Assembly: GCA_044226625.1 (NCBI GenBank)
Contig: JBGAGQ010000054.1
Coordinates: 1-46,377 of the forward strand
Length of the DNA stretch: 46,377 bases
DNA from: Thermoanaerobaculia bacterium
GTDB lineage: Bacteria > Acidobacteriota > Thermoanaerobaculia > Multivoradales > UBA5704
Direction: 5' to 3'
Positions 1-46,377 of this stretch are shown one piece after another (positions within the stretch are counted from its first letter, which is position 1; the number at the start of each line of letters is the position of its first letter). The notes under the pieces were generated by a model. That model worked only from the letters and a program-made list of their open reading frames with translations. It did not search any database and was not told the origin of the DNA. A program made the translations under genes and the position numbers.

Positions 1-452
1 CCGCCACCACCCCCGCCACCACCACCGCCGCCCCCGCCACCGCCGCCACCGGTCGCGAGGATGACCAGCGTTGAGGTACCGCGCGTTCCGTCGATCGACG
101 CGCCGCTGGCGTTGGACAGGGTGAGCTGGATCGTCTCAGCGCCTTCCGGAACGTCGTCGTTCAGGATCGGCACGGTGAAGGTCTTCGTCAAGCCGTCGCC
201 GGACGCCCAGGAGAGCGTCCCGGACACGGCCGTGTAGTCGGCGCCGGCGGTGGCCGTGCCGTCGCTGGTCGAGTAGGAGACTGAAGCCGCTCCGTCCTCT
301 CCTTGCGAGCGCTCGACTCGAATCACCGCCACGCCGGCGGTCTCGGCCACCTCGAACGTCACCTCGTCGAATTTCAGGACTCCGGGTCCGCCGGCCAAAG
401 CGGGCCCGGCCATCAGGAACGATGCCAGGAGCAAAATCTTAGGTCGTTTCAT
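1..452 (-). CDS. Secreted Calx-beta domain protein (continues beyond the window edge)
   Basis: Not in the ORF track; translated by hand from ATG at 452 (GGAGG RBS at 460-464). MKRPKILLLASFLMAGPALA is a signal peptide, followed by VLKFDEVTFEVAETAGVAVIRVERS...VSYSTSDGTATAGADY...GTLSWASGD...KTFTVPILNDDVPEGAETIQLTLSN, a typical Calx-beta pattern, then a poly-Gly linker. Confidence 0.85.
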   Translation of the reverse strand, partial: MKRPKILLLASFLMAGPALAGGPGVLKFDEVTFEVAETAGVAVIRVERSQGEDGAASVSYSTSDGTATAGADYTAVSGTLSWASGDGLTKTFTVPILNDDVPEGAETIQLTLSNASGASIDGTRGTSTLVILATGGGGGGGGGGGGGGGG

Positions 453-549
453 TCACGCACCTCCAAGCGGGATGGGTAGCCGCTCCGGCCCTGAGAGTCA
501 GGGGGCGACGCGGCCTCTCGGCGTCCCGAAGAGGCTATCGACCGGGACA

Positions 550-574
550 TGACAAGGGGATTACAGCCCTGTAA
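550..574. promoter_or_regulatory. Putative response-regulator binding site (TGACA-N6-TTACA-N4-TGTAA)
   Basis: Pentamer direct repeats 11 bp apart plus a TTACA/TGTAA palindrome, about 100 bp upstream of the Calx-beta gene; resembles OmpR/PhoB-family boxes. Confidence 0.3.
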
Positions 575-643
575 GGAGGGTGGCGAGCGGGGCGCTCACC
601 TTGGTTGAGCCGGGTGAATCGAGCGGGCCTTGCCCGCCTCGCC

Positions 644-1387
644 TCAGGCGACCGTCTCGTCGCCGTCGAGCCGCGAACGGTGCCGGAACGATCCGGTGCC
701 GTCGAGGAGCTTCTCGCGCACCTGCTTGAGCGCCCCCACGGTCTCGACGTCGCGCAGCCCGAGCTCGATCGCGCGTTGGAGGTTTTCCTCCGCGCCGCGC
801 AGCCAGTTCGGATTCTGGGCGAGCGCGCGACCGAGCGCGGCGAAATACTCAGGCTGGGGATCGGTCCGTACCGCCTGCCGAAGCAGCTCCACGGCGAAAT
901 GGAAATCCCCTGTGCTCGACAGAGCGCCCGCCCGCTCGTACTGCTCGCGGGCGAACTGGCGAGTCTCTTCGGCCCGGACCTCGCCGCTCGGCCGCGCCAA
1001 TCCCCCGACGCCGAACTCCCGGTCGTAGCGGCGCCGACGGTCGGGGTGATTGAGCGTCAGATAGGCCGCCGTGGCGCGCTCGAACAGCAGCTCGAGCACG
1101 CCTTCGCGTCCGGCGAGCCCCACGGCGGAAGCGTGGCTCGGATGCACCGACCGGGCGAGGCGCTCGTAGGCGTCGTGGATCTCGTCCTCGGTCGCGCTAG
1201 GCGATACGTTGAGCAACTCGTACCAATTCGCCGTGCCGACGGCGCCGATCAGGCGCGCGATCTCGCGACGATGGTCCGAGGACTCGCCCTCGAACGGATG
1301 GTCGGCGAGGCTCCGCGCGATCCGGCGCGAAAACTGCGCGAGCTCTTCGGCGTCCGGCGCCTCGCCTTTCCAAGTCGTCTCGTTCAT
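644..1387 (-). CDS. DnaJ-like J-domain protein with C-terminal TPR
   Basis: NWYELLNVSPSATEDEIHDAYERLARSVHPS...AYLTLNHPDRRRRYD is a J-domain pattern with HPD replaced by HPS; AVELLRQAVRTDPQPEYFAALGRAL is TPR-like. Confidence 0.8.
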   Translation of the reverse strand: MNETTWKGEAPDAEELAQFSRRIARSLADHPFEGESSDHRREIARLIGAVGTANWYELLNVSPSATEDEIHDAYERLARSVHPSHASAVGLAGREGVLELLFERATAAYLTLNHPDRRRRYDREFGVGGLARPSGEVRAEETRQFAREQYERAGALSSTGDFHFAVELLRQAVRTDPQPEYFAALGRALAQNPNWLRGAEENLQRAIELGLRDVETVGALKQVREKLLDGTGSFRHRSRLDGDETVA

Positions 1388-1530
1388 GCCCGGTGCTCTT
1401 GCGGCGATCCTCTCGATGCCCTTTGGCTACGACCTCGTTTTCCTACGACTTCTTGCCGCGACGATTCCCTCAACCTCTTTGCAACCTCTTTGCAAATTCC
1501 CTGCAAGCCTCGAACGCCGGCCTGGAGCTC

Positions 1531-2268
1531 CTACCACCCCATTCTCTCTATGGCGTAAGGGAGCATCTTTCGCCACCAGGGCCAATCGTGATTCACGTCG
1601 TGCCCCCACATGTCCAGCTCGTGCGGAATCCCCTTCGCGCTCAAGATCTCGGCGAGCTTGCGCGAGGCGTCCGGTGCCTCGTAGGCGCCCTGCCCGGTGA
1701 GGATGTGGATGCGCGTCTGCTGGCGCAGGAGGTCGAGCGCCGGACCTTCGAGCTTCGGCAGGTACCAGGCGGGGTTGTTGAAGTAGCAGTTCTCGTCCGA
1801 GTACCCCTTGAGGTAGTCCGGCCCGAGATCGTAGAAGCCGCTCATCGCGATCACCGAATCGAACAGGTCCGGACGGCGGAAGAAGCAGTTCGCCGCATGG
1901 AACGCGCCGAAGCTCGCGCCGGAGGTGGCGACCCGGATCGCCGGGCTCTGGCACGCCTGACGGATGAACGGGATCACTTCCTCCTCGACGTAGCGGACGT
2001 AGAGCGCCTGGCGCCGCGCCTGCTCGGGCACCGGGAGCTTGTCGTCCATCCAGGCCTGACTGTTGATGCTGTTGATCGAGAAGACGCGGACCTGGCCGGC
2101 TTCGATCTGCGGCTCCACCGCCTTGATCAGCCAGAAGCGCTCGTTTTCGAGGTAGTCGGCGGCGGCGGTCGGGAACAGCAGCAGGGGATGCCCCCAACTG
2201 CCGTAGGAGACGATCGGCATGTCCTGGCCGAGAATCGGGCTACGCCAACCGTCGAGATGCTTTTCCAT
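1531..2268 (-). CDS. Alpha/beta-hydrolase esterase family protein
   Basis: True start taken as MEKHLDGW at 2268 (GGAGGAG RBS at 2281-2287), not 2961. Contains the GASFG nucleophile elbow, SGFYD and C-terminal WGHDVNHDWPWWRKM. Confidence 0.85.
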   Translation of the reverse strand: MEKHLDGWRSPILGQDMPIVSYGSWGHPLLLFPTAAADYLENERFWLIKAVEPQIEAGQVRVFSINSINSQAWMDDKLPVPEQARRQALYVRYVEEEVIPFIRQACQSPAIRVATSGASFGAFHAANCFFRRPDLFDSVIAMSGFYDLGPDYLKGYSDENCYFNNPAWYLPKLEGPALDLLRQQTRIHILTGQGAYEAPDASRKLAEILSAKGIPHELDMWGHDVNHDWPWWRKMLPYAIERMGW

Positions 2269-2501
2269 TATGCGGCCGACCTCCTCCGGAAAAGGCGGCC
2301 GCTTCCGCGGCGCCGTGTCTTCTGGGAAACTGGTGTCAGGATATCCGGCCGCGGACCGCCCTTCAAGCTCCATGCCGCAGGCTCCCCCTGGCGGGCGCGC
2401 CTCGAAGTCCCGATCGCGAAAGACGAAATCCGACGTCCGCTCCCGAAATCGACGCCACGCAACCGAATCCCTCCTCGCTCCGAGTCGCCCCTCCGAATCC
2501 C

Positions 2502-3350
2502 ATGCTGGCCTGCTCCGTCCGCGCCTGCCGCGCGCCGCTCGCCCTCGATCCGGAGAGCGCCGGCCGGCGCGCCGTCTGCCCGAACGGCCATTCCTACGAC
2601 CGCGCTCGGAGCGGCTATTGGAACCTCCTCCAGCCGCAGGACCGCCGATCCGACGTCCCGGGCGACTCAAAGGACGCCGCCCGCGCCCGCCGGCTCCTCG
2701 CCGATCGCGGCCTCGATACGCCACTCTTTGCCGCCCTGGTGCCAATTCTCGACACCCCGCCGCTTCTCGAACGGGCGCCGATCCTCGACGTCGGCTGCGG
2801 TGAAGGGAGCTTCCTGGCATACCTCGGGAGACACCGAACGATCGAAGGCGTGGGAGTCGACCTCTCGACCCCGGCGATCGAGCTCGCCGCCCGCCGGGAC
2901 CCCCAGGCGATCTGGGTCGTGGGCAACGCCGACCGTCGGCTGCCGCTGGTCGACGCGGCATTCGTCCGCATCACCTCGCTCACCGCGCGGCGAAACCCCG
3001 AGGAGTTCCATCGGCTGCTCGCTCCGGACGGCCGGCTGGTGATCGCGCTACCCGGCCCCGACGACCTCCTGGAGCTGCGCGCCACCGCCCTCGGTCGCGC
3101 CGACCGACGGGAGCGGCTGGAGCCGGCGGTCGCCGAGCTGGCGCCGTTTTTCGAGCTGGAGGCGACTGAGAGGATCACCTGGACCGCGACGCTCGACGAG
3201 GAAGGGATCGCCGCCCTGCTCGCTTCGACCTACCGCGGCGGACGGACCGGGCGCGAGGGACGGGCGATGGCGCTCGCGGGAAGACCGATCACGTTCAGCC
3301 GAGACGTGGCACGACTCAGGACAATCGAGAATGGCGAATCAAGAATCTAG
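2502..3350 (+). CDS. rlmA: RlmA-like 23S rRNA (guanine-N1) methyltransferase
   Basis: N-terminal Zn-finger CxxxxC...CPNGHSYDRARSGYWNLL, PGDSK..ARRR and SAM-binding LDVGCGEG, as in the RlmA(I)/(II) family. Confidence 0.7.
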   Translation: MLACSVRACRAPLALDPESAGRRAVCPNGHSYDRARSGYWNLLQPQDRRSDVPGDSKDAARARRLLADRGLDTPLFAALVPILDTPPLLERAPILDVGCGEGSFLAYLGRHRTIEGVGVDLSTPAIELAARRDPQAIWVVGNADRRLPLVDAAFVRITSLTARRNPEEFHRLLAPDGRLVIALPGPDDLLELRATALGRADRRERLEPAVAELAPFFELEATERITWTATLDEEGIAALLASTYRGGRTGREGRAMALAGRPITFSRDVARLRTIENGESRI

Positions 3351-3376
3351 AATTCGTGATTCTCGATTCACCATTC
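3329..3376. terminator. Heptamer-based inverted repeat between convergent genes (probable bidirectional terminator)
   Basis: GAATGGCGAATCAAGAATC ... GATTCTCGATTCACCATTC form a 19-bp imperfect stem built from GAATNNN heptamers. Confidence 0.5.
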
Positions 3377-3380
3377 GTCA

Positions 3381-4427
3381 TTACTCCCAGATCGCCACCT
3401 CGAACCGGCCGGAGGCGTCCGCGGCGCCGCGGAACATGCCGCTCGAATTGAACACCAGGGCGATCCGGCCGTCCTTGCCCACGGCGATCACGCCGCCGTC
3501 GCCCGGCGCGAGCTCGCCGATGGTCTGCTTGGCCGCCTCTTCGAGCGACAGCCCTGCGAACTGCACCCGGGCAGCGATCGTCCGCGCGACCGTGTGGCGG
3601 ATGAACTGCTCCCCCACGCCCGTCGCCGAGACCGCGCACGAGCGGTCGTCGGCGTAGGTTCCGGCGCCGATCACCGGCACGTCGCCGATCCGGCCGAACC
3701 GCTTGTCGGTGAGCCCGCCGGTCGAGGTCGCCGCAGCCAGATGCCCATGGATGTCGAGCGCCACCGCGCCCACCGTGCCGAACTTCTTCGGCACGCTCCC
3801 CGCGGCCTCATCCTTCATCGCCTTCTGCCACTGGTCGTAGCGCTCCTGGACGAAGAAGTAGTCCGGACCGGCGCGCTCGATCTTGGGGTTGCCCGCCATT
3901 TCGTCCGCGAACTTCTCGGCTCCGGGACCAGCGAAGAAGACGTGCTTCGACTTCTCCATCACCAACCGGGCGAGCGAGATCGGATTCTTCACCGTCTTCA
4001 AGCCCGCGACCGAGCCGCAGCCGAGCGTCGAGCCGTCCATGATCGCCGCGTCCATCTCATGCTCGCCGTCGTGGGTGAACACCGCCCCCTTGCCGGCGTT
4101 GAACTTCGGATCGTTCTCGAGATCGCGCACCACCGCCTCGACCGTATCGACCGCCGAGGCGCCCTTCTCGAGCATCCCCTTGCCCAAGCTCAACGCCCGC
4201 TCGAGCGCGGCGAAATACTCTTTCTTCTTCTCCTCCGGCATCGACTTGTCGATCACCCCCGCGCCGCCGTGGATCGCGAGCGACCAGCTGGTGACGTCGC
4301 CTTTCGTCAGCACGACCTGGGCACCCGGGACTTCGGGTGCCTGGGCTTGCGCCACGGACGGAACGAACGGAACGGAAGCGGCGAACATCGCGAGGCCGAA
4401 GGCCCCGAAGCGGCGTAGCGGTCGCAT
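3381..4427 (-). CDS. iaaA: Isoaspartyl peptidase/L-asparaginase (Ntn hydrolase, asparaginase 2 family) with signal peptide
   Basis: LAIHGGAG, FNAGKGAV, EMDAAIMDG, autocleavage site GTVGAVA, ATSTGG, GRIGD and GGVIAV; hydrophobic N-terminal signal ending AQA. Confidence 0.93.
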   Translation of the reverse strand: MRPLRRFGAFGLAMFAASVPFVPSVAQAQAPEVPGAQVVLTKGDVTSWSLAIHGGAGVIDKSMPEEKKKEYFAALERALSLGKGMLEKGASAVDTVEAVVRDLENDPKFNAGKGAVFTHDGEHEMDAAIMDGSTLGCGSVAGLKTVKNPISLARLVMEKSKHVFFAGPGAEKFADEMAGNPKIERAGPDYFFVQERYDQWQKAMKDEAAGSVPKKFGTVGAVALDIHGHLAAATSTGGLTDKRFGRIGDVPVIGAGTYADDRSCAVSATGVGEQFIRHTVARTIAARVQFAGLSLEEAAKQTIGELAPGDGGVIAVGKDGRIALVFNSSGMFRGAADASGRFEVAIWE

Positions 4428-4488
4428 GTGGATCTCCTCGGGTCTCCTCGAAACGGCTCGAGGATGGTACCACCCGAGCGAGATCGGC

Positions 4489-6063
4489 CTACCCCGCCCG
4501 GCGCACCAACACGACCGTCTGGTCGTCGGCCTGGGGGTGTCCTTTGGCGAAGGCGCTCACGGCGAGGTCGATGGTGTGGATCAGCTCGGGCAGCGGAAGG
4601 TGCCGGTAGGCGGTGAGGATCTCGCCGAGGCGGCCCATGCCGAACTCTTCGTCGTCGATCGAGGTCGCCTCGGTGATGCCGTCGCTGTAGAGGCAGAGGA
4701 GATCGCCCGGGAGGAGGTCGGTGCGTTGGGAGGCGAAGCGGGCGGCGCGGATGAGGCCCAGCGGGACCCCTCCGGAGCCGAGCTCGTCGAGGGCGCCGTC
4801 GCGGCGGAGGACGAGCGCCGGGTTGTGCCCCGCGTTCAGGTAGTCGAGGGCTCCGGTGTTGGGATCGAGCTGGGCGAAGAAGAGGGTGACGAACTTGTTC
4901 GCCGTCGAGGACTCGGCGAGGTGGGTGTTCAGCCGTTCGAGGAAGCCCGTGCCCACACCGTCGCGCTCGGCGAGCAGGCGGAGCGCCGAATGGAGCGTCG
5001 AGACCAGCAGCGCCGCCGGCATCCCCTTGCCCGAGACGTCGCCGAGCGCGAGGCCGAAACGGCCGGCCCCGGCGTCGAGGAAGCCGTAGTAGTCGCCGCC
5101 GACCTGCGCCGCCGGGCGGTTCCAGCCGGCGATCTCGTAGCCGGCCAGCTCGGGCGAGCCCTTCGGAAGGATCTGCTTCTGGATCTCGGAGGCGAGGCTC
5201 ATCTCGCGCTCCAACCGCTCTTTCTCGAGCGCCTGGAGGTGGAGCCGGGCGTTTTCGAGCGCGATCGCCGCCTGGTTCGCGAACAGCCCCAGCGAGCGCC
5301 GGTCGGCAGCGCGGAACGGGCCCACGCCCCGCCGGCTCTCCTTGTCGCCGACGGCGATCAGACCGCGCGGGCTTCCTTCGATCTCGATACCAACACCGAG
5401 CAGGTGGCGCGCCCCGGGCAGGAGCGCCTCCGGCGGATCCCCTCCGGCGAGGAACCGGGCGAGCGCGGGATCGCCCGCCTCGAACCCCTCTTCCGCCTCG
5501 CCGCCGAAGGTGCGCTGCAGGCGGTAGCCCTCGGAGCCGAGCAGGTAGAGCGCGCCGCGGCGCGCGTCGAGCAGCATCACGGCGTGGAGCAGGATCTCCT
5601 CCGACAGCTGTTCGAGATCGAGGGTGCCGGCGACCTTCAGGCCGACGTCGTAGAGCGCCTCGAGCTCGACGCCGCGGTAGTTCGCCTGGAAGCGCTGCTC
5701 TTTCAGCTGGCGCAGCAGGCGGAGCGCCTTCGCCGCCTCCGAGATGAGCAGGGTCGAGGCGTCGGCGAGCGGCACGTCGCCGGGGGCGTAGATCAGCGCC
5801 CCGGCGGGAAGCCGCACGATCGCGAAGCCGCGGGCGAGCTCCGCCTGGGGCGCCGCGAAGTCGTAGATTTCGGGAAAGTCGCGCCCGCCGTGCGCACACT
5901 CGCGCTCGAGCAGGTTGCCGCGGTCGAGATAGAGCGCCGCGGCCTCGGCGTGATGCGCCTGGCACCAGTGGGCCAGCAGGCGGGAGAGGAGCGGGCGGGC
6001 GGAGCTCTCGGACTGACTGAGGACCAGCAGGTCTTCCCAGTCCTCGCGGGATAGAGAGGTCAC
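4489..6063 (-). CDS. rsbU: GAF-containing SpoIIE/RsbU-type PP2C serine phosphatase
   Basis: GAF region, then coiled coil ERLEREMSLASEIQKQILP, then PP2C motifs VGGDYY, GDVSGKG, NAGHNP, LYSDGITE and DDQT. Confidence 0.9.
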   Translation of the reverse strand: MTSLSREDWEDLLVLSQSESSARPLLSRLLAHWCQAHHAEAAALYLDRGNLLERECAHGGRDFPEIYDFAAPQAELARGFAIVRLPAGALIYAPGDVPLADASTLLISEAAKALRLLRQLKEQRFQANYRGVELEALYDVGLKVAGTLDLEQLSEEILLHAVMLLDARRGALYLLGSEGYRLQRTFGGEAEEGFEAGDPALARFLAGGDPPEALLPGARHLLGVGIEIEGSPRGLIAVGDKESRRGVGPFRAADRRSLGLFANQAAIALENARLHLQALEKERLEREMSLASEIQKQILPKGSPELAGYEIAGWNRPAAQVGGDYYGFLDAGAGRFGLALGDVSGKGMPAALLVSTLHSALRLLAERDGVGTGFLERLNTHLAESSTANKFVTLFFAQLDPNTGALDYLNAGHNPALVLRRDGALDELGSGGVPLGLIRAARFASQRTDLLPGDLLCLYSDGITEATSIDDEEFGMGRLGEILTAYRHLPLPELIHTIDLAVSAFAKGHPQADDQTVVLVRRAG

Positions 6064-6088
6064 GGCGGCGGTACCGCGGAGGGAACGG

Positions 6089-6445
6089 TCAGGCGGGGGC
6101 GCGGAGAGACGCGATCGCCTGCGTCTCGTCCGGGAAGATCTGGGCGTACTGCGACAGGCCCATGATTTCGAAGGTCTTCGCGATCGTCGGCGTCAGGCTG
6201 CAGAAGCCCAGCTTGCCCTCGATCTCGATCATCTTCTCGATGATCTCGATCAGGATCGAAATGCCGATCGAGTTGACGATCTTGGTGCCGTGCAGGTTGA
6301 GCAGCAGGACCTTTCGCCCCTCGTCGATCAGCTGGTAGGCCACCCGGGCGATCTCTTCGCCGCCCTGGTTGTTGATGTAGCCCTCCGTGTAGACGATCGC
6401 GAAGCCGTCCTGGCGATCGACGGTCACGCGCAAACTTTCGGTCAT
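6089..6445 (-). CDS. rsbV: STAS-domain anti-sigma factor antagonist (RsbV/SpoIIAA-like)
   Basis: Start MTESLRV at 6445 overlaps the rsbW stop (ATGA). VLLLNLHGTKIVNSIGISIL carries the phospho-acceptor Ser; FEIMGL at the C-terminus. Confidence 0.88.
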   Translation of the reverse strand: MTESLRVTVDRQDGFAIVYTEGYINNQGGEEIARVAYQLIDEGRKVLLLNLHGTKIVNSIGISILIEIIEKMIEIEGKLGFCSLTPTIAKTFEIMGLSQYAQIFPDETQAIASLRAPA

Positions 6446-6945
6446 CGACGTACCTCTCCACCTTCCGCGTTCTCGGCCGAACCCTCCGCGGATCCTTCGG
6501 CACCGGCCGCCCGCTTCTTGCTCATCACCACCGTGGTGCCTCCGCCCGCGCTCGAATCGATCTCGACGCTGTCCATCAGACCTTGGATGATCTCCAAGCC
6601 CCAGCCGCGCTTGTTCTCGGCCTTGAGCTTGCTCGCGATCCGGGGCTTCTCGCGCCGATCGGGCGAGAAACCGATTCCCGTGTCGCGCACCGAGATCCGC
6701 AAAAGCTCCGGCTCGCCCCCGCCCAAGACCTCGAAGGTCATGTAGACCTTCCGGTCCGGCGCGTGGCTGTGCTCGAACGCGTTGATGCACGCCTCGATCA
6801 CCGCCATGCGAACTTCGTCGATTCTATCCGGAGTCATCTGCATGTACTCGGCCATGGCGGTCGCAGTCTTGCTCGCCGCGACTTCCATGTCGGGGAGCAT
6901 CGGGAGCGTCAGTGTGACCTCCCTCAATACCGCGTTGCCGGTCAT
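6442..6945 (-). CDS. rsbW: Anti-sigma factor serine kinase (RsbW/SpoIIAB-like, HATPase_c)
   Basis: AVIEACINAFEH (N box), VRDTGIGF (G1), RGWGLEII (G2) and GTTVVMSK. Confidence 0.9.
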   Translation of the reverse strand: MTGNAVLREVTLTLPMLPDMEVAASKTATAMAEYMQMTPDRIDEVRMAVIEACINAFEHSHAPDRKVYMTFEVLGGGEPELLRISVRDTGIGFSPDRREKPRIASKLKAENKRGWGLEIIQGLMDSVEIDSSAGGGTTVVMSKKRAAGAEGSAEGSAENAEGGEVRR

Positions 6946-6971
6946 GGTTCGAGCGTCCTGGTTCCGCGGCC

Positions 6972-7127
6972 TTAGAAGGTCAGGTAGAGCTCGAGGGCGT
7001 AGATGACGATCGGGTGCACCGCATCCTGGGCTAGAAGCGCTAGGAAACTCGCACAGGTCACCACCGACAGGATCACCGAGCTCGAAACGCGGGGAAGAGC
7101 AATGGACTTGCGGACGGAGTCTAGCAT
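6972..7127 (-). CDS. Unannotated 51-aa hydrophobic small protein, first gene of the rsbWVU operon
   Basis: Hand translation: MLDSVRKSIALPRVSSSVILSVVTCASFLALLAQDAVHPIVIYALELYLTF*. GAGGAG RBS lies 9 nt upstream. The ORF fills the gap between the sigma54 promoter and rsbW. Confidence 0.65.
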   Translation of the reverse strand: MLDSVRKSIALPRVSSSVILSVVTCASFLALLAQDAVHPIVIYALELYLTF

Positions 7128-7162
7128 GTCGGGCGTCTCCTCATTCTCGCCGCCCTCCTACC

Positions 7163-7178
7163 GCAAGGGTGTTGCCAA
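7163..7178 (-). promoter_or_regulatory. Sigma54 (-24/-12) promoter
   Basis: Minus strand reads TTGGCAACACCCTTGC, with exact GG-N10-GC spacing and a close match to the TGGCAC-N5-TTGC consensus; 35 nt upstream of the small ORF start. Confidence 0.8.
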
Positions 7179-7360
7179 CCCCGGGAAAGCCTCGGCCCAC
7201 CGCGCGCAAGTGCCTCGAATCACGTCGTTTATCCCGATCGCCAAACGTTCGGCGCGGAGCGAACGCTGGACTGCACCGCGACATTTCGCCTCACGCTCTC
7301 CGTTCTCGACTTCGGGACCGCCGCGGAAACGCCATACCGATGGGGCATGCCGCTCGGACC

Positions 7361-7394
7361 GAGACAATATGTCCCAGAGAGTCATTTTGTCGCA
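7361..7394. promoter_or_regulatory. Tandem palindromic upstream activator sequences (putative bEBP binding sites)
   Basis: GAGACAATATGTCCCA (7361-7376) and GAGTCATTTTGTCGCA (7379-7394) are two related GACA-N3-TGTC-type dyads about 200 bp upstream of the sigma54 promoter; a weaker copy is at 7278-7293. Confidence 0.55.
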
Positions 7395-7410
7395 GGCGTC
7401 CCGCTTCACG

Positions 7411-8937
7411 TCAGAACCCTTTGCGCTGCAAGGTTTTGCGGTCGATGCCGAGGATCTTCGCCGCCTCGGTCTTGTTCCCCTGGACGCTTTCGAGCACGTG
7501 GGCGATATAGCGGCGCTCCAAGCTCGCGAGGTCGAGTGCCGGCGGCTCCTCCGCGCCGCCCTCTCCCGGCGCGTCCGCTGCCGTCGGGGCGGAGGCGGCG
7601 GACGAAGCCGAGGCGCCGATCAGGGAGCGCACCAGCTCGCCGTCGACCTCGTCCTCGGCGAGCGAGGCCGCCCCCTCGACCAGGTTCTGCAGCTCGCGCA
7701 CGTTGCCCGGGTAGTCGTAGGCCATCATCCGTGCCAACGCCTCGGCGCGCAGCCCGGGCGCCGGGATCTCCTCCCGGCGGCAGAACTCTTCCAGGAAATG
7801 GCGCACGAGATGCGGGATGTCGGCCTTCCGCTCGCGCAACGGCGGCAGCTCCACCTCGACGCCTTTCAGGCGGTAATAGAGATCCTCGCGGAACTTCCCC
7901 TCGCGGACCCGCCGCTCGAGATCCTGATGGGTGGCCGCGACCAGCCGCACGTCGACCGGAATCGGCCGACGGCCGCCCAGGCGCACCACCTCGCGCTCCT
8001 GGAGCACGCGGAGCAGCTTCGCCTGGAGGGAGGGGTCCATGTCGCCGATCTCGTCGAGGAACAGCGTGCCCCCGTCGGCGAGCTCGAACTTGCCCGGCCG
8101 GGCCTGCACCCCCGTCGCCACCCCGCCCTCGATGCCGAACAGCTCGCTTTCGAGCAGCGCCTCGGGGAGCGCCGCGCAGTTCAGCGCGATCAGCGCCCCG
8201 GTGCGCCGCGAGCGGAGGTGGAGCAGCTTCGCGATCAGCTCTTTGCCCGTGCCGCTCTCGCCGCGGACGAGGACGGAGACCCCGCGCGGCGCCACCCGCT
8301 CGACGATGTCGAGCACCCTGCGCATCGCCGGAGTCGAGGCGATCACCCGATGGCCGTCGACCTCGTCGACCAGGCGCCCCTTGAGCGCCTTGTTCTCCTC
8401 CTCGAGCTTCTCGCGCTGGGTCTCCAGCCGCTCGACCTGCCGCGCCGCGTCGAGCGCGATCCCGGCGAGCGTGCCGACCGAATCGAGGAAACGCCGGTCG
8501 TCTTCCGAGAACGACGCCTCGGAATCGCCGCGCGCCTCCTTGTCCAGGATCGCGAGATAGCCGAGGAAGGTGCCGCGATAGACCAGCGGCGTCGCCACCA
8601 GGTCGTGGAAGCGCCGGCCGGCGAGCTCCCCCTCGCTCTGCACCAGCAGGCGCCCGGCGGCGAGCAGCTCGCGCCAGAGCGGCGCGGCGAGCAGCGCCGT
8701 CCCCGAGACCGCCGGCCCGGTCCAGCCCACCGTCGCCACCCCGCGCGGCCCGCCGTAGGCGTCGCGAGTGACCGCCACCGCGGCGCCGGGGTCGAGCACC
8801 GCGCACACCCGCTCGAGCAGCTCGTCGACCAGCTCCTGCTCGCCGCGCTGCGCCTGGAGCGCCAGCGCGAGATCGTAGAGGGTCTCGAGCTGGAGGATCC
8901 GGCGGCGCTCGGCGAGAGAGGAGTCGGCTCGAGGCAT
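7411..8937 (-). CDS. GAF-domain sigma54-dependent Fis-family transcriptional activator (bEBP)
   Basis: Walker [15 protein letters not shown], Walker [28 protein letters not shown] and [20 protein letters not shown]. The GAFTGA loop reads GVATGV. Start chosen at 8937 (MPRADS), 7 nt after a TAAAAT hexamer; the ORF track start is 9018. Confidence 0.92.
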
Positions 8938-9035
8938 CGGGAACATTTTATCCAAGGGGATGCGGGCCGCTGGCGACCCGCACCTGAGGTTTGGTACCTT
9001 AGGCCGATTTCTCGCCATCCGCGCAAGGATTTCCG

Positions 9036-11903
9036 ATGACTCGTGTCAACGCTTGTACGATCGTGTCGAACAACTACCTGGGCATGGCCCGGGTCTTCGC
9101 CGAGTCGTACAAACGTCATCATCCGGGGGCCGAAGTGTACGTCTGCTTCGCCGACCAGCCGGACCCTTCGATCCATTACGGACAGATGCCGTTCGTGCCG
9201 ATCTTCGCGGCCGAGCTGGGGATCCCGGCGTTCGCGAACTTCGCGTTCCGTTACGACATCCTGGAGCTGAACACCGCCGTCAAGCCGTACCTGCTCGAGC
9301 ATCTGCGGACCAAGCACGGCCTCGACCGGATCTTCTATTTCGATCCCGACATCCTCGTGCTCGACTCGGTCGAGCCGCTCGAACGGCTGCTCGACGACCA
9401 TCCGGCGGTGCTGCTGCCCCACATCACCCACGGGCTCGACGACGGCCTGATTCCGCCCGAGCGGATGATCTTGCTCGCCGGCGTCTACAACCTCGGATTC
9501 CTCGGCCTGCGGCTCGACGCCTCGACCGCCGAGTTCCTCTCCTGGTGGCAGGACCGCCTCTACCGTTTCTGCGTCAACGACATCCACAACGGGGTGTTCG
9601 TCGACCAGTCATGGATGGACCTCGCCCCCGCGTTCCTCGACGACGTGGCGGTCGTGCGCGATCCCATCTACAACGTCGCTTACTGGAACCTCGCGCAACG
9701 CGCGACGGCGCGCGACGGCGACCGCGTAAAGGTCGACGGGCGGCCGATCGCCTTCTTCCATTTCAGCGGCATCGAGTTCGACAACCTCGAGGTGATCAGC
9801 AAACACCAGAACCGCGTCTCGCTCACCTCCCGGCCGGAGCTGCGGCCGCTGTTCGAGCGCTATCGCCAGCTGGTGCGCGAGGCCGGACATCCCCAGTTCG
9901 TCGGCATCCCGTACGGCTTTCGCCAATTCACCGGCACCGACGTGACCATCCCCTGGGTCGCGCGGCGCCTGCTCCAGCGCATGGATCCCAAGGGGAGGCG
10001 CTGGCCGAATCCGTTCGACCTCTACAACGAAGACAGCTTCCTCGCCTTCCTGGTCGAGCCGGTCCACTACCCCGGCGGCGTGCTCACCCGCGCTGCGCTC
10101 GCCCTCTGGGAGCTGCGCGAAGACCTGGTGCGCGCCTTCCCGGAGGTCTGCGGCCGCGATCTCAAGCGCTTCGCCGACTGGCTGAAGCTCCACGGCGAAG
10201 GGGTGCGCGCGGGGCTCCATCCGATCTTCCTCGAGCCGGTCGGGCCGAAGGACGGCCATCGTTACCGCCGCTCGACCTTCGGGCCGCAGCTGCACCCTTA
10301 CGAGACGATCGCCACCGAGCGCGCGGGCGAGCTGCTCGCCAAGGTCGACCTGTCGCGCCCCGAGTCCATGACCGCCTGGCTCAACGAGCCGATCCCCGGC
10401 GCGGCGGAGCGAACGCCGTGGATCACCCGGCTCGCCCTGCTGCTCTGGCGCATCCGCCCCGACGTCCAGCGCAGCTTCCCCGATCCGCTGGAGGCCGATC
10501 AGGCCGCCTACGCCGACTGGTTCTGCCGCCACGCCCCGAGCGAGTTCCACCTCCACCCCGACCTCGTCGAGCCGGTTTTGAAGACGCTGCCGCGCAAGAC
10601 CCGCATGGCGTTGAGAGTCCGCCGCCACGCCGCCGAGGCGCGCCCCGCCCGGCTGGTCGCCGCGCCGGAGGCGCACGACGCCGCGGGCGCCCCGGAGCCC
10701 AGCGCGGCGCACCCGGTCGCGAGACCGAAAACGCTCGCCGCTCCGCTCGAGGACGGCGCTGGCCGCCCGCTCGCGGTGAACCTCGCCGGCTACTTCGGCA
10801 TGGACACCGGCGTCGGCGAGATCGCACGCGGCAGCCTCGTCGCGCTGGCGGCGGCCGGGATCGAGACCTTGCCGGTGCCGCTCGACCAGGACCTGCAGAG
10901 CCGGATGATCGACGGGCGGCTCTGGCTCGACGACGGCGCGCCGCACCCCCTCACGATCCTCCACGCCAACGCGGACGAGACGCCGCGCGCGCTTTCGATG
11001 ATGCCGATCGCGGGCGCCGCGGGCGGCTTCAAGGTCGGCTACTGGTTCTGGGAGCTGTCGCACTTTCCGCTCGCGCTCACCGACCGTTTCGGCCATCTCG
11101 ACGAAGTCTGGGCGCCGAGCCGGTTCTGCGAGGCGAGCTTCGCGCCGGTCGCGACCGTACCGGTCCGCTACGTGCCGCCCTGCGTGCCCGCGCCCGAGCC
11201 CCAGCGCGAGCCGATCGCGGCGCTGCGCAGCCGGCTCGGCCTCGAGCCCGGCCGCTTCACCTTCTTCTTCGCTTTCGACGTCCTTTCCGTCCCCGAGCGC
11301 AAGAACCCGTTCGCGGCGATCGAGGCGGTGCGGCGGCTCGCCCGGCGGACCCGCCGCCCGTTCGGCCTCGTGCTCAAAGTCTCGCGCGGCAAATACGACG
11401 GCGCCCTGGTCGCCCGGCTGCGCGAGACCGCGCGCGGGCTGCCGATCGAGATCCAGACCGCCCCGGCGTCCCGCGCTCAGATCGAATCCTGGATCGCCGC
11501 CTGCGACGCGAACCTCTCGCTCCATCGCTCCGAAGGGCTCGGCCTGCTGCCGATCGAGACGCTCTACGCCGGCAAGCCCGTGGTGGCGACCGGCTACGGC
11601 GGCGTCACCGATTTCCTCGACGAGACGACCGGATACCCGGTCCATCACCATCTGGTCCGCCTGGAGCGCGACCACTCCCCTTATCCCGCGGGGGCCGTCT
11701 GGGCCGAGCCCGATCTCGACCATGCGGTCGACCAGATGCTCCGCGTGCTCGAGCATCCCGACGAGGCCGCCGCGCGCACGGCCACCGGCAAAGCCCGGAT
11801 CGAGGCGCTCTACGGCACCGAGGCCGCCTCCGCGCGCTTCGCCACCGAGGTCCGGCGGATCTACGCCCAGCTCCACGCCGAACGGTCCCCCGCGCGAGGC
11901 TGA
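9036..11903 (+). CDS. Multidomain glycosyltransferase (N-terminal GT-A-like module plus C-terminal GT4/GT-B)
   Basis: N-terminus has ELNTAVKP, YFDPDI (DxD), GVYNLGF, VDQSW, YNVAYWNL and FFHFSG. C-terminus has GYWFWEL, DEVWAPS, ERKNP, SLHRSEGLGL and GKPVVATGYGG. Confidence 0.88.
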   Translation: MTRVNACTIVSNNYLGMARVFAESYKRHHPGAEVYVCFADQPDPSIHYGQMPFVPIFAAELGIPAFANFAFRYDILELNTAVKPYLLEHLRTKHGLDRIFYFDPDILVLDSVEPLERLLDDHPAVLLPHITHGLDDGLIPPERMILLAGVYNLGFLGLRLDASTAEFLSWWQDRLYRFCVNDIHNGVFVDQSWMDLAPAFLDDVAVVRDPIYNVAYWNLAQRATARDGDRVKVDGRPIAFFHFSGIEFDNLEVISKHQNRVSLTSRPELRPLFERYRQLVREAGHPQFVGIPYGFRQFTGTDVTIPWVARRLLQRMDPKGRRWPNPFDLYNEDSFLAFLVEPVHYPGGVLTRAALALWELREDLVRAFPEVCGRDLKRFADWLKLHGEGVRAGLHPIFLEPVGPKDGHRYRRSTFGPQLHPYETIATERAGELLAKVDLSRPESMTAWLNEPIPGAAERTPWITRLALLLWRIRPDVQRSFPDPLEADQAAYADWFCRHAPSEFHLHPDLVEPVLKTLPRKTRMALRVRRHAAEARPARLVAAPEAHDAAGAPEPSAAHPVARPKTLAAPLEDGAGRPLAVNLAGYFGMDTGVGEIARGSLVALAAAGIETLPVPLDQDLQSRMIDGRLWLDDGAPHPLTILHANADETPRALSMMPIAGAAGGFKVGYWFWELSHFPLALTDRFGHLDEVWAPSRFCEASFAPVATVPVRYVPPCVPAPEPQREPIAALRSRLGLEPGRFTFFFAFDVLSVPERKNPFAAIEAVRRLARRTRRPFGLVLKVSRGKYDGALVARLRETARGLPIEIQTAPASRAQIESWIAACDANLSLHRSEGLGLLPIETLYAGKPVVATGYGGVTDFLDETTGYPVHHHLVRLERDHSPYPAGAVWAEPDLDHAVDQMLRVLEHPDEAAARTATGKARIEALYGTEAASARFATEVRRIYAQLHAERSPARG

Positions 11904-11909
11904 CAGCGC

Positions 11910-12836
11910 GTGGACCTCGCCGACGCGCTCCTGCTCGGCGGCTCCGCCTTCGGCGCCGGGGTGATGAACGCGATCGCCGGTGGCGGCACCCTCCTCACCT
12001 TCCCCGCTCTGGTCGCCGCGGGCCTCCCCGCGATCGCGGCGAACGCGACCTCCACGGTCGCCCTCCTCCCCGCGTCGGCGAGCAGCATGGCCGGCTACCG
12101 CGCCGAGCTCCGAGGCCACGGCGCGTGGCTCCGCGCCCTCTTCCTACCGAGCCTGATCGGCGGCACGGCGGGCTCCCTGCTGCTCCTCTCCACTCCGGAA
12201 AAGGTCTTCGCCCGCCTCGCCCCCTGGCTCGTCCTCTTCGCCACCGCCCTCTTCCTTCTCCAAGGGCTCCTGGCGAAACGCAAATCCCGTCTCTCCGCCC
12301 CGACCCAAAGCACTGTCCCACCATCTCCCGCAGCAAGCACAGCCTCTCCGTCTTCCGGTAGCCGGGGCTCGGCCGGCCTCGCGAAGGCGACTGGCAGCGC
12401 CGAAGGCGCGCACCCGATGGAGCCGAGCGAGGCCGGACCGAGCCCCGGCGCGCTCCCTCGCGGGCCCGGAGGCCACCCCCTCTGGATCGCCGTCTTAGCC
12501 CAGCTAGGAATCGCCCTCTACGGCGGCTACTTCGGAGCCGGCATCGGCATCCTGATGCTCGCCCTCCTCGGCTTCCTGGGGCTCGGCGACATCCACACGA
12601 TGAACGGGCTCAAGAACTTCTTCAACCTATGCATCAACCTCATCGCCGCGGGCCTGTTCGTCGCCCACGGCGCGGTGGTCTGGCCGGCGGTGCTGCTGAT
12701 GCTCCCTTGCTCGATCCTGGGTGGCTACGGCGGCGCCCGGCTCGCCCGCTCGATCGGCCGCGAGCGGGCGCGCGTCGCGGTGGTCGCGATCGGCGTCGCG
12801 ATGGCGGCCCTGCTGTTCTGGCAGCAGAGCCGCTGA
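11910..12836 (+). CDS. TauE/SafE family sulfite exporter-like membrane protein
   Basis: NAIAGGGTLLTFP, ANATSTVAL, YGGYFGAGIG and NGLKN, with multiple TM helices and an unusually long hydrophilic central loop. Confidence 0.9.
   Translation: MDLADALLLGGSAFGAGVMNAIAGGGTLLTFPALVAAGLPAIAANATSTVALLPASASSMAGYRAELRGHGAWLRALFLPSLIGGTAGSLLLLSTPEKVFARLAPWLVLFATALFLLQGLLAKRKSRLSAPTQSTVPPSPAASTASPSSGSRGSAGLAKATGSAEGAHPMEPSEAGPSPGALPRGPGGHPLWIAVLAQLGIALYGGYFGAGIGILMLALLGFLGLGDIHTMNGLKNFFNLCINLIAAGLFVAHGAVVWPAVLLMLPCSILGGYGGARLARSIGRERARVAVVAIGVAMAALLFWQQSR
12361..12449. repeat. Palindromic REP-like element inside the TauE coding sequence
   Basis: GCCGGGGCTCGGCCGGCCTCGC (12361-12382) pairs with GCGAGGCCGGACCGAGCCCCGGC (12427-12449), a 22-bp stem with one bulge; internal GCGCCGAAGGCGC hairpin. 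Confidence 0.65.
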
Positions 12837-12930
12837 GGCGCGCAACGCTTCCGGGTGAAGCGCCTTGCGCCGCTCCGTTTCGCCGCGTTAAATTGCCGCC
12901 AGTTTTTTCGTGATCTGAGAGGAGAGCCGC

Positions 12931-15900
12931 GTGAGCTCCGAGCCGCTTCGTTCGAATGCGTCTGGCGGAAACTCGTCTATCCCTGCGGTCTTGGGCCGAG
13001 CCCTCGTTCTTTCGGCGGGCCTCGGCTTCGTGAGCTTCGCGTTGTCGGGCGCCGGCTCGGGAAGCGCCGGGGCCCCGGCGCCGGCCGCGGCGGTGACCCG
13101 GACTCTCCCCGCCGTCGCCGACACGACCCTCCGCCAACAGCAGGCGAACCAGAACCGGGGCACCGACGAGCTGCTGCGCCTCGGCTGGGCGCAGGGGAGC
13201 CGCGCGCTGGTCCGCTTCGATTCGAACGCCATCCGAACGGCCGTCGGAACCGGCCGCCTGCTCTCCGCGCACCTCGAGCTCTCCATCGACGCAACCGGCG
13301 AGAGCTGGGGCAACGCACCCCAGAACGTCGGCGCCCATCGCGTCACCGTCGCCTGGACCGAGAAGGGCGCCACCTGGAACTGCGCCGTCGACTCGAAGCC
13401 GAGCGACAACCGGGCGGATTGCAATCCGCAGTGGAGCGGCGGCGCGTTTGACCCGGCCCCGACCGCGACCGTGCCGCACACCAAGCAGAGCCGCGGTCTC
13501 GTGCGTTTCGACGTCACCGCGGACGTCGCCGGCTTCCTCACCGGTACGGCGAACTACGGCTGGCTGCTCAAGAAGGCGAACGAGGCGCTCTCGGGGCGGA
13601 TCGACTACGTCTCGCGCGATGGCGAGGACGACGAAGAGGACGACGACGCCCCGGCGGGTGCGATGCTGGATCGCGACGACCGGGATGACGACGAGACGAA
13701 CGGCCCGCGCCTGGTGCTCTCGATCGACCCGGGCGGCGCTCCCGACACGACCCCGCCCACGACCTCGTTCGCCGCCCCGGCCGACGGCAGCCTCCTCGCG
13801 AACGCCCGGCCCACCGTCGCCGTCACCTGGTCGGACGCGGGCTCCGGCCTCGACCTCGCGACCGCCAAGCTCACCGTGGACGGCGCGACGCGCACCGCGG
13901 AAGCTACGGCGACCGCCGCGGGGCTCACCTTCACTCCGGCCGCGCCGCTCGCCGACGACTTCCACTCCGTCACCGTCGAGATCCGCGACCGGGCGGGCAA
14001 CGCGAGCTCGGCGACGCTCGGGTTCACGACGGACGAGACGGCGCCAGTCGTCGCGTTCCTCGAGCCGGATGGCAATCCCGTCACCGGCTCGCTCTCGCCC
14101 ACCATCTCCACGTCGTTCCTCGACGCCACGTCGGGAGCGGACCCGGCGACGGTTCAGATCACTCTCGACGGCGCACCCCTTGCCGGCTGCCTGATCGACC
14201 CGGTCTCGGCGAGTTGCTCGCCGCCGCGACTCGCCTTCGGCGCGCACGTCGCAACGCTTTCGGTCCGCGACCGGGCCGGCAACGCCGCGACGACCAGCCT
14301 GCCGTTCGAGCTCGCCGACCTCTCTGCGCCGACCGTCGCGATCGACACCCCGAACGCGGGCGTCTACCTCGCGACGCCGACCGTCGACCTCGAGGTCACC
14401 GTCGAGGACGACGTCGAGGTGGCGACCGTCGCGATCAACGGCGTGGCGGCGGCCGCGATCGACGAAGGCCCGTTCGGCCGCTACCACGCCGAGGTCCCGC
14501 TCACCGAAGGGTCGAACCACCTGATCGCGGTCGCGACCGACGCAGCCGGCAAAACCACGAGCGTCGAGCGCGAGGTCTTCCTCGACAGCGTCGCGCCCAA
14601 GGTAACGATCGACGCTCCCGCTCCCGGCCAGCCGGTCAACACCGGCATCGTGCGGGTCGCCGGCCTCGCGATCGACTCCAACGCCATCCTCGCGGTCGAG
14701 GCGAACGGTCTCTCGGCCGTCCGCTCGGCGGATCGCTACGAGGTCATCCTTCCCGTCGGGTCCGGCCCCCAGACGATCAGCGTGCGCGCCCTCGACGCCG
14801 CCGGCAACGTCGGAACCGCCTCGGTGCAGATCGACACCGTCGCGCTGCCGACGATTTCGATCACCTCGCCGGCCGACCTCGCGACCGTCGCCGCGACCAC
14901 GGTCGACGTCGTGGGCTCGGTCTCCGATCCCGCCGCCGTGGTCTCCGTCAACGGTATCCGCGCGGACGCCTCGGGGGGGACCTTCATCGCCCGCGACGTG
15001 CCGCTGATCGAGGGAGGCAACCTGATCTCGGCGGTCGCCACACGGGGAGCCGGCGCGGGCGCCTCCGCCGCCAGCGCGACGATCAACGTCGTGCGCGACC
15101 TCTCTCCTCCCTACCTCGCGATCGCCGCGCCGGCGCAGAACGCCCGCGTCCATACCGCGACCGTCACCGTCTCCGGGCTGGTGAACGACCTGGTCGCCGG
15201 CACCGTGAACGCCGGCGAGGTCTCGGTGAAGGTAGGCCCCGTCACCGCCGAGGTCTCGAACCGCTCGTTCCTGGCCCGCGACGTCCCGCTCGTCGAGGGC
15301 ACCCAGGACCTCGCGGTCGAAGCGGTCGACGCGAGCGGCAACCGGGCGACCGCGACGCTCACCGTCCGTCGCGCCCCGCCCGGTACGGCGCGCATCGAGA
15401 TCGCCTCGGGCGACCTGCAATCCGGGCCGATCGGCTCGCTGCTTCCGCAGCCGCTCACCGTGGCGCTCGTCGACGCCGCGGGCGTTCCCGCGCCCGGTCG
15501 GATCGTGCTCTTCGAGATCGACGGCAACGACGGCTCGCTCGCCGGCGGCAAGCGGCTGATCGCGGTGTCGACCGACGCCGCCGGCCGCGCCGCGACACCG
15601 TTCACGCTCGGCAAGCGGGTCGGCGCCCAGCGCGTGACCGCCGCGTCGGTCGCCTTCGCCGATCCGGTCGTCTTCAACCTCGTCGCCACCCACGGCCCGG
15701 CGAGTCTGATCGTCGCCGACGACGGCACGCTCCAGGTGGGCGTCGCCGGCCTAGAGCTGCCCCGCCCGCTGATCGCCACCGTCACCGACGCCGGCTACAA
15801 CCGGCACCCGGGGATCCCCGTGCGCTTCCGCGTCGTCAGCGGCCAGGGGACGTTCGCTCCCGGCGACCCCGCGGCCGAGAAGGTGGTCACCACCGACGAC

Positions 15901-17901
15901 GACGGCCGCGCGATCGTCTCGTTCTTCCTCTCGCCCGAGGAAGGGATCGCCAACAACCGGATCGAGGCGCGCATCGACGGCCTCGCGACCAGCCCAGTCG
16001 CCACGTTCGTCGCCTCCGGCCGCGCCGCGGGCGATCCGGCGGCGACCTCGATCTCCGGCGTCGTCCTCGACAACTCGAACCGGCCGGTTCCCGGAGCCAC
16101 CCTGCGCATCCTGGACAGCCCGATTACCGCCACCTCCGACGCCGAAGGGCAATTCCGCGTCGAGGGGACCCCGATCGGCGCCGTCAAGCTGATCGTCGAC
16201 GGCTCGACCGTCACCCGTCCCGGCAGCTGGCCCGATCTCGAATTCGTCCTCTCGCCGGTCCCGGGACGAGACAACCCGCTCACGATGCCGGTCTATCTAC
16301 TGCCGCTCGATCTGTCCCGCGCCCTGCCGGTCGACGAGACGCACGGCGGCACGGTCACGCTCGCCGAGGCGCCCGGCTTCGCGCTCGAGATCGTGGCCGG
16401 CTCCGTCACCTTCCCCGGCGGCTCGCGTAGCGGCACGGTGTCGGCCACTCTGGTGCACGCCGACAAGGTTCCGATGGTGCCGAACTTCGGCCAGCAGCCG
16501 CGTTTCATCGTCACCATCCAGCCGGCCGGCGCGCGCTTCGATCCCCCCGCGCGGCTCACCCTGCCGAACGTCGACGGCCTCGCCCCCGGCGCGGTGACCG
16601 AGATGTACTCGTTCGACCACGACCTCGGACACTTCGTGAGCATCGGGCCGGCGACCGTCTCGAACGACGGTCGCACCGTCCGCTCGAACCTCGGCGTCGG
16701 CGTGATCAAGGCCGGATGGCATTGCGGCGGCAACCCCGACACCTCCTGCGACTGCGAGAGCGACGACCCCTGCTTAACGGGCGCGGGCATGTGCGAGGAA
16801 GAGGACTGGAGCGTCGTGATCGACGCCCCGAACGAGGCGGCGAACCTCGACATGACCGTGGCACCCGCCATGCCCGCGATCACGGCCCGCGCGCGCATCC
16901 AGGGGAACGCCCGGGGGCTCGCGACCTTCCAGTGGACCGCCGAGATGAAGCTCACCGGCTGCCTCAAGCAGAGGCCCGACCCGATCCTCCACGCGCCCCC
17001 CATCCCGGGCGGCAACGGGGCGACCTACCAGCCCAACATCTCGCCCATCATGAGCGGCGATCTGACCCTGACCGTCGTGGCGACCGTCGACGGCGAGACC
17101 CGGTCGGCGCAACGCAACGTCGTGATCCGCGGCGCGAACCCGACCTGCGCCGCCGTGCAGCAGGTCCTCGGCGAAAACACCCTGAGCCGCCTCGCCTGCC
17201 AGGAATCCGGAATGAGCCAGTTCGACGTCGTCGCCGGCGGCTTGAACAAATGTCCGTTGTTCAACCGAATGGGCGACGGCGGCGTGGGCATCGGGCAGAT
17301 CACCTCCAACCCCACCTTCGAGGACTACTTCAACTGGCGAGTCAACGTCAGCCACATCCGGCAGCACCTGATCGCTACCAAGGGCCCCGCGGTCGACGGC
17401 TACCGCAGCCAGCTGATGGGCGGCTCGAACCTTCAGATCCCGGCGATGGACAAAGCCCTTCGCGCCCTGTTCGACTCCTACAACGCCTGCCGCACCAAGC
17501 AGGGTAAGGCGAAGCTCACGCGGCTGATCCTGCCCGCGTTCGTCCAGGGCGGCCTCGGCGACAGTCCGGGGCAGTACGAAAGGGACCTGCTGCGCGCCTA
17601 CAACGGGCTCTGCGGCCCCCGGTACCTCCACTATCCCCGGCACCAGTTCCAGCTGCAGGAAGACTCGATATGCGGGCTGATCCTCACCGTCGACGAGGAC
17701 AACCTCGCCGGCACGGCGAGCTGGGTCGAGGTCGATCCCGCCGTCCGCTGCAACGCCCCGAGCCCTCCCCGCTGCCCAAGGAACGGCCGCAATTATGTGG
17801 AGAGGGTGCTGAGCTTCACGCTGCCCAACTGCTCCCGTCCGGCCATCCAGCCGACCTGCCCCGACGAATCCGTCTCCCCCGCCGAGGTCAAATGCCCTTG
17901 A
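12931..17901 (+). CDS. Giant secreted protein: DNRLRE-like N-domain, multiple Ig-like repeats, carboxypeptidase-regulatory-like domain, C-terminal lysozyme/SLT-like domain
   Basis: GAGGAG RBS and hydrophobic signal; ADTTLRQ...RALVRFD...NYGWLLK...PRLVL; repeated DTTPP/DxAGN Ig modules; ISGVVLD..PVPGATL; C-terminal motifs QES, GIGQIT, RAYNG and NYVERV. Confidence 0.82.
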   Translation: MSSEPLRSNASGGNSSIPAVLGRALVLSAGLGFVSFALSGAGSGSAGAPAPAAAVTRTLPAVADTTLRQQQANQNRGTDELLRLGWAQGSRALVRFDSNAIRTAVGTGRLLSAHLELSIDATGESWGNAPQNVGAHRVTVAWTEKGATWNCAVDSKPSDNRADCNPQWSGGAFDPAPTATVPHTKQSRGLVRFDVTADVAGFLTGTANYGWLLKKANEALSGRIDYVSRDGEDDEEDDDAPAGAMLDRDDRDDDETNGPRLVLSIDPGGAPDTTPPTTSFAAPADGSLLANARPTVAVTWSDAGSGLDLATAKLTVDGATRTAEATATAAGLTFTPAAPLADDFHSVTVEIRDRAGNASSATLGFTTDETAPVVAFLEPDGNPVTGSLSPTISTSFLDATSGADPATVQITLDGAPLAGCLIDPVSASCSPPRLAFGAHVATLSVRDRAGNAATTSLPFELADLSAPTVAIDTPNAGVYLATPTVDLEVTVEDDVEVATVAINGVAAAAIDEGPFGRYHAEVPLTEGSNHLIAVATDAAGKTTSVEREVFLDSVAPKVTIDAPAPGQPVNTGIVRVAGLAIDSNAILAVEANGLSAVRSADRYEVILPVGSGPQTISVRALDAAGNVGTASVQIDTVALPTISITSPADLATVAATTVDVVGSVSDPAAVVSVNGIRADASGGTFIARDVPLIEGGNLISAVATRGAGAGASAASATINVVRDLSPPYLAIAAPAQNARVHTATVTVSGLVNDLVAGTVNAGEVSVKVGPVTAEVSNRSFLARDVPLVEGTQDLAVEAVDASGNRATATLTVRRAPPGTARIEIASGDLQSGPIGSLLPQPLTVALVDAAGVPAPGRIVLFEIDGNDGSLAGGKRLIAVSTDAAGRAATPFTLGKRVGAQRVTAASVAFADPVVFNLVATHGPASLIVADDGTLQVGVAGLELPRPLIATVTDAGYNRHPGIPVRFRVVSGQGTFAPGDPAAEKVVTTDDDGRAIVSFFLSPEEGIANNRIEARIDGLATSPVATFVASGRAAGDPAATSISGVVLDNSNRPVPGATLRILDSPITATSDAEGQFRVEGTPIGAVKLIVDGSTVTRPGSWPDLEFVLSPVPGRDNPLTMPVYLLPLDLSRALPVDETHGGTVTLAEAPGFALEIVAGSVTFPGGSRSGTVSATLVHADKVPMVPNFGQQPRFIVTIQPAGARFDPPARLTLPNVDGLAPGAVTEMYSFDHDLGHFVSIGPATVSNDGRTVRSNLGVGVIKAGWHCGGNPDTSCDCESDDPCLTGAGMCEEEDWSVVIDAPNEAANLDMTVAPAMPAITARARIQGNARGLATFQWTAEMKLTGCLKQRPDPILHAPPIPGGNGATYQPNISPIMSGDLTLTVVATVDGETRSAQRNVVIRGANPTCAAVQQVLGENTLSRLACQESGMSQFDVVAGGLNKCPLFNRMGDGGVGIGQITSNPTFEDYFNWRVNVSHIRQHLIATKGPAVDGYRSQLMGGSNLQIPAMDKALRALFDSYNACRTKQGKAKLTRLILPAFVQGGLGDSPGQYERDLLRAYNGLCGPRYLHYPRHQFQLQEDSICGLILTVDEDNLAGTASWVEVDPAVRCNAPSPPRCPRNGRNYVERVLSFTLPNCSRPAIQPTCPDESVSPAEVKCP

Positions 17902-19172
17902 TCACGAGCGCTCCGATGGGACGCCGGTTCCGCGGCCTCGGCCTCGTCGTCGGGCTGTGCTGCTGCGCGATGGTCGGCGGAGTCGCGGCCGCCCAGGAGC
18001 TCTACGTCGTCGACGGCGGCGGCGGGTTCCTTCGCTTCGAGCTCGGAACGGGCAAGGTCTTCGCCGCCTGGTCTCTCGACCCGGTCGCGGGGCTGGGCCC
18101 TCTCGCCGCCGCGGCACCGACACGGGGCGGCTCGGCGGGTCAGACCCCCGCGGTTCCGGCGGAGGCCGATCCGGCGGTCGCCGTGGGCTCGACGCACGTC
18201 GTCGTCGCCTTACCCGGCCCTTCCCCGGCCCCGAGCCGGGAACCGAACCGAGCGGCCTATCGGCTGGCGTCGCTCGCGCTTCCGGATCTCACCCCCACGG
18301 CCGCCCGCTGGACCGTGCCCCAACCGCTCGTTCTCCCCCCGGCGCTCCTCGCGAGCCCGGTGGAAGATCGCCTGCTCGTTCAGTGGCGCGACGAGCGGGC
18401 GGAGGTTACGGCGACGGGATCGACGCTCGTGCTCCGGACCGTGGCGCTCAAGGCCTCGACCCTCGAAGAGGTGGAGCGCTGGGTCGCGCTCGTCCCGGAC
18501 GACGCGCCGGCCTCCCCTCTGCTCGACGGCGCGAGCTTCGCCGCGGACGGCCGGACGCTGGTCGCCCCGGGCCGGGTGATCCGTTTCGAATCCGGCACCT
18601 TCCGCGCCGAGCCCACCCACGTCGCGTGGACCACGGAGCAGCAGGCGAAGCTCGCGAGCTACTCACCGCCGGTGCCGGGCTCGGCGGCGCCGTCCTTCGT
18701 CTACGCGCCGATCCACGCCGCGGCCGGGCGCGAGCTGGTGCTCGTCCGCTCCGAGCGGCCGGAGGTCGCGGGCGACCTGCTGCTCGTCCACGATCCGCTC
18801 ACCGGCGCCTCGTCGCCGCTGTTCGAGGTGCCGCGCGCCACCGCGGCGCTCACGCCGGACGGCCGCCGCATCGTAGTGCAGGAGGTCGTCGCCCCGGCGA
18901 ACCGGGCGGTCTCGCTCACCCGCACCACCGGCAAGCTCCGCGTCCTGGACGCCGATACCGGGCGAGCGATCGCGAGCCTCGAGAGCCCGCTGCTCGCGGG
19001 CACGCTCGAAAACGTCCGGTTCCGCTGCGCCTCGCCCGACGGCCGGACCCTGATCTTCCGCGGCGCCATGGCCGAGGTCGTCGTCGTCGAGCTCGGCCCG
19101 GGCAAGGTCTGGACCCCCAACGTCGGTTTCTCGGTCGATTTCGCCGCGCAATGCGCCTTCCTCGAGGATTGA
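17892..19172 (+). CDS. Exported hypothetical protein with beta-propeller-like repeats (candidate immunity protein)
   Basis: Start is probably at 17892, 17898 or 17916 (the first two overlap the upstream stop), not 17670. Signal peptide GRRFRGLGLVVGLCCCAMVGGVAAA|QE; ADGRTL, TPDGRRI and SPDGRTL turns. Confidence 0.65.
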   Translation: MPLITSAPMGRRFRGLGLVVGLCCCAMVGGVAAAQELYVVDGGGGFLRFELGTGKVFAAWSLDPVAGLGPLAAAAPTRGGSAGQTPAVPAEADPAVAVGSTHVVVALPGPSPAPSREPNRAAYRLASLALPDLTPTAARWTVPQPLVLPPALLASPVEDRLLVQWRDERAEVTATGSTLVLRTVALKASTLEEVERWVALVPDDAPASPLLDGASFAADGRTLVAPGRVIRFESGTFRAEPTHVAWTTEQQAKLASYSPPVPGSAAPSFVYAPIHAAAGRELVLVRSERPEVAGDLLLVHDPLTGASSPLFEVPRATAALTPDGRRIVVQEVVAPANRAVSLTRTTGKLRVLDADTGRAIASLESPLLAGTLENVRFRCASPDGRTLIFRGAMAEVVVVELGPGKVWTPNVGFSVDFAAQCAFLED

Positions 19173-19211
19173 GCCGGAATTCGCCGGATTTTCGGAGATG
19201 AGGTTTCGGAG

Positions 19212-22200
19212 ATGACACCGAACCAGGTCGCACGCCAAGCCCTTCTCGCCGCCGCCTTGGGCGCCTTCGCGCTCGCCGTTCCGGCGCGGGCGCAGCTCGA
19301 CGCGAGCTGCGTCGTGAGCGCTTTCAACCGCTCGGCCCCGGTGCGCGAGGACGGCTCCTGGCGCCTGCCCAACGTCCCCGCGAACCAGGGACGGGTGCGC
19401 GTGCGCGCCACCTGCGTCGCCGACGGCGCGGTGCGCTCCGGCCAGTCGCCGTTGGTGACGCTCGAGGCGAACGGCCAGATCGTCGTGCCGCCGATCGATT
19501 TTTCGACCTTCCGGCAGATCCCGTCCCGGCTCGCCCTCACCGCGCCGGAGGTCCGCCTCGCCGAGGCCGGAGCGACCGTCCAGATCCTCGCCCTCGCGAC
19601 TTACCCCGACGGCTCGACCGAGGACGTCAGCGCGGGAAGCCTGGGCACCAGCTACCGCTCGAGCAACCCGGCGATCGCGGACGTCGACGGGGACGGCCTC
19701 GTCACCGCGCGCGCGAGCGGCATCGCGCTGGTCAGCGCGGTGCAGGAGGGCGCCCTCGCGATCCTGGAAATCACCGTCGTCGTCTCGGGCGACAGCGACG
19801 GCGACGGCATTCCGGACGACCTGGAGATGGCGAACGGCCTCGATCCGCACGATCCGGTCGACGCGCTGCTCGACCTGGACGGCGACGGGCTGACCAACGC
19901 CGAGGAGCTGCTCACCTACGGCACCGCGATCCGCAACGCCGATACCGACGGCGACGGCCTTTCCGACGGCGAGGAGGTCACCCCCGGCGGCGACGGCTTC
20001 CTCACCAACCCCGCTCTCGCCGATACCGACGGCGACGGCGTGGCCGACGGGCTGGAGATCGAAACCCATACCGATCCGACCGATCCCGCGAGCTTCGACC
20101 TCGCCCTCGCGCTCGCCTCGATCTCGCTGTCGCCGCAGAGCCTGGTCCTCACCTTCAACCCGCTGTTCGGCGAGGTGTCGCGCCAGGTCGCCGTCACCGG
20201 GCATCTGCGCGACGGGCGGACGCTCGACCTCACCTCCCGGGCCCGCGGCACCACGTACCTGTCGAGCGACCTGTCGATCTGCAACTTCGGCTCCGACGAC
20301 GGCCGGATCTTCGCCGGCGCCGAGGGGACCTGCACGGTCACCGCGACGAACGCCGGCTATTCCGCCACCGTGCTGGTCACCGTCCGCTCGTTCCGCCCGA
20401 CGGCCCTCTCCTACCTCGACCTGCCGGGCTATCCGAACAACGTCGACGTCTCCGGCCCCTACGCCTTCGTCGCCGACGGCGACGCGGGGCTCGCCGTGGT
20501 CGACGTGAGCGTTCCCGACGCGCCCTCGCTCGCGACGATCCTCAGCGTGCCCGGGATCGCGAACGACGTGCGCGTGGTCGGCGATCTTGCCTACCTCGCC
20601 GACGGCAGCGGAGGCCTCGCGATCGTCGACGTCTCGAGCCCCGACGCGCCCCAGCCGCGCGGCCTCCTCGCCCCCGCCGGCGTCGACTTCCGCGACGTCG
20701 TGGTGCGCGGGGGCGTCGCCTACGTCGCCGACCGCAACGGCCGCTTCTGGCGGATCGACGTGAGCGATCCCGACGCCCCCGCGGTGATCGACATGCTCGA
20801 CCTCACCGACGCCGACGGCGTACCGCTGATCCTCCGCGGCGTCGCGGTAGCCGCCGACGGCACGTTCGCCACGATCGTCGCCGCGAGCGGCGGCGGGGGC
20901 GGAGGCGGCGCCGACCTCCGGTCGAGCGCCATCGCCGGCAGCGGGCTCACCGTGATCGACCTCACCGACCCGATCGGCCTGCGGGTCGCCGGCACCGTGC
21001 CCACCGGCGACGCGCGAGACGTCGCGATCGAAGGCCGCACCGCCTACGTGGCCGACCTGGCGTTCGGTCTGACCGTCGTCTCGCTCGCCGATCTTTCGGC
21101 GCCCGCGGTGGTGGCCTCCGCGCCGGCCGACACCGGCGGCCTGCTGCTCGACGTCGAGCTCACCCGCGGCCTCGCCTTCGGCGCCGACGTCGTCTTCGTC
21201 AACGGCGTCCCGATCTCCGCCATCTCCGGCGACGCCCCGCCGCAGCCGCGGGCGATCCTCGACTTCTCGGCGTACGGCGACGAGAACGGCTCCGGCATCG
21301 CGGTCGACTCCGAGCTGGTCTACCTGACCGCCGGCTTCGCGATCGGCGACGAGCAGACGTCCGGCGGCGGACGGCTCTACATCGGGCGCTACGCCGAGCG
21401 GGCCGACGATCAGGGCGTCCCGCCGACCGTCGCGATCGCATCGCCCGCCGACGGCGCGACCGTGTTCGAAGGGGCCGAGCTGCCGGTGGCCGCCACAGCC
21501 GCCGACGACGTGGGGGTGGCCCGCGTCGACTTCCTTGCCGACGGCGTTCCGCTCTCTTCGGACGTCGCCGAGCCGTTCGAGGCCAAGGTGGTCGTTCCCA
21601 CGGGCGCCACGGCGCTCACGCTCGGCGCCCGCGCGGTCGACTTCGGCGCCAACGAGGCGCTCGCGCCCGAGGTCACCGTGCAGATCGTCCCCGATCCACT
21701 CACCACGGTCGTCGGCTCCGTCCTCGCCCCGACCGGCGAGCCGATCGCGGACGCCCAGGTCGAGAGCGACGGGATCCCGGGAATCGTCGCGCCCGACGGC
21801 ACCTTCTCGATCGCCGGCGTGCCGACGATCCACGGGCCGATCGTGGTGAACGCGAGCGGCACGCTGGACGGCGAGCCGCTCACCGCCCGCTCGGCTGGCA
21901 CCGCTCCGGTCCCCGGCGGCACCACCGACGTCGGCACGATCGTCCTCCAAGGGGCGGCGTGCGCCACCGGCGAGCTCTCGTTCGACGCGATCCCGGCGTC
22001 CCTGCGGGCGATCTTCCTCTGCCGAACCGGCCCGGTCACCCAGCCCGTCGACCTCTACCGCCTCACCGACGGCGGCGCCGGGATCGCGGCACGCGCCCGC
22101 CGCACGGCGTCGGCACACATCGGAGGCGATGAACCCGGAGGCCGGACCGGCAACGGCACGGCGGCGGGCGAGGAGTTCCTGGGGCAGGTCGTCCCCGACT

Positions 22201-22424
22201 CGTCCGGCCGGTTCTGCGCCGAGCTCCGCACCGGCGACCGCTATCTCCTGCGCGCTTTCGTTACCTGCGAGGACGGCCAGATCCAACTCTGCTCGGCTCC
22301 GCTCGAACGGCATCGGTCCGACATCACCGCGCACTGCTCCGACGCCTCGCCGGTCTGCGAGAGCCTCGGGCCGATCGTCTTCCCCTGCGAGCCGGTCGTG
22401 CTCGACGAGCTCGGGGGCCGATGA
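19212..22424 (+). CDS. Secreted Ig-like/TSP3-type Ca-binding/LVIVD-repeat protein
   Basis: Signal peptide ending ARA|Q; SSNPAIADVDGDGLVTA (Big_2-like); DSDGDG/DTDGDG repeats; YAFVADGDAGLAVVDVS-type LVIVD repeats; PPTVAIASPADG Ig domain; Cys-rich C-terminus. Confidence 0.85.
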   Translation: MTPNQVARQALLAAALGAFALAVPARAQLDASCVVSAFNRSAPVREDGSWRLPNVPANQGRVRVRATCVADGAVRSGQSPLVTLEANGQIVVPPIDFSTFRQIPSRLALTAPEVRLAEAGATVQILALATYPDGSTEDVSAGSLGTSYRSSNPAIADVDGDGLVTARASGIALVSAVQEGALAILEITVVVSGDSDGDGIPDDLEMANGLDPHDPVDALLDLDGDGLTNAEELLTYGTAIRNADTDGDGLSDGEEVTPGGDGFLTNPALADTDGDGVADGLEIETHTDPTDPASFDLALALASISLSPQSLVLTFNPLFGEVSRQVAVTGHLRDGRTLDLTSRARGTTYLSSDLSICNFGSDDGRIFAGAEGTCTVTATNAGYSATVLVTVRSFRPTALSYLDLPGYPNNVDVSGPYAFVADGDAGLAVVDVSVPDAPSLATILSVPGIANDVRVVGDLAYLADGSGGLAIVDVSSPDAPQPRGLLAPAGVDFRDVVVRGGVAYVADRNGRFWRIDVSDPDAPAVIDMLDLTDADGVPLILRGVAVAADGTFATIVAASGGGGGGGADLRSSAIAGSGLTVIDLTDPIGLRVAGTVPTGDARDVAIEGRTAYVADLAFGLTVVSLADLSAPAVVASAPADTGGLLLDVELTRGLAFGADVVFVNGVPISAISGDAPPQPRAILDFSAYGDENGSGIAVDSELVYLTAGFAIGDEQTSGGGRLYIGRYAERADDQGVPPTVAIASPADGATVFEGAELPVAATAADDVGVARVDFLADGVPLSSDVAEPFEAKVVVPTGATALTLGARAVDFGANEALAPEVTVQIVPDPLTTVVGSVLAPTGEPIADAQVESDGIPGIVAPDGTFSIAGVPTIHGPIVVNASGTLDGEPLTARSAGTAPVPGGTTDVGTIVLQGAACATGELSFDAIPASLRAIFLCRTGPVTQPVDLYRLTDGGAGIAARARRTASAHIGGDEPGGRTGNGTAAGEEFLGQVVPDSSGRFCAELRTGDRYLLRAFVTCEDGQIQLCSAPLERHRSDITAHCSDASPVCESLGPIVFPCEPVVLDELGGR

Positions 22425-24082
22425 CCCGGCTCCCCTCGGGCCCGACCCGCCGTGAGCTGCTCGGCGGGCTCGCGGCGGCGGCGCTCGCGCCTCCTGCGGC
22501 TCGAGCGATTCACGCGGTCGACGCGGGGGAAGCAGGAACGCCGGCGCGGCACGCGCCGGCCGCCGCCGCGAAGCTCGACCCCGCGCTCGAGCGCGCCTAC
22601 GAGGTGCGGGTCGCCGCCGCGCGGTTGGCACGCGACGCCGGATCGGCGGCGCAGCGGAGCAACGGCGACGAGGAGCGCCTCCCCGCTCGGATCGCCGCCT
22701 TTTCCAAGGGGCTGCCGCACGACGCCGCCGGGCGGGTGGACGAAAAGTCCTACGCCGTGCTGCTCGCCGCGCTCCGGAGCGGCGCGCCCGAGGATTTCGA
22801 GCGGGTGCCGCTCGGCGGCTTCGCCAAGCTCGCCAACCCGCAAGCCGCCTGGGCGATCGGCCTCGTCGGCCCCGATCCGTCACAGCTCGCCTGCCCCCCC
22901 GCGCCGGCATTCGACGGCGCCGAGCAGGGGGCCGAGCTGATCGAGCTCTGGTGGCAGGCACTCCTGCGCGACGTCCCGTTCACCGCCTACGAGAGCCATC
23001 CGCTCGTCCGCTCCGCGTGCGACGAGCTGTCGCGCCTGCCCGCCTTCACCGGTCCGCGGCTCGGCGGCGCGGTCACCCCGGCGACGCTCTTTCGCGGCGC
23101 GACGGAAGGGGATCTCGCCGGGCCCTACCTCTCGCAGTTCCTGGCGAAGCCGATCCCGCTGGTACCGACGATTGTCGAGCAGAAGAACCGCACGGCCGTC
23201 CCCGGCCTCGACTACATGACCGAACGAGCCGGGTGGCTCGCGATCCAGAACGGCGGCCTGTCCGGCGTCAACCAATTCGAGGCCAAGCCGCTGTTTCCGC
23301 GGAACGGCCGCGACCTCGGCGAATACGTCCATCGCGACTTCTCCTACCAGCCGTATCTCGCGGCGGCGCTCCAGGCGATCAAATGGGGGACGCTGCCCGA
23401 CGGCGGCAACCCTTACAAGCACTCGCGAACGCAGAGCGCGTTCGCGACCTTCGGCCCGCCCTATTTGCTCGCGCTGCTCGCGACGGTCACCCAGGCCTGC
23501 CTCGCCGTCTGTTGGTACCAGAAGTGGCGGGTCCATCGCCGGCTGCGTCCGGAGGAGATGGCCGGCCGGGTGGAGATCGCGCGCGGCGGCCCCGACGAGG
23601 CCAGCGCGCTCCTCGCGTCGCACCTGCCCCCCGGGCTGCTGGATTCGGCCGCCCTCGCCGAGGTGACGAAGCGCGCGGGCACCGCGCTCCTCCCTCAGGC
23701 CTATCCGGAGGGGTGCCCCATCCATCCCTCTTACCCCGCCGGGCACGCGGTGATCGCGGGCGCGTGCGTGACGGCGATCAAGGCCTGTCTCGACGAGTCG
23801 CACGTCGTGCCGGCGCCGGTCGTCCCCACGCCGGACGGACTCGCGCTTGAGCCCTACCAGGGTCCGCCGCTCTCGATCGGCGGCGAGCTCGACAAGCTTG
23901 CGAGCAACGTCTCGCTCGGCCGCGATTTCGCCGGCATCCACTGGCGGAGCGACGCCGCCGCCGGCCTGCGTCTCGGCGAGGAGGTCGCGATCCGCGTCCT
24001 CGCGGAGATGAAGCTCACCGGCAACGAAATTTTCGAAAGCTGGAGCCTGCGCCGCTTCGACGGCCGGCGCGTCTCGGTCTGA
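22421..24082 (+). CDS. Tat-exported vanadium-dependent haloperoxidase
   Basis: Twin-arginine signal TRRELLGGL; vanadate-site motifs QKWRVHRRLRP, HPSYPAGHA and GRDFAGIHWRSD; ATGA overlap with the upstream gene. Confidence 0.9.
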   Translation: MTRLPSGPTRRELLGGLAAAALAPPAARAIHAVDAGEAGTPARHAPAAAAKLDPALERAYEVRVAAARLARDAGSAAQRSNGDEERLPARIAAFSKGLPHDAAGRVDEKSYAVLLAALRSGAPEDFERVPLGGFAKLANPQAAWAIGLVGPDPSQLACPPAPAFDGAEQGAELIELWWQALLRDVPFTAYESHPLVRSACDELSRLPAFTGPRLGGAVTPATLFRGATEGDLAGPYLSQFLAKPIPLVPTIVEQKNRTAVPGLDYMTERAGWLAIQNGGLSGVNQFEAKPLFPRNGRDLGEYVHRDFSYQPYLAAALQAIKWGTLPDGGNPYKHSRTQSAFATFGPPYLLALLATVTQACLAVCWYQKWRVHRRLRPEEMAGRVEIARGGPDEASALLASHLPPGLLDSAALAEVTKRAGTALLPQAYPEGCPIHPSYPAGHAVIAGACVTAIKACLDESHVVPAPVVPTPDGLALEPYQGPPLSIGGELDKLASNVSLGRDFAGIHWRSDAAAGLRLGEEVAIRVLAEMKLTGNEIFESWSLRRFDGRRVSV

Positions 24083-24101
24083 GAGAGCCACGAACGCAAG
24101 A

Positions 24102-24138
24102 CCGGCCGGGCCCGATGCGGACCCGGCCGGCCGGTTTT
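24102..24138. terminator. GC-rich hairpin between convergent genes (probable intrinsic terminator)
   Basis: CCGGCCGGGCCCG-ATG-CGGACCCGGCCGG stem, with TTTT a few bases downstream. Confidence 0.6.
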
Positions 24139-24151
24139 CGATCTCGACTCC

Positions 24152-27100
24152 CTACTGCGGATCCCACTCCACGATCAGCCGCGGCCGGTCGGCCGGGGCG
24201 GCCGCGCTGGAGAAGTAACGGGCGAGGTCGGATTTCTGATCGTCGTCGTCGTCCTTCGCGCAGAGCAGCCGGACCTGGGTCACCCCTTTGTCGTCGATCG
24301 GCGGCGTCCAGTTTGGATTCGGGAACGGCTGGTAGAACAGGTTCGCGTGGGACCACTCGCCGACGCTCGCGTAGCCGAGGACGCTCACGTTCGAAGCGGT
24401 CGCCGCCGCCTCGAAATCGCCCTTCTCCAGGGCCGGGTTCAGGCTGAAGCCCCCCTTGTGGTGGACGTCCACCCGGCACTGCCCGAGGGTGAGCTGGGTG
24501 TCGCCGCCGAGGTTGGTCTTGAGCTTGAGCAGCACCTCGGCGCCCGCGAGCGGCAGGCCGTCCGGCAGCCACGACGTGTCGAACGAGACGAACCCCTTCA
24601 CCTGCTCGTCGTTCGCCGTGTCGCCGACGTCGATCGTGTCGTTCGGCCCGACCACCGGCTGGACCTGGCCGCCGACGTTGCCGTTTTCCCCCTCTTCGAT
24701 CACCGAGCCGTCGAGACCCGGCGTGGAGGTCAGCGTGAAGTGCGGACCGAAGTCCGGCGGCAGGCAGGTCTCGACCTCGACGTCGTCGACGAAGAACGTC
24801 GACGTGCTCGCGTCGCCGTCCGAGATCGACCGGAAGACGATCTTCACCTTGCCGCCGAGCCAGGGGGTGAGGTCGATCCCCTGCGCGTCGAGCCAGACGT
24901 CTTTCGGCCAGCCCGAGTCGCGCCGGTCGACCACGGCGAGCACGTCGCCGCTCGCCGGATCCTGGATCTCGACGTTCAGGTAATCCCGGTAATCGTTCGT
25001 GTTGTTCTGCTCGAACGTGTCGAGCAGCGCCCGGAACCGAAGCGTGGCCGTCGACATCACCGACGGCAGGACGACCGTGAGCGAGGCCTCGTCCGCCTTG
25101 TCGACCGCGAGGGCGTGGTTGCCGCCGCCGTTCGGATCGAGCTCGATCGAGGCGCCGCCGAGGTCCCAATCGCCGGCGCCCGATTCGAAGTCGGACCCTT
25201 CGCTCGTGCAGGTGTCCGCGAGCTGCGCCTGCCAGGAATAGACGAGCCCGAACGGCTGCGGCCCCTCCGGCAGGCTCGCCGCGCTCACCTGGACGGTCCA
25301 GCTCCCCTGCTCGGGGTCGTCGACCACCACCTGTTCGAGCGTGTCGACGTCGTTACCCGCCCGCGCGGCCGGCAGCTCCGGCTTTGCCGGATCCAGCGTC
25401 CACGCCTGGAAGTGGACGCCCGACGGGGAGATCAGCTCCAGCGTGAGGTCGTTCACCAACGGCGTCTGCACGAACTCCGGCGGCGCCGGATCGTCCCAGG
25501 CGAGCGTCGCCTTGAACGACGGCAGGTCGGCGGGCACCAGGATCGAGTAGGTCCGGACGGTCGGCGGCTTGACGATCGTGTCGGTGCCCCATTGCGGCCG
25601 GTCGCCGTTGCCGAGCTTGCCGTCGTCGGCGCGCTCGAGGTCGATCAGCTCCTTGGCGTCGAGCAGACCGAAGCCGTAGACGTAATCCGGCCCGACCGGC
25701 CCGCGGTCGTGGGCGGTGTGGGCGAGCATCGCGCGCACCAGCGCCGGCAGCGGCCGCTCTTGGTCATCGCCGTGGCCGTTCTTCCGCCAATCCTCGATCA
25801 GCAGCGCGATCGTGCCGGTGACCGACGGCGCGGCCATCGAGGTGCCGCACCACGGGGCTCCCCCGGCGTCCGCCGAATAGTCGCCCCCGACAATCGAGGA
25901 ATAGATGCCGGACTCTTTCGTCACACGGCCGGTCTCGCAGCCGGGCGAGACGATCGTCGGCTTCAAGCTGCCGTCGTCGCACGGCCCCCAGCCGGAGAAG
26001 ACCGTCATCGAGCCGCCGTCGGAGTGGATGGCGCCCACCCCGACGATGTTCTTCGCGCACCCCGGCGGGCCGATCGTCGTGTAATCGGTGCCGCATTCCG
26101 GGTGGCCCCGCTCGTTGCCGACCGCCCACACCAGGCTCAGCGGGCGCTCGATCTTCGGATCCTTGCCCGCGATGATGTTGTCGACCGCCCGGCTGTAGTT
26201 GCCGTAGTCCCCTTGCGGTCCGCAGTTCAATTCCGGGCCGCCCGAGACCGCGAGGCCGATCGAGTTGTTCGCCACGTCGACCTTATTTTGGTTCGCCGCC
26301 TCCTCGTAGTCCTTTTCGAGGTCGCCCAGGTTCGAGAGGAACTCCACCTGGACCGGCGACGACCCAAAAGCCACGCCGGCCGAGAACAGCTGGGCCGCCG
26401 GGGCGACGCCGCGCCCGCGGGTGCCGCCGTTCGCGTCGTCGCTGCCGTCGCCCGCGAGGGTTCCCGCGACGTGGGTCGGGTGATCGCTCACCGGCTCGTT
26501 GTCGATCCTCTTCACGCGGCTGCCGTTGCCGTCGTCGAACGTCGGATGGCTGTCGTCGACCGTGCCGTCGTCGTAGACGAAGACGCGAGTTCCGTCGCCG
26601 TCGAGCTTGTACGGGGAGTCCTGCACCAGCCGGGCCCGCGTCTGGACGACCACGCCGTCGTTGAGCGGAGAGAGGGCGGGCGGCTCCTCGCCGATCCAGA
26701 GCACCCCTTCGAGCGCCGAGAGGTCGCCGATGCGCCCTTCCGGCAGCCAGAGCGCAAAGCCGTGGATCGACGAGACGTCCTCGAGCGGGATCGCCCCGAG
26801 CGCTTCGACGACCCCGCGCGCCTTCTCGAGCGAGAGGTCGCGGGCGAACGTGACCAGCAGCTTGACCCGGCCGGGCATCTTCGGATGCCGCGCCCGCGCC
26901 GAGAAACGGCCGGCGCGGACCTCCGGATCGAGCTTGCGCTCGGGGCTCCAGGCCGTGGCGAAGCGGATCTCCGGCCGGCGCAGCAGCCGGCCCGCGCGGC
27001 CCGCGGGCACCGCGGCGATCCAGGCGCCGTCACCCGCGTAGTCGCCTAGCTCGAGCCCCTCGGCCCGCCAAGCCTCGCGCTCGGCGGCGGACAGGTCGCG

Positions 27101-27313
27101 GTCGAGCTGGACGAGCAGGTGGAGATTGCCGTCGGCGGGCGTCCCCGCCTTTCGGTCGAGCTCCGCGAGGAGACGTTCGAACGCGGGTTTCGAGACCGTG
27201 ACGTCGCCCGATTTGAGGTGGATCTTCGAAAGCTCGCGCGGCGCGGCATAGGCCGAAGCGGCGGCGCCGAGCGCGAGGGCCAGCTGAGGCAGGAATCTCG
27301 TATTTCGTCGCAT
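24152..27313 (-). CDS. Secreted S8 (subtilisin-like) serine peptidase with C-terminal beta-sandwich domains
   Basis: Signal peptide and prodomain; catalytic triad VFVYDDG, DHPTHVAGT and GTSMAAP; oxyanion AVGNE; YGFGLLDA; C-terminal DNRLRE-like domain (KGFVSFDTS...RPRLIVEW). Confidence 0.92.
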   Translation of the reverse strand: MRRNTRFLPQLALALGAAASAYAAPRELSKIHLKSGDVTVSKPAFERLLAELDRKAGTPADGNLHLLVQLDRDLSAAEREAWRAEGLELGDYAGDGAWIAAVPAGRAGRLLRRPEIRFATAWSPERKLDPEVRAGRFSARARHPKMPGRVKLLVTFARDLSLEKARGVVEALGAIPLEDVSSIHGFALWLPEGRIGDLSALEGVLWIGEEPPALSPLNDGVVVQTRARLVQDSPYKLDGDGTRVFVYDDGTVDDSHPTFDDGNGSRVKRIDNEPVSDHPTHVAGTLAGDGSDDANGGTRGRGVAPAAQLFSAGVAFGSSPVQVEFLSNLGDLEKDYEEAANQNKVDVANNSIGLAVSGGPELNCGPQGDYGNYSRAVDNIIAGKDPKIERPLSLVWAVGNERGHPECGTDYTTIGPPGCAKNIVGVGAIHSDGGSMTVFSGWGPCDDGSLKPTIVSPGCETGRVTKESGIYSSIVGGDYSADAGGAPWCGTSMAAPSVTGTIALLIEDWRKNGHGDDQERPLPALVRAMLAHTAHDRGPVGPDYVYGFGLLDAKELIDLERADDGKLGNGDRPQWGTDTIVKPPTVRTYSILVPADLPSFKATLAWDDPAPPEFVQTPLVNDLTLELISPSGVHFQAWTLDPAKPELPAARAGNDVDTLEQVVVDDPEQGSWTVQVSAASLPEGPQPFGLVYSWQAQLADTCTSEGSDFESGAGDWDLGGASIELDPNGGGNHALAVDKADEASLTVVLPSVMSTATLRFRALLDTFEQNNTNDYRDYLNVEIQDPASGDVLAVVDRRDSGWPKDVWLDAQGIDLTPWLGGKVKIVFRSISDGDASTSTFFVDDVEVETCLPPDFGPHFTLTSTPGLDGSVIEEGENGNVGGQVQPVVGPNDTIDVGDTANDEQVKGFVSFDTSWLPDGLPLAGAEVLLKLKTNLGGDTQLTLGQCRVDVHHKGGFSLNPALEKGDFEAAATASNVSVLGYASVGEWSHANLFYQPFPNPNWTPPIDDKGVTQVRLLCAKDDDDDQKSDLARYFSSAAAPADRPRLIVEWDPQ

Positions 27314-27436
27314 GGCGGTTTTTCCCCAGAGTTGGCCCCAGGCGCTCTCTCGGGAATCCGCCCCGAGAGCTGGGGGTCAGGCTCAGGAGACGCCCCGCCG
27401 GTGCGCCGGTATTAGGGACCGTCGTACGATTTCCCC

Positions 27437-28003
27437 ATGACCGCCCCGCTCCCCCCGGACCTCCAAGCCCTCGCCGACCCGCTCGACGCCGCCGACCGCG
27501 ACGCCCGCGACCTCGCCTCCGGCCTCTCGGAGGAGCGCGGCACGACCCGCCCCACCCCCGACGCCTGGAGCGTCGCCGAGTGCCTCGATCACCTCGCGAC
27601 GACCAACCGCGTCTACCTCGAATCGTTCCTCGAGCCCGCACGCAAGGCCCGAGCGGCGGGCCGCCTCCGCCGCGGCCCCGCGCGCCCGGGTTTCTTCGGA
27701 GCGATGTTCGTCGCCTCCGTCGAGCCGCCGCCCAAGTGGTGGAACAAGCTCCCGGCCCCGAAGAAGATCCGCCCCCACCCTTCACCCCCGCTCCGCGCCT
27801 CGCTCGACGCCTTCCTCGCCTCGCAAGCCGCCGTGCGCGACTTCCTCGCGCAGAACGCCGACCTCGATCTCTCGGGCGTAGGGTTTCCGAACCCGTTCCT
27901 CCCCGGCGTCCGCTTCAGCCTGGCGACCGGCCTCACCGTGATTCCAGCGCACGATCGAAGGCAGCTGTCGCAGGCTCGGCGGGTGTTGGGGCGGTTGGGG
28001 TGA
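27437..28003 (+). CDS. DinB-superfamily protein
   Basis: WSVAECLDHL motif, KLPAP and C-terminal PAHDRRQ; TACGAT lies 6 nt before the ATG, suggesting a leaderless transcript. Confidence 0.8.
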   Translation: MTAPLPPDLQALADPLDAADRDARDLASGLSEERGTTRPTPDAWSVAECLDHLATTNRVYLESFLEPARKARAAGRLRRGPARPGFFGAMFVASVEPPPKWWNKLPAPKKIRPHPSPPLRASLDAFLASQAAVRDFLAQNADLDLSGVGFPNPFLPGVRFSLATGLTVIPAHDRRQLSQARRVLGRLG

Positions 28004-28034
28004 GGCGGGAAGGAACAGCCTGGAGGCGATCGGA

Positions 28035-28625
28035 ATGGAGATTTCAGGCAAACCCCTGGTCGTGGTGGTGGCAGGCCCCAACGGCGCGGGCAAGAGCACG
28101 AGCGCCCCGCGGCTTCTCCGCGACACGTTCGAGGTCCGAGAGTTCGTCAACGCCGATGCCATCGCTCTCGGACTCTCGGCGTTTCAGCCGGAAGCCGTTG
28201 CCATCACGGCCGGGCGAGTGATGCTCACGCGAATGAACGACTTGGCTCGAGAGGGGGCGGATTTCGCCTTCGAAACGACCCTCGCCAGTCGGTCGTTTGC
28301 GCCTTGGCTTCAGAGCCTACGAGGAAGAGGCTACCGCTCGCATGTCATCTTTCTCTCATTGCCGAGCGCGGACCTCGCCGTGGCCCGCGTCCGGGATCGA
28401 GTCGAGATGGGAGGGCATCACGTACCGGATGACGTCGTCCGCCGTCGATTCGTTCGCGGCCTGAGTAACTTCTTTTCGCTGTACCGAGATGCTGCGGATT
28501 CCTGGCAGTTCTACGATAATTCTACGGTGGCGGCACCAAGGTTGATCGCCGAAAGAGAAACGGGCCTAGAGGACCGCGTTTTCGACCCAGCTGCATGGAA
28601 GAGCATCCAAGAGCGAGCGATATGA
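28035..28625 (+). CDS. Zeta-toxin-like/AAA_33 P-loop kinase
   Basis: GGAGG RBS; AGPNGAGKST Walker A, FVNADAIA, FAFETTL, RVRDRVEMGGHHVP and YDNS. Confidence 0.88.
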   Translation: MEISGKPLVVVVAGPNGAGKSTSAPRLLRDTFEVREFVNADAIALGLSAFQPEAVAITAGRVMLTRMNDLAREGADFAFETTLASRSFAPWLQSLRGRGYRSHVIFLSLPSADLAVARVRDRVEMGGHHVPDDVVRRRFVRGLSNFFSLYRDAADSWQFYDNSTVAAPRLIAERETGLEDRVFDPAAWKSIQERAI

Positions 28626-28819
28626 CGATGGCAAAAGACACCCGCCCTCCTTCCGAACGAGTCAACGACACCGCCCTCGTTCGGGAGAGCCTGGCCCTGT
28701 CGATCGAAGATGCGCTCGCAAGGCACAAGCAAGCCGGTAAGCCCGTCGCCGTCTGGCGCGATGGGCAGGTCGCTTGGATTCCGCCGGAAGAGATCCCGGA
28801 TCGGGTCGAGCGGGAGTGA
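28622..28819 (+). CDS. Small partner protein of the zeta-like ATPase (possible antitoxin)
   Basis: ATGA overlap with the ATPase stop; ALARHKQAGKPVAVWRDGQVAWIPPEEI resembles small proteins commonly found after this ATPase family. Confidence 0.7.
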   Translation: MTMAKDTRPPSERVNDTALVRESLALSIEDALARHKQAGKPVAVWRDGQVAWIPPEEIPDRVERE

Positions 28820-30081
28820 CGGCGCCCGGCAGGCTCCGTGCCCTCCTCGGCGTAGCTTTCCTGGCGCTCTCAGCCGGCTGTTCGCTCGCCTCCTCTCCGG
28901 CCCCTCCTCCGTCGGCCCTTCCTGCCTTGGCGCTCGCGCCCCCGGTCGAACACCTCGACGGGAAGGCGAGAGAACCGATGGTCGTCGAAACCCCTGAGGG
29001 CACGCTGTTCCTGGCCGGTTACGGAGAGGGCCATCCGACGCTCTGGCAGAGCGGGGACGGTGGCGCCACCTGGACGAGCGTCTCCGTCGGCACGATTCCC
29101 GAGGGAGGGAGGGGCAACTCCGACGTGGACCTCGCCCTGTCCGCCGACGGTACCCTCTATTTCGTCGCGATGTCCTATGACCGCACGGCGGGCGAAGGCA
29201 CCGCGATCAGCGTCGGCGCGAGCCACGACAAGGGAGCCACCTGGACCTGGACGCTCCTCTCGAAAACGCGCTTCGACGATCGCCCCTGGGTGGAGGTCAC
29301 CCCCGACGGGACCGCGCACGTGATCTGGAACGACGGCGAAGGCGTCCGCCACGCGACCAGCCGAGACCGCGGCCGCACTTGGACCGAGCGGGAACGGATC
29401 GATACGGAAGGGGGATCGAGCCACCTCGCGGTCGGACCGAACGGCGAGATCGCCGTACGCGTGACTCCGCTTTCCGCCTCCGGCAACAAGTTCCATCCCG
29501 GCGTCGACCGGATCGCCGTGAGCACCGACGGCGGCACCACCTGGCGGAAACAGCCTGCCCCCGTCCGGCGCAGCTGGATTTTCCCGATGGCGGACGACGA
29601 TCCGCGTCCTCGCTGGGTCGAGCCCCTCGCCTGGGACGCCCGGGGTACCCTCTACTCCCTCACCACGAACGAAGAAGGGCTCTGGCTCGCTCGCTCCACC
29701 GACCGCGGCGCCACCTGGTCGAGCTGGCGCATCGCCCAAAACGCCGATCCGATGTTCTACCCCTACCTCGCCGCCCGAGGCCCCGGAGAGCTCGCCGCCA
29801 CCTGGTTTTCCGGAACCCTCAAGACCCTGGAAGCCCACGTCGCCCGGATCGATCTCCCCCCCGGCAACGTCCCGCCGCGAGTGTCCGAAGCCCCACCGTT
29901 CCAGCCCGACAGCTGGAGCCTCGAGCCGGTGCCGGAAGGAGGCTCTCCGATCCCTGACACCGCGGGCGAATACCTGGCCGTCCTCTTCCTGAAGGACGGC
30001 GATCTCGCCGTGGTGAGCCCGATCCAGAATCCGAGCGCGAAGCGGTTCGGGTTTGCTTGGCGGCGGGTGCGGGTGGAATAG
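28816..30081 (+). CDS. BNR/Asp-box repeat (sialidase-like) lipoprotein
   Basis: GTG start overlapping the upstream TGA; lipobox LSAG|C; five Asp-boxes (SGDGGATW, SHDKGATW, SRDRGRTW, STDGGTTW, STDRGATW). Confidence 0.82.
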   Translation: MTAPGRLRALLGVAFLALSAGCSLASSPAPPPSALPALALAPPVEHLDGKAREPMVVETPEGTLFLAGYGEGHPTLWQSGDGGATWTSVSVGTIPEGGRGNSDVDLALSADGTLYFVAMSYDRTAGEGTAISVGASHDKGATWTWTLLSKTRFDDRPWVEVTPDGTAHVIWNDGEGVRHATSRDRGRTWTERERIDTEGGSSHLAVGPNGEIAVRVTPLSASGNKFHPGVDRIAVSTDGGTTWRKQPAPVRRSWIFPMADDDPRPRWVEPLAWDARGTLYSLTTNEEGLWLARSTDRGATWSSWRIAQNADPMFYPYLAARGPGELAATWFSGTLKTLEAHVARIDLPPGNVPPRVSEAPPFQPDSWSLEPVPEGGSPIPDTAGEYLAVLFLKDGDLAVVSPIQNPSAKRFGFAWRRVRVE

Positions 30082-30120
30082 GGACATCTAGGAGGGCCGA
30101 CCGAAGCGGTTGCTGGGTCC

Positions 30121-30150
30121 TTGACACCTGTGGCCGCTTCGACTTAATCT
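30121..30150 (+). promoter_or_regulatory. Sigma70-type promoter for the defence operon
   Basis: Perfect TTGACA, 18-nt spacer, TAATCT, in an A/T-richer intergenic region about 130 nt upstream of the helicase. Confidence 0.55.
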
Positions 30151-30282
30151 GCGCAAAGCCTTGATAAATATTGGAGTTGAAGCAAAGCGTTCCGCGCCGT
30201 CAAGCCAGGAAATGAATCGCCGTGTGCTGGCACCCGCCTTTCCGCCCCGCCGAGATGCGCCGCGCTCTATGAGTCGACCGCT

Positions 30283-33200
30283 ATGAAGCTCGAAGAGCTG
30301 GTACCCGACGTCTCCGTACGAGGGATCGTTCCCGGGGCGCTCGTCACCATCGTGAGCGTCCAGCGCCACGGTACGGAAGCGGTCACGCTGATCTACCGCG
30401 AGCCGAGCGGCCGCGTCGCCAACGTGGTCCTCTACCGGGACGACGCATCCCGCCTCGAGATCGCGGAGTCGGGGCGCCCCTGGCGCTTCGACGGCGATGG
30501 CGCGCGGTTCCGGCTCGTGGCCGAGGCCCATCGCATCCGCCTCGCGCATTTGTTCGACCCGGTGCTCGCCGTCCATACCTCGCTCGTCGAGCCCCTGCCT
30601 CACCAGATCACCGCGGTCTACGAGGCGATGCTCCCGCGCCAGCCGCTTCGCTTCCTCCTCGCCGACGATCCCGGCGCGGGCAAAACGATTATGGCGGGGC
30701 TCTTGATCAAAGAACTGATCGCCCGAAGCGACCTGCAGCGCTGCCTCATCGTTTGCCCCGGGAGTTTGGTTGAGCAGTGGCAGGACGAGCTCCACAGGCG
30801 CTTCCACCTGCCATTCGAGATCCTCACCAACGACAAGCTGGAGGCGGCCCGAACCGGTAACTGGTTCTTGGAAAACGACCTCGCGATCGCTCGGCTCGAC
30901 AAACTGTCTCGGAACGAGGACGTTCAGGCCAAGCTCAGCGCCCCCGATTGCCGTTACGACCTGGTCATCTGCGACGAAGCGCACAAGCTCTCGGCGACGT
31001 TTTTCGGCGGCGAGATCAAGTACACCAAGCGTTACCGCCTGGGCCAGCTCCTCTCGGGGCTCACGCGCCATTTCCTGCTGATGACCGCGACGCCCCACAA
31101 CGGCAAGGAGGAAGATTTCCAGCTGTTCATGGCGCTGCTCGATACCGATCGGTTCGAGGGGAAATTCCGGGACGGCGTGCATCAAGTCGACGTCTCGGAC
31201 CTGATGCGGCGCATGGTCAAGGAGAGCCTCCTCCGTTTCGACGGCACGGCGCTCTTCCCGGAACGGATCGCCAATACGATCCCTTATCCCCTGTCCCCCG
31301 GAGAAGATCGCCTCTACCACCAGGTGACCGAATACGTTCGAGACGAGTTCGATCGGGCCGAAAAGCTTAAGAACGACAAACGTGCGGGCACCGTCGGCTT
31401 CGCGCTGACGGTCCTTCAGCGGCGCCTCGCCTCCTCGCCCGAGGCGATCTATCAATCGCTCCGCCGTCGCCGCGAGCGGCTCGAGGCGCGCCTCCGAGAT
31501 CTCGACCTCACCCAGCGCGAAGCCGCCGCACAGGAAATGTTCCTCGGTTTACCGGTGCTCGATCTCGATGACCTCGCGGACCTGGACGAAGCTCCGGAGA
31601 ACGAAGTTGAAGAAGCCGAGGAAGCGGTTCTCGACCAGGCCACCGCGGCGGCGACGCGAGCCGAGCTTCAGATCGAAATCTCGACCCTGGGCCGACTGGA
31701 AGCCCTCGCCGCCGAGGTTCGGCGAAGCGGCGAGGACGCCAAGTGGCGCCAGTTGGCCTCTCTGCTCACCCTGCTGTTTTCCCCGACTCCTGCAGACTCG
31801 GCCGATGCGACCCAGGAAGAAAACGCGCAGCGCCCGAGGCCGGTCCCGTCGCCGCACCAGAAGCTCGTCGTCTTCACCGAGCATCGCGACACGCTCAACT
31901 CTTTAGAGCGTCTGATCGGCTCTCTTTTGGGGCGGCCGCAAGCCGTCGTAGCGATCCATGGGAGCCTTAAGCGCGAGGAACGTCAGAGAGCGCAGGAGAG
32001 CTTCCTCAACGACCCGCAAGTCAAAGTGCTGCTCGCAACCGATGCCGCGGGCGAGGGAATCAACCTCCAGCGCGCCCATCTGATGGTCAACTACGACCTG
32101 CCGTGGAATCCGAACCGTTTGGAACAGCGTTTCGGCCGCATTCACCGAATTGGCCAGACGGAGGTCTGCTACCTCTGGAACTTGGTCGCATCCGGGACCC
32201 GGGAAGGCGAGGTCTACCGGCGGTTGCTCGACAAGCTCGAAGAGGCGCGCGTCGCGCTCAAGGGCCAGGTTTTCGACGTGCTGGGCAAACTCCAATTTGA
32301 AGGCAAGCCGCTACGGGAGCTGTTGATCGAGGCGATCCGTAGGGGTGACGACCCGGATGTGCGCGCCAAGCTCAACCGTGAGATCGATTCAGGGATGGAC
32401 CGCGCTCACCTCCAGGACCTGATCGAGGAACGGGCGCTCGCCAACGACGTGATGGATTCGAGCCGGGTCGCCCGCGTACGTGAAGAGATGGAGCGCGCCG
32501 AGGCGCGACGGCTTCAGCCTCATTACATCGAAGAGTTCTTCCTCGAAGCGTTCCGTCGTTTGGGCGGCACAATCCGGCAACGCGAGCCACGGCGCTATGA
32601 GGTGACGCACGTGCCCGCCATCCTTCGGAACCGCCCTCGCCGCTCGACCGGCGGCGATCCCATCGTCCCTCGCTACGAGCGGATCGCCTTCGAGAAGAGC
32701 CTGATCGCTCCCCCGAATCAACTGCGCGCCGCCTTCGTCTGCCCGGGTCACTCGTTGCTCGACGCGGTGATCGACCATACGCTCGAACGGGATCGAGACC
32801 TGTTGAAATGCGGCACGGTCTTGGTCGACGAGCGCGATCCGAGCACGCAGCCGCGGGCGCTGTTCTTCCTTGAGCACGCGATCGAAGACGCGAGCCTGCT
32901 CCCGAACGGCGAACGCCGGACGATCTCAAAGCGCATGCTCTACGTGGAGATCGACGCCGAGGGACAAACCCGCCATCCGCAGCGCGCGCCCTACCTCGAC
33001 TACCGCCCCCTCGCCGAGGACGAGCCTCCTCCGGCGGATTTTCTCTCCCGTCCGGAGTGCGCCTGGCTGACGGGCGAGCTCGAAGCCCGGGCACAAGGCC
33101 ATGCGATCGCCCACGTCGTGCCCGAGCACATCGCCGAGGTGCGCGGCCGGCGGATCGCCTGGGTGGATAAGACGAGGGCCGCGGTGAAGGACCGGCTGAC

Positions 33201-33855
33201 CAAAGAGATCACCTACTGGGATCATCGCGCCGAGCAGCTCAAGGACCAGGAGCAGGCGGGCAAGGCGGGGGCGCGGCTGAACTCTCAAGAAGCCCGTCGT
33301 CGAGCGGACGACCTCCAGTCCCGACTGGAAAAGCGTCTCGCGGAGCTCGAACGCGAAGCCCAAATCTCCGCGCTACCGCCCGTGGTTCTAGGCGGACTCG
33401 TGATCGTGCCGATCGGCCTCGTGGCGGAGATGACGGGCCGGCCGCTTCCTCCTCTCTACGCTCTCGACACGCAGGCCTCGGCCGCGCGGGCTCGAAAAAT
33501 CGTCATGGAGGTCGAGCGAAGCTTGGGGTTCGAGCCGGTCGACCGGGAGCTCGATCACGTCGGCTACGACCTCGAGAGCCGCGATCCTCTGGGGGGCCGG
33601 TTGCGCTTCTTAGAGGTCAAAGGGCGCGTCTCGGGCGCGCCGACGATCACGGTGACCAAGAACGAGCTGCTTACCTCGTTCAACCTCCCCGAGGATTTCA
33701 TCCTCGCGATGGTCGAGTTCCTGGACGAAGCGAACCACCGCGTGCGCTACCTGCGGCAGCCCTTCGAAGGGTGCGGCGTCACCAAGGATTTCAACGGCGC
33801 GAGCGTCGACTTCGTCTTCCGCGATCTGCTGGGCCGCGCCGGGGAGCCATTATGA
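30283..33855 (+). CDS. SNF2-family helicase with C-terminal DUF3883 (PD-(D/E)XK-like) nuclease domain
   Basis: LADDPGAGKT, DEAH, MTATPHNGK, ATDAAGEGINLQ, YDLPWNP and QRFGRIHRIGQ; C-terminal GYDLES...FLEVKGR. Confidence 0.92.
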   Translation: MKLEELVPDVSVRGIVPGALVTIVSVQRHGTEAVTLIYREPSGRVANVVLYRDDASRLEIAESGRPWRFDGDGARFRLVAEAHRIRLAHLFDPVLAVHTSLVEPLPHQITAVYEAMLPRQPLRFLLADDPGAGKTIMAGLLIKELIARSDLQRCLIVCPGSLVEQWQDELHRRFHLPFEILTNDKLEAARTGNWFLENDLAIARLDKLSRNEDVQAKLSAPDCRYDLVICDEAHKLSATFFGGEIKYTKRYRLGQLLSGLTRHFLLMTATPHNGKEEDFQLFMALLDTDRFEGKFRDGVHQVDVSDLMRRMVKESLLRFDGTALFPERIANTIPYPLSPGEDRLYHQVTEYVRDEFDRAEKLKNDKRAGTVGFALTVLQRRLASSPEAIYQSLRRRRERLEARLRDLDLTQREAAAQEMFLGLPVLDLDDLADLDEAPENEVEEAEEAVLDQATAAATRAELQIEISTLGRLEALAAEVRRSGEDAKWRQLASLLTLLFSPTPADSADATQEENAQRPRPVPSPHQKLVVFTEHRDTLNSLERLIGSLLGRPQAVVAIHGSLKREERQRAQESFLNDPQVKVLLATDAAGEGINLQRAHLMVNYDLPWNPNRLEQRFGRIHRIGQTEVCYLWNLVASGTREGEVYRRLLDKLEEARVALKGQVFDVLGKLQFEGKPLRELLIEAIRRGDDPDVRAKLNREIDSGMDRAHLQDLIEERALANDVMDSSRVARVREEMERAEARRLQPHYIEEFFLEAFRRLGGTIRQREPRRYEVTHVPAILRNRPRRSTGGDPIVPRYERIAFEKSLIAPPNQLRAAFVCPGHSLLDAVIDHTLERDRDLLKCGTVLVDERDPSTQPRALFFLEHAIEDASLLPNGERRTISKRMLYVEIDAEGQTRHPQRAPYLDYRPLAEDEPPPADFLSRPECAWLTGELEARAQGHAIAHVVPEHIAEVRGRRIAWVDKTRAAVKDRLTKEITYWDHRAEQLKDQEQAGKAGARLNSQEARRRADDLQSRLEKRLAELEREAQISALPPVVLGGLVIVPIGLVAEMTGRPLPPLYALDTQASAARARKIVMEVERSLGFEPVDRELDHVGYDLESRDPLGGRLRFLEVKGRVSGAPTITVTKNELLTSFNLPEDFILAMVEFLDEANHRVRYLRQPFEGCGVTKDFNGASVDFVFRDLLGRAGEPL

Positions 33856-35555
33856 GCCTTTTTGAAGACACCAACCCCCGGGCCTTGAAGGAGCTCTTGG
33901 CGGAGATCCACCAGCGCACGACGGTGTTGCCGGACTTTCAGCGCGACTTCGTTTGGGAGCCTGGCGCGACCCAGGAGCTGATCGTCTCGATCGCGAACAA
34001 CTATCCCGCCGGCAGCATTTTGCGGGTCCGCGACGCCAAGCGAGTTTTCGCCGCACGCGAGTTCGAAGGTGCTCCCACCCTCGATGGCGTTCGACATGTC
34101 TTTCTCGTTCTGGACGGCCAGCAGCGCCTGACGTCGCTCTACCAAGCGTTCTACGGGGTCGGTGACCACCGCTACTACCTCAATCTCCGCATGCTGATGG
34201 ACGGCGCCGATTTCGAGGAGGCGATATCCCACGTACGCGCTACGACGAAATCGGCGAAGGATCGCGAGGATCTTGCGGTACAAGCCCAGGAGCTCTTGCT
34301 TCCTCTGGGGGTGTTGAAAGGCGGCGCCGGCGGATTTGGTCAATGGTGCCGCAAAGTGGCTCGACAGCTGCCGGAAAAGGAACGGGTGGAGCTAGAGGAT
34401 GCGCTGGACGCGATCGACCAGCGATGGATCGCGGCGATCGACGACTACCACTTCCCCGTCGTAACTCTCTCGGACCAGACCGAGCCGGACGCGCTCTGTA
34501 CGATCTTCGAGACGTTGAACCGAACCGGCGTGAAGCTCAGCGTGTTCGAGCTGCTGACCGCCCGCTTCTGGCCCCAGAACATCCGCCTCCGCGCTCTCTG
34601 GGAAAAGGCGCTCGCCAACTACCCGGTGATCGAGTTTTTCGACGTCGATCCCTACTACATCCTCCAGGGCATCTCGCTCGCGAGCCGCAAATCCCCCTCC
34701 TGCAAGCGCGGGGACGTGTTGAACGCCTCGGCAGCGGACATCATGACGTGGTGGGATCCCGTCGTCGCCGGGCTCGCGAAAGGCCTCGAAATCCTGCGGG
34801 ACGACTGCCACGTGATGCTTCCTAAATGGCTGCCGTATCAGACGATGCTGCCGCCGATGGCCGCCGTGCTGGCGCGTGCCGGAAAGCCCAGGAAGGCAGT
34901 CGCGGGCGCCCAACGAGCACAGCTCACACGCTGGTTCTGGTGTGCCGTCTTCAGCCAAGCTTATGAAAGCGCGGCGAACAGTCGCTCGGCCAAGGACGTT
35001 ACGGAAATCTCGGCTTGGTTCGAGGGCGGTGATCCACCGGAGGTGGTCTCAGCGTTCCGGTTCGATCCGCGCACCCTTCGCGATGCTACGCCTCGGCAGC
35101 GTTCGATCTATCGAGGCGCCATCTGCCTTACGCTGGGCCACGGAGCCCGCGACTTTCACACGCAGGCGGTGATCTCTGGAAAGCTGATGCTCGATGAGGG
35201 GATCGACGATCATCACATTTTCCCTGCTGCGTATCTAGAGAAGCGCGGTGTCTCACCAGCGCGGCTCCGCGACTGCGTGCTCAACCGCACGCTTATCGAT
35301 CGCACGACCAACCAGATGATCGGTGTCCGTGCTCCGTCGGACTACCTTGCTGAGATCCGCCGCACGAAGGGATTTCCATTTGCCGAGGTCCTCGCGTCGC
35401 ATGGATTGCCGGCGGAGTCCAGGTCGCCACTTCTTCGGGACGATTTCGAGGCGTTCCTCACATTGCGGCAGGAGCGCCTGTGGAAGGAGATCCAGCGGGT
35501 GACCGGGACGACCGTTGCCGCGGATCTGGAAGCGGATCAAGAGGACTCTGAGTGA
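33852..35555 (+). CDS. GmrSD-like DUF262 + DUF1524 (HNH) modification-dependent nuclease
   Basis: Start MSLFED at 33852 (ATGA overlap). LPDFQRDFVW, LDGQQRLT and FETLNRTG (DUF262); DDHHIFP...N...N (DUF1524 HNH-like). Confidence 0.88.
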   Translation: MSLFEDTNPRALKELLAEIHQRTTVLPDFQRDFVWEPGATQELIVSIANNYPAGSILRVRDAKRVFAAREFEGAPTLDGVRHVFLVLDGQQRLTSLYQAFYGVGDHRYYLNLRMLMDGADFEEAISHVRATTKSAKDREDLAVQAQELLLPLGVLKGGAGGFGQWCRKVARQLPEKERVELEDALDAIDQRWIAAIDDYHFPVVTLSDQTEPDALCTIFETLNRTGVKLSVFELLTARFWPQNIRLRALWEKALANYPVIEFFDVDPYYILQGISLASRKSPSCKRGDVLNASAADIMTWWDPVVAGLAKGLEILRDDCHVMLPKWLPYQTMLPPMAAVLARAGKPRKAVAGAQRAQLTRWFWCAVFSQAYESAANSRSAKDVTEISAWFEGGDPPEVVSAFRFDPRTLRDATPRQRSIYRGAICLTLGHGARDFHTQAVISGKLMLDEGIDDHHIFPAAYLEKRGVSPARLRDCVLNRTLIDRTTNQMIGVRAPSDYLAEIRRTKGFPFAEVLASHGLPAESRSPLLRDDFEAFLTLRQERLWKEIQRVTGTTVAADLEADQEDSE

Positions 35556-38500
35556 AGACGCGCAAGAAGCTCATCGAAGTCGCCCTCCCCCTCGACTTGA
35601 TCAACAAGGCCTCGGCGCGCGAGAAGTCGATTCGCCACGGGCACCCGAGCACGCTCCACCTCTGGTGGGCGCGCCGGCCGTTGGCCGCCGCGCGGGCGGT
35701 GATCTTCTCGCAGCTGGTGGACGATCCCTTGGAGTACGTCGATGTGCTTCGCGAGGATCCGAAGCTGCGGCGTAAGGCGGAGTCAGAGCTCAAGGCACGC
35801 CGGAAGGTCTGGGAGGACGCGCGGGCGGTCGCGGAGAAGGCGAAAGGTTCGGGCCTCGCGATTCCGGAGCCGGGCCCGGAGCCGACGCTCGACGGAGTCT
35901 TGGCGGATCAGGAGCGGCAGCGCCTGTTCAAGATCATCGAGGATCTCGTGCAGTGGGAGAACACGACGAACGAGAAGGTTCTCCAGGCGGCGCGGGATGA
36001 GATCTGGCAGAGCTGGCGGCGCACCTGTGCGGAGAATGCGGACCATCCCCGAGCGAAGGAGCTGTTCGACCGCCACAAGCTGCCGGCTTTTCACGATCCC
36101 TTCGCGGGTGGCGGGACGTTACCGCTCGAAGCGCAGCGATTGGGGCTGGAGGCGTATGCAAGCGATTTGAATCCGGTCGCGGTGCTGATCAACAAGGCGA
36201 TGATCGAGATCCCGCCGAAGTTCGCGGGCCAGCCGCCGGTAAATCCGGAAGCGCGAGCGAACCCAGGCTTGCATGCGAAGCCCTGGCGCGGCGCGGAAGG
36301 GCTGGCCGAGGACGTGCGGTATTACGGCAAGTGGATGCGCGATGAGGCGGAGAGGCGAATCGGGCATCTATATCCCAAGGTCGAGATCACGAAGGAGATG
36401 ATCGAGGACCCCAGCAATCCGCGGCCGGACCTGAAGCAGTATCTCGGGAAACAGCTGACCGTGATTGCTTGGATCTGGGCGCGGACGGTGAAGAGTCCAA
36501 ACCCGGCGTTTGCCAATGTGGACGTTCCACTTGCTTCGACGTTCATGTTGTCGACGAAGGAGGGTAAGGAAGCGTATGTTGAACCCCTGATGGCGCGCAA
36601 CGGCTATCGCTTCACGGTCAAAGTTGGCAGACCGAAGGATGCCGAGGCGTCAAAGAAGGGCACTTCAGCTGGCAAGCGCACAGCATTCAAGTGCGTGATG
36701 TCTGGCACGCCACTCCCCTACGACTACATCCGGTTGGAGGGCCAGGCCGGGCGAATAGGCACACGATTGATGGCAATCGTAGCAGAAGGGACTCACGGGC
36801 GAGTGTATCTTGCGCCTACGGCGGAGGCCGCCGCTCTTGCGCTGACCGCGGAGCCGAATTGGAAACCGGAAACAGCGCTGCCGGTAAATCCCCGCGATTT
36901 CAAAACGCCTAACTACGGGTTGACTACCTTTGGAGATCTCTTTACCCCCCGCCAGCTCCTGGCGCTGACGACTTTCTCCGACCTGGTGCAAGAAGCCCGC
37001 GAGCGGTTGAAGGGCGACGCCCTGGCCGCGGACTTGTCAGAGAAGACTAAGAGCGAAGGCTCCATTGGCGTGACGGCATATGCTGATGGAGTCACCTTAT
37101 TTCTGGGATTGGCGATCAGCAGATTCGCAGACCGCAATAACGCTCTTTGCACCTGGGACTCAGGACCCGCAGGAACTAGATCCTCGACGGGAGGCTCCGC
37201 CCGCACCGCAAGTCTGAGAAACTTGTTCTCGCGCCAAGCGATCCCAATGGTTTGGGACTATGGAGAGGCGAACCCATTCAGCGACTCAGGGGGTGGATAC
37301 AACAGTGCTCTTGATTGGATCGAGCCGGCAGTTCGAGCACTTATTGGCGCTATCGCGGGATCAGCGACGACCGACAATGCAGAGACCCAATCAGTAAGCA
37401 CGGACAAGGTCGTCTCCACCGACCCACCCTACTACGACAACATCGGTTACGCCGACTTGTCCGACTTCTTCTATGTCTGGCTGCGCCGTTCGCTACGACC
37501 TGCTTTCCCCGCTCTATTCACCACGCTCGCAGTCCCCAAGGCCGAAGAACTAGTTGCCACTCCTTACCGTCATGGCAGCAATGAGAAAGCTGAGTCCTTC
37601 TTTCTGGACGGCATGACGCAGGCCATGCGCCGCCTTGCCGAGCAGGCGCATCCGGCCTTCCCGGTCACCATCTATTACGCCTTCAAGCAGGCCGAGAGTG
37701 ACGGTGCGGACGGCACGACAAACACCGGCTGGGATACCTTTCTGGCAGCAGTCATCGAAGCCGGTTTTGCCATCAGTGGGACCTGGCCGATGCGCACCGA
37801 ACTCGGCAACCGCATGATCGGCTCTGGTACCAATGCACTCGCCTCTAGCATCGTACTTGTCTGCCGCCAGCTTCCCGCCGATGCACCAACTGCCACCCGC
37901 CGCGAGCTAGTCGCCGCACTCAGAATCGAGCTACCCGTCGCTCTAGCAAACCTCCAGCGAAGCAACATCGCTCCAGTCGACCTCGCCCAAGCCGCCATCG
38001 GCCCAGGAATGGCCGTATTCACCCGCTACGCGAAAGTGCTCGACGCCGAAGGCAAGCCGCTCGAGGTCCGCGAGGCCCTAGCGCTCATCAACCAAGTCCT
38101 CGACGAATCGTTGGCGGAGCAAGAAGGCGACTTCGACTCCGACAGCCGTTGGGCTCTCACCTGGTTCGAGCAGGTCGGGTTCGCCGAGGGCGAGTTCGGA
38201 GTGGCCGAACAGCTCTCTAAATCCAAGAACACCAGCGTCGAGGGCATGGTCGAAGCGGGCATCCTCACTTCGAAGCGTGGGAAAGTCCGTCTGCTCCGGC
38301 CGGACGAGCTTCCCACCGATTGGGACCCTGTGACCGACCCCCGAATGTCTGCCTGGGAAATGGTCCACCACCTCGTCCGCGTGCTGGCAAGCGGTGGCGA
38401 GAGCGCCGCGGCCGAGCTGGTCTCAAAACTGGGCGCGAAGGCCGAGCTGGCCCGCGAGCTCGCCTATCGGCTCTACAACCTCTGCGAGCGCAAGAAGCGC

Positions 38501-38614
38501 GCTACCGAGGCCCTCGCCTACAACGGCCTCGTGCAGAGCTGGCCCGAGATCGTTCGGCTAGCCAATGAGAGCCGAGGGGCCGAACGCCAGACAGAACTGT
38601 TCGGGCCGTCATGA
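35552..38614 (+). CDS. DUF1156 amino (probably adenine-specific) DNA methyltransferase
   Basis: KKLIEVALPL, LHLWWARRPLAAARA (DUF1156), motif I DPFAGGG and motif IV TDPPYYDN; GTGA overlap with the upstream gene. Confidence 0.92.
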   Translation: MKTRKKLIEVALPLDLINKASAREKSIRHGHPSTLHLWWARRPLAAARAVIFSQLVDDPLEYVDVLREDPKLRRKAESELKARRKVWEDARAVAEKAKGSGLAIPEPGPEPTLDGVLADQERQRLFKIIEDLVQWENTTNEKVLQAARDEIWQSWRRTCAENADHPRAKELFDRHKLPAFHDPFAGGGTLPLEAQRLGLEAYASDLNPVAVLINKAMIEIPPKFAGQPPVNPEARANPGLHAKPWRGAEGLAEDVRYYGKWMRDEAERRIGHLYPKVEITKEMIEDPSNPRPDLKQYLGKQLTVIAWIWARTVKSPNPAFANVDVPLASTFMLSTKEGKEAYVEPLMARNGYRFTVKVGRPKDAEASKKGTSAGKRTAFKCVMSGTPLPYDYIRLEGQAGRIGTRLMAIVAEGTHGRVYLAPTAEAAALALTAEPNWKPETALPVNPRDFKTPNYGLTTFGDLFTPRQLLALTTFSDLVQEARERLKGDALAADLSEKTKSEGSIGVTAYADGVTLFLGLAISRFADRNNALCTWDSGPAGTRSSTGGSARTASLRNLFSRQAIPMVWDYGEANPFSDSGGGYNSALDWIEPAVRALIGAIAGSATTDNAETQSVSTDKVVSTDPPYYDNIGYADLSDFFYVWLRRSLRPAFPALFTTLAVPKAEELVATPYRHGSNEKAESFFLDGMTQAMRRLAEQAHPAFPVTIYYAFKQAESDGADGTTNTGWDTFLAAVIEAGFAISGTWPMRTELGNRMIGSGTNALASSIVLVCRQLPADAPTATRRELVAALRIELPVALANLQRSNIAPVDLAQAAIGPGMAVFTRYAKVLDAEGKPLEVREALALINQVLDESLAEQEGDFDSDSRWALTWFEQVGFAEGEFGVAEQLSKSKNTSVEGMVEAGILTSKRGKVRLLRPDELPTDWDPVTDPRMSAWEMVHHLVRVLASGGESAAAELVSKLGAKAELARELAYRLYNLCERKKRATEALAYNGLVQSWPEIVRLANESRGAERQTELFGPS

Positions 38615-38672
38615 CGACCTCGTGGCGATGGCGATGAACGACGTGCCCTCACGGGAAGAAGGAATCTGATCC

Positions 38673-41600
38673 GTGGCCATGACCAATCAAGAACGCATCG
38701 GCAAAGCGATCGAGCTTCTTCGCGTCGGGCTCGCGCCTTTCGTGGAACGGGAGATGTTGCGGCCCGGTGCGAATCTCCAACAACGCGAGCAGCGGATGAA
38801 GGGCATCGCCAAAGAAGCCAAGCTCGCCGACAAACCGCTTTCCGAGTGGGACGCCGCCGGGCTGCTTCGGCTCGTCAGCGAAGCCTGGTTCGAAGCGTTC
38901 GCGAGCACGTTGGGTTACGCCGAGCAGGCCCTGGTCACGGAACTGCGGGGCGTGCGTAACGACTGGGCGCACCAGAAGCCGTTTACCAGCGACAACGCCG
39001 ATCGAGCCCTCGATTCGATGGCGCGCCTCTTGACGGCGGTCTCCGCGCCCGAAGCCGACGAAGTGACGAAGATGAGGCTCGACCTTCGTCGTCACGTGTA
39101 CGACGAGCAGGTCCGGGGGGAGAAGCGGAAGGCGGGCGGCTCACTGATCGAAGCGGCCGCTGCCGGCACGCTCAAGCCCTGGCGCGAGGTCGTGACCCCG
39201 CACGCTGACGTGGCGTCCGGCCGTTACCAGCAGGCCGAGTTCGCGGCCGATCTCTGGCAGGTCCACCTGGGCGAAGGATCGGACGAATACCGGAGCCCGA
39301 GAGAATTCTTCCGCCGTACCTATCTCACGGAGAGCCTGCGCCGCCTGCTGGTCGGCGCCATCCAGAGAATCTCCGGCTCGGGCGGCGATCCGGTCGTGCA
39401 GCTGCAGACCAATTTCGGCGGCGGCAAGACCCACTCGATGCTGGCGCTCTACCACCTCTTCTCGGGCACCGAGGCCAAGGAGCTCGCGGGCATCGACAGC
39501 GTGCTCACCGAGGCGGCGGCCCAGAAGCTCCCTCGCGCGAAGCGGGTGGTGCTGGTCGGCAACAAGATCTCGCCGGGGAATCCCGTCACCAAACCCGACG
39601 GCACCGTGGTGCGCACCCTCTGGGGCGAATTGGCCTACCAACTCGGCGGATCCCAGGCGTTCGCCCGCATCGGCGCAGACGACGAGCGAGCGACCAACCC
39701 GGGCGACGCCCTGCGCGAGCTGCTCAAAGAGTACGGCCCCTGCCTGATTTTGATCGACGAGTGGGTCGCGTACGCCCGTCAATTGCACGACCAGAGCGAT
39801 CTGCCGGCCGGTGGCTTCGAGACGCAGTTCACCTTCGCCCAGGCGCTGACCGAATCGGCCAAGCTCGCCGGCAACTGCCTGCTCGTCATCTCGCTCCCCG
39901 CCTCGGATACCTCCGGCTCGCCCCACACCCAAACCGACGACGTCGAGGTCGGCGGAATCCGCGGGCGCGAGGCGCTCGACCGACTGCGCAACGTCGTCGG
40001 ACGGGTCGAGTCGTCTTGGCGGCCGGCGACCGCCGAGGAAGGCTTCGAGATCGTGCGGAGGCGGCTGTTCGAACCGCTGTCCGGACCGGACGCCTGGAAG
40101 CAGCGCGACGTCACCGCGCGCGCTTTCTCCGATCTGTATCAGGCCCAAGCTTCCGAGTTTCCGCCCGAGTGCAAGAGCGGCGACTACGAGAAGCGCATTC
40201 AGGCCGCCTATCCGATCCATCCCGAGATCTTCGACCGGCTCTATACCGACTGGTCGAGCCTTGCCAAGTTCCAACGCACGCGCGGCGTGCTGCGGCTCAT
40301 GGCCTCTGTCATCCACTGCCTTTGGGAGAAGGGAGACAAGAACCCTCTCATCCTCCCCTCGACGATCCCGATCGACGATTCCCGTGTGCAGAGCGAGCTG
40401 ACCCGCTACCTTTCGGATAACTGGGCGCCGATCCTCGAGAAAGACGTCGACGGACCGAGCTCGCTGCCGCTCCGAATCGACGCCGACCAACCGAACCTGG
40501 GAAAGCTCGCCGCCACGCGGCGGGTGGCGCGCACCATCTATCTCGGCTCCGCCCCGACGGCGGCGGCGGCTCATCGCGGGATCGAAGACCGTCGAATCAA
40601 GCTCGGCTGCGTCATGCCGGGAGAGTCCCCCGCGGTTTTCGGCGACGCGCTCCGCCGGCTCGCCGCGACGGCGACCTACCTCTACCAAGAGCCGCCGCAC
40701 TATTGGTATTCAACACAGCCGACGGTGACCAAGATCGCCGAAGACCGTGCGGAGTTGCTCAAGCGCAATCCCGACAAGGCCGCTCAGGAGCTGGACGATC
40801 GGTTGCGCGTCGAGTTGGACAAGGCGCACGATCTGATCCGCATCCACCGGATGCCGAGGACGAGCGGCGACGTACCGGACGATCTCGACGCGCGGATTGT
40901 GGTTCTCTCCTCTGATCATCCCTACACTCGAGAAGCAGGCAACGCCGCGGAAGTCGAAGCGAAGAAGATCTTAGAAACGCGGGGCAACGCGCCGCGCCTC
41001 TATCGCAACACGCTCGTGTTCCTCGCCGCCGACAAGGCCCGCCTACAAGACCTCGACGAGGCGATCCGAAAGTTCCTGGCCTGGAAAGGGATTCTCGAGG
41101 AGAAAAAGGCGCTCAACCTCGATCCGCATCAGGAGGGCCAGGCCCAGACCCAGAAGCAGATCGCGGATGGCGCCGTCGCGGCACAGCTACCGGAGACCTA
41201 CCAATGGCTATTGGTGCCGGAACAGGCCAACCCACAGGCGCCTACGACCTGGCAGGCGGTCCGACTGAATCCAGGCGACTCCCTTGTCGCGCGTGTGACC
41301 AAGAAGCTCCAAAGGGAAGAGCTCCTGCTGGGCAGCTTGGGACCGATCATCCTGCGCAAGCACCTCGATGAGGTGCCCCTCTGGCGCGGGGAGCACGCGC
41401 CGGTTCGGTTGCTGGTCGAAGATTTCGCCCGGTACCTCTACCTGCCTCGCCTCGCCGGACCGGAGGTGCTTGTCCAGGCGATCCGCGATGGCCTGACGCT
41501 CACCAACTGGCCGGCGGATTCCTTCGCCTACGCCGAAAGCTACGATGAGAGCGCCAGCCGCTACCGGGGTTTGCGCGCCGGGCAATCGGCAACCGTCACC

Positions 41601-42011
41601 CAGGAGAGCCTAAGCCTCCTGGTCCGATCGGACGTCGCCCGGCGTCAGCTCGAAGAAGAGACGGCCGCCGCGGCGCTCCGATCGCAAGTGTCGGGAGAAC
41701 CGTCAACACCCACCTCCCCGCTCTCCCCGACGCCTACGCTCTCGCTCAGCGAATCCACACCCCCTCCGCCGCCGCGTCCACGCCGCTTCCATGGCACCGT
41801 GCGCCTCGACCCCGCCCGCGTAGGGCGCGACGCCAGCCGCATCGCTGACGAGGTCATCGCCCACCTCGCAGGGCAAGTCAATGCCGAGGTGACGATCACC
41901 CTGGAGATCGAGGCGTTCCTCCCGGACGGCGCGTCGGAACAAACGGTGCGCACGGTGACGGAAAACAGCAGGACATTGCGGTTCGATAGCCAGGGCTTCG
42001 AGCGGGAGTGA
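38673..42011 (+). CDS. Swt1-like HEPN + DUF499 AAA+ ATPase
   Basis: N-terminal ELRGVRNDWAH (HEPN R-X4-H); LKPWREVVTPHADV, Walker A TNFGGGKTHS, Walker B ILIDEW, AYPIHPE and FQRTRGVLRLMA. Confidence 0.9.
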   Translation: MAMTNQERIGKAIELLRVGLAPFVEREMLRPGANLQQREQRMKGIAKEAKLADKPLSEWDAAGLLRLVSEAWFEAFASTLGYAEQALVTELRGVRNDWAHQKPFTSDNADRALDSMARLLTAVSAPEADEVTKMRLDLRRHVYDEQVRGEKRKAGGSLIEAAAAGTLKPWREVVTPHADVASGRYQQAEFAADLWQVHLGEGSDEYRSPREFFRRTYLTESLRRLLVGAIQRISGSGGDPVVQLQTNFGGGKTHSMLALYHLFSGTEAKELAGIDSVLTEAAAQKLPRAKRVVLVGNKISPGNPVTKPDGTVVRTLWGELAYQLGGSQAFARIGADDERATNPGDALRELLKEYGPCLILIDEWVAYARQLHDQSDLPAGGFETQFTFAQALTESAKLAGNCLLVISLPASDTSGSPHTQTDDVEVGGIRGREALDRLRNVVGRVESSWRPATAEEGFEIVRRRLFEPLSGPDAWKQRDVTARAFSDLYQAQASEFPPECKSGDYEKRIQAAYPIHPEIFDRLYTDWSSLAKFQRTRGVLRLMASVIHCLWEKGDKNPLILPSTIPIDDSRVQSELTRYLSDNWAPILEKDVDGPSSLPLRIDADQPNLGKLAATRRVARTIYLGSAPTAAAAHRGIEDRRIKLGCVMPGESPAVFGDALRRLAATATYLYQEPPHYWYSTQPTVTKIAEDRAELLKRNPDKAAQELDDRLRVELDKAHDLIRIHRMPRTSGDVPDDLDARIVVLSSDHPYTREAGNAAEVEAKKILETRGNAPRLYRNTLVFLAADKARLQDLDEAIRKFLAWKGILEEKKALNLDPHQEGQAQTQKQIADGAVAAQLPETYQWLLVPEQANPQAPTTWQAVRLNPGDSLVARVTKKLQREELLLGSLGPIILRKHLDEVPLWRGEHAPVRLLVEDFARYLYLPRLAGPEVLVQAIRDGLTLTNWPADSFAYAESYDESASRYRGLRAGQSATVTQESLSLLVRSDVARRQLEEETAAAALRSQVSGEPSTPTSPLSPTPTLSLSESTPPPPPRPRRFHGTVRLDPARVGRDASRIADEVIAHLAGQVNAEVTITLEIEAFLPDGASEQTVRTVTENSRTLRFDSQGFERE

Positions 42012-42228
42012 TGGCAAGCGACGAGAGCCACGGGAAGATCTCGCACCAAGTCGAGCTCACCTAGGGCCGGGTGTTCTCTGAACAGCCATCAAGCCAAGGC
42101 CATTGTCGATCTTTAGCGCAAGCATGGCGTCCAGGGACGCGGCTCGGAATTCCTTTGCTGATTCCGTCTCATCAAGCCAAAGAAGCCCGCTGCTGCGGAG
42201 CTTTGAATACAACCTGAGGGGACTATCG

Positions 42229-42702
42229 ATGCCTGATGGAATTTCGATCAATGACGCTCTCGTCTTCCTTCTAGGCGCGGTGGGTTTGGTGTGGTACTAC
42301 CTTTGCCTGTTCTCAGTGGGTTTGAAGCCCTCAGGCGAGCAGCCAAGCAATTTCAGGCAATTTGAGACTCTCTCCATTACGACGATCAGCGTCTCTCTCG
42401 CAACCTTCGTCGGAAGCTTGCTCGGCCTGAAAACAGCGGCGACCCAGGTGATCGAGGATAACTCTCAGGCTCTCCAGGCACCGCCGCCCGTGGCGGTGTC
42501 GATCTTCAAGCAATTCACATCCAACTTGTCGGTCAGCGATCTCCAATGGGCCTGCGCCGGGCTCTATGTGCTGTCGCTACTGCTTGCGATCGCGTTCTGG
42601 GCTCGCGGGCGGGACAAAACGGATCCTGCCATCAGTAACCTTGGCAAATCGCTCCTCGGCCTAGTTGGAGGGGCGTTGGCTATCGCCCTGAAGGCACGGT
42701 AA
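42229..42702 (+). CDS. Hypothetical 4-TM membrane protein
   Basis: ATG at 42229 with a GAGGGG RBS; four hydrophobic segments; codon usage is visibly less GC-biased than flanking genes. Confidence 0.65.
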   Translation: MPDGISINDALVFLLGAVGLVWYYLCLFSVGLKPSGEQPSNFRQFETLSITTISVSLATFVGSLLGLKTAATQVIEDNSQALQAPPPVAVSIFKQFTSNLSVSDLQWACAGLYVLSLLLAIAFWARGRDKTDPAISNLGKSLLGLVGGALAIALKAR

Positions 42703-42801
42703 GGGCAGCAGCAGCAGATCCCTAACACACTTGCGCAACGCCTGTGTCTCCTGACCCAGACCTGGGAGCCAGCTCATGGCTCCCGCAACCAGGAGACCTC
42801 G

Positions 42802-43545
42802 ATGAGAACGTTTTTCTTTCGTGCATTGACCTGTTGTCTGTTGGCGTTGAGCTTCCAGATGCCGAGCTTCGCCCTCGAACGGAGTATTCCCTTGGCGAGC
42901 GAGGAGGCCTTCTTGGCCGCGCTCGGCGATCGAGCGGTCCCCGTCGCTCCGGGGGTCTATGAATTCGAGGCGGCCGGCGGGGACAAGGTGAGGGTCGCCT
43001 TCGGCGACGCGGGCCGGCGGTTCGACCGGGAGCGGTTCGAAAAGGAGCTGGCCGAGCTCGAAGCGGTGCTCGCGCGCACCGACGATCCTTCGCGCGAGAT
43101 GCTGCGCGAGCGGCACCGGCTCGAAGATCTGATCGCCGGCTTGCAGACCCCCATCGTCCGCGCGGCGGTCACGGGCTGGACCTGCCCGGGAACCGCGCTC
43201 CAGTACCCCTACTCCCTGGACGGGAGCCTTTCGAGTGGCGTGGTCACCGCGAAGGCGAGCGTGGGCATCGGAGTCGACTTCAGCCCCCGTCCTTCCCGGT
43301 ATCCGAACCGCTACGCCGACTCGTACGCCACGGCCTATCGAGGGCAGTTCTGCCTCGAAACGACGGTCACCGCGTCCGATTCCATCACGAACGGCGCACT
43401 GGGAATCGCAAGCGCCACCGCCTCGGCGTCCTGCTCCGGAACCTGCGTCGCCTGGGAGACCTTCAGCGAGGTGACGGAATCCGGCTGCACCGATGGCTAC
43501 CGCTCGCTCTACCGCTGGGGCGGCACCCTCGCGAACTGTCCGTAA
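42802..43545 (+). CDS. Secreted hypothetical protein with coiled coil and Cys-rich C-terminal domain
   Basis: AGGAG RBS; signal peptide ending SFA|L; ERFEKELAELEAVL coiled coil; six Cys in the C-terminal half. Confidence 0.72.
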   Translation: MRTFFFRALTCCLLALSFQMPSFALERSIPLASEEAFLAALGDRAVPVAPGVYEFEAAGGDKVRVAFGDAGRRFDRERFEKELAELEAVLARTDDPSREMLRERHRLEDLIAGLQTPIVRAAVTGWTCPGTALQYPYSLDGSLSSGVVTAKASVGIGVDFSPRPSRYPNRYADSYATAYRGQFCLETTVTASDSITNGALGIASATASASCSGTCVAWETFSEVTESGCTDGYRSLYRWGGTLANCP

Positions 43546-43663
43546 TCGCGATCTGATCCTCGATCACTCGCCGGGCCGGCCCGATGGGTCGGTTCGGCGG
43601 GATCCGAGCGCGATCGATCCGAAAGCGCCGCCGCCAGCGCTTCGATGGCGAGGGTCCGAGTCC

Positions 43664-44010
43664 GATAGCGGATATACGCCGCCGATACGAGAATCGTGGG
43701 CACAGGAAGCCGCTATACGCCGCCGATAGCCGCTTTACGCGTCGCAAAAATCATTATCTGCGCCAGATAGCCGCTTTACGCCGCCGAGAAATCATTATCC
43801 ACGCCAGATAGCCGCTTTACGCCGCCGAGAAATCACTATCCACGCCAGATAGCCGCTTCCCAGGCCAGATAGCCGCTTCCCACGGCAAGAAAATCATTAT
43901 CCGCGCCAGATAGCGGCTTTACGCGGCCGAAAAACCGCGATCGACGCTCTAGAGAAAGCTATCCGGTCCAGATCGCCGCTATCGGAACGGATAGCCGCTA
44001 TCCAGTTGGA
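43664..44010. repeat. Non-coding tandem array of 41-bp (20+21) units
   Basis: Core GATAGCCGCT recurs at 43725, 43766, 43807, 43848 and 43868, with a one-mismatch copy at 43909 and degenerate copies on both sides. Consensus GATAGCCGCTTTACGCCGCCGAGAAATCATTATCCACGCCA. Confidence 0.85.
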
Positions 44011-44208
44011 AAAGCGCGATTTAGGCCCGAGTACGGCGATCCGGGACCGAAAGCGCGACGGAGCCCGCGGAACGCTTCTCGAACGCGGAATTCGGCGCGA
44101 GGCGATGCCGACAGCCGCTTCTTCCGGCGGGGGAACCTACCACCCGGCGGGCGCGTGGCGTATCGTCTCGCTCGTCATCCCGATTTCGCTCTGCGGAGGA
44201 ATCTACCG

Positions 44209-46008
44209 ATGCCCGCTTCGAGTTGTGGCCGCCGCGCCCGGCGGGGCCTTTTCGCCCTGGGATTCGCGCTCGCCTCGCTTTCGACCGCCGCCGCGCGTGC
44301 GGCGGACTCGCCTCCGGAGGTCGACCTCGTTTGGGGGGCGAAGATCCCGATGCGCGACGGCGTGCGCCTGAACGCGACGATCTACCGGCCGCGCGGGCAG
44401 AAGGAGGCGCTGCCGGTCGTCTTCACTTTGACGCCCTACATCGCCGACAGCTACCACGAGCGGGCGATGTACTTCGCGCGGCACGGCTATGTCTTCGCCC
44501 TCGTCGACGTGCGCGGGCGCGGCAGCTCGGAGGGGACGTTCGATCCGTTCGCGCAGGAGGACCGCGACGGCTACGACGTCGTCGAGTGGCTCGCCAAGCA
44601 GCCGTTCGCGAACGGCAAGGTGGCGATGTGGGGAGGGTCCTACGCCGGCTTCGACCAGTGGGCGACGGCGAAGGAGCTGCCGCCGCACCTCGCGACGATC
44701 GTGCCGGCGGCCTCGGCGCATCCGGGGATCGATTTTCCCTTCGACCACAACGTCTTCTACCCGTACGACGTGCAATGGCTCACCTTCACGAGCGGCAAGA
44801 CCGGCAACGGCAACCTGTTCGGCGAGAGCGAGTTCTGGTTCTCGAAGTTCAAGGAGCTGTACCTGTCCGGCCGGCCGTTCGCCGATCTCGACGACATCGT
44901 GGGCAATCCCCTGCCGGTCTTCGACCGCTGGCTCGCCCATCCGCATCCGGACGCGTTCTGGGACGCGATGGTCCCCACGCCGGAGCAGTTCGCGAAGATC
45001 TCGATCCCGATCCTCACCATCACCGGCCACTACGACGGCGACCAGCAGGGGGCGTTCGCGTTCTACCGCGACCACATGAAGTACGGCAGCGAGAAAGCCA
45101 AGGCGAGCCACTACCTGATCGTCGGCCCGTGGGACCACGCCGGGACGCGGACGCCGAACCCGAAGTTCGGGGGGCTCGAATTCGGACCGGGGAGCGTGCT
45201 CGACCTCAACGCGCTGCACAAGGAGTGGTACGACTGGACGATGAAGGGGGGCCCGAAGCCGAAGTTCCTGGAGAAGCGGGTCGCCTGGTACACGCCGCCG
45301 GGGGACGGCTGGCGCTACGCCGATTCGGTCGAGGAGATCTCGAAAGAGACGCGCACGCTCTTCCTCGGCTCGGACGGCGCGCCGGGGGCGGCGACCGACG
45401 CGTTCCACGCCGGGCGCCTCGCGACCGAGGCGACGCAGAGCGGAGGCGATGCCTACGTCTACGACCCGAAAGACCTGCGCTCGGTCGCTTGGGAAACCGC
45501 CGACGTCGAGGACTTCCTCACCGACCAGTCGGGGACGATGCGCCTCGCGGGCAACGGCCTGGTCTACGTCTCGGCGCCCTTCGCCGAAGCGACGACGATC
45601 ACCGGCTGGCCGCGCGTTTCGGCCTGGATCGCGCTCGACGCTCCGGACGTCGACTTCTACGTCTCGCTCCACGAGGTCCTGCCGAGCGGCAAGAGCATCC
45701 AGCTCTCCGCCGCCCAAGGGCGCGCCCGATACCGCGAGTCGGTCCGCGAGGAGAAGCTCGTCCAGACGACCGAGCCGCTCCTCTACACCTTTGACACCTT
45801 CACCTTCTTCTCCCGCGAGATCGCGGCGGGGAGCCGCCTGCGCCTGGTGATCACCAGTCCGAACACGATCGGAGTCCAGAAGAACTACGCCGGAGGGGGC
45901 GTGGTGGCGAAAGAGTCGATCCAGGATGCCCGAACGGTCCGCGTCCGGCTGGTCCACGACCGCGAGCACCCGAGCCGGCTGGAGCTGCCGGTGGCGGGGC
46001 CGCGGTAG
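44209..46008 (+). CDS. CocE/NonD family hydrolase (peptidase S15-like)
   Basis: ATG at 44209 with a GGAGGA RBS; signal peptide; IPMRDGVRL, DVRGRGSSEG, nucleophile GGSYAG, GHYD, GPWDH and C-terminal HPSRLELP. Confidence 0.92.
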   Translation: MPASSCGRRARRGLFALGFALASLSTAAARAADSPPEVDLVWGAKIPMRDGVRLNATIYRPRGQKEALPVVFTLTPYIADSYHERAMYFARHGYVFALVDVRGRGSSEGTFDPFAQEDRDGYDVVEWLAKQPFANGKVAMWGGSYAGFDQWATAKELPPHLATIVPAASAHPGIDFPFDHNVFYPYDVQWLTFTSGKTGNGNLFGESEFWFSKFKELYLSGRPFADLDDIVGNPLPVFDRWLAHPHPDAFWDAMVPTPEQFAKISIPILTITGHYDGDQQGAFAFYRDHMKYGSEKAKASHYLIVGPWDHAGTRTPNPKFGGLEFGPGSVLDLNALHKEWYDWTMKGGPKPKFLEKRVAWYTPPGDGWRYADSVEEISKETRTLFLGSDGAPGAATDAFHAGRLATEATQSGGDAYVYDPKDLRSVAWETADVEDFLTDQSGTMRLAGNGLVYVSAPFAEATTITGWPRVSAWIALDAPDVDFYVSLHEVLPSGKSIQLSAAQGRARYRESVREEKLVQTTEPLLYTFDTFTFFSREIAAGSRLRLVITSPNTIGVQKNYAGGGVVAKESIQDARTVRVRLVHDREHPSRLELPVAGPR

Positions 46009-46184
46009 GCCCCCCTCCTGGCCTCCCCCCGCAAGCGGGGGGAGGGACGGTTCGCCGAGAGGTTCGAGAGGTCCGAAGTTGGAGTCGGTGCGCCGGACTT
46101 GCAGAAGCCTGGCCGCTTCAGATCACGCGCGTCCCTACCGCAGGAGCCTCGTCCCCCGCTTGCGGGGGAGGATCAAGGTGGGGG
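46009..46184. repeat. Inverted pair of REP-like palindromes (REPIN-like)
   Basis: CCTCCCCCCGCAAGCGGGGGGAGG (about 46022-46045) and the inverted copy TCCCCCGCTTGCGGGGGAGG...GGTGGGGG (about 46152-46184). Confidence 0.7.
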
Positions 46185-46231
46185 CGCCGGGGTTTCCCCA
46201 TCCCCCCTTGGCGTGGCATGATCCAGGCACG

Positions 46232-46377
46232 ATGAGCGAGATCAGCTACAACGAGACGGAAGTCCGCAGCTACCTGCCGAACGGCTGGCACCTCCGCTGG
46301 GACGGCGGCCGGTGGGACGAGAAGGCCGATACCTGGAAGACGTCGGTGATCGACAACGTCGATTTCGACTGGCAGCT
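46232..46377 (+). CDS. Hypothetical protein (runs off the window end)
   Basis: Open frame MSEISYNETEVRSYLPNGWHLRWDGGRWDEKADTWKTSVIDNVDFDWQ... with strong GC3 bias. Confidence 0.6.
   Translation, partial: MSEISYNETEVRSYLPNGWHLRWDGGRWDEKADTWKTSVIDNVDFDWQ

Follow-up and report, generated by a model that had tools for sequence, protein, structure and literature searches.

The window, a 46,377-nt stretch of contig JBGAGQ010000054.1 from a Thermoanaerobaculia bacterium (Acidobacteriota), carries what is probably a class-wide sigma54-dependent operon for a two-input partner switch with a non-sigma output, for which the STAS protein is the preferred candidate. We put the probability of this reading at roughly 0.6. 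The locus comprises the following features, numbered from the first letter of the window.

7411-9018, minus strand: bEBP gene, with GAF, Sigma54_activat, AAA_lid and HTH_8 domains (Pfam)
7379-7393, strand-less: putative distal UAS dyad 1, GCGACAAAATGACTC on the minus strand, PWM score 20.2
7361-7375, strand-less: putative distal UAS dyad 2, GGGACATATTGTCTC on the minus strand, PWM score 22.0
7278-7292, strand-less: putative proximal UAS dyad 3, PWM score 15.9
7162-7177, minus strand: predicted sigma54 -24/-12 promoter, TGGCAACACCCTTGCG, conserved in related loci
6972-7127, minus strand: 51-aa microprotein ORF, the first cistron, conserved and without a Pfam or NCBIfam match
6442-6945, minus strand: rsbW, RsbW/SpoIIAB-like serine kinase, HATPase_c_2 (9.4e-23)
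6089-6445, minus strand: rsbV, RsbV-like single-domain STAS protein, STAS match PF01740
4489-6063, minus strand: rsbU, RsbU-like phosphatase, GAF and SpoIIE/PP2C (1.4e-45)

The first-pass annotation had described the bEBP gene, dyads, promoter, 51-aa ORF and rsbW, rsbV and rsbU as a single-strand module with tightly coupled switch genes, and both descriptions hold: every element is found in its place on the minus strand and, read from the sequence, the rsbW stop and rsbV start overlap as ATGA, 25 nt separate rsbV from rsbU and 26 nt separate the small ORF from rsbW. Contigs from RNA libraries (three runs of one study) match the small ORF, rsbW and rsbV at 99-100% identity, which, with DNA carry-over possible, is weak evidence for expression of the operon.

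The synteny survey that the annotation had proposed for the combination of bEBP, small ORF and rsbWVU found the cluster conserved across the class Thermoanaerobaculia, whose carrier lineage consists of uncultivated soil and water bacteria. The small ORF, rsbW and rsbV occur together in all 20 same-order loci, with rsbU adjoining in 19 and the bEBP gene in 15, and bEBP, rsbW, rsbV and rsbU are present in all eight loci examined outside that order but within the class. Each of the five same-order genomes without an adjoining bEBP encodes an orthologue elsewhere (68-77% identity), and in every genome checked the operon is accompanied by the bEBP, either linked to it or elsewhere. This distribution supports a conserved, class-wide sigma54/bEBP-driven operon. 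The most conserved component is RsbV, with a mean identity to the window of 76.2%, followed by the bEBP (68.7%), RsbW (63.4%), RsbU (57.6%) and the microprotein (55.1%). Outside the class, seven rsbW-rsbV-rsbU loci have no adjoining bEBP, and the switch therefore predates the bEBP link.

The association of bEBP and operon in all genomes checked could also reflect the feedback loop suggested in the first-pass annotation, in which binding of RsbW or RsbV to the bEBP would act back on the operon's own promoter. Partner-regulated bEBPs are reported, for example PspA-PspF (PMC4641369), and the bEBP and RsbU match weakly in their GAF regions, at 31% over 172 aa (E 9e-6) in a single pairwise comparison. 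That GAF similarity is, however, not significant at genome scale, the bEBP gene is unlinked in the five same-order genomes noted above and the seven loci outside the class do without an adjoining bEBP, making feedback on the bEBP very unlikely.

The predicted promoter TGGCAACACCCTTGCG has two mismatches against TGGCAC-N5-TTGCW, and its doublets, GG at 7176-7175 and GC at 7164-7163, are 10 nt apart. The bare pattern occurs at chance level (10 matches in the whole window, 9.18 expected), but the promoter is taken as real because it is conserved across loci: the relaxed -24/-12 pattern is present in 21 of 21 same-order loci, always about 31-55 nt 5' of the small-ORF ATG, the strict form TGGCA-N6-TTGC in 19 of these, and a promoter in seven of the eight loci outside the order, 34-49 nt 5' of the small ORF. 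Over both sets of loci the conserved promoter lies 34-51 nt ahead of the small ORF. The genome also encodes rpoN (Sigma54_DBD match of 222.9 bits, contig C76). The sigma54 promoter of the first-pass annotation is upheld, and its tally of two UAS-like dyads needs correction, as both were found (7361-7375 and 7379-7393) together with a third at 7278-7292. Transcription would start at about 7151, and the small ORF has the Shine-Dalgarno sequence GAGGAG at 7137-7142.

The three 15-bp dyads follow the consensus G-N-G-R-C-A-WWW-T-G-Y-C-N-C and lie about 115, 198 and 216 nt upstream of the promoter, inside the 80-250 nt range adopted for a UAS. Dyad 1 begins 18 nt past the bEBP stop codon and lies 18 bp from dyad 2, centre to centre; dyad 3 has a degenerate left half and the right half TGTCGC. 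Related loci have conserved sites at about -265 (dyad 1) and -247 (dyad 2) from the small-ORF ATG, and most have a proximal site (dyad 3) at about -145 to -180, these positions being fixed also in loci without an adjoining bEBP. In a scan of the 6.6-Mb genome with a PWM for which 2 of 54 training sites came from the window itself, dyad 2 was the top match genome-wide and the trio was the sole cluster of at least two hits within 150 bp; the bEBP therefore looks dedicated to this operon.

The bEBP matches PF00158 Sigma54_activat (3.8e-62) and PF02954 HTH_8 (3.2e-11), and its translation shows GESGTGKE and LFLDEIG (Walker A/B). The interval 7411-9018 is its longest ORF. Translation probably begins at the Met at 8946 or 8937, because the orthologues, which are 57-87% identical, align from about residue 28. 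Its L1 loop reads GVATGV, a non-canonical form in place of GAFTGA, and the missing Phe is a feature that speaks against the main reading. By E. coli standards, loss of this Phe should impair sigma54 contact. NtrX and TyrR, bEBP homologues without the motif, act at sigma70 promoters, and VpsR, another such homologue, is reported to work with sigma70. The bEBP might accordingly be unable to engage sigma54, leaving the promoter to another of the 23 bEBPs in the genome (23 strong Sigma54_activat matches, about 19 of the paralogues retaining G[AS]FTGA-like loops), or might act in a sigma70-type manner. Both variants are very unlikely: GVATGV is invariant in all 27 bEBP orthologues readable at the L1 site, alongside a conserved -24/-12 promoter and dyads beside the gene, and a simple scan of the minus strand of 3200-9200 gave no sigma70-type promoter. 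The loop also has a precedent, reported once, in the one-component bEBP DVUA0100 of Desulfovibrio vulgaris, which is described as probably functional and is tied by comparative genomics to predicted sigma54 promoters (PMC4641369). The comparison concerns the motif. The N-terminal region of DVUA0100 is unassigned and not called GAF, unlike that of the bEBP here, and the regulon predicted for it is plasmid-borne type III secretion.

The three switch proteins are of the same types (HATPase_c_2 kinase, phospho-Ser STAS protein and PP2C phosphatase) as those of the Bacillus subtilis systems RsbU-RsbV-RsbW-SigB and SpoIIE-SpoIIAA-SpoIIAB-SigF. RsbW retains invariant E51, N55, D88-x-G-x-G92 and G114-x-G116, which we take to represent the N-box, G1 and G2 motifs of ATP binding. 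Its HATPase_c_2 match is to PF13581, and its profile matches SpoIIAB and RsbW structures over the full length (1.8e-15 to 8e-15), an architecture compatible with an anti-sigma role towards RpoD or an ECF sigma, of which the genome has about 44. In RsbV, whose profile matches SpoIIAA structures, Ser59 (NSIG) is invariant in 21 sequences and aligns with the first of the two DSSG serines of SpoIIAA (1TH8_B). RsbU has a PP2C match (PF07228) spanning profile positions 2-191 of 192, a GAF domain at 149-271 and an N-terminus of about 125 aa (residues 1-125) without a domain match. The locus differs from the B. subtilis switches in its W-V-U gene order, in a phosphatase with GAF in place of RsbU_N (the RsbT-binding domain, for which RsbU has no Pfam match), in the sigma54 promoter, bEBP and microprotein as an extra first cistron, and in proteins that score under the NCBIfam equivalog cut-offs: RsbW has 62.6/135 bits for TIGR01925 spIIAB, 40.1/155 and 48.2/145 for the RsbW models TIGR01924 and NF003144, and RsbV 41.9 bits for TIGR00377 (cut-off 53.45).

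It further differs in that a SigB/F/G-type sigma is absent from both locus and genome. The first-pass annotation saw no cognate sigma factor in the window, and the Sigma70_r2 search agrees, placing none of the genome's 45 matches, which are mostly ECF-sized, on this contig. The genome yielded no group-3 sigma, and region 3 occurs there only in RpoD; RpoD is also the top-scoring protein for the SigBFG profile (133.5 bits, cut-off 234) and the sole region-3 sigma in 32 of 41 related genomes. The host genome is a MAG (97.9% complete, 5.5% contamination), so a sigma gene could be missing from it, but the order-wide count of 32 in 41 argues against this. These searches suggest that the switch lacks a classical sigma-factor target.

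A sigma factor encoded elsewhere would offer a different explanation, with RsbW sequestering an ECF sigma or RpoD and RsbV freeing it. The RsbW profile aligns from end to end with the kinases SpoIIAB and RsbW, for which there are structures with sigma F and sigma B, the many ECF-sized matches supply candidates, and the Chlamydia RsbU-RsbV1/V2-RsbW system is reported to target the housekeeping sigma (PMC8256260). The absence of a group-3 sigma and the distribution of RpoD in relatives count against this explanation, as does the absence of a sigma gene from 28 synteny loci with the query set used, which held no explicit sigma query. RsbV is also more conserved than RsbW, which would be unexpected were RsbW-sigma the key interface. 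An ECF cluster with UAS-like hits on C76 was considered as a candidate, but its sites are not conserved in eight orthologous loci and its family was not found in 4 of 24 operon-carrying relatives. Taken together, a remote sigma target is unlikely, though it deserves serious consideration.

In the preferred reading of a non-sigma output, the bEBP, once its GAF domain senses a ligand, would assemble at the dyads and activate the sigma54 promoter by opening it, and the whole switch would thus be made only on demand. RsbW would phosphorylate Ser59 of RsbV, and a second, cytoplasmic signal would cause the GAF-PP2C phosphatase to dephosphorylate it. Unphosphorylated RsbV would then be the output itself, or would free the other partner of RsbW, which would not be a SigB/F-type sigma. 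We prefer the highly conserved STAS protein as the output, by analogy with SypA and RbaV, and regard the co-transcribed membrane microprotein as a possible partner or tether of the module.

SypG of Vibrio fischeri is a sigma54-dependent bEBP. It is reported to induce the syp genes, switch included, so that, as proposed here, a locus-encoded activator induces a STAS protein with its kinase/phosphatase, and the output is the STAS protein SypA, not a sigma factor (PMC3610818). The present operon differs in that kinase and phosphatase are separate genes without a REC domain (Pfam), unlike the kinase-REC-PP2C fusion SypE, in having a one-component bEBP with a GAF domain as activator where Syp has a response regulator, and in that it contains only the switch and the microprotein, with no polysaccharide genes. 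The RbaV-RbaW-RbaY set of Rhodobacter capsulatus resembles it in combining rsbV, rsbW and a phosphatase gene without an identifiable cognate sigma, and RbaV was proposed there as the determinant output, but Rba belongs to another phylum, has no microprotein and depends on CtrA for expression, with no sigma54/bEBP control described in the available part of the paper (PMC3999984). Several partner switches that lack a cognate sigma are already known, namely Rba, SypA/SypE, the Bordetella BtrU-BtrV-BtrW control of type III secretion and the Chlamydia system (the last three as listed in PMC8256260). The Bordetella and Chlamydia switches likewise operate without SigB, in Gram-negative bacteria, but their phosphatases have sensor domains that differ from the GAF found here, and neither sigma54/bEBP control nor a microprotein is described for them in the portion of that source at hand (PMC8256260).

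The small ORF is a real gene: comparison with the nearest locus (pN/pS 0.04/0.36) shows purifying selection, and the product is predicted to be a hydrophobic helical hairpin. The microprotein has a hydrophobic helix at 16-33 (Kyte-Doolittle maximum 2.14), a D-x-x-H-P turn and a C-terminal helix with LxLYL(S/T)F at its end, and AF2 models it as a helical hairpin (mean pLDDT 68.6). This membrane hairpin could take the place of the sigma factor, with RsbW or unphosphorylated RsbV binding it and RsbV phosphorylation toggling a membrane-located activity or where the module is localised. This version is distinctly unlikely; if true, it would represent a sigma-independent, sigma54-induced switch with post-transcriptional output in Thermoanaerobaculia and, as a second new element, a bEBP subfamily contacting sigma54 via the GVATGV loop. 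The microprotein has no match among Pfam or NCBIfam profiles, and its family comprises 567 clusters, all annotated as hypothetical and none with a Pfam domain. In the other orders of the class, the loci carry a divergent small ORF with the same C-terminal pattern.

All parts of the module, which the first-pass annotation had placed on one strand, were recovered on the minus strand in the following layout, a GAF-AAA+-HTH enhancer-binding protein (bEBP) gene preceding a predicted -24/-12 promoter and four genes.

7411-9018, minus strand: bEBP gene, 535 aa, with GAF, Sigma54_activat AAA+ (3.8e-62), AAA lid and C-terminal HTH_8 domains
6972-7127, minus strand: small ORF, 51 aa, with a GAGGAG ribosome-binding site upstream
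6442-6945, minus strand: rsbW, HATPase_c_2
6089-6445, minus strand: rsbV, STAS, its ATG overlapping the rsbW stop
4489-6063, minus strand: rsbU, GAF and PP2C/SpoIIE

Alignments with bEBP orthologues begin only near residue 28, so translation of this protein probably starts at the Met codon at 8946 or at 8937. A spacer of 283 nt separates the bEBP stop from the small ORF, and rpoN is present in the genome. An Rfam scan of 4300-9200 (E ≤ 0.1) gave no match, and a search of 3200-9200 for terminators and sigma70 promoters gave no site on the minus strand and, on the plus strand, a single promoter-like and a single terminator-like site, neither exceeding chance.

A synteny survey of the kind proposed in the first-pass annotation, run on 20 same-order loci (one each from 20 genomes), found the small ORF, rsbW and rsbV kept together in 20/20, rsbU adjacent in 19/20 and the bEBP gene adjacent in 15/20. 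The bare promoter pattern was at chance level in the window (TGGCAC-N5-TTGCW with two mismatches, 10 occurrences versus 9.18 expected), and the promoter is considered more than chance because it is conserved across related loci. A relaxed -24/-12 pattern was present in every one of the 20 loci as well as in the window, and the strict TGGCA-N6-TTGC in 19/21, always 31-55 nt before the small-ORF ATG (21 loci, two start codons corrected). In other orders of the class, GG-N10-GC (≤2 mismatches) was found 34-49 nt before the small ORF in 7/8 loci.

The two UAS-like dyads proposed from the sequence, at 7361-7375 and 7379-7393, were confirmed as copies of a 15-bp palindrome (G-N-G-R-C-A-WWW-T-G-Y-C-N-C), with a third copy at 7278-7292. 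Related loci carry the palindrome near positions -265 and -247 relative to the ATG and once more near -160; the five loci with a non-adjacent bEBP gene are among them. A dyad PWM built from 54 sites, 2 of them from the window itself, was scanned across the 6.6-Mb genome, where the operon upstream region was the only place with at least two matches (≥11 bits) within 150 bp. A bEBP orthologue (68-77% identity) was encoded elsewhere in 5/5 genomes that lack an adjacent copy. On the strength of this sole genomic dyad cluster and the orthologue in all five unlinked genomes, we read the bEBP, which would bind the dyads, as the probable dedicated activator of a single operon. In genome G018 (contig C21:102917-104393) the orthologue is broken into two frames that overlap (residues 1-259 and residues 252-509), which indicates a frameshift or assembly error.

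Control by the bEBP of a second target was considered for three tandem paralogous ECF sigma genes outside the window (C76:153522-157216 of the same genome), a lead that originated from three single UAS-like matches and a sigma54-like promoter. The UAS matches were missing from 8 orthologous loci and the ECF family was not found (E ≤ 1e-20) in 4/24 operon-carrying relatives, and the lead was rejected. These genes are accompanied by a zinc-finger anti-sigma-like gene (154048-155394). Upstream of the third ECF gene is the sigma54-like promoter TGGCAGGAGACTTGC (at 156457), which also occurs in two same-genus genomes; the UAS-like matches near it are not conserved.

The Phe of the GAFTGA motif, through which bEBPs contact sigma54, is supposed to be essential in these proteins. 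The L1 loop of the bEBP (region 7966-8325) instead reads GVATGV, not GAFTGA, in 27/27 orthologues readable there, while G[AS]FTGA-like loops are kept in about 19 other bEBPs of the genome; GVATGV is shared with one FHA-domain bEBP paralogue (C58:132071-132427; locus L196:6005-7789). Passages of PMC4641369 report that D. vulgaris DVUA0100 carries GVATGV and is nonetheless predicted to activate type III secretion genes from sigma54 promoters. A full-text literature search for GVATGV returned no bEBP with it besides DVUA0100; the other papers with this string are, by their titles, about streptococcal bacteriocins. Independently of that report, class-wide co-conservation with the -24/-12 promoter also hints that the variant may be functional. 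The module adds a bEBP subfamily that goes with a conserved sigma54 promoter despite having another residue in place of the GAFTGA Phe.

The 51-aa small ORF is a real gene, with pS 0.36 and pN 0.04 against the nearest locus and mean pS 0.62 and mean pN 0.30 over 78 pairs. Its product has a best 19-residue Kyte-Doolittle window of 2.14, and an AF2 model from a 20-row alignment (helices 3-7, 16-33 and 37-50; mean pLDDT 68.6) predicts, with moderate confidence, a helical hairpin. Pfam and NCBIfam gave no match and the ESM Atlas no usable one. The family profile recovered 567 clusters in public data, all unnamed ('hypothetical protein') and none with a Pfam domain, the named sources of which were all Thermoanaerobaculia or Acidobacteriota; in a phylum sample, which includes genome G063 (flagged unpublished), it matched 12/12 same-order genomes and 0/289 others. 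At the corresponding position, the eight other-order loci nevertheless have a diverged small ORF of identical layout: a hydrophobic helix, then a turn with Pro and, at the C-terminus, L-x-L-(F/L)-L-x-F. Because seven rsbW-rsbV-rsbU loci outside the class are without both the bEBP and such a small ORF, the microprotein and the association with the bEBP both seem to have been added at class level to an older switch of three genes. RsbW (alignment A1) co-folded with the microprotein (alignment A2) scored 0.00 with a mark of 0.32, a result that counts neither for nor against pairing.

Compared with the window, same-order loci had mean identities of 76.2% for RsbV, 68.7% for the bEBP, 63.4% for RsbW, 57.6% for RsbU and 55.1% for the microprotein. 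RsbV is conspicuously conserved, with 72% mean column identity (21 sequences, two of them from outside the class), with an invariant Ser59 aligned with the phospho-serine position of SpoIIAA. The RsbW profile aligned end to end with structures of SpoIIAB and RsbW, with ATP-binding residues kept. NCBIfam equivalog scores of the switch proteins were all far below cut-off, and these proteins belong to the domain families, not to the named Bacillus families. That the bEBP and RsbU have closely paralogous GAF domains sensing one ligand is a weak possibility: a pairwise comparison gave 31% identity (E 9e-6), but genome-wide tblastn (E ≤ 0.01) gave no link. In one family of the phylum, domains resembling RsbW (some 90-102 bits against the A1 profile) also occur in 725-823-aa frames, for example in genomes G208, G226, G256 and G305, which suggests fused multi-domain kinase forms.

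The absence of a sigma70-family gene from the window, noted in the first reading, was borne out over the whole contig: all 45 Sigma70_r2 matches in the genome lie on other contigs. The Sigma70_r3 domain was found in RpoD only (genome 97.9% complete), which was also the best match to the SigBFG model (133.5 bits versus a cut-off of 234). A single region-3 sigma was likewise found in 32/41 genomes of the order; extra region-3 matches in the other 9/41 were mostly in RpoD-like frames of about 570-720 aa, with three shorter (269-389 aa). It is very unlikely that the switch has a SigB/F-type partner as its conserved target, because RpoD is the sole region-3 sigma here and in those 32 genomes and the SigBFG score is below cut-off. 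RpoD or one of about 44 ECF-type sigmas is a possible target, and if RsbW binds either, the module would be an ordinary system under unusual transcriptional control. If the output is instead the microprotein or the STAS protein, it would widen the known uses of partner switching. The genome has a second RsbW-RsbV pair (C86:174998-175833) with no adjacent sigma gene, neighboured by a Rce1-like protease and a polyprenyl synthetase, and a stressosome-like group of two STAS and two HATPase_c_2 genes (C13:66630-69927).

Partner switches are the textbook means of sigma-factor control. SypG, the activator of the syp locus, is presumably sigma54-dependent. Passages of PMC3610818 describe a switch encoded in this locus, which is induced by that activator, and sigma-less partner switches are described in passages of PMC3999984 (RbaVWY, with RbaV proposed as output) and PMC8256260 (BtrUVW, the Chlamydia Rsb system and SypA/SypE). 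The kind of system is therefore known. The first-pass observation is upheld and extended, and its interpretation is supported in part: a classical sigma factor is indeed lacking, the proposed feedback on the bEBP drew no support, and such a system is not without precedent. A literature search found no paper on such a module in Thermoanaerobaculia, and the main text of the sigma54 regulon survey PMC12316311 is without 'Acidobacteri', 'RsbW', 'SpoIIE' or 'partner'. What is new is the combination of a putatively dedicated GVATGV GAF bEBP, a predicted single-operon regulon, an obligate microprotein cistron and a GAF-PP2C second input, together with conservation across a class without group-3 sigmas. 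Acidobacteriota are abundant in soils and sediments and barely studied. The module bears on the output route of sigma-less partner switches in a clean, compact and class-wide form, with one apparently dedicated activator, one promoter and four genes in a genome without a SigB-type sigma, and adds an unannotated microprotein family always found with the switch.

In one study, three metatranscriptome runs yielded contigs that match three parts of the operon at 99-100% identity (small ORF, 6954-7107; rsbW, 6319-6716 and 6511-6827; rsbV, 5996-6277), weakly supporting expression; the libraries may contain carried-over DNA, and no transcript start can be read from contigs. None of the three runs has a contig over 7119-7520, a gap that is given no weight. 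A gene divergent from the bEBP gene (9036-11903, plus strand) encodes a protein of 955 aa whose C-terminal domain is a GT4 glycosyltransferase; it is conserved at this position only within the genus. Downstream of rsbU, at a distance of 61 nt, is a secreted-looking asparaginase-family gene (3381-4427, minus strand), and about half of the same-order loci have it in synteny.

Follow-up and report, generated by a model that had tools for sequence, protein, structure and literature searches.

[quoted passage not shown] Sec-dependent ('T2SS') polymorphic toxin systems were catalogued by Zhang, de Souza, Anantharaman, Iyer and Aravind in 2012 (PMC3482391). In the sections of that catalogue that concern us here, the systems have a signal peptide, a long repetitive stalk (RHS, ALF or filamentous-haemagglutinin repeats), a conserved pre-toxin region, an exchangeable C-terminal toxin (nucleases or deaminases), an immunity gene directly downstream and orphan cassettes. 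In the same sections ZU5 counts among the processing domains of polymorphic toxins and is placed N-terminally in RHS/SpvB proteins; surface proteins that join ZU5 to enzyme domains are also mentioned, and are read as enzyme carriers. The bacterial teneurin-like YD/Rhs toxins (Jackson et al., reviewed in PMC6425310) also count among the closest known systems.

Here we describe a locus in a stretch of 46,377 nucleotides, hereafter the window, from a Thermoanaerobaculia bacterium of the phylum Acidobacteriota (GCA_044226625.1, contig JBGAGQ010000054.1). Our main reading, to which we give a probability of roughly 75%, is that its genes A to D (Table 1) make up one operon of a large, mainly acidobacterial family of polymorphic toxins. 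Such an operon resembles the catalogued Sec-dependent systems, as those sections describe them, in having a signal peptide on a long repetitive stalk, a conserved pre-toxin region before an exchangeable C-terminal domain, a directly adjacent candidate immunity gene, orphan cassettes and ZU5. It departs from them in its stalk, which is Ig-like with a DNRLRE head; in the placement of its ZU5-like domain, directly before the toxin and fused to a transthyretin (TTR)-like domain; in its conserved LVIVD/TSP3 partner and vanadium haloperoxidase; and in its recognisable toxins, which would hit the envelope.

The CDI (CdiB/CdiA/CdiI) and Rhs/YD/teneurin-like layouts do not fit the locus: Pfam and NCBIfam searches of genes A to D and their neighbours returned no TPS domain, filamentous-haemagglutinin repeats, VENN motif or CdiB, and neither YD repeats nor an Rhs-associated core occur in A or in 23 homologues. 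An initial annotation of the window had likewise seen no CdiB, Rhs/YD, VgrG, PAAR or LXG sequence, and at the thresholds used none was found among A, B, C and their neighbours. The gene A/B pair resembles Tse3-Tsi3, Tle-Tli and pesticin-Pim in that a candidate envelope effector is coupled to an exported candidate immunity neighbour, but unlike those pairs it lies in a locus without T6SS parts, a TonB-box or colicin-type domains. The initial annotation had spoken of an undescribed class. No paper describing the gene A family was found in open-access full text, and the system is apparently undescribed and widespread; the claim does not extend to ZU5, already a toxin processing domain in the sections of PMC3482391 cited above.

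Table 1. Genes of the candidate operon and domains of the gene A product; coordinates are those of the window.
Feature	Coordinates	Strand	Description
Gene A (P0001)	12931..17901	+	1656 aa, exported, polymorphic toxin candidate; ORF and translation
DNRLRE/CBM96 head domain, aa 57-233	13099..13629	+	NF033679 E 1.2e-18; PF24517 E 3.3e-8
Ig-like stalk, aa 272-1033	13744..16029	+	Big_13, Big_7, 4x Glucodextran_B, weak Big_1 (Pfam)
Transthyretin-like (CarboxypepD_reg) domain, aa 1034-1126	16030..16308	+	First half of pre-toxin module
ZU5-like beta domain, aa 1127-1267	16309..16731	+	GWHCGG at end; most conserved part of the family
Cys-rich linker, aa 1268-1290	16732..16800	+	Cys at aa 1273, 1275, 1281, 1288
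FN3/PKD-like spacer domain, aa 1291-1401	16801..17133	+	
Variable tail end domain, aa 1402-1656	17134..17898	+	Candidate peptidoglycan glycosidase, from motifs only
Gene B	17892..19172	+	ATG start, 426 aa, exported candidate immunity protein
Gene C	19212..22424	+	1070 aa, conserved partner
Gene D (P0268)	22421..24082	+	TAT-signal vanadium-dependent haloperoxidase homologue

Gene A carries a conserved two-domain module in front of its tail

Gene A (GC3 0.92) had been described as a large exported protein of DNRLRE-like and many Ig-like modules; its open reading frame and its Pfam and NCBIfam matches (DNRLRE/CBM96, Big_13, Glucodextran_B in four stretches, Big_7 and CarboxypepD_reg) agree with that description. 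The protein does change character abruptly, as was also noted, with 4 cysteines in aa 1-1261 against 17 in aa 1262-1656. GWHCGG is present at this point, although at nt 16714-16731 (aa 1262-1267) and not, as first placed, at about 16735. In the predicted structure of the C-terminal piece, the linker (model residues 235-257) has a pLDDT below 50.

When gene A was compared with 119 homologues, identity reached its maximum just upstream of the junction, at 84-85% over aa 1151-1250, and collapsed after it, the aligned fraction falling to 0.19 at aa 1301-1350 and to 0.01 beyond aa 1451; the stalk is 33-55% identical to its homologues. A search with aa 1100-1290 returned 1510 homologues at E<=1e-3. 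GW[HAT]C[GCSAD]G occurs in all of the best 120 of these 1510 (65-87% identity over aa 1100-1290), and W-H-C in 78 of the 84 module matches from genome loci. GWHCGG stands as the proposed stalk/toxin junction in the main clade, but not in divergent paralogues (33-46% identity), which end in GWGG[CGA] or GWH[GA][SA] instead.

The second domain of the module, all-beta in the predicted model, is ZU5-like, a ZU5 beta-sandwich being detected by profile: profile A5 matched ankyrin ZU5 structures in the PDB with E-values of 1.3e-4 (6m3p_E) to 7e-3, and Pfam ZU5 (PF00791) matched 15 of 37 members weakly, below threshold (best E 0.0028). With His-Cys at its C-terminal end, this domain may be a candidate self-cleavage site; since the His and Cys of GWHC are not kept in the divergent paralogues, a general role in self-cleavage is weakened. 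The module has the domain order of the ectodomain of FAM171A1/A2, animal neuronal membrane proteins in which, according to a preprint (bioRxiv 10.1101/2025.09.18.675241; PDB 9y63), a ZU5-like beta-sandwich comes after a carboxypeptidase-regulatory-like domain. FAM171 N-terminal family members are among the module's nearest Atlas clusters, and the profile match of the module to 9y63_A is weak and below significance (E 0.55).

A full scan for the module gave 4308, 2995 and 1182 representative clusters, defined at 50% identity, at E<=1e-3, 1e-10 and 1e-30, respectively, so that the family comprises at least 1182 clusters, mostly from Acidobacteriota. Across 21 genomes (the window's own and 20 relatives) there were 0 to 8 module matches per genome, with three copies in the window's own genome and a match in five of the seven other genomes of the genus. 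The gene A family is thus accessory and multi-copy, with a copy number that is patchy within one genus.

The tails are exchangeable

The initial annotation predicted unrelated C-termini after GWHCGG. We surveyed 80 genome loci together with the window's own genome, and the 78 complete genes obtained fell into 32 unrelated tail clusters after the junction motif; even the best 120 of the 1510 module matches comprise 11. Cysteine makes up 6.8% of the tails and 0.5% of the stalks. Named tail domains are PLA2G12/Phospholip_A2_3, Peptidase_M15_3, 3D and DUF6973, besides weak M10/reprolysin matches, while Pfam searches of 31 tail representatives gave no family in 20 and the PKD spacer alone in 5 more. 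A conserved stalk followed by unrelated C-terminal domains, the arrangement of polymorphic toxin systems, is therefore what the family displays, and homologues all sharing one C-terminus and one downstream gene, the outcome named in advance as speaking against the proposal, were looked for and not seen.

Counted on the module tree, the tail switches type 41 times, compared to a minimum of 30 and to 52-60 with shuffled labels, which points to tail swapping. Polymorphic toxin systems also carry orphan cassettes, of which there is one clear case, in locus L014, where a second copy begins at the module; it lacks both a start codon and a leader, and an adjacent ORF of its own goes with it. In the window's own genome, neither orphan tails nor immunity genes of other types turned up.

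The tail of the window resembles lysozyme-like enzymes in its motifs

GH23/SLT lysozyme-like enzymes carry E-S, G-L-M-Q-like and A-Y-N-x-G motifs. The window's tail has a QES (with E1425), a G-V-G-x-x-Q-x-T at aa 1451-1458 and an R..YNG around aa 1555-1559, and E1425, Q1430, G1453 and Q1456 are invariant across eight tails. The 'lysozyme-like' tip of the initial annotation is not confirmed: these three motifs speak for it, and Pfam, PDB-sequence and fold searches returned no match to go with them. In Pfam at E<=10, the C-terminal pieces of 623 and 383 aa matched CarboxypepD_reg alone, and lysozyme/SLT families matched none of ten tail-bearing proteins. The PDB-sequence candidates from phmmer and profile A2 were not credible (alginate lyase, E 1.3; CirpA1, E 0.047). 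Fold searches with the 623-aa model (pdb, pdb_via, pdb_via_wide and viral) covered the TTR domain and the FN3/PKD spacer alone, and Foldseek with the stand-alone model of the end domain, a poor one (pLDDT 54.8), gave no match at E<=1e-3. Judged by its motifs, which resemble those of lytic transglycosylases or lysozymes, the tail is a candidate peptidoglycan glycosidase. It is a rare type: the 'near' search found one further protein, P0267, which is fragmentary, lacks the module and has another kind of Ig stalk, and the 'longer' search three proteins besides the window's own, all with the architecture of gene A.

The adjacent gene changes with the tail

An exported orphan gene had been reported to abut or overlap the stop of gene A. 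This is gene B, whose start overlaps that stop by 10 nt and whose product has an N-terminal hydrophobic leader and no Pfam or NCBIfam family. Four hundred other genomes of the phylum held no real homologue (three marginal matches, E 1e-4 to 5e-4). One homologue, 47-54% identical depending on the alignment, lies in L004, the only other locus found with the window's full-length tail and a comparable adjacent ORF; at least one locus of the same tail cluster, L062, has no separate small ORF.

A different adjacent gene for each tail was the next expectation, and it was borne out. The 57 adjacent ORFs form 30 clusters, and the ORF type is shared by 94 of 106 same-tail pairs versus 5 of 1490 different-tail pairs, the pairs being drawn from related loci, hence not independent, and the ORFs called by a crude rule. 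The downstream gene thus changes with the C-terminal domain, as in polymorphic toxin systems. The products of the adjacent ORFs are usually predicted to be exported, with an N-terminal hydrophobic segment in 52 of the 57, and several consist of HEAT, LRV or TPR repeats. Not every neighbour is an immunity gene: the adjacent ORF in L077 is a transposase, and a di-haem peroxidase-like gene is common to three tail types. We infer that gene B probably encodes an immunity protein specific to the window's tail.

Gene C is a conserved partner and gene D a frequent component

Gene C matches the second large Ig/TSP3/LVIVD protein noted downstream, with an N-terminal 'QLDASC' domain, Big_2, TSP3_bac, four LVIVD stretches (propeller), Big_7 and CarboxypepD_reg; its homologues are 36-50% identical over about 700-920 aa. 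Synteny is conserved, in line with the prediction of an LDASCVVS-type partner: of 61 loci, 58 encode the N-terminal domain of C downstream of A and in the same orientation, and this domain is also present in a divergent paralogous locus on contig C76.

The system reaches further than the A, B and C of the initial annotation. Gene D, whose start overlaps the stop of gene C by 4 nt, aligns with 1qi9_A over aa 57-548 (E 3.7e-74), including WYQKW.VHR..RPE, HPSYP.GHA and GR..GIH.R.D, which we take to be the PAP2/VHPO active-site motifs. By full-length homology and these three motifs, gene D is predicted to encode a vanadium-dependent haloperoxidase. A homologue occurs in 32 of the 80 loci, and among the 34 loci that extend far enough, 19 have gene D next. 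None of the 80 loci has a counterpart of the glycosyltransferase, TauE, S8 peptidase or DinB genes that lie upstream in the window, and these are hence not part of the system.

Mechanism and alternative explanations

In the polymorphic toxin reading, all four products are exported, A, B and C having Sec-type hydrophobic leaders and D a twin-arginine leader. Gene A provides a long stalk, with the DNRLRE/CBM96 head and then Ig-like domains, ending in the strongly conserved two-domain pre-toxin module; the last strand of the module, GWHC.G in the main clade, leads directly into a Cys-rich linker, in many cases an FN3/PKD spacer, and then the exchangeable effector. The effectors that can be recognised are enzymes directed against the cell envelope (phospholipase A2, M15 peptidoglycan peptidase, 3D domain, zinc-peptidase-like domain). 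A would cross the outer membrane, its tail, perhaps released, would be toxic to other bacteria, and the product of gene B would bind and neutralise the tail in the producer's periplasm, with C as conserved partner and D as frequent fourth component. Pfam and NCBIfam searches of A, B, C, D and their neighbours turned up neither an outer-membrane transporter nor a secretion marker of a known kind, which leaves the delivery of A unexplained.

That same lack of known toxin-delivery machinery, together with a head from a carbohydrate-binding module family (CBM96), would suit a surface-displayed carrier of enzymes for extracellular polymers or dead-cell walls rather than a weapon, the adjacent small ORF then being a tail-specific chaperone, inhibitor or anchoring factor; the enzyme carriers in the cited sections of PMC3482391 are comparable. 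We consider this unlikely, because the near one-to-one pairing of 32 tail types with exported neighbour genes, the repeat-protein folds of some of those neighbours, the orphan module-tail cassette in L014, which brings along a neighbour gene, and the patchy copy number within one genus are hallmarks of toxin-immunity conflict, which argues against nutrient acquisition. Very improbable, in our view, is a structural role for A and C, as adhesins or proteins of an envelope layer, in which the tips serve surface variation (for evading phages or predators or for recognising kin, say, with the linked ORF as co-receptor) and not enzymatic killing. In its favour are typical adhesin features (long Ig stalks, the TSP3/LVIVD propeller, Ca-binding repeats), the lack of a recognisable enzyme family in most tails, and the TTR-plus-ZU5-like pair, which forms an adhesion-type ectodomain in animal FAM171 proteins. 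Against it, recognisable tails are lipid and peptidoglycan hydrolases, and the window's tail family keeps an invariant Glu in an enzyme-like motif. The polymorphic toxin reading is supported overall by the variable tails, the co-varying adjacent ORF and the conserved C partner.

A bolder extension of this toxin reading is tentative and, taken jointly, rather doubtful. In it, the TTR-plus-ZU5-like module would be a new toxin-presenting device, possibly trimeric and self-cleaving; with the LVIVD-propeller partner and the secreted vanadium haloperoxidase it would make a surface weapon of three parts, in which enzymatic toxins act together with hypohalous-acid chemistry or oxidative cross-linking, delivered by a route unrelated to types V, VI, VII and Rhs; and the animal FAM171 ectodomain would descend from the bacterial stalk module, as teneurins from YD toxins.

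Significance

In soil, Acidobacteriota rank with the most abundant bacteria; to our knowledge, little is known of how they compete. What is new here, as we read it, is the pre-toxin module (TTR-like plus ZU5-like) and the partners of a polymorphic toxin-immunity system: a ZU5-like domain is placed directly at the toxin junction and linked to the animal FAM171 fold pair, and a vanadium haloperoxidase is tied to a candidate toxin operon. With dozens of effector domains that have no database name, each paired with a candidate immunity gene, the family is a ready-sorted catalogue of new candidate envelope-targeting enzymes and their inhibitors.

Organization of the operon

In a window of about 70% G+C, GC3 outlines four closely packed plus-strand genes at 12.9-24.1 kb. 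Pfam and NCBIfam searches with gene A, the toxin candidate, found DNRLRE/CBM96, Big_13, Big_7, four copies of Glucodextran_B and, at aa 1040-1090, CarboxypepD_reg; between aa 1100 and 1656 no Pfam family was detected, even at E<=10. Gene C carries the Pfam families Big_2, TSP3_bac, LVIVD (four copies), Big_7 and CarboxypepD_reg. The motif GWHCGG, proposed in the initial annotation as the stalk/toxin junction, occupies aa 1262-1267 of A. The earlier description was therefore accurate.

Features of the operon, of the modeled C-terminal part of gene A, and of flanking and related regions
Feature	Coordinates	Strand	Basis or details
Gene A	12931-17901	+	GC3, translation; hydrophobic leader
Gene B	17892-19172	+	start overlaps A stop by 10 nt; hydrophobic leader
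Gene C	19212-22424	+	hydrophobic leader
Gene D	22421-24082	+	start overlaps C stop by 4 nt; twin-arginine leader RRELLGGLAAAALAPPAARA
TTR/ZU5-like module of A (P0001)	16030-16731 (aa 1034-1267)		
All-beta domain	model residues 95-234		predicted model
Disordered Cys-rich linker	model residues 235-257		predicted model
FN3/PKD-like domain	model residues 258-368		predicted model
End domain, mostly helical	after FN3/PKD-like domain		predicted model
Glycosyltransferase-like gene	9036-11903		955 aa
Region of lower G+C	28000-46377		falls from ~72% to 60-66%
SNF2/helicase protein	30181-33855		with NOV_C domain
HEPN_Swt1 plus DUF499 protein	38670-42011		
Toxin locus L062 (other genome)	848-10523 of that locus		window-cluster tail
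Paralogous locus, contig C76 (own genome)	~42994-79009		ORFs of 1736, 2038, 2461 and 5197 aa

Unrelated tails follow a conserved module

A search of 5.8 billion proteins with aa 1100-1290 of A returned 1510 matches at E<=1e-3, the best 120 of which share 65-87% identity with the query; the few source names among the matches listed are mostly Thermoanaerobaculia or Acidobacteriota MAG proteins. In a full HMMER scan, aa 1034-1656 matched 4308, 2995 and 1182 clusters among 1.84 billion representatives, at E<=1e-3, 1e-10 and 1e-30 respectively; in almost all of them the alignment covered just the first ~250 query residues. G-W-[HAT]-C-[GCSAD]-G recurs at one common position in every one of the best 120 of the 1510 proteins, and past the motif these divide into 11 unrelated tail clusters and one truncated protein; the window's tail is common, among the matches listed, only to protein P0006. 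Across 119 homologues, identity is 33-55% in the Ig stalk of A, and aa 1151-1250 reach 84-85%; the fraction that aligns then falls to 0.19 for aa 1301-1350 and to 0.01 beyond aa 1451.

Scanning one genome per species yielded 80 homologous loci, 66 of them labelled Acidobacteriota and the remainder MAGs that bear the names of other phyla, some perhaps through faulty binning. Counting also the window's own genome, [AG][GS]WHC.G occurs in 78 of 84 module matches, and the 78 complete genes carry 32 tail clusters, so that the unrelated C-termini predicted to follow GWHCGG are seen both here and in the best 120 homologues. Other members' tails include phospholipase A2 (PLA2G12, Phospholip_A2_3), Peptidase_M15_3, 3D domain and DUF6973 families and PKD spacers; 20 of 31 tail representatives had no Pfam family, and five more had a PKD spacer alone.

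The end of the window's own protein had been called lysozyme-like. Eight related tails share invariant E1425 (in QES), Q1430, G1453, Q1456, N1472 and W1598, and the six closest also keep G-V-G-x-x-Q-x-T (aa 1451-1458) and the R1555 and G1559 of an R-x-Y-N-G motif. These resemble the three motifs that mark family-1 lytic transglycosylases. Profile and fold tests of this tail were all negative or uninformative, so that the lysozyme-like assignment is a reasonable guess rather than a finding.

Tails co-vary with the adjacent gene

For each locus we took as adjacent ORF the longest same-strand ORF starting anywhere between 60 nt upstream and 400 nt downstream of the A stop, and kept for pairing those that were not gene C homologues and started no more than 100 nt past it. 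The 57 that passed formed 30 clusters. An ORF type was common to 94 of 106 same-tail locus pairs and to 5 of 1490 different-tail pairs, counts that are not independent because the loci are related. Even so, this co-variation is the pattern expected of cognate immunity genes, and the prediction of a different neighbour for each tail was borne out. An N-terminal hydrophobic segment is present in 52 of the 57 ORFs, and some encode HEAT, LRV or TPR repeat proteins. Exceptions to the pairing are a transposase in L077 and a di-haem peroxidase-like gene common to three tail types in Bryobacterales-type loci (L073, L076, L078, L080). The latter ORF, ~550-570 aa with DHOR/cytochrome c (Pfam on the L073 copy), brings the peroxide-related enzymes of these operons to two.

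Gene B itself has exactly one homologue among the 80 loci (47-54% identity depending on alignment), in L004, where it adjoins a toxin with the same tail as the window's. A search of 400 further genomes from the phylum yielded no real homologue.

Partner protein and haloperoxidase

Homologues of gene C (36-50% identity, ~700-920 residues) follow A directly or past a small ORF. In 58 of the 61 loci that extend 3 kb or more past A, the N-terminal domain of C (QLDASCVVS...) is encoded downstream of A in the same orientation, at a median distance of 1.4 kb, in keeping with the conserved LDASCVVS-type partner anticipated earlier. The L062 locus has no separate small ORF between toxin and partner; its partner ORF, as called, extends ~217 residues upstream of the conserved domain, and several other partners likewise have an upstream stretch of ~200-245 aa.

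Gene D, beyond the range covered by the initial annotation, encodes a TAT-exported protein homologous along its full length to vanadium-dependent bromoperoxidase (1qi9_A, E 3.7e-74), with which the three PAP2/VHPO motifs, presumably of the active site, align. D is translationally coupled to C, the LVIVD partner gene. Homologues at 49-68% identity occur in 32 of the 80 loci; of the 34 loci that reach far enough, 19 have them after C. Four further homologues are encoded in the window's own genome, on contigs C123 (two), C45 and C3. A literature search found no paper pairing a vanadium haloperoxidase with such toxin systems.

The module pairs TTR-like and ZU5-like domains

The predicted model of aa 1034-1656 has a mean pLDDT of 81. 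A profile of the module's second domain that combined 37 members, some close and some distant, matched ankyrin ZU5 structures (6m3p_E, E 1.3e-4; 6m3q_E, 2.2e-4; 4d8o_A, 3.6e-4; 3ud1_A, 7e-3) and, weakly, FAM171A1 (9y63_A, E 0.55). Pfam ZU5 matched 15 of the 37 members, all below threshold (best E 0.0028), with further leads to ZU5 and to the FAM171 N-terminal family from the protein atlas. According to a preprint, the FAM171A1/A2 ectodomain consists of a carboxypeptidase-regulatory-like and then a ZU5-like domain, a trimeric 'novel superfamily' (bioRxiv 10.1101/2025.09.18.675241); the bacterial module has the same domain pair as these animal proteins. A term search of the preprint found no word beginning 'bacteri', 'prokaryot' or 'toxin'.

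In Zhang et al. 2012 (PMC3482391), ZU5 is described as a domain that processes polymorphic toxins by cleaving itself and that mostly sits at the N-terminus of RHS/SpvB proteins; further enzyme-bearing surface proteins are noted to have it too. In contrast to that usual position, the ZU5-like domain of the window ends W-H-C exactly at the toxin junction, which makes self-cleavage an attractive idea. In paralogues at 33-46% identity the His and Cys are replaced (GWGG[CGA], GWH[GA][SA]), and with these included, invariance across the module is limited to Gly-Trp and an F-[DN]-H motif. For the main clade we give self-cleavage somewhat less than an even chance.

Cassettes, tail exchange and flanking regions

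L014 contains module and tail twice; the second copy lacks a start codon and a leader, is followed by its own small ORF, and is an orphan cassette. Even in the genus the distribution of the module is patchy: it is present in 5 of the 7 other genomes, and across the window's own genome and 20 relatives the matches per genome range from 0 to 8. A quick module tree from a short alignment required 41 tail-type changes, against a minimum of 30 and 52-60 with shuffled labels, compatible with some tail exchange, though tree error from the short alignment could add changes. Contig C76 holds two more, divergent copies (44-46% identity; ORFs of 2038 and 2461 aa) that have no GWHCGG; behind each lies a small ORF that starts with a hydrophobic leader, and after these comes the 5197-aa ORF, whose N-terminus is the same partner domain as in gene C. 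In P0267, a 565-aa metagenome fragment, another Ig-type stalk, rich in Thr/Ser/Gly/Gln, leads straight into a spacer-plus-tail of the window's type (28% identity), with no TTR/ZU5-like module; the tail cassette therefore occurs on another carrier too.

The lower-G+C region encoding the SNF2/helicase and HEPN_Swt1 proteins looks like a defence-type island. The C-terminal part of the 955-aa protein matches both glycosyltransferase group 1 and 'GT4 in conflict systems' (PF20706, E 6e-8). Its gene closely precedes those for a TauE-family permease and A; neither it nor the permease gene has a counterpart in the 80 related loci.

Taken together, these comparisons support reading the gene A-D family as a putative polymorphic toxin-immunity system, for which we infer toxicity, immunity binding, outer-membrane export and tail release. 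The literature search found no paper on its TTR plus ZU5-like trafficking module, its LVIVD/TSP3 partner or its frequent haloperoxidase companion. The concept of a polymorphic toxin system is already known; what appears new is this family, together with its size and its components.
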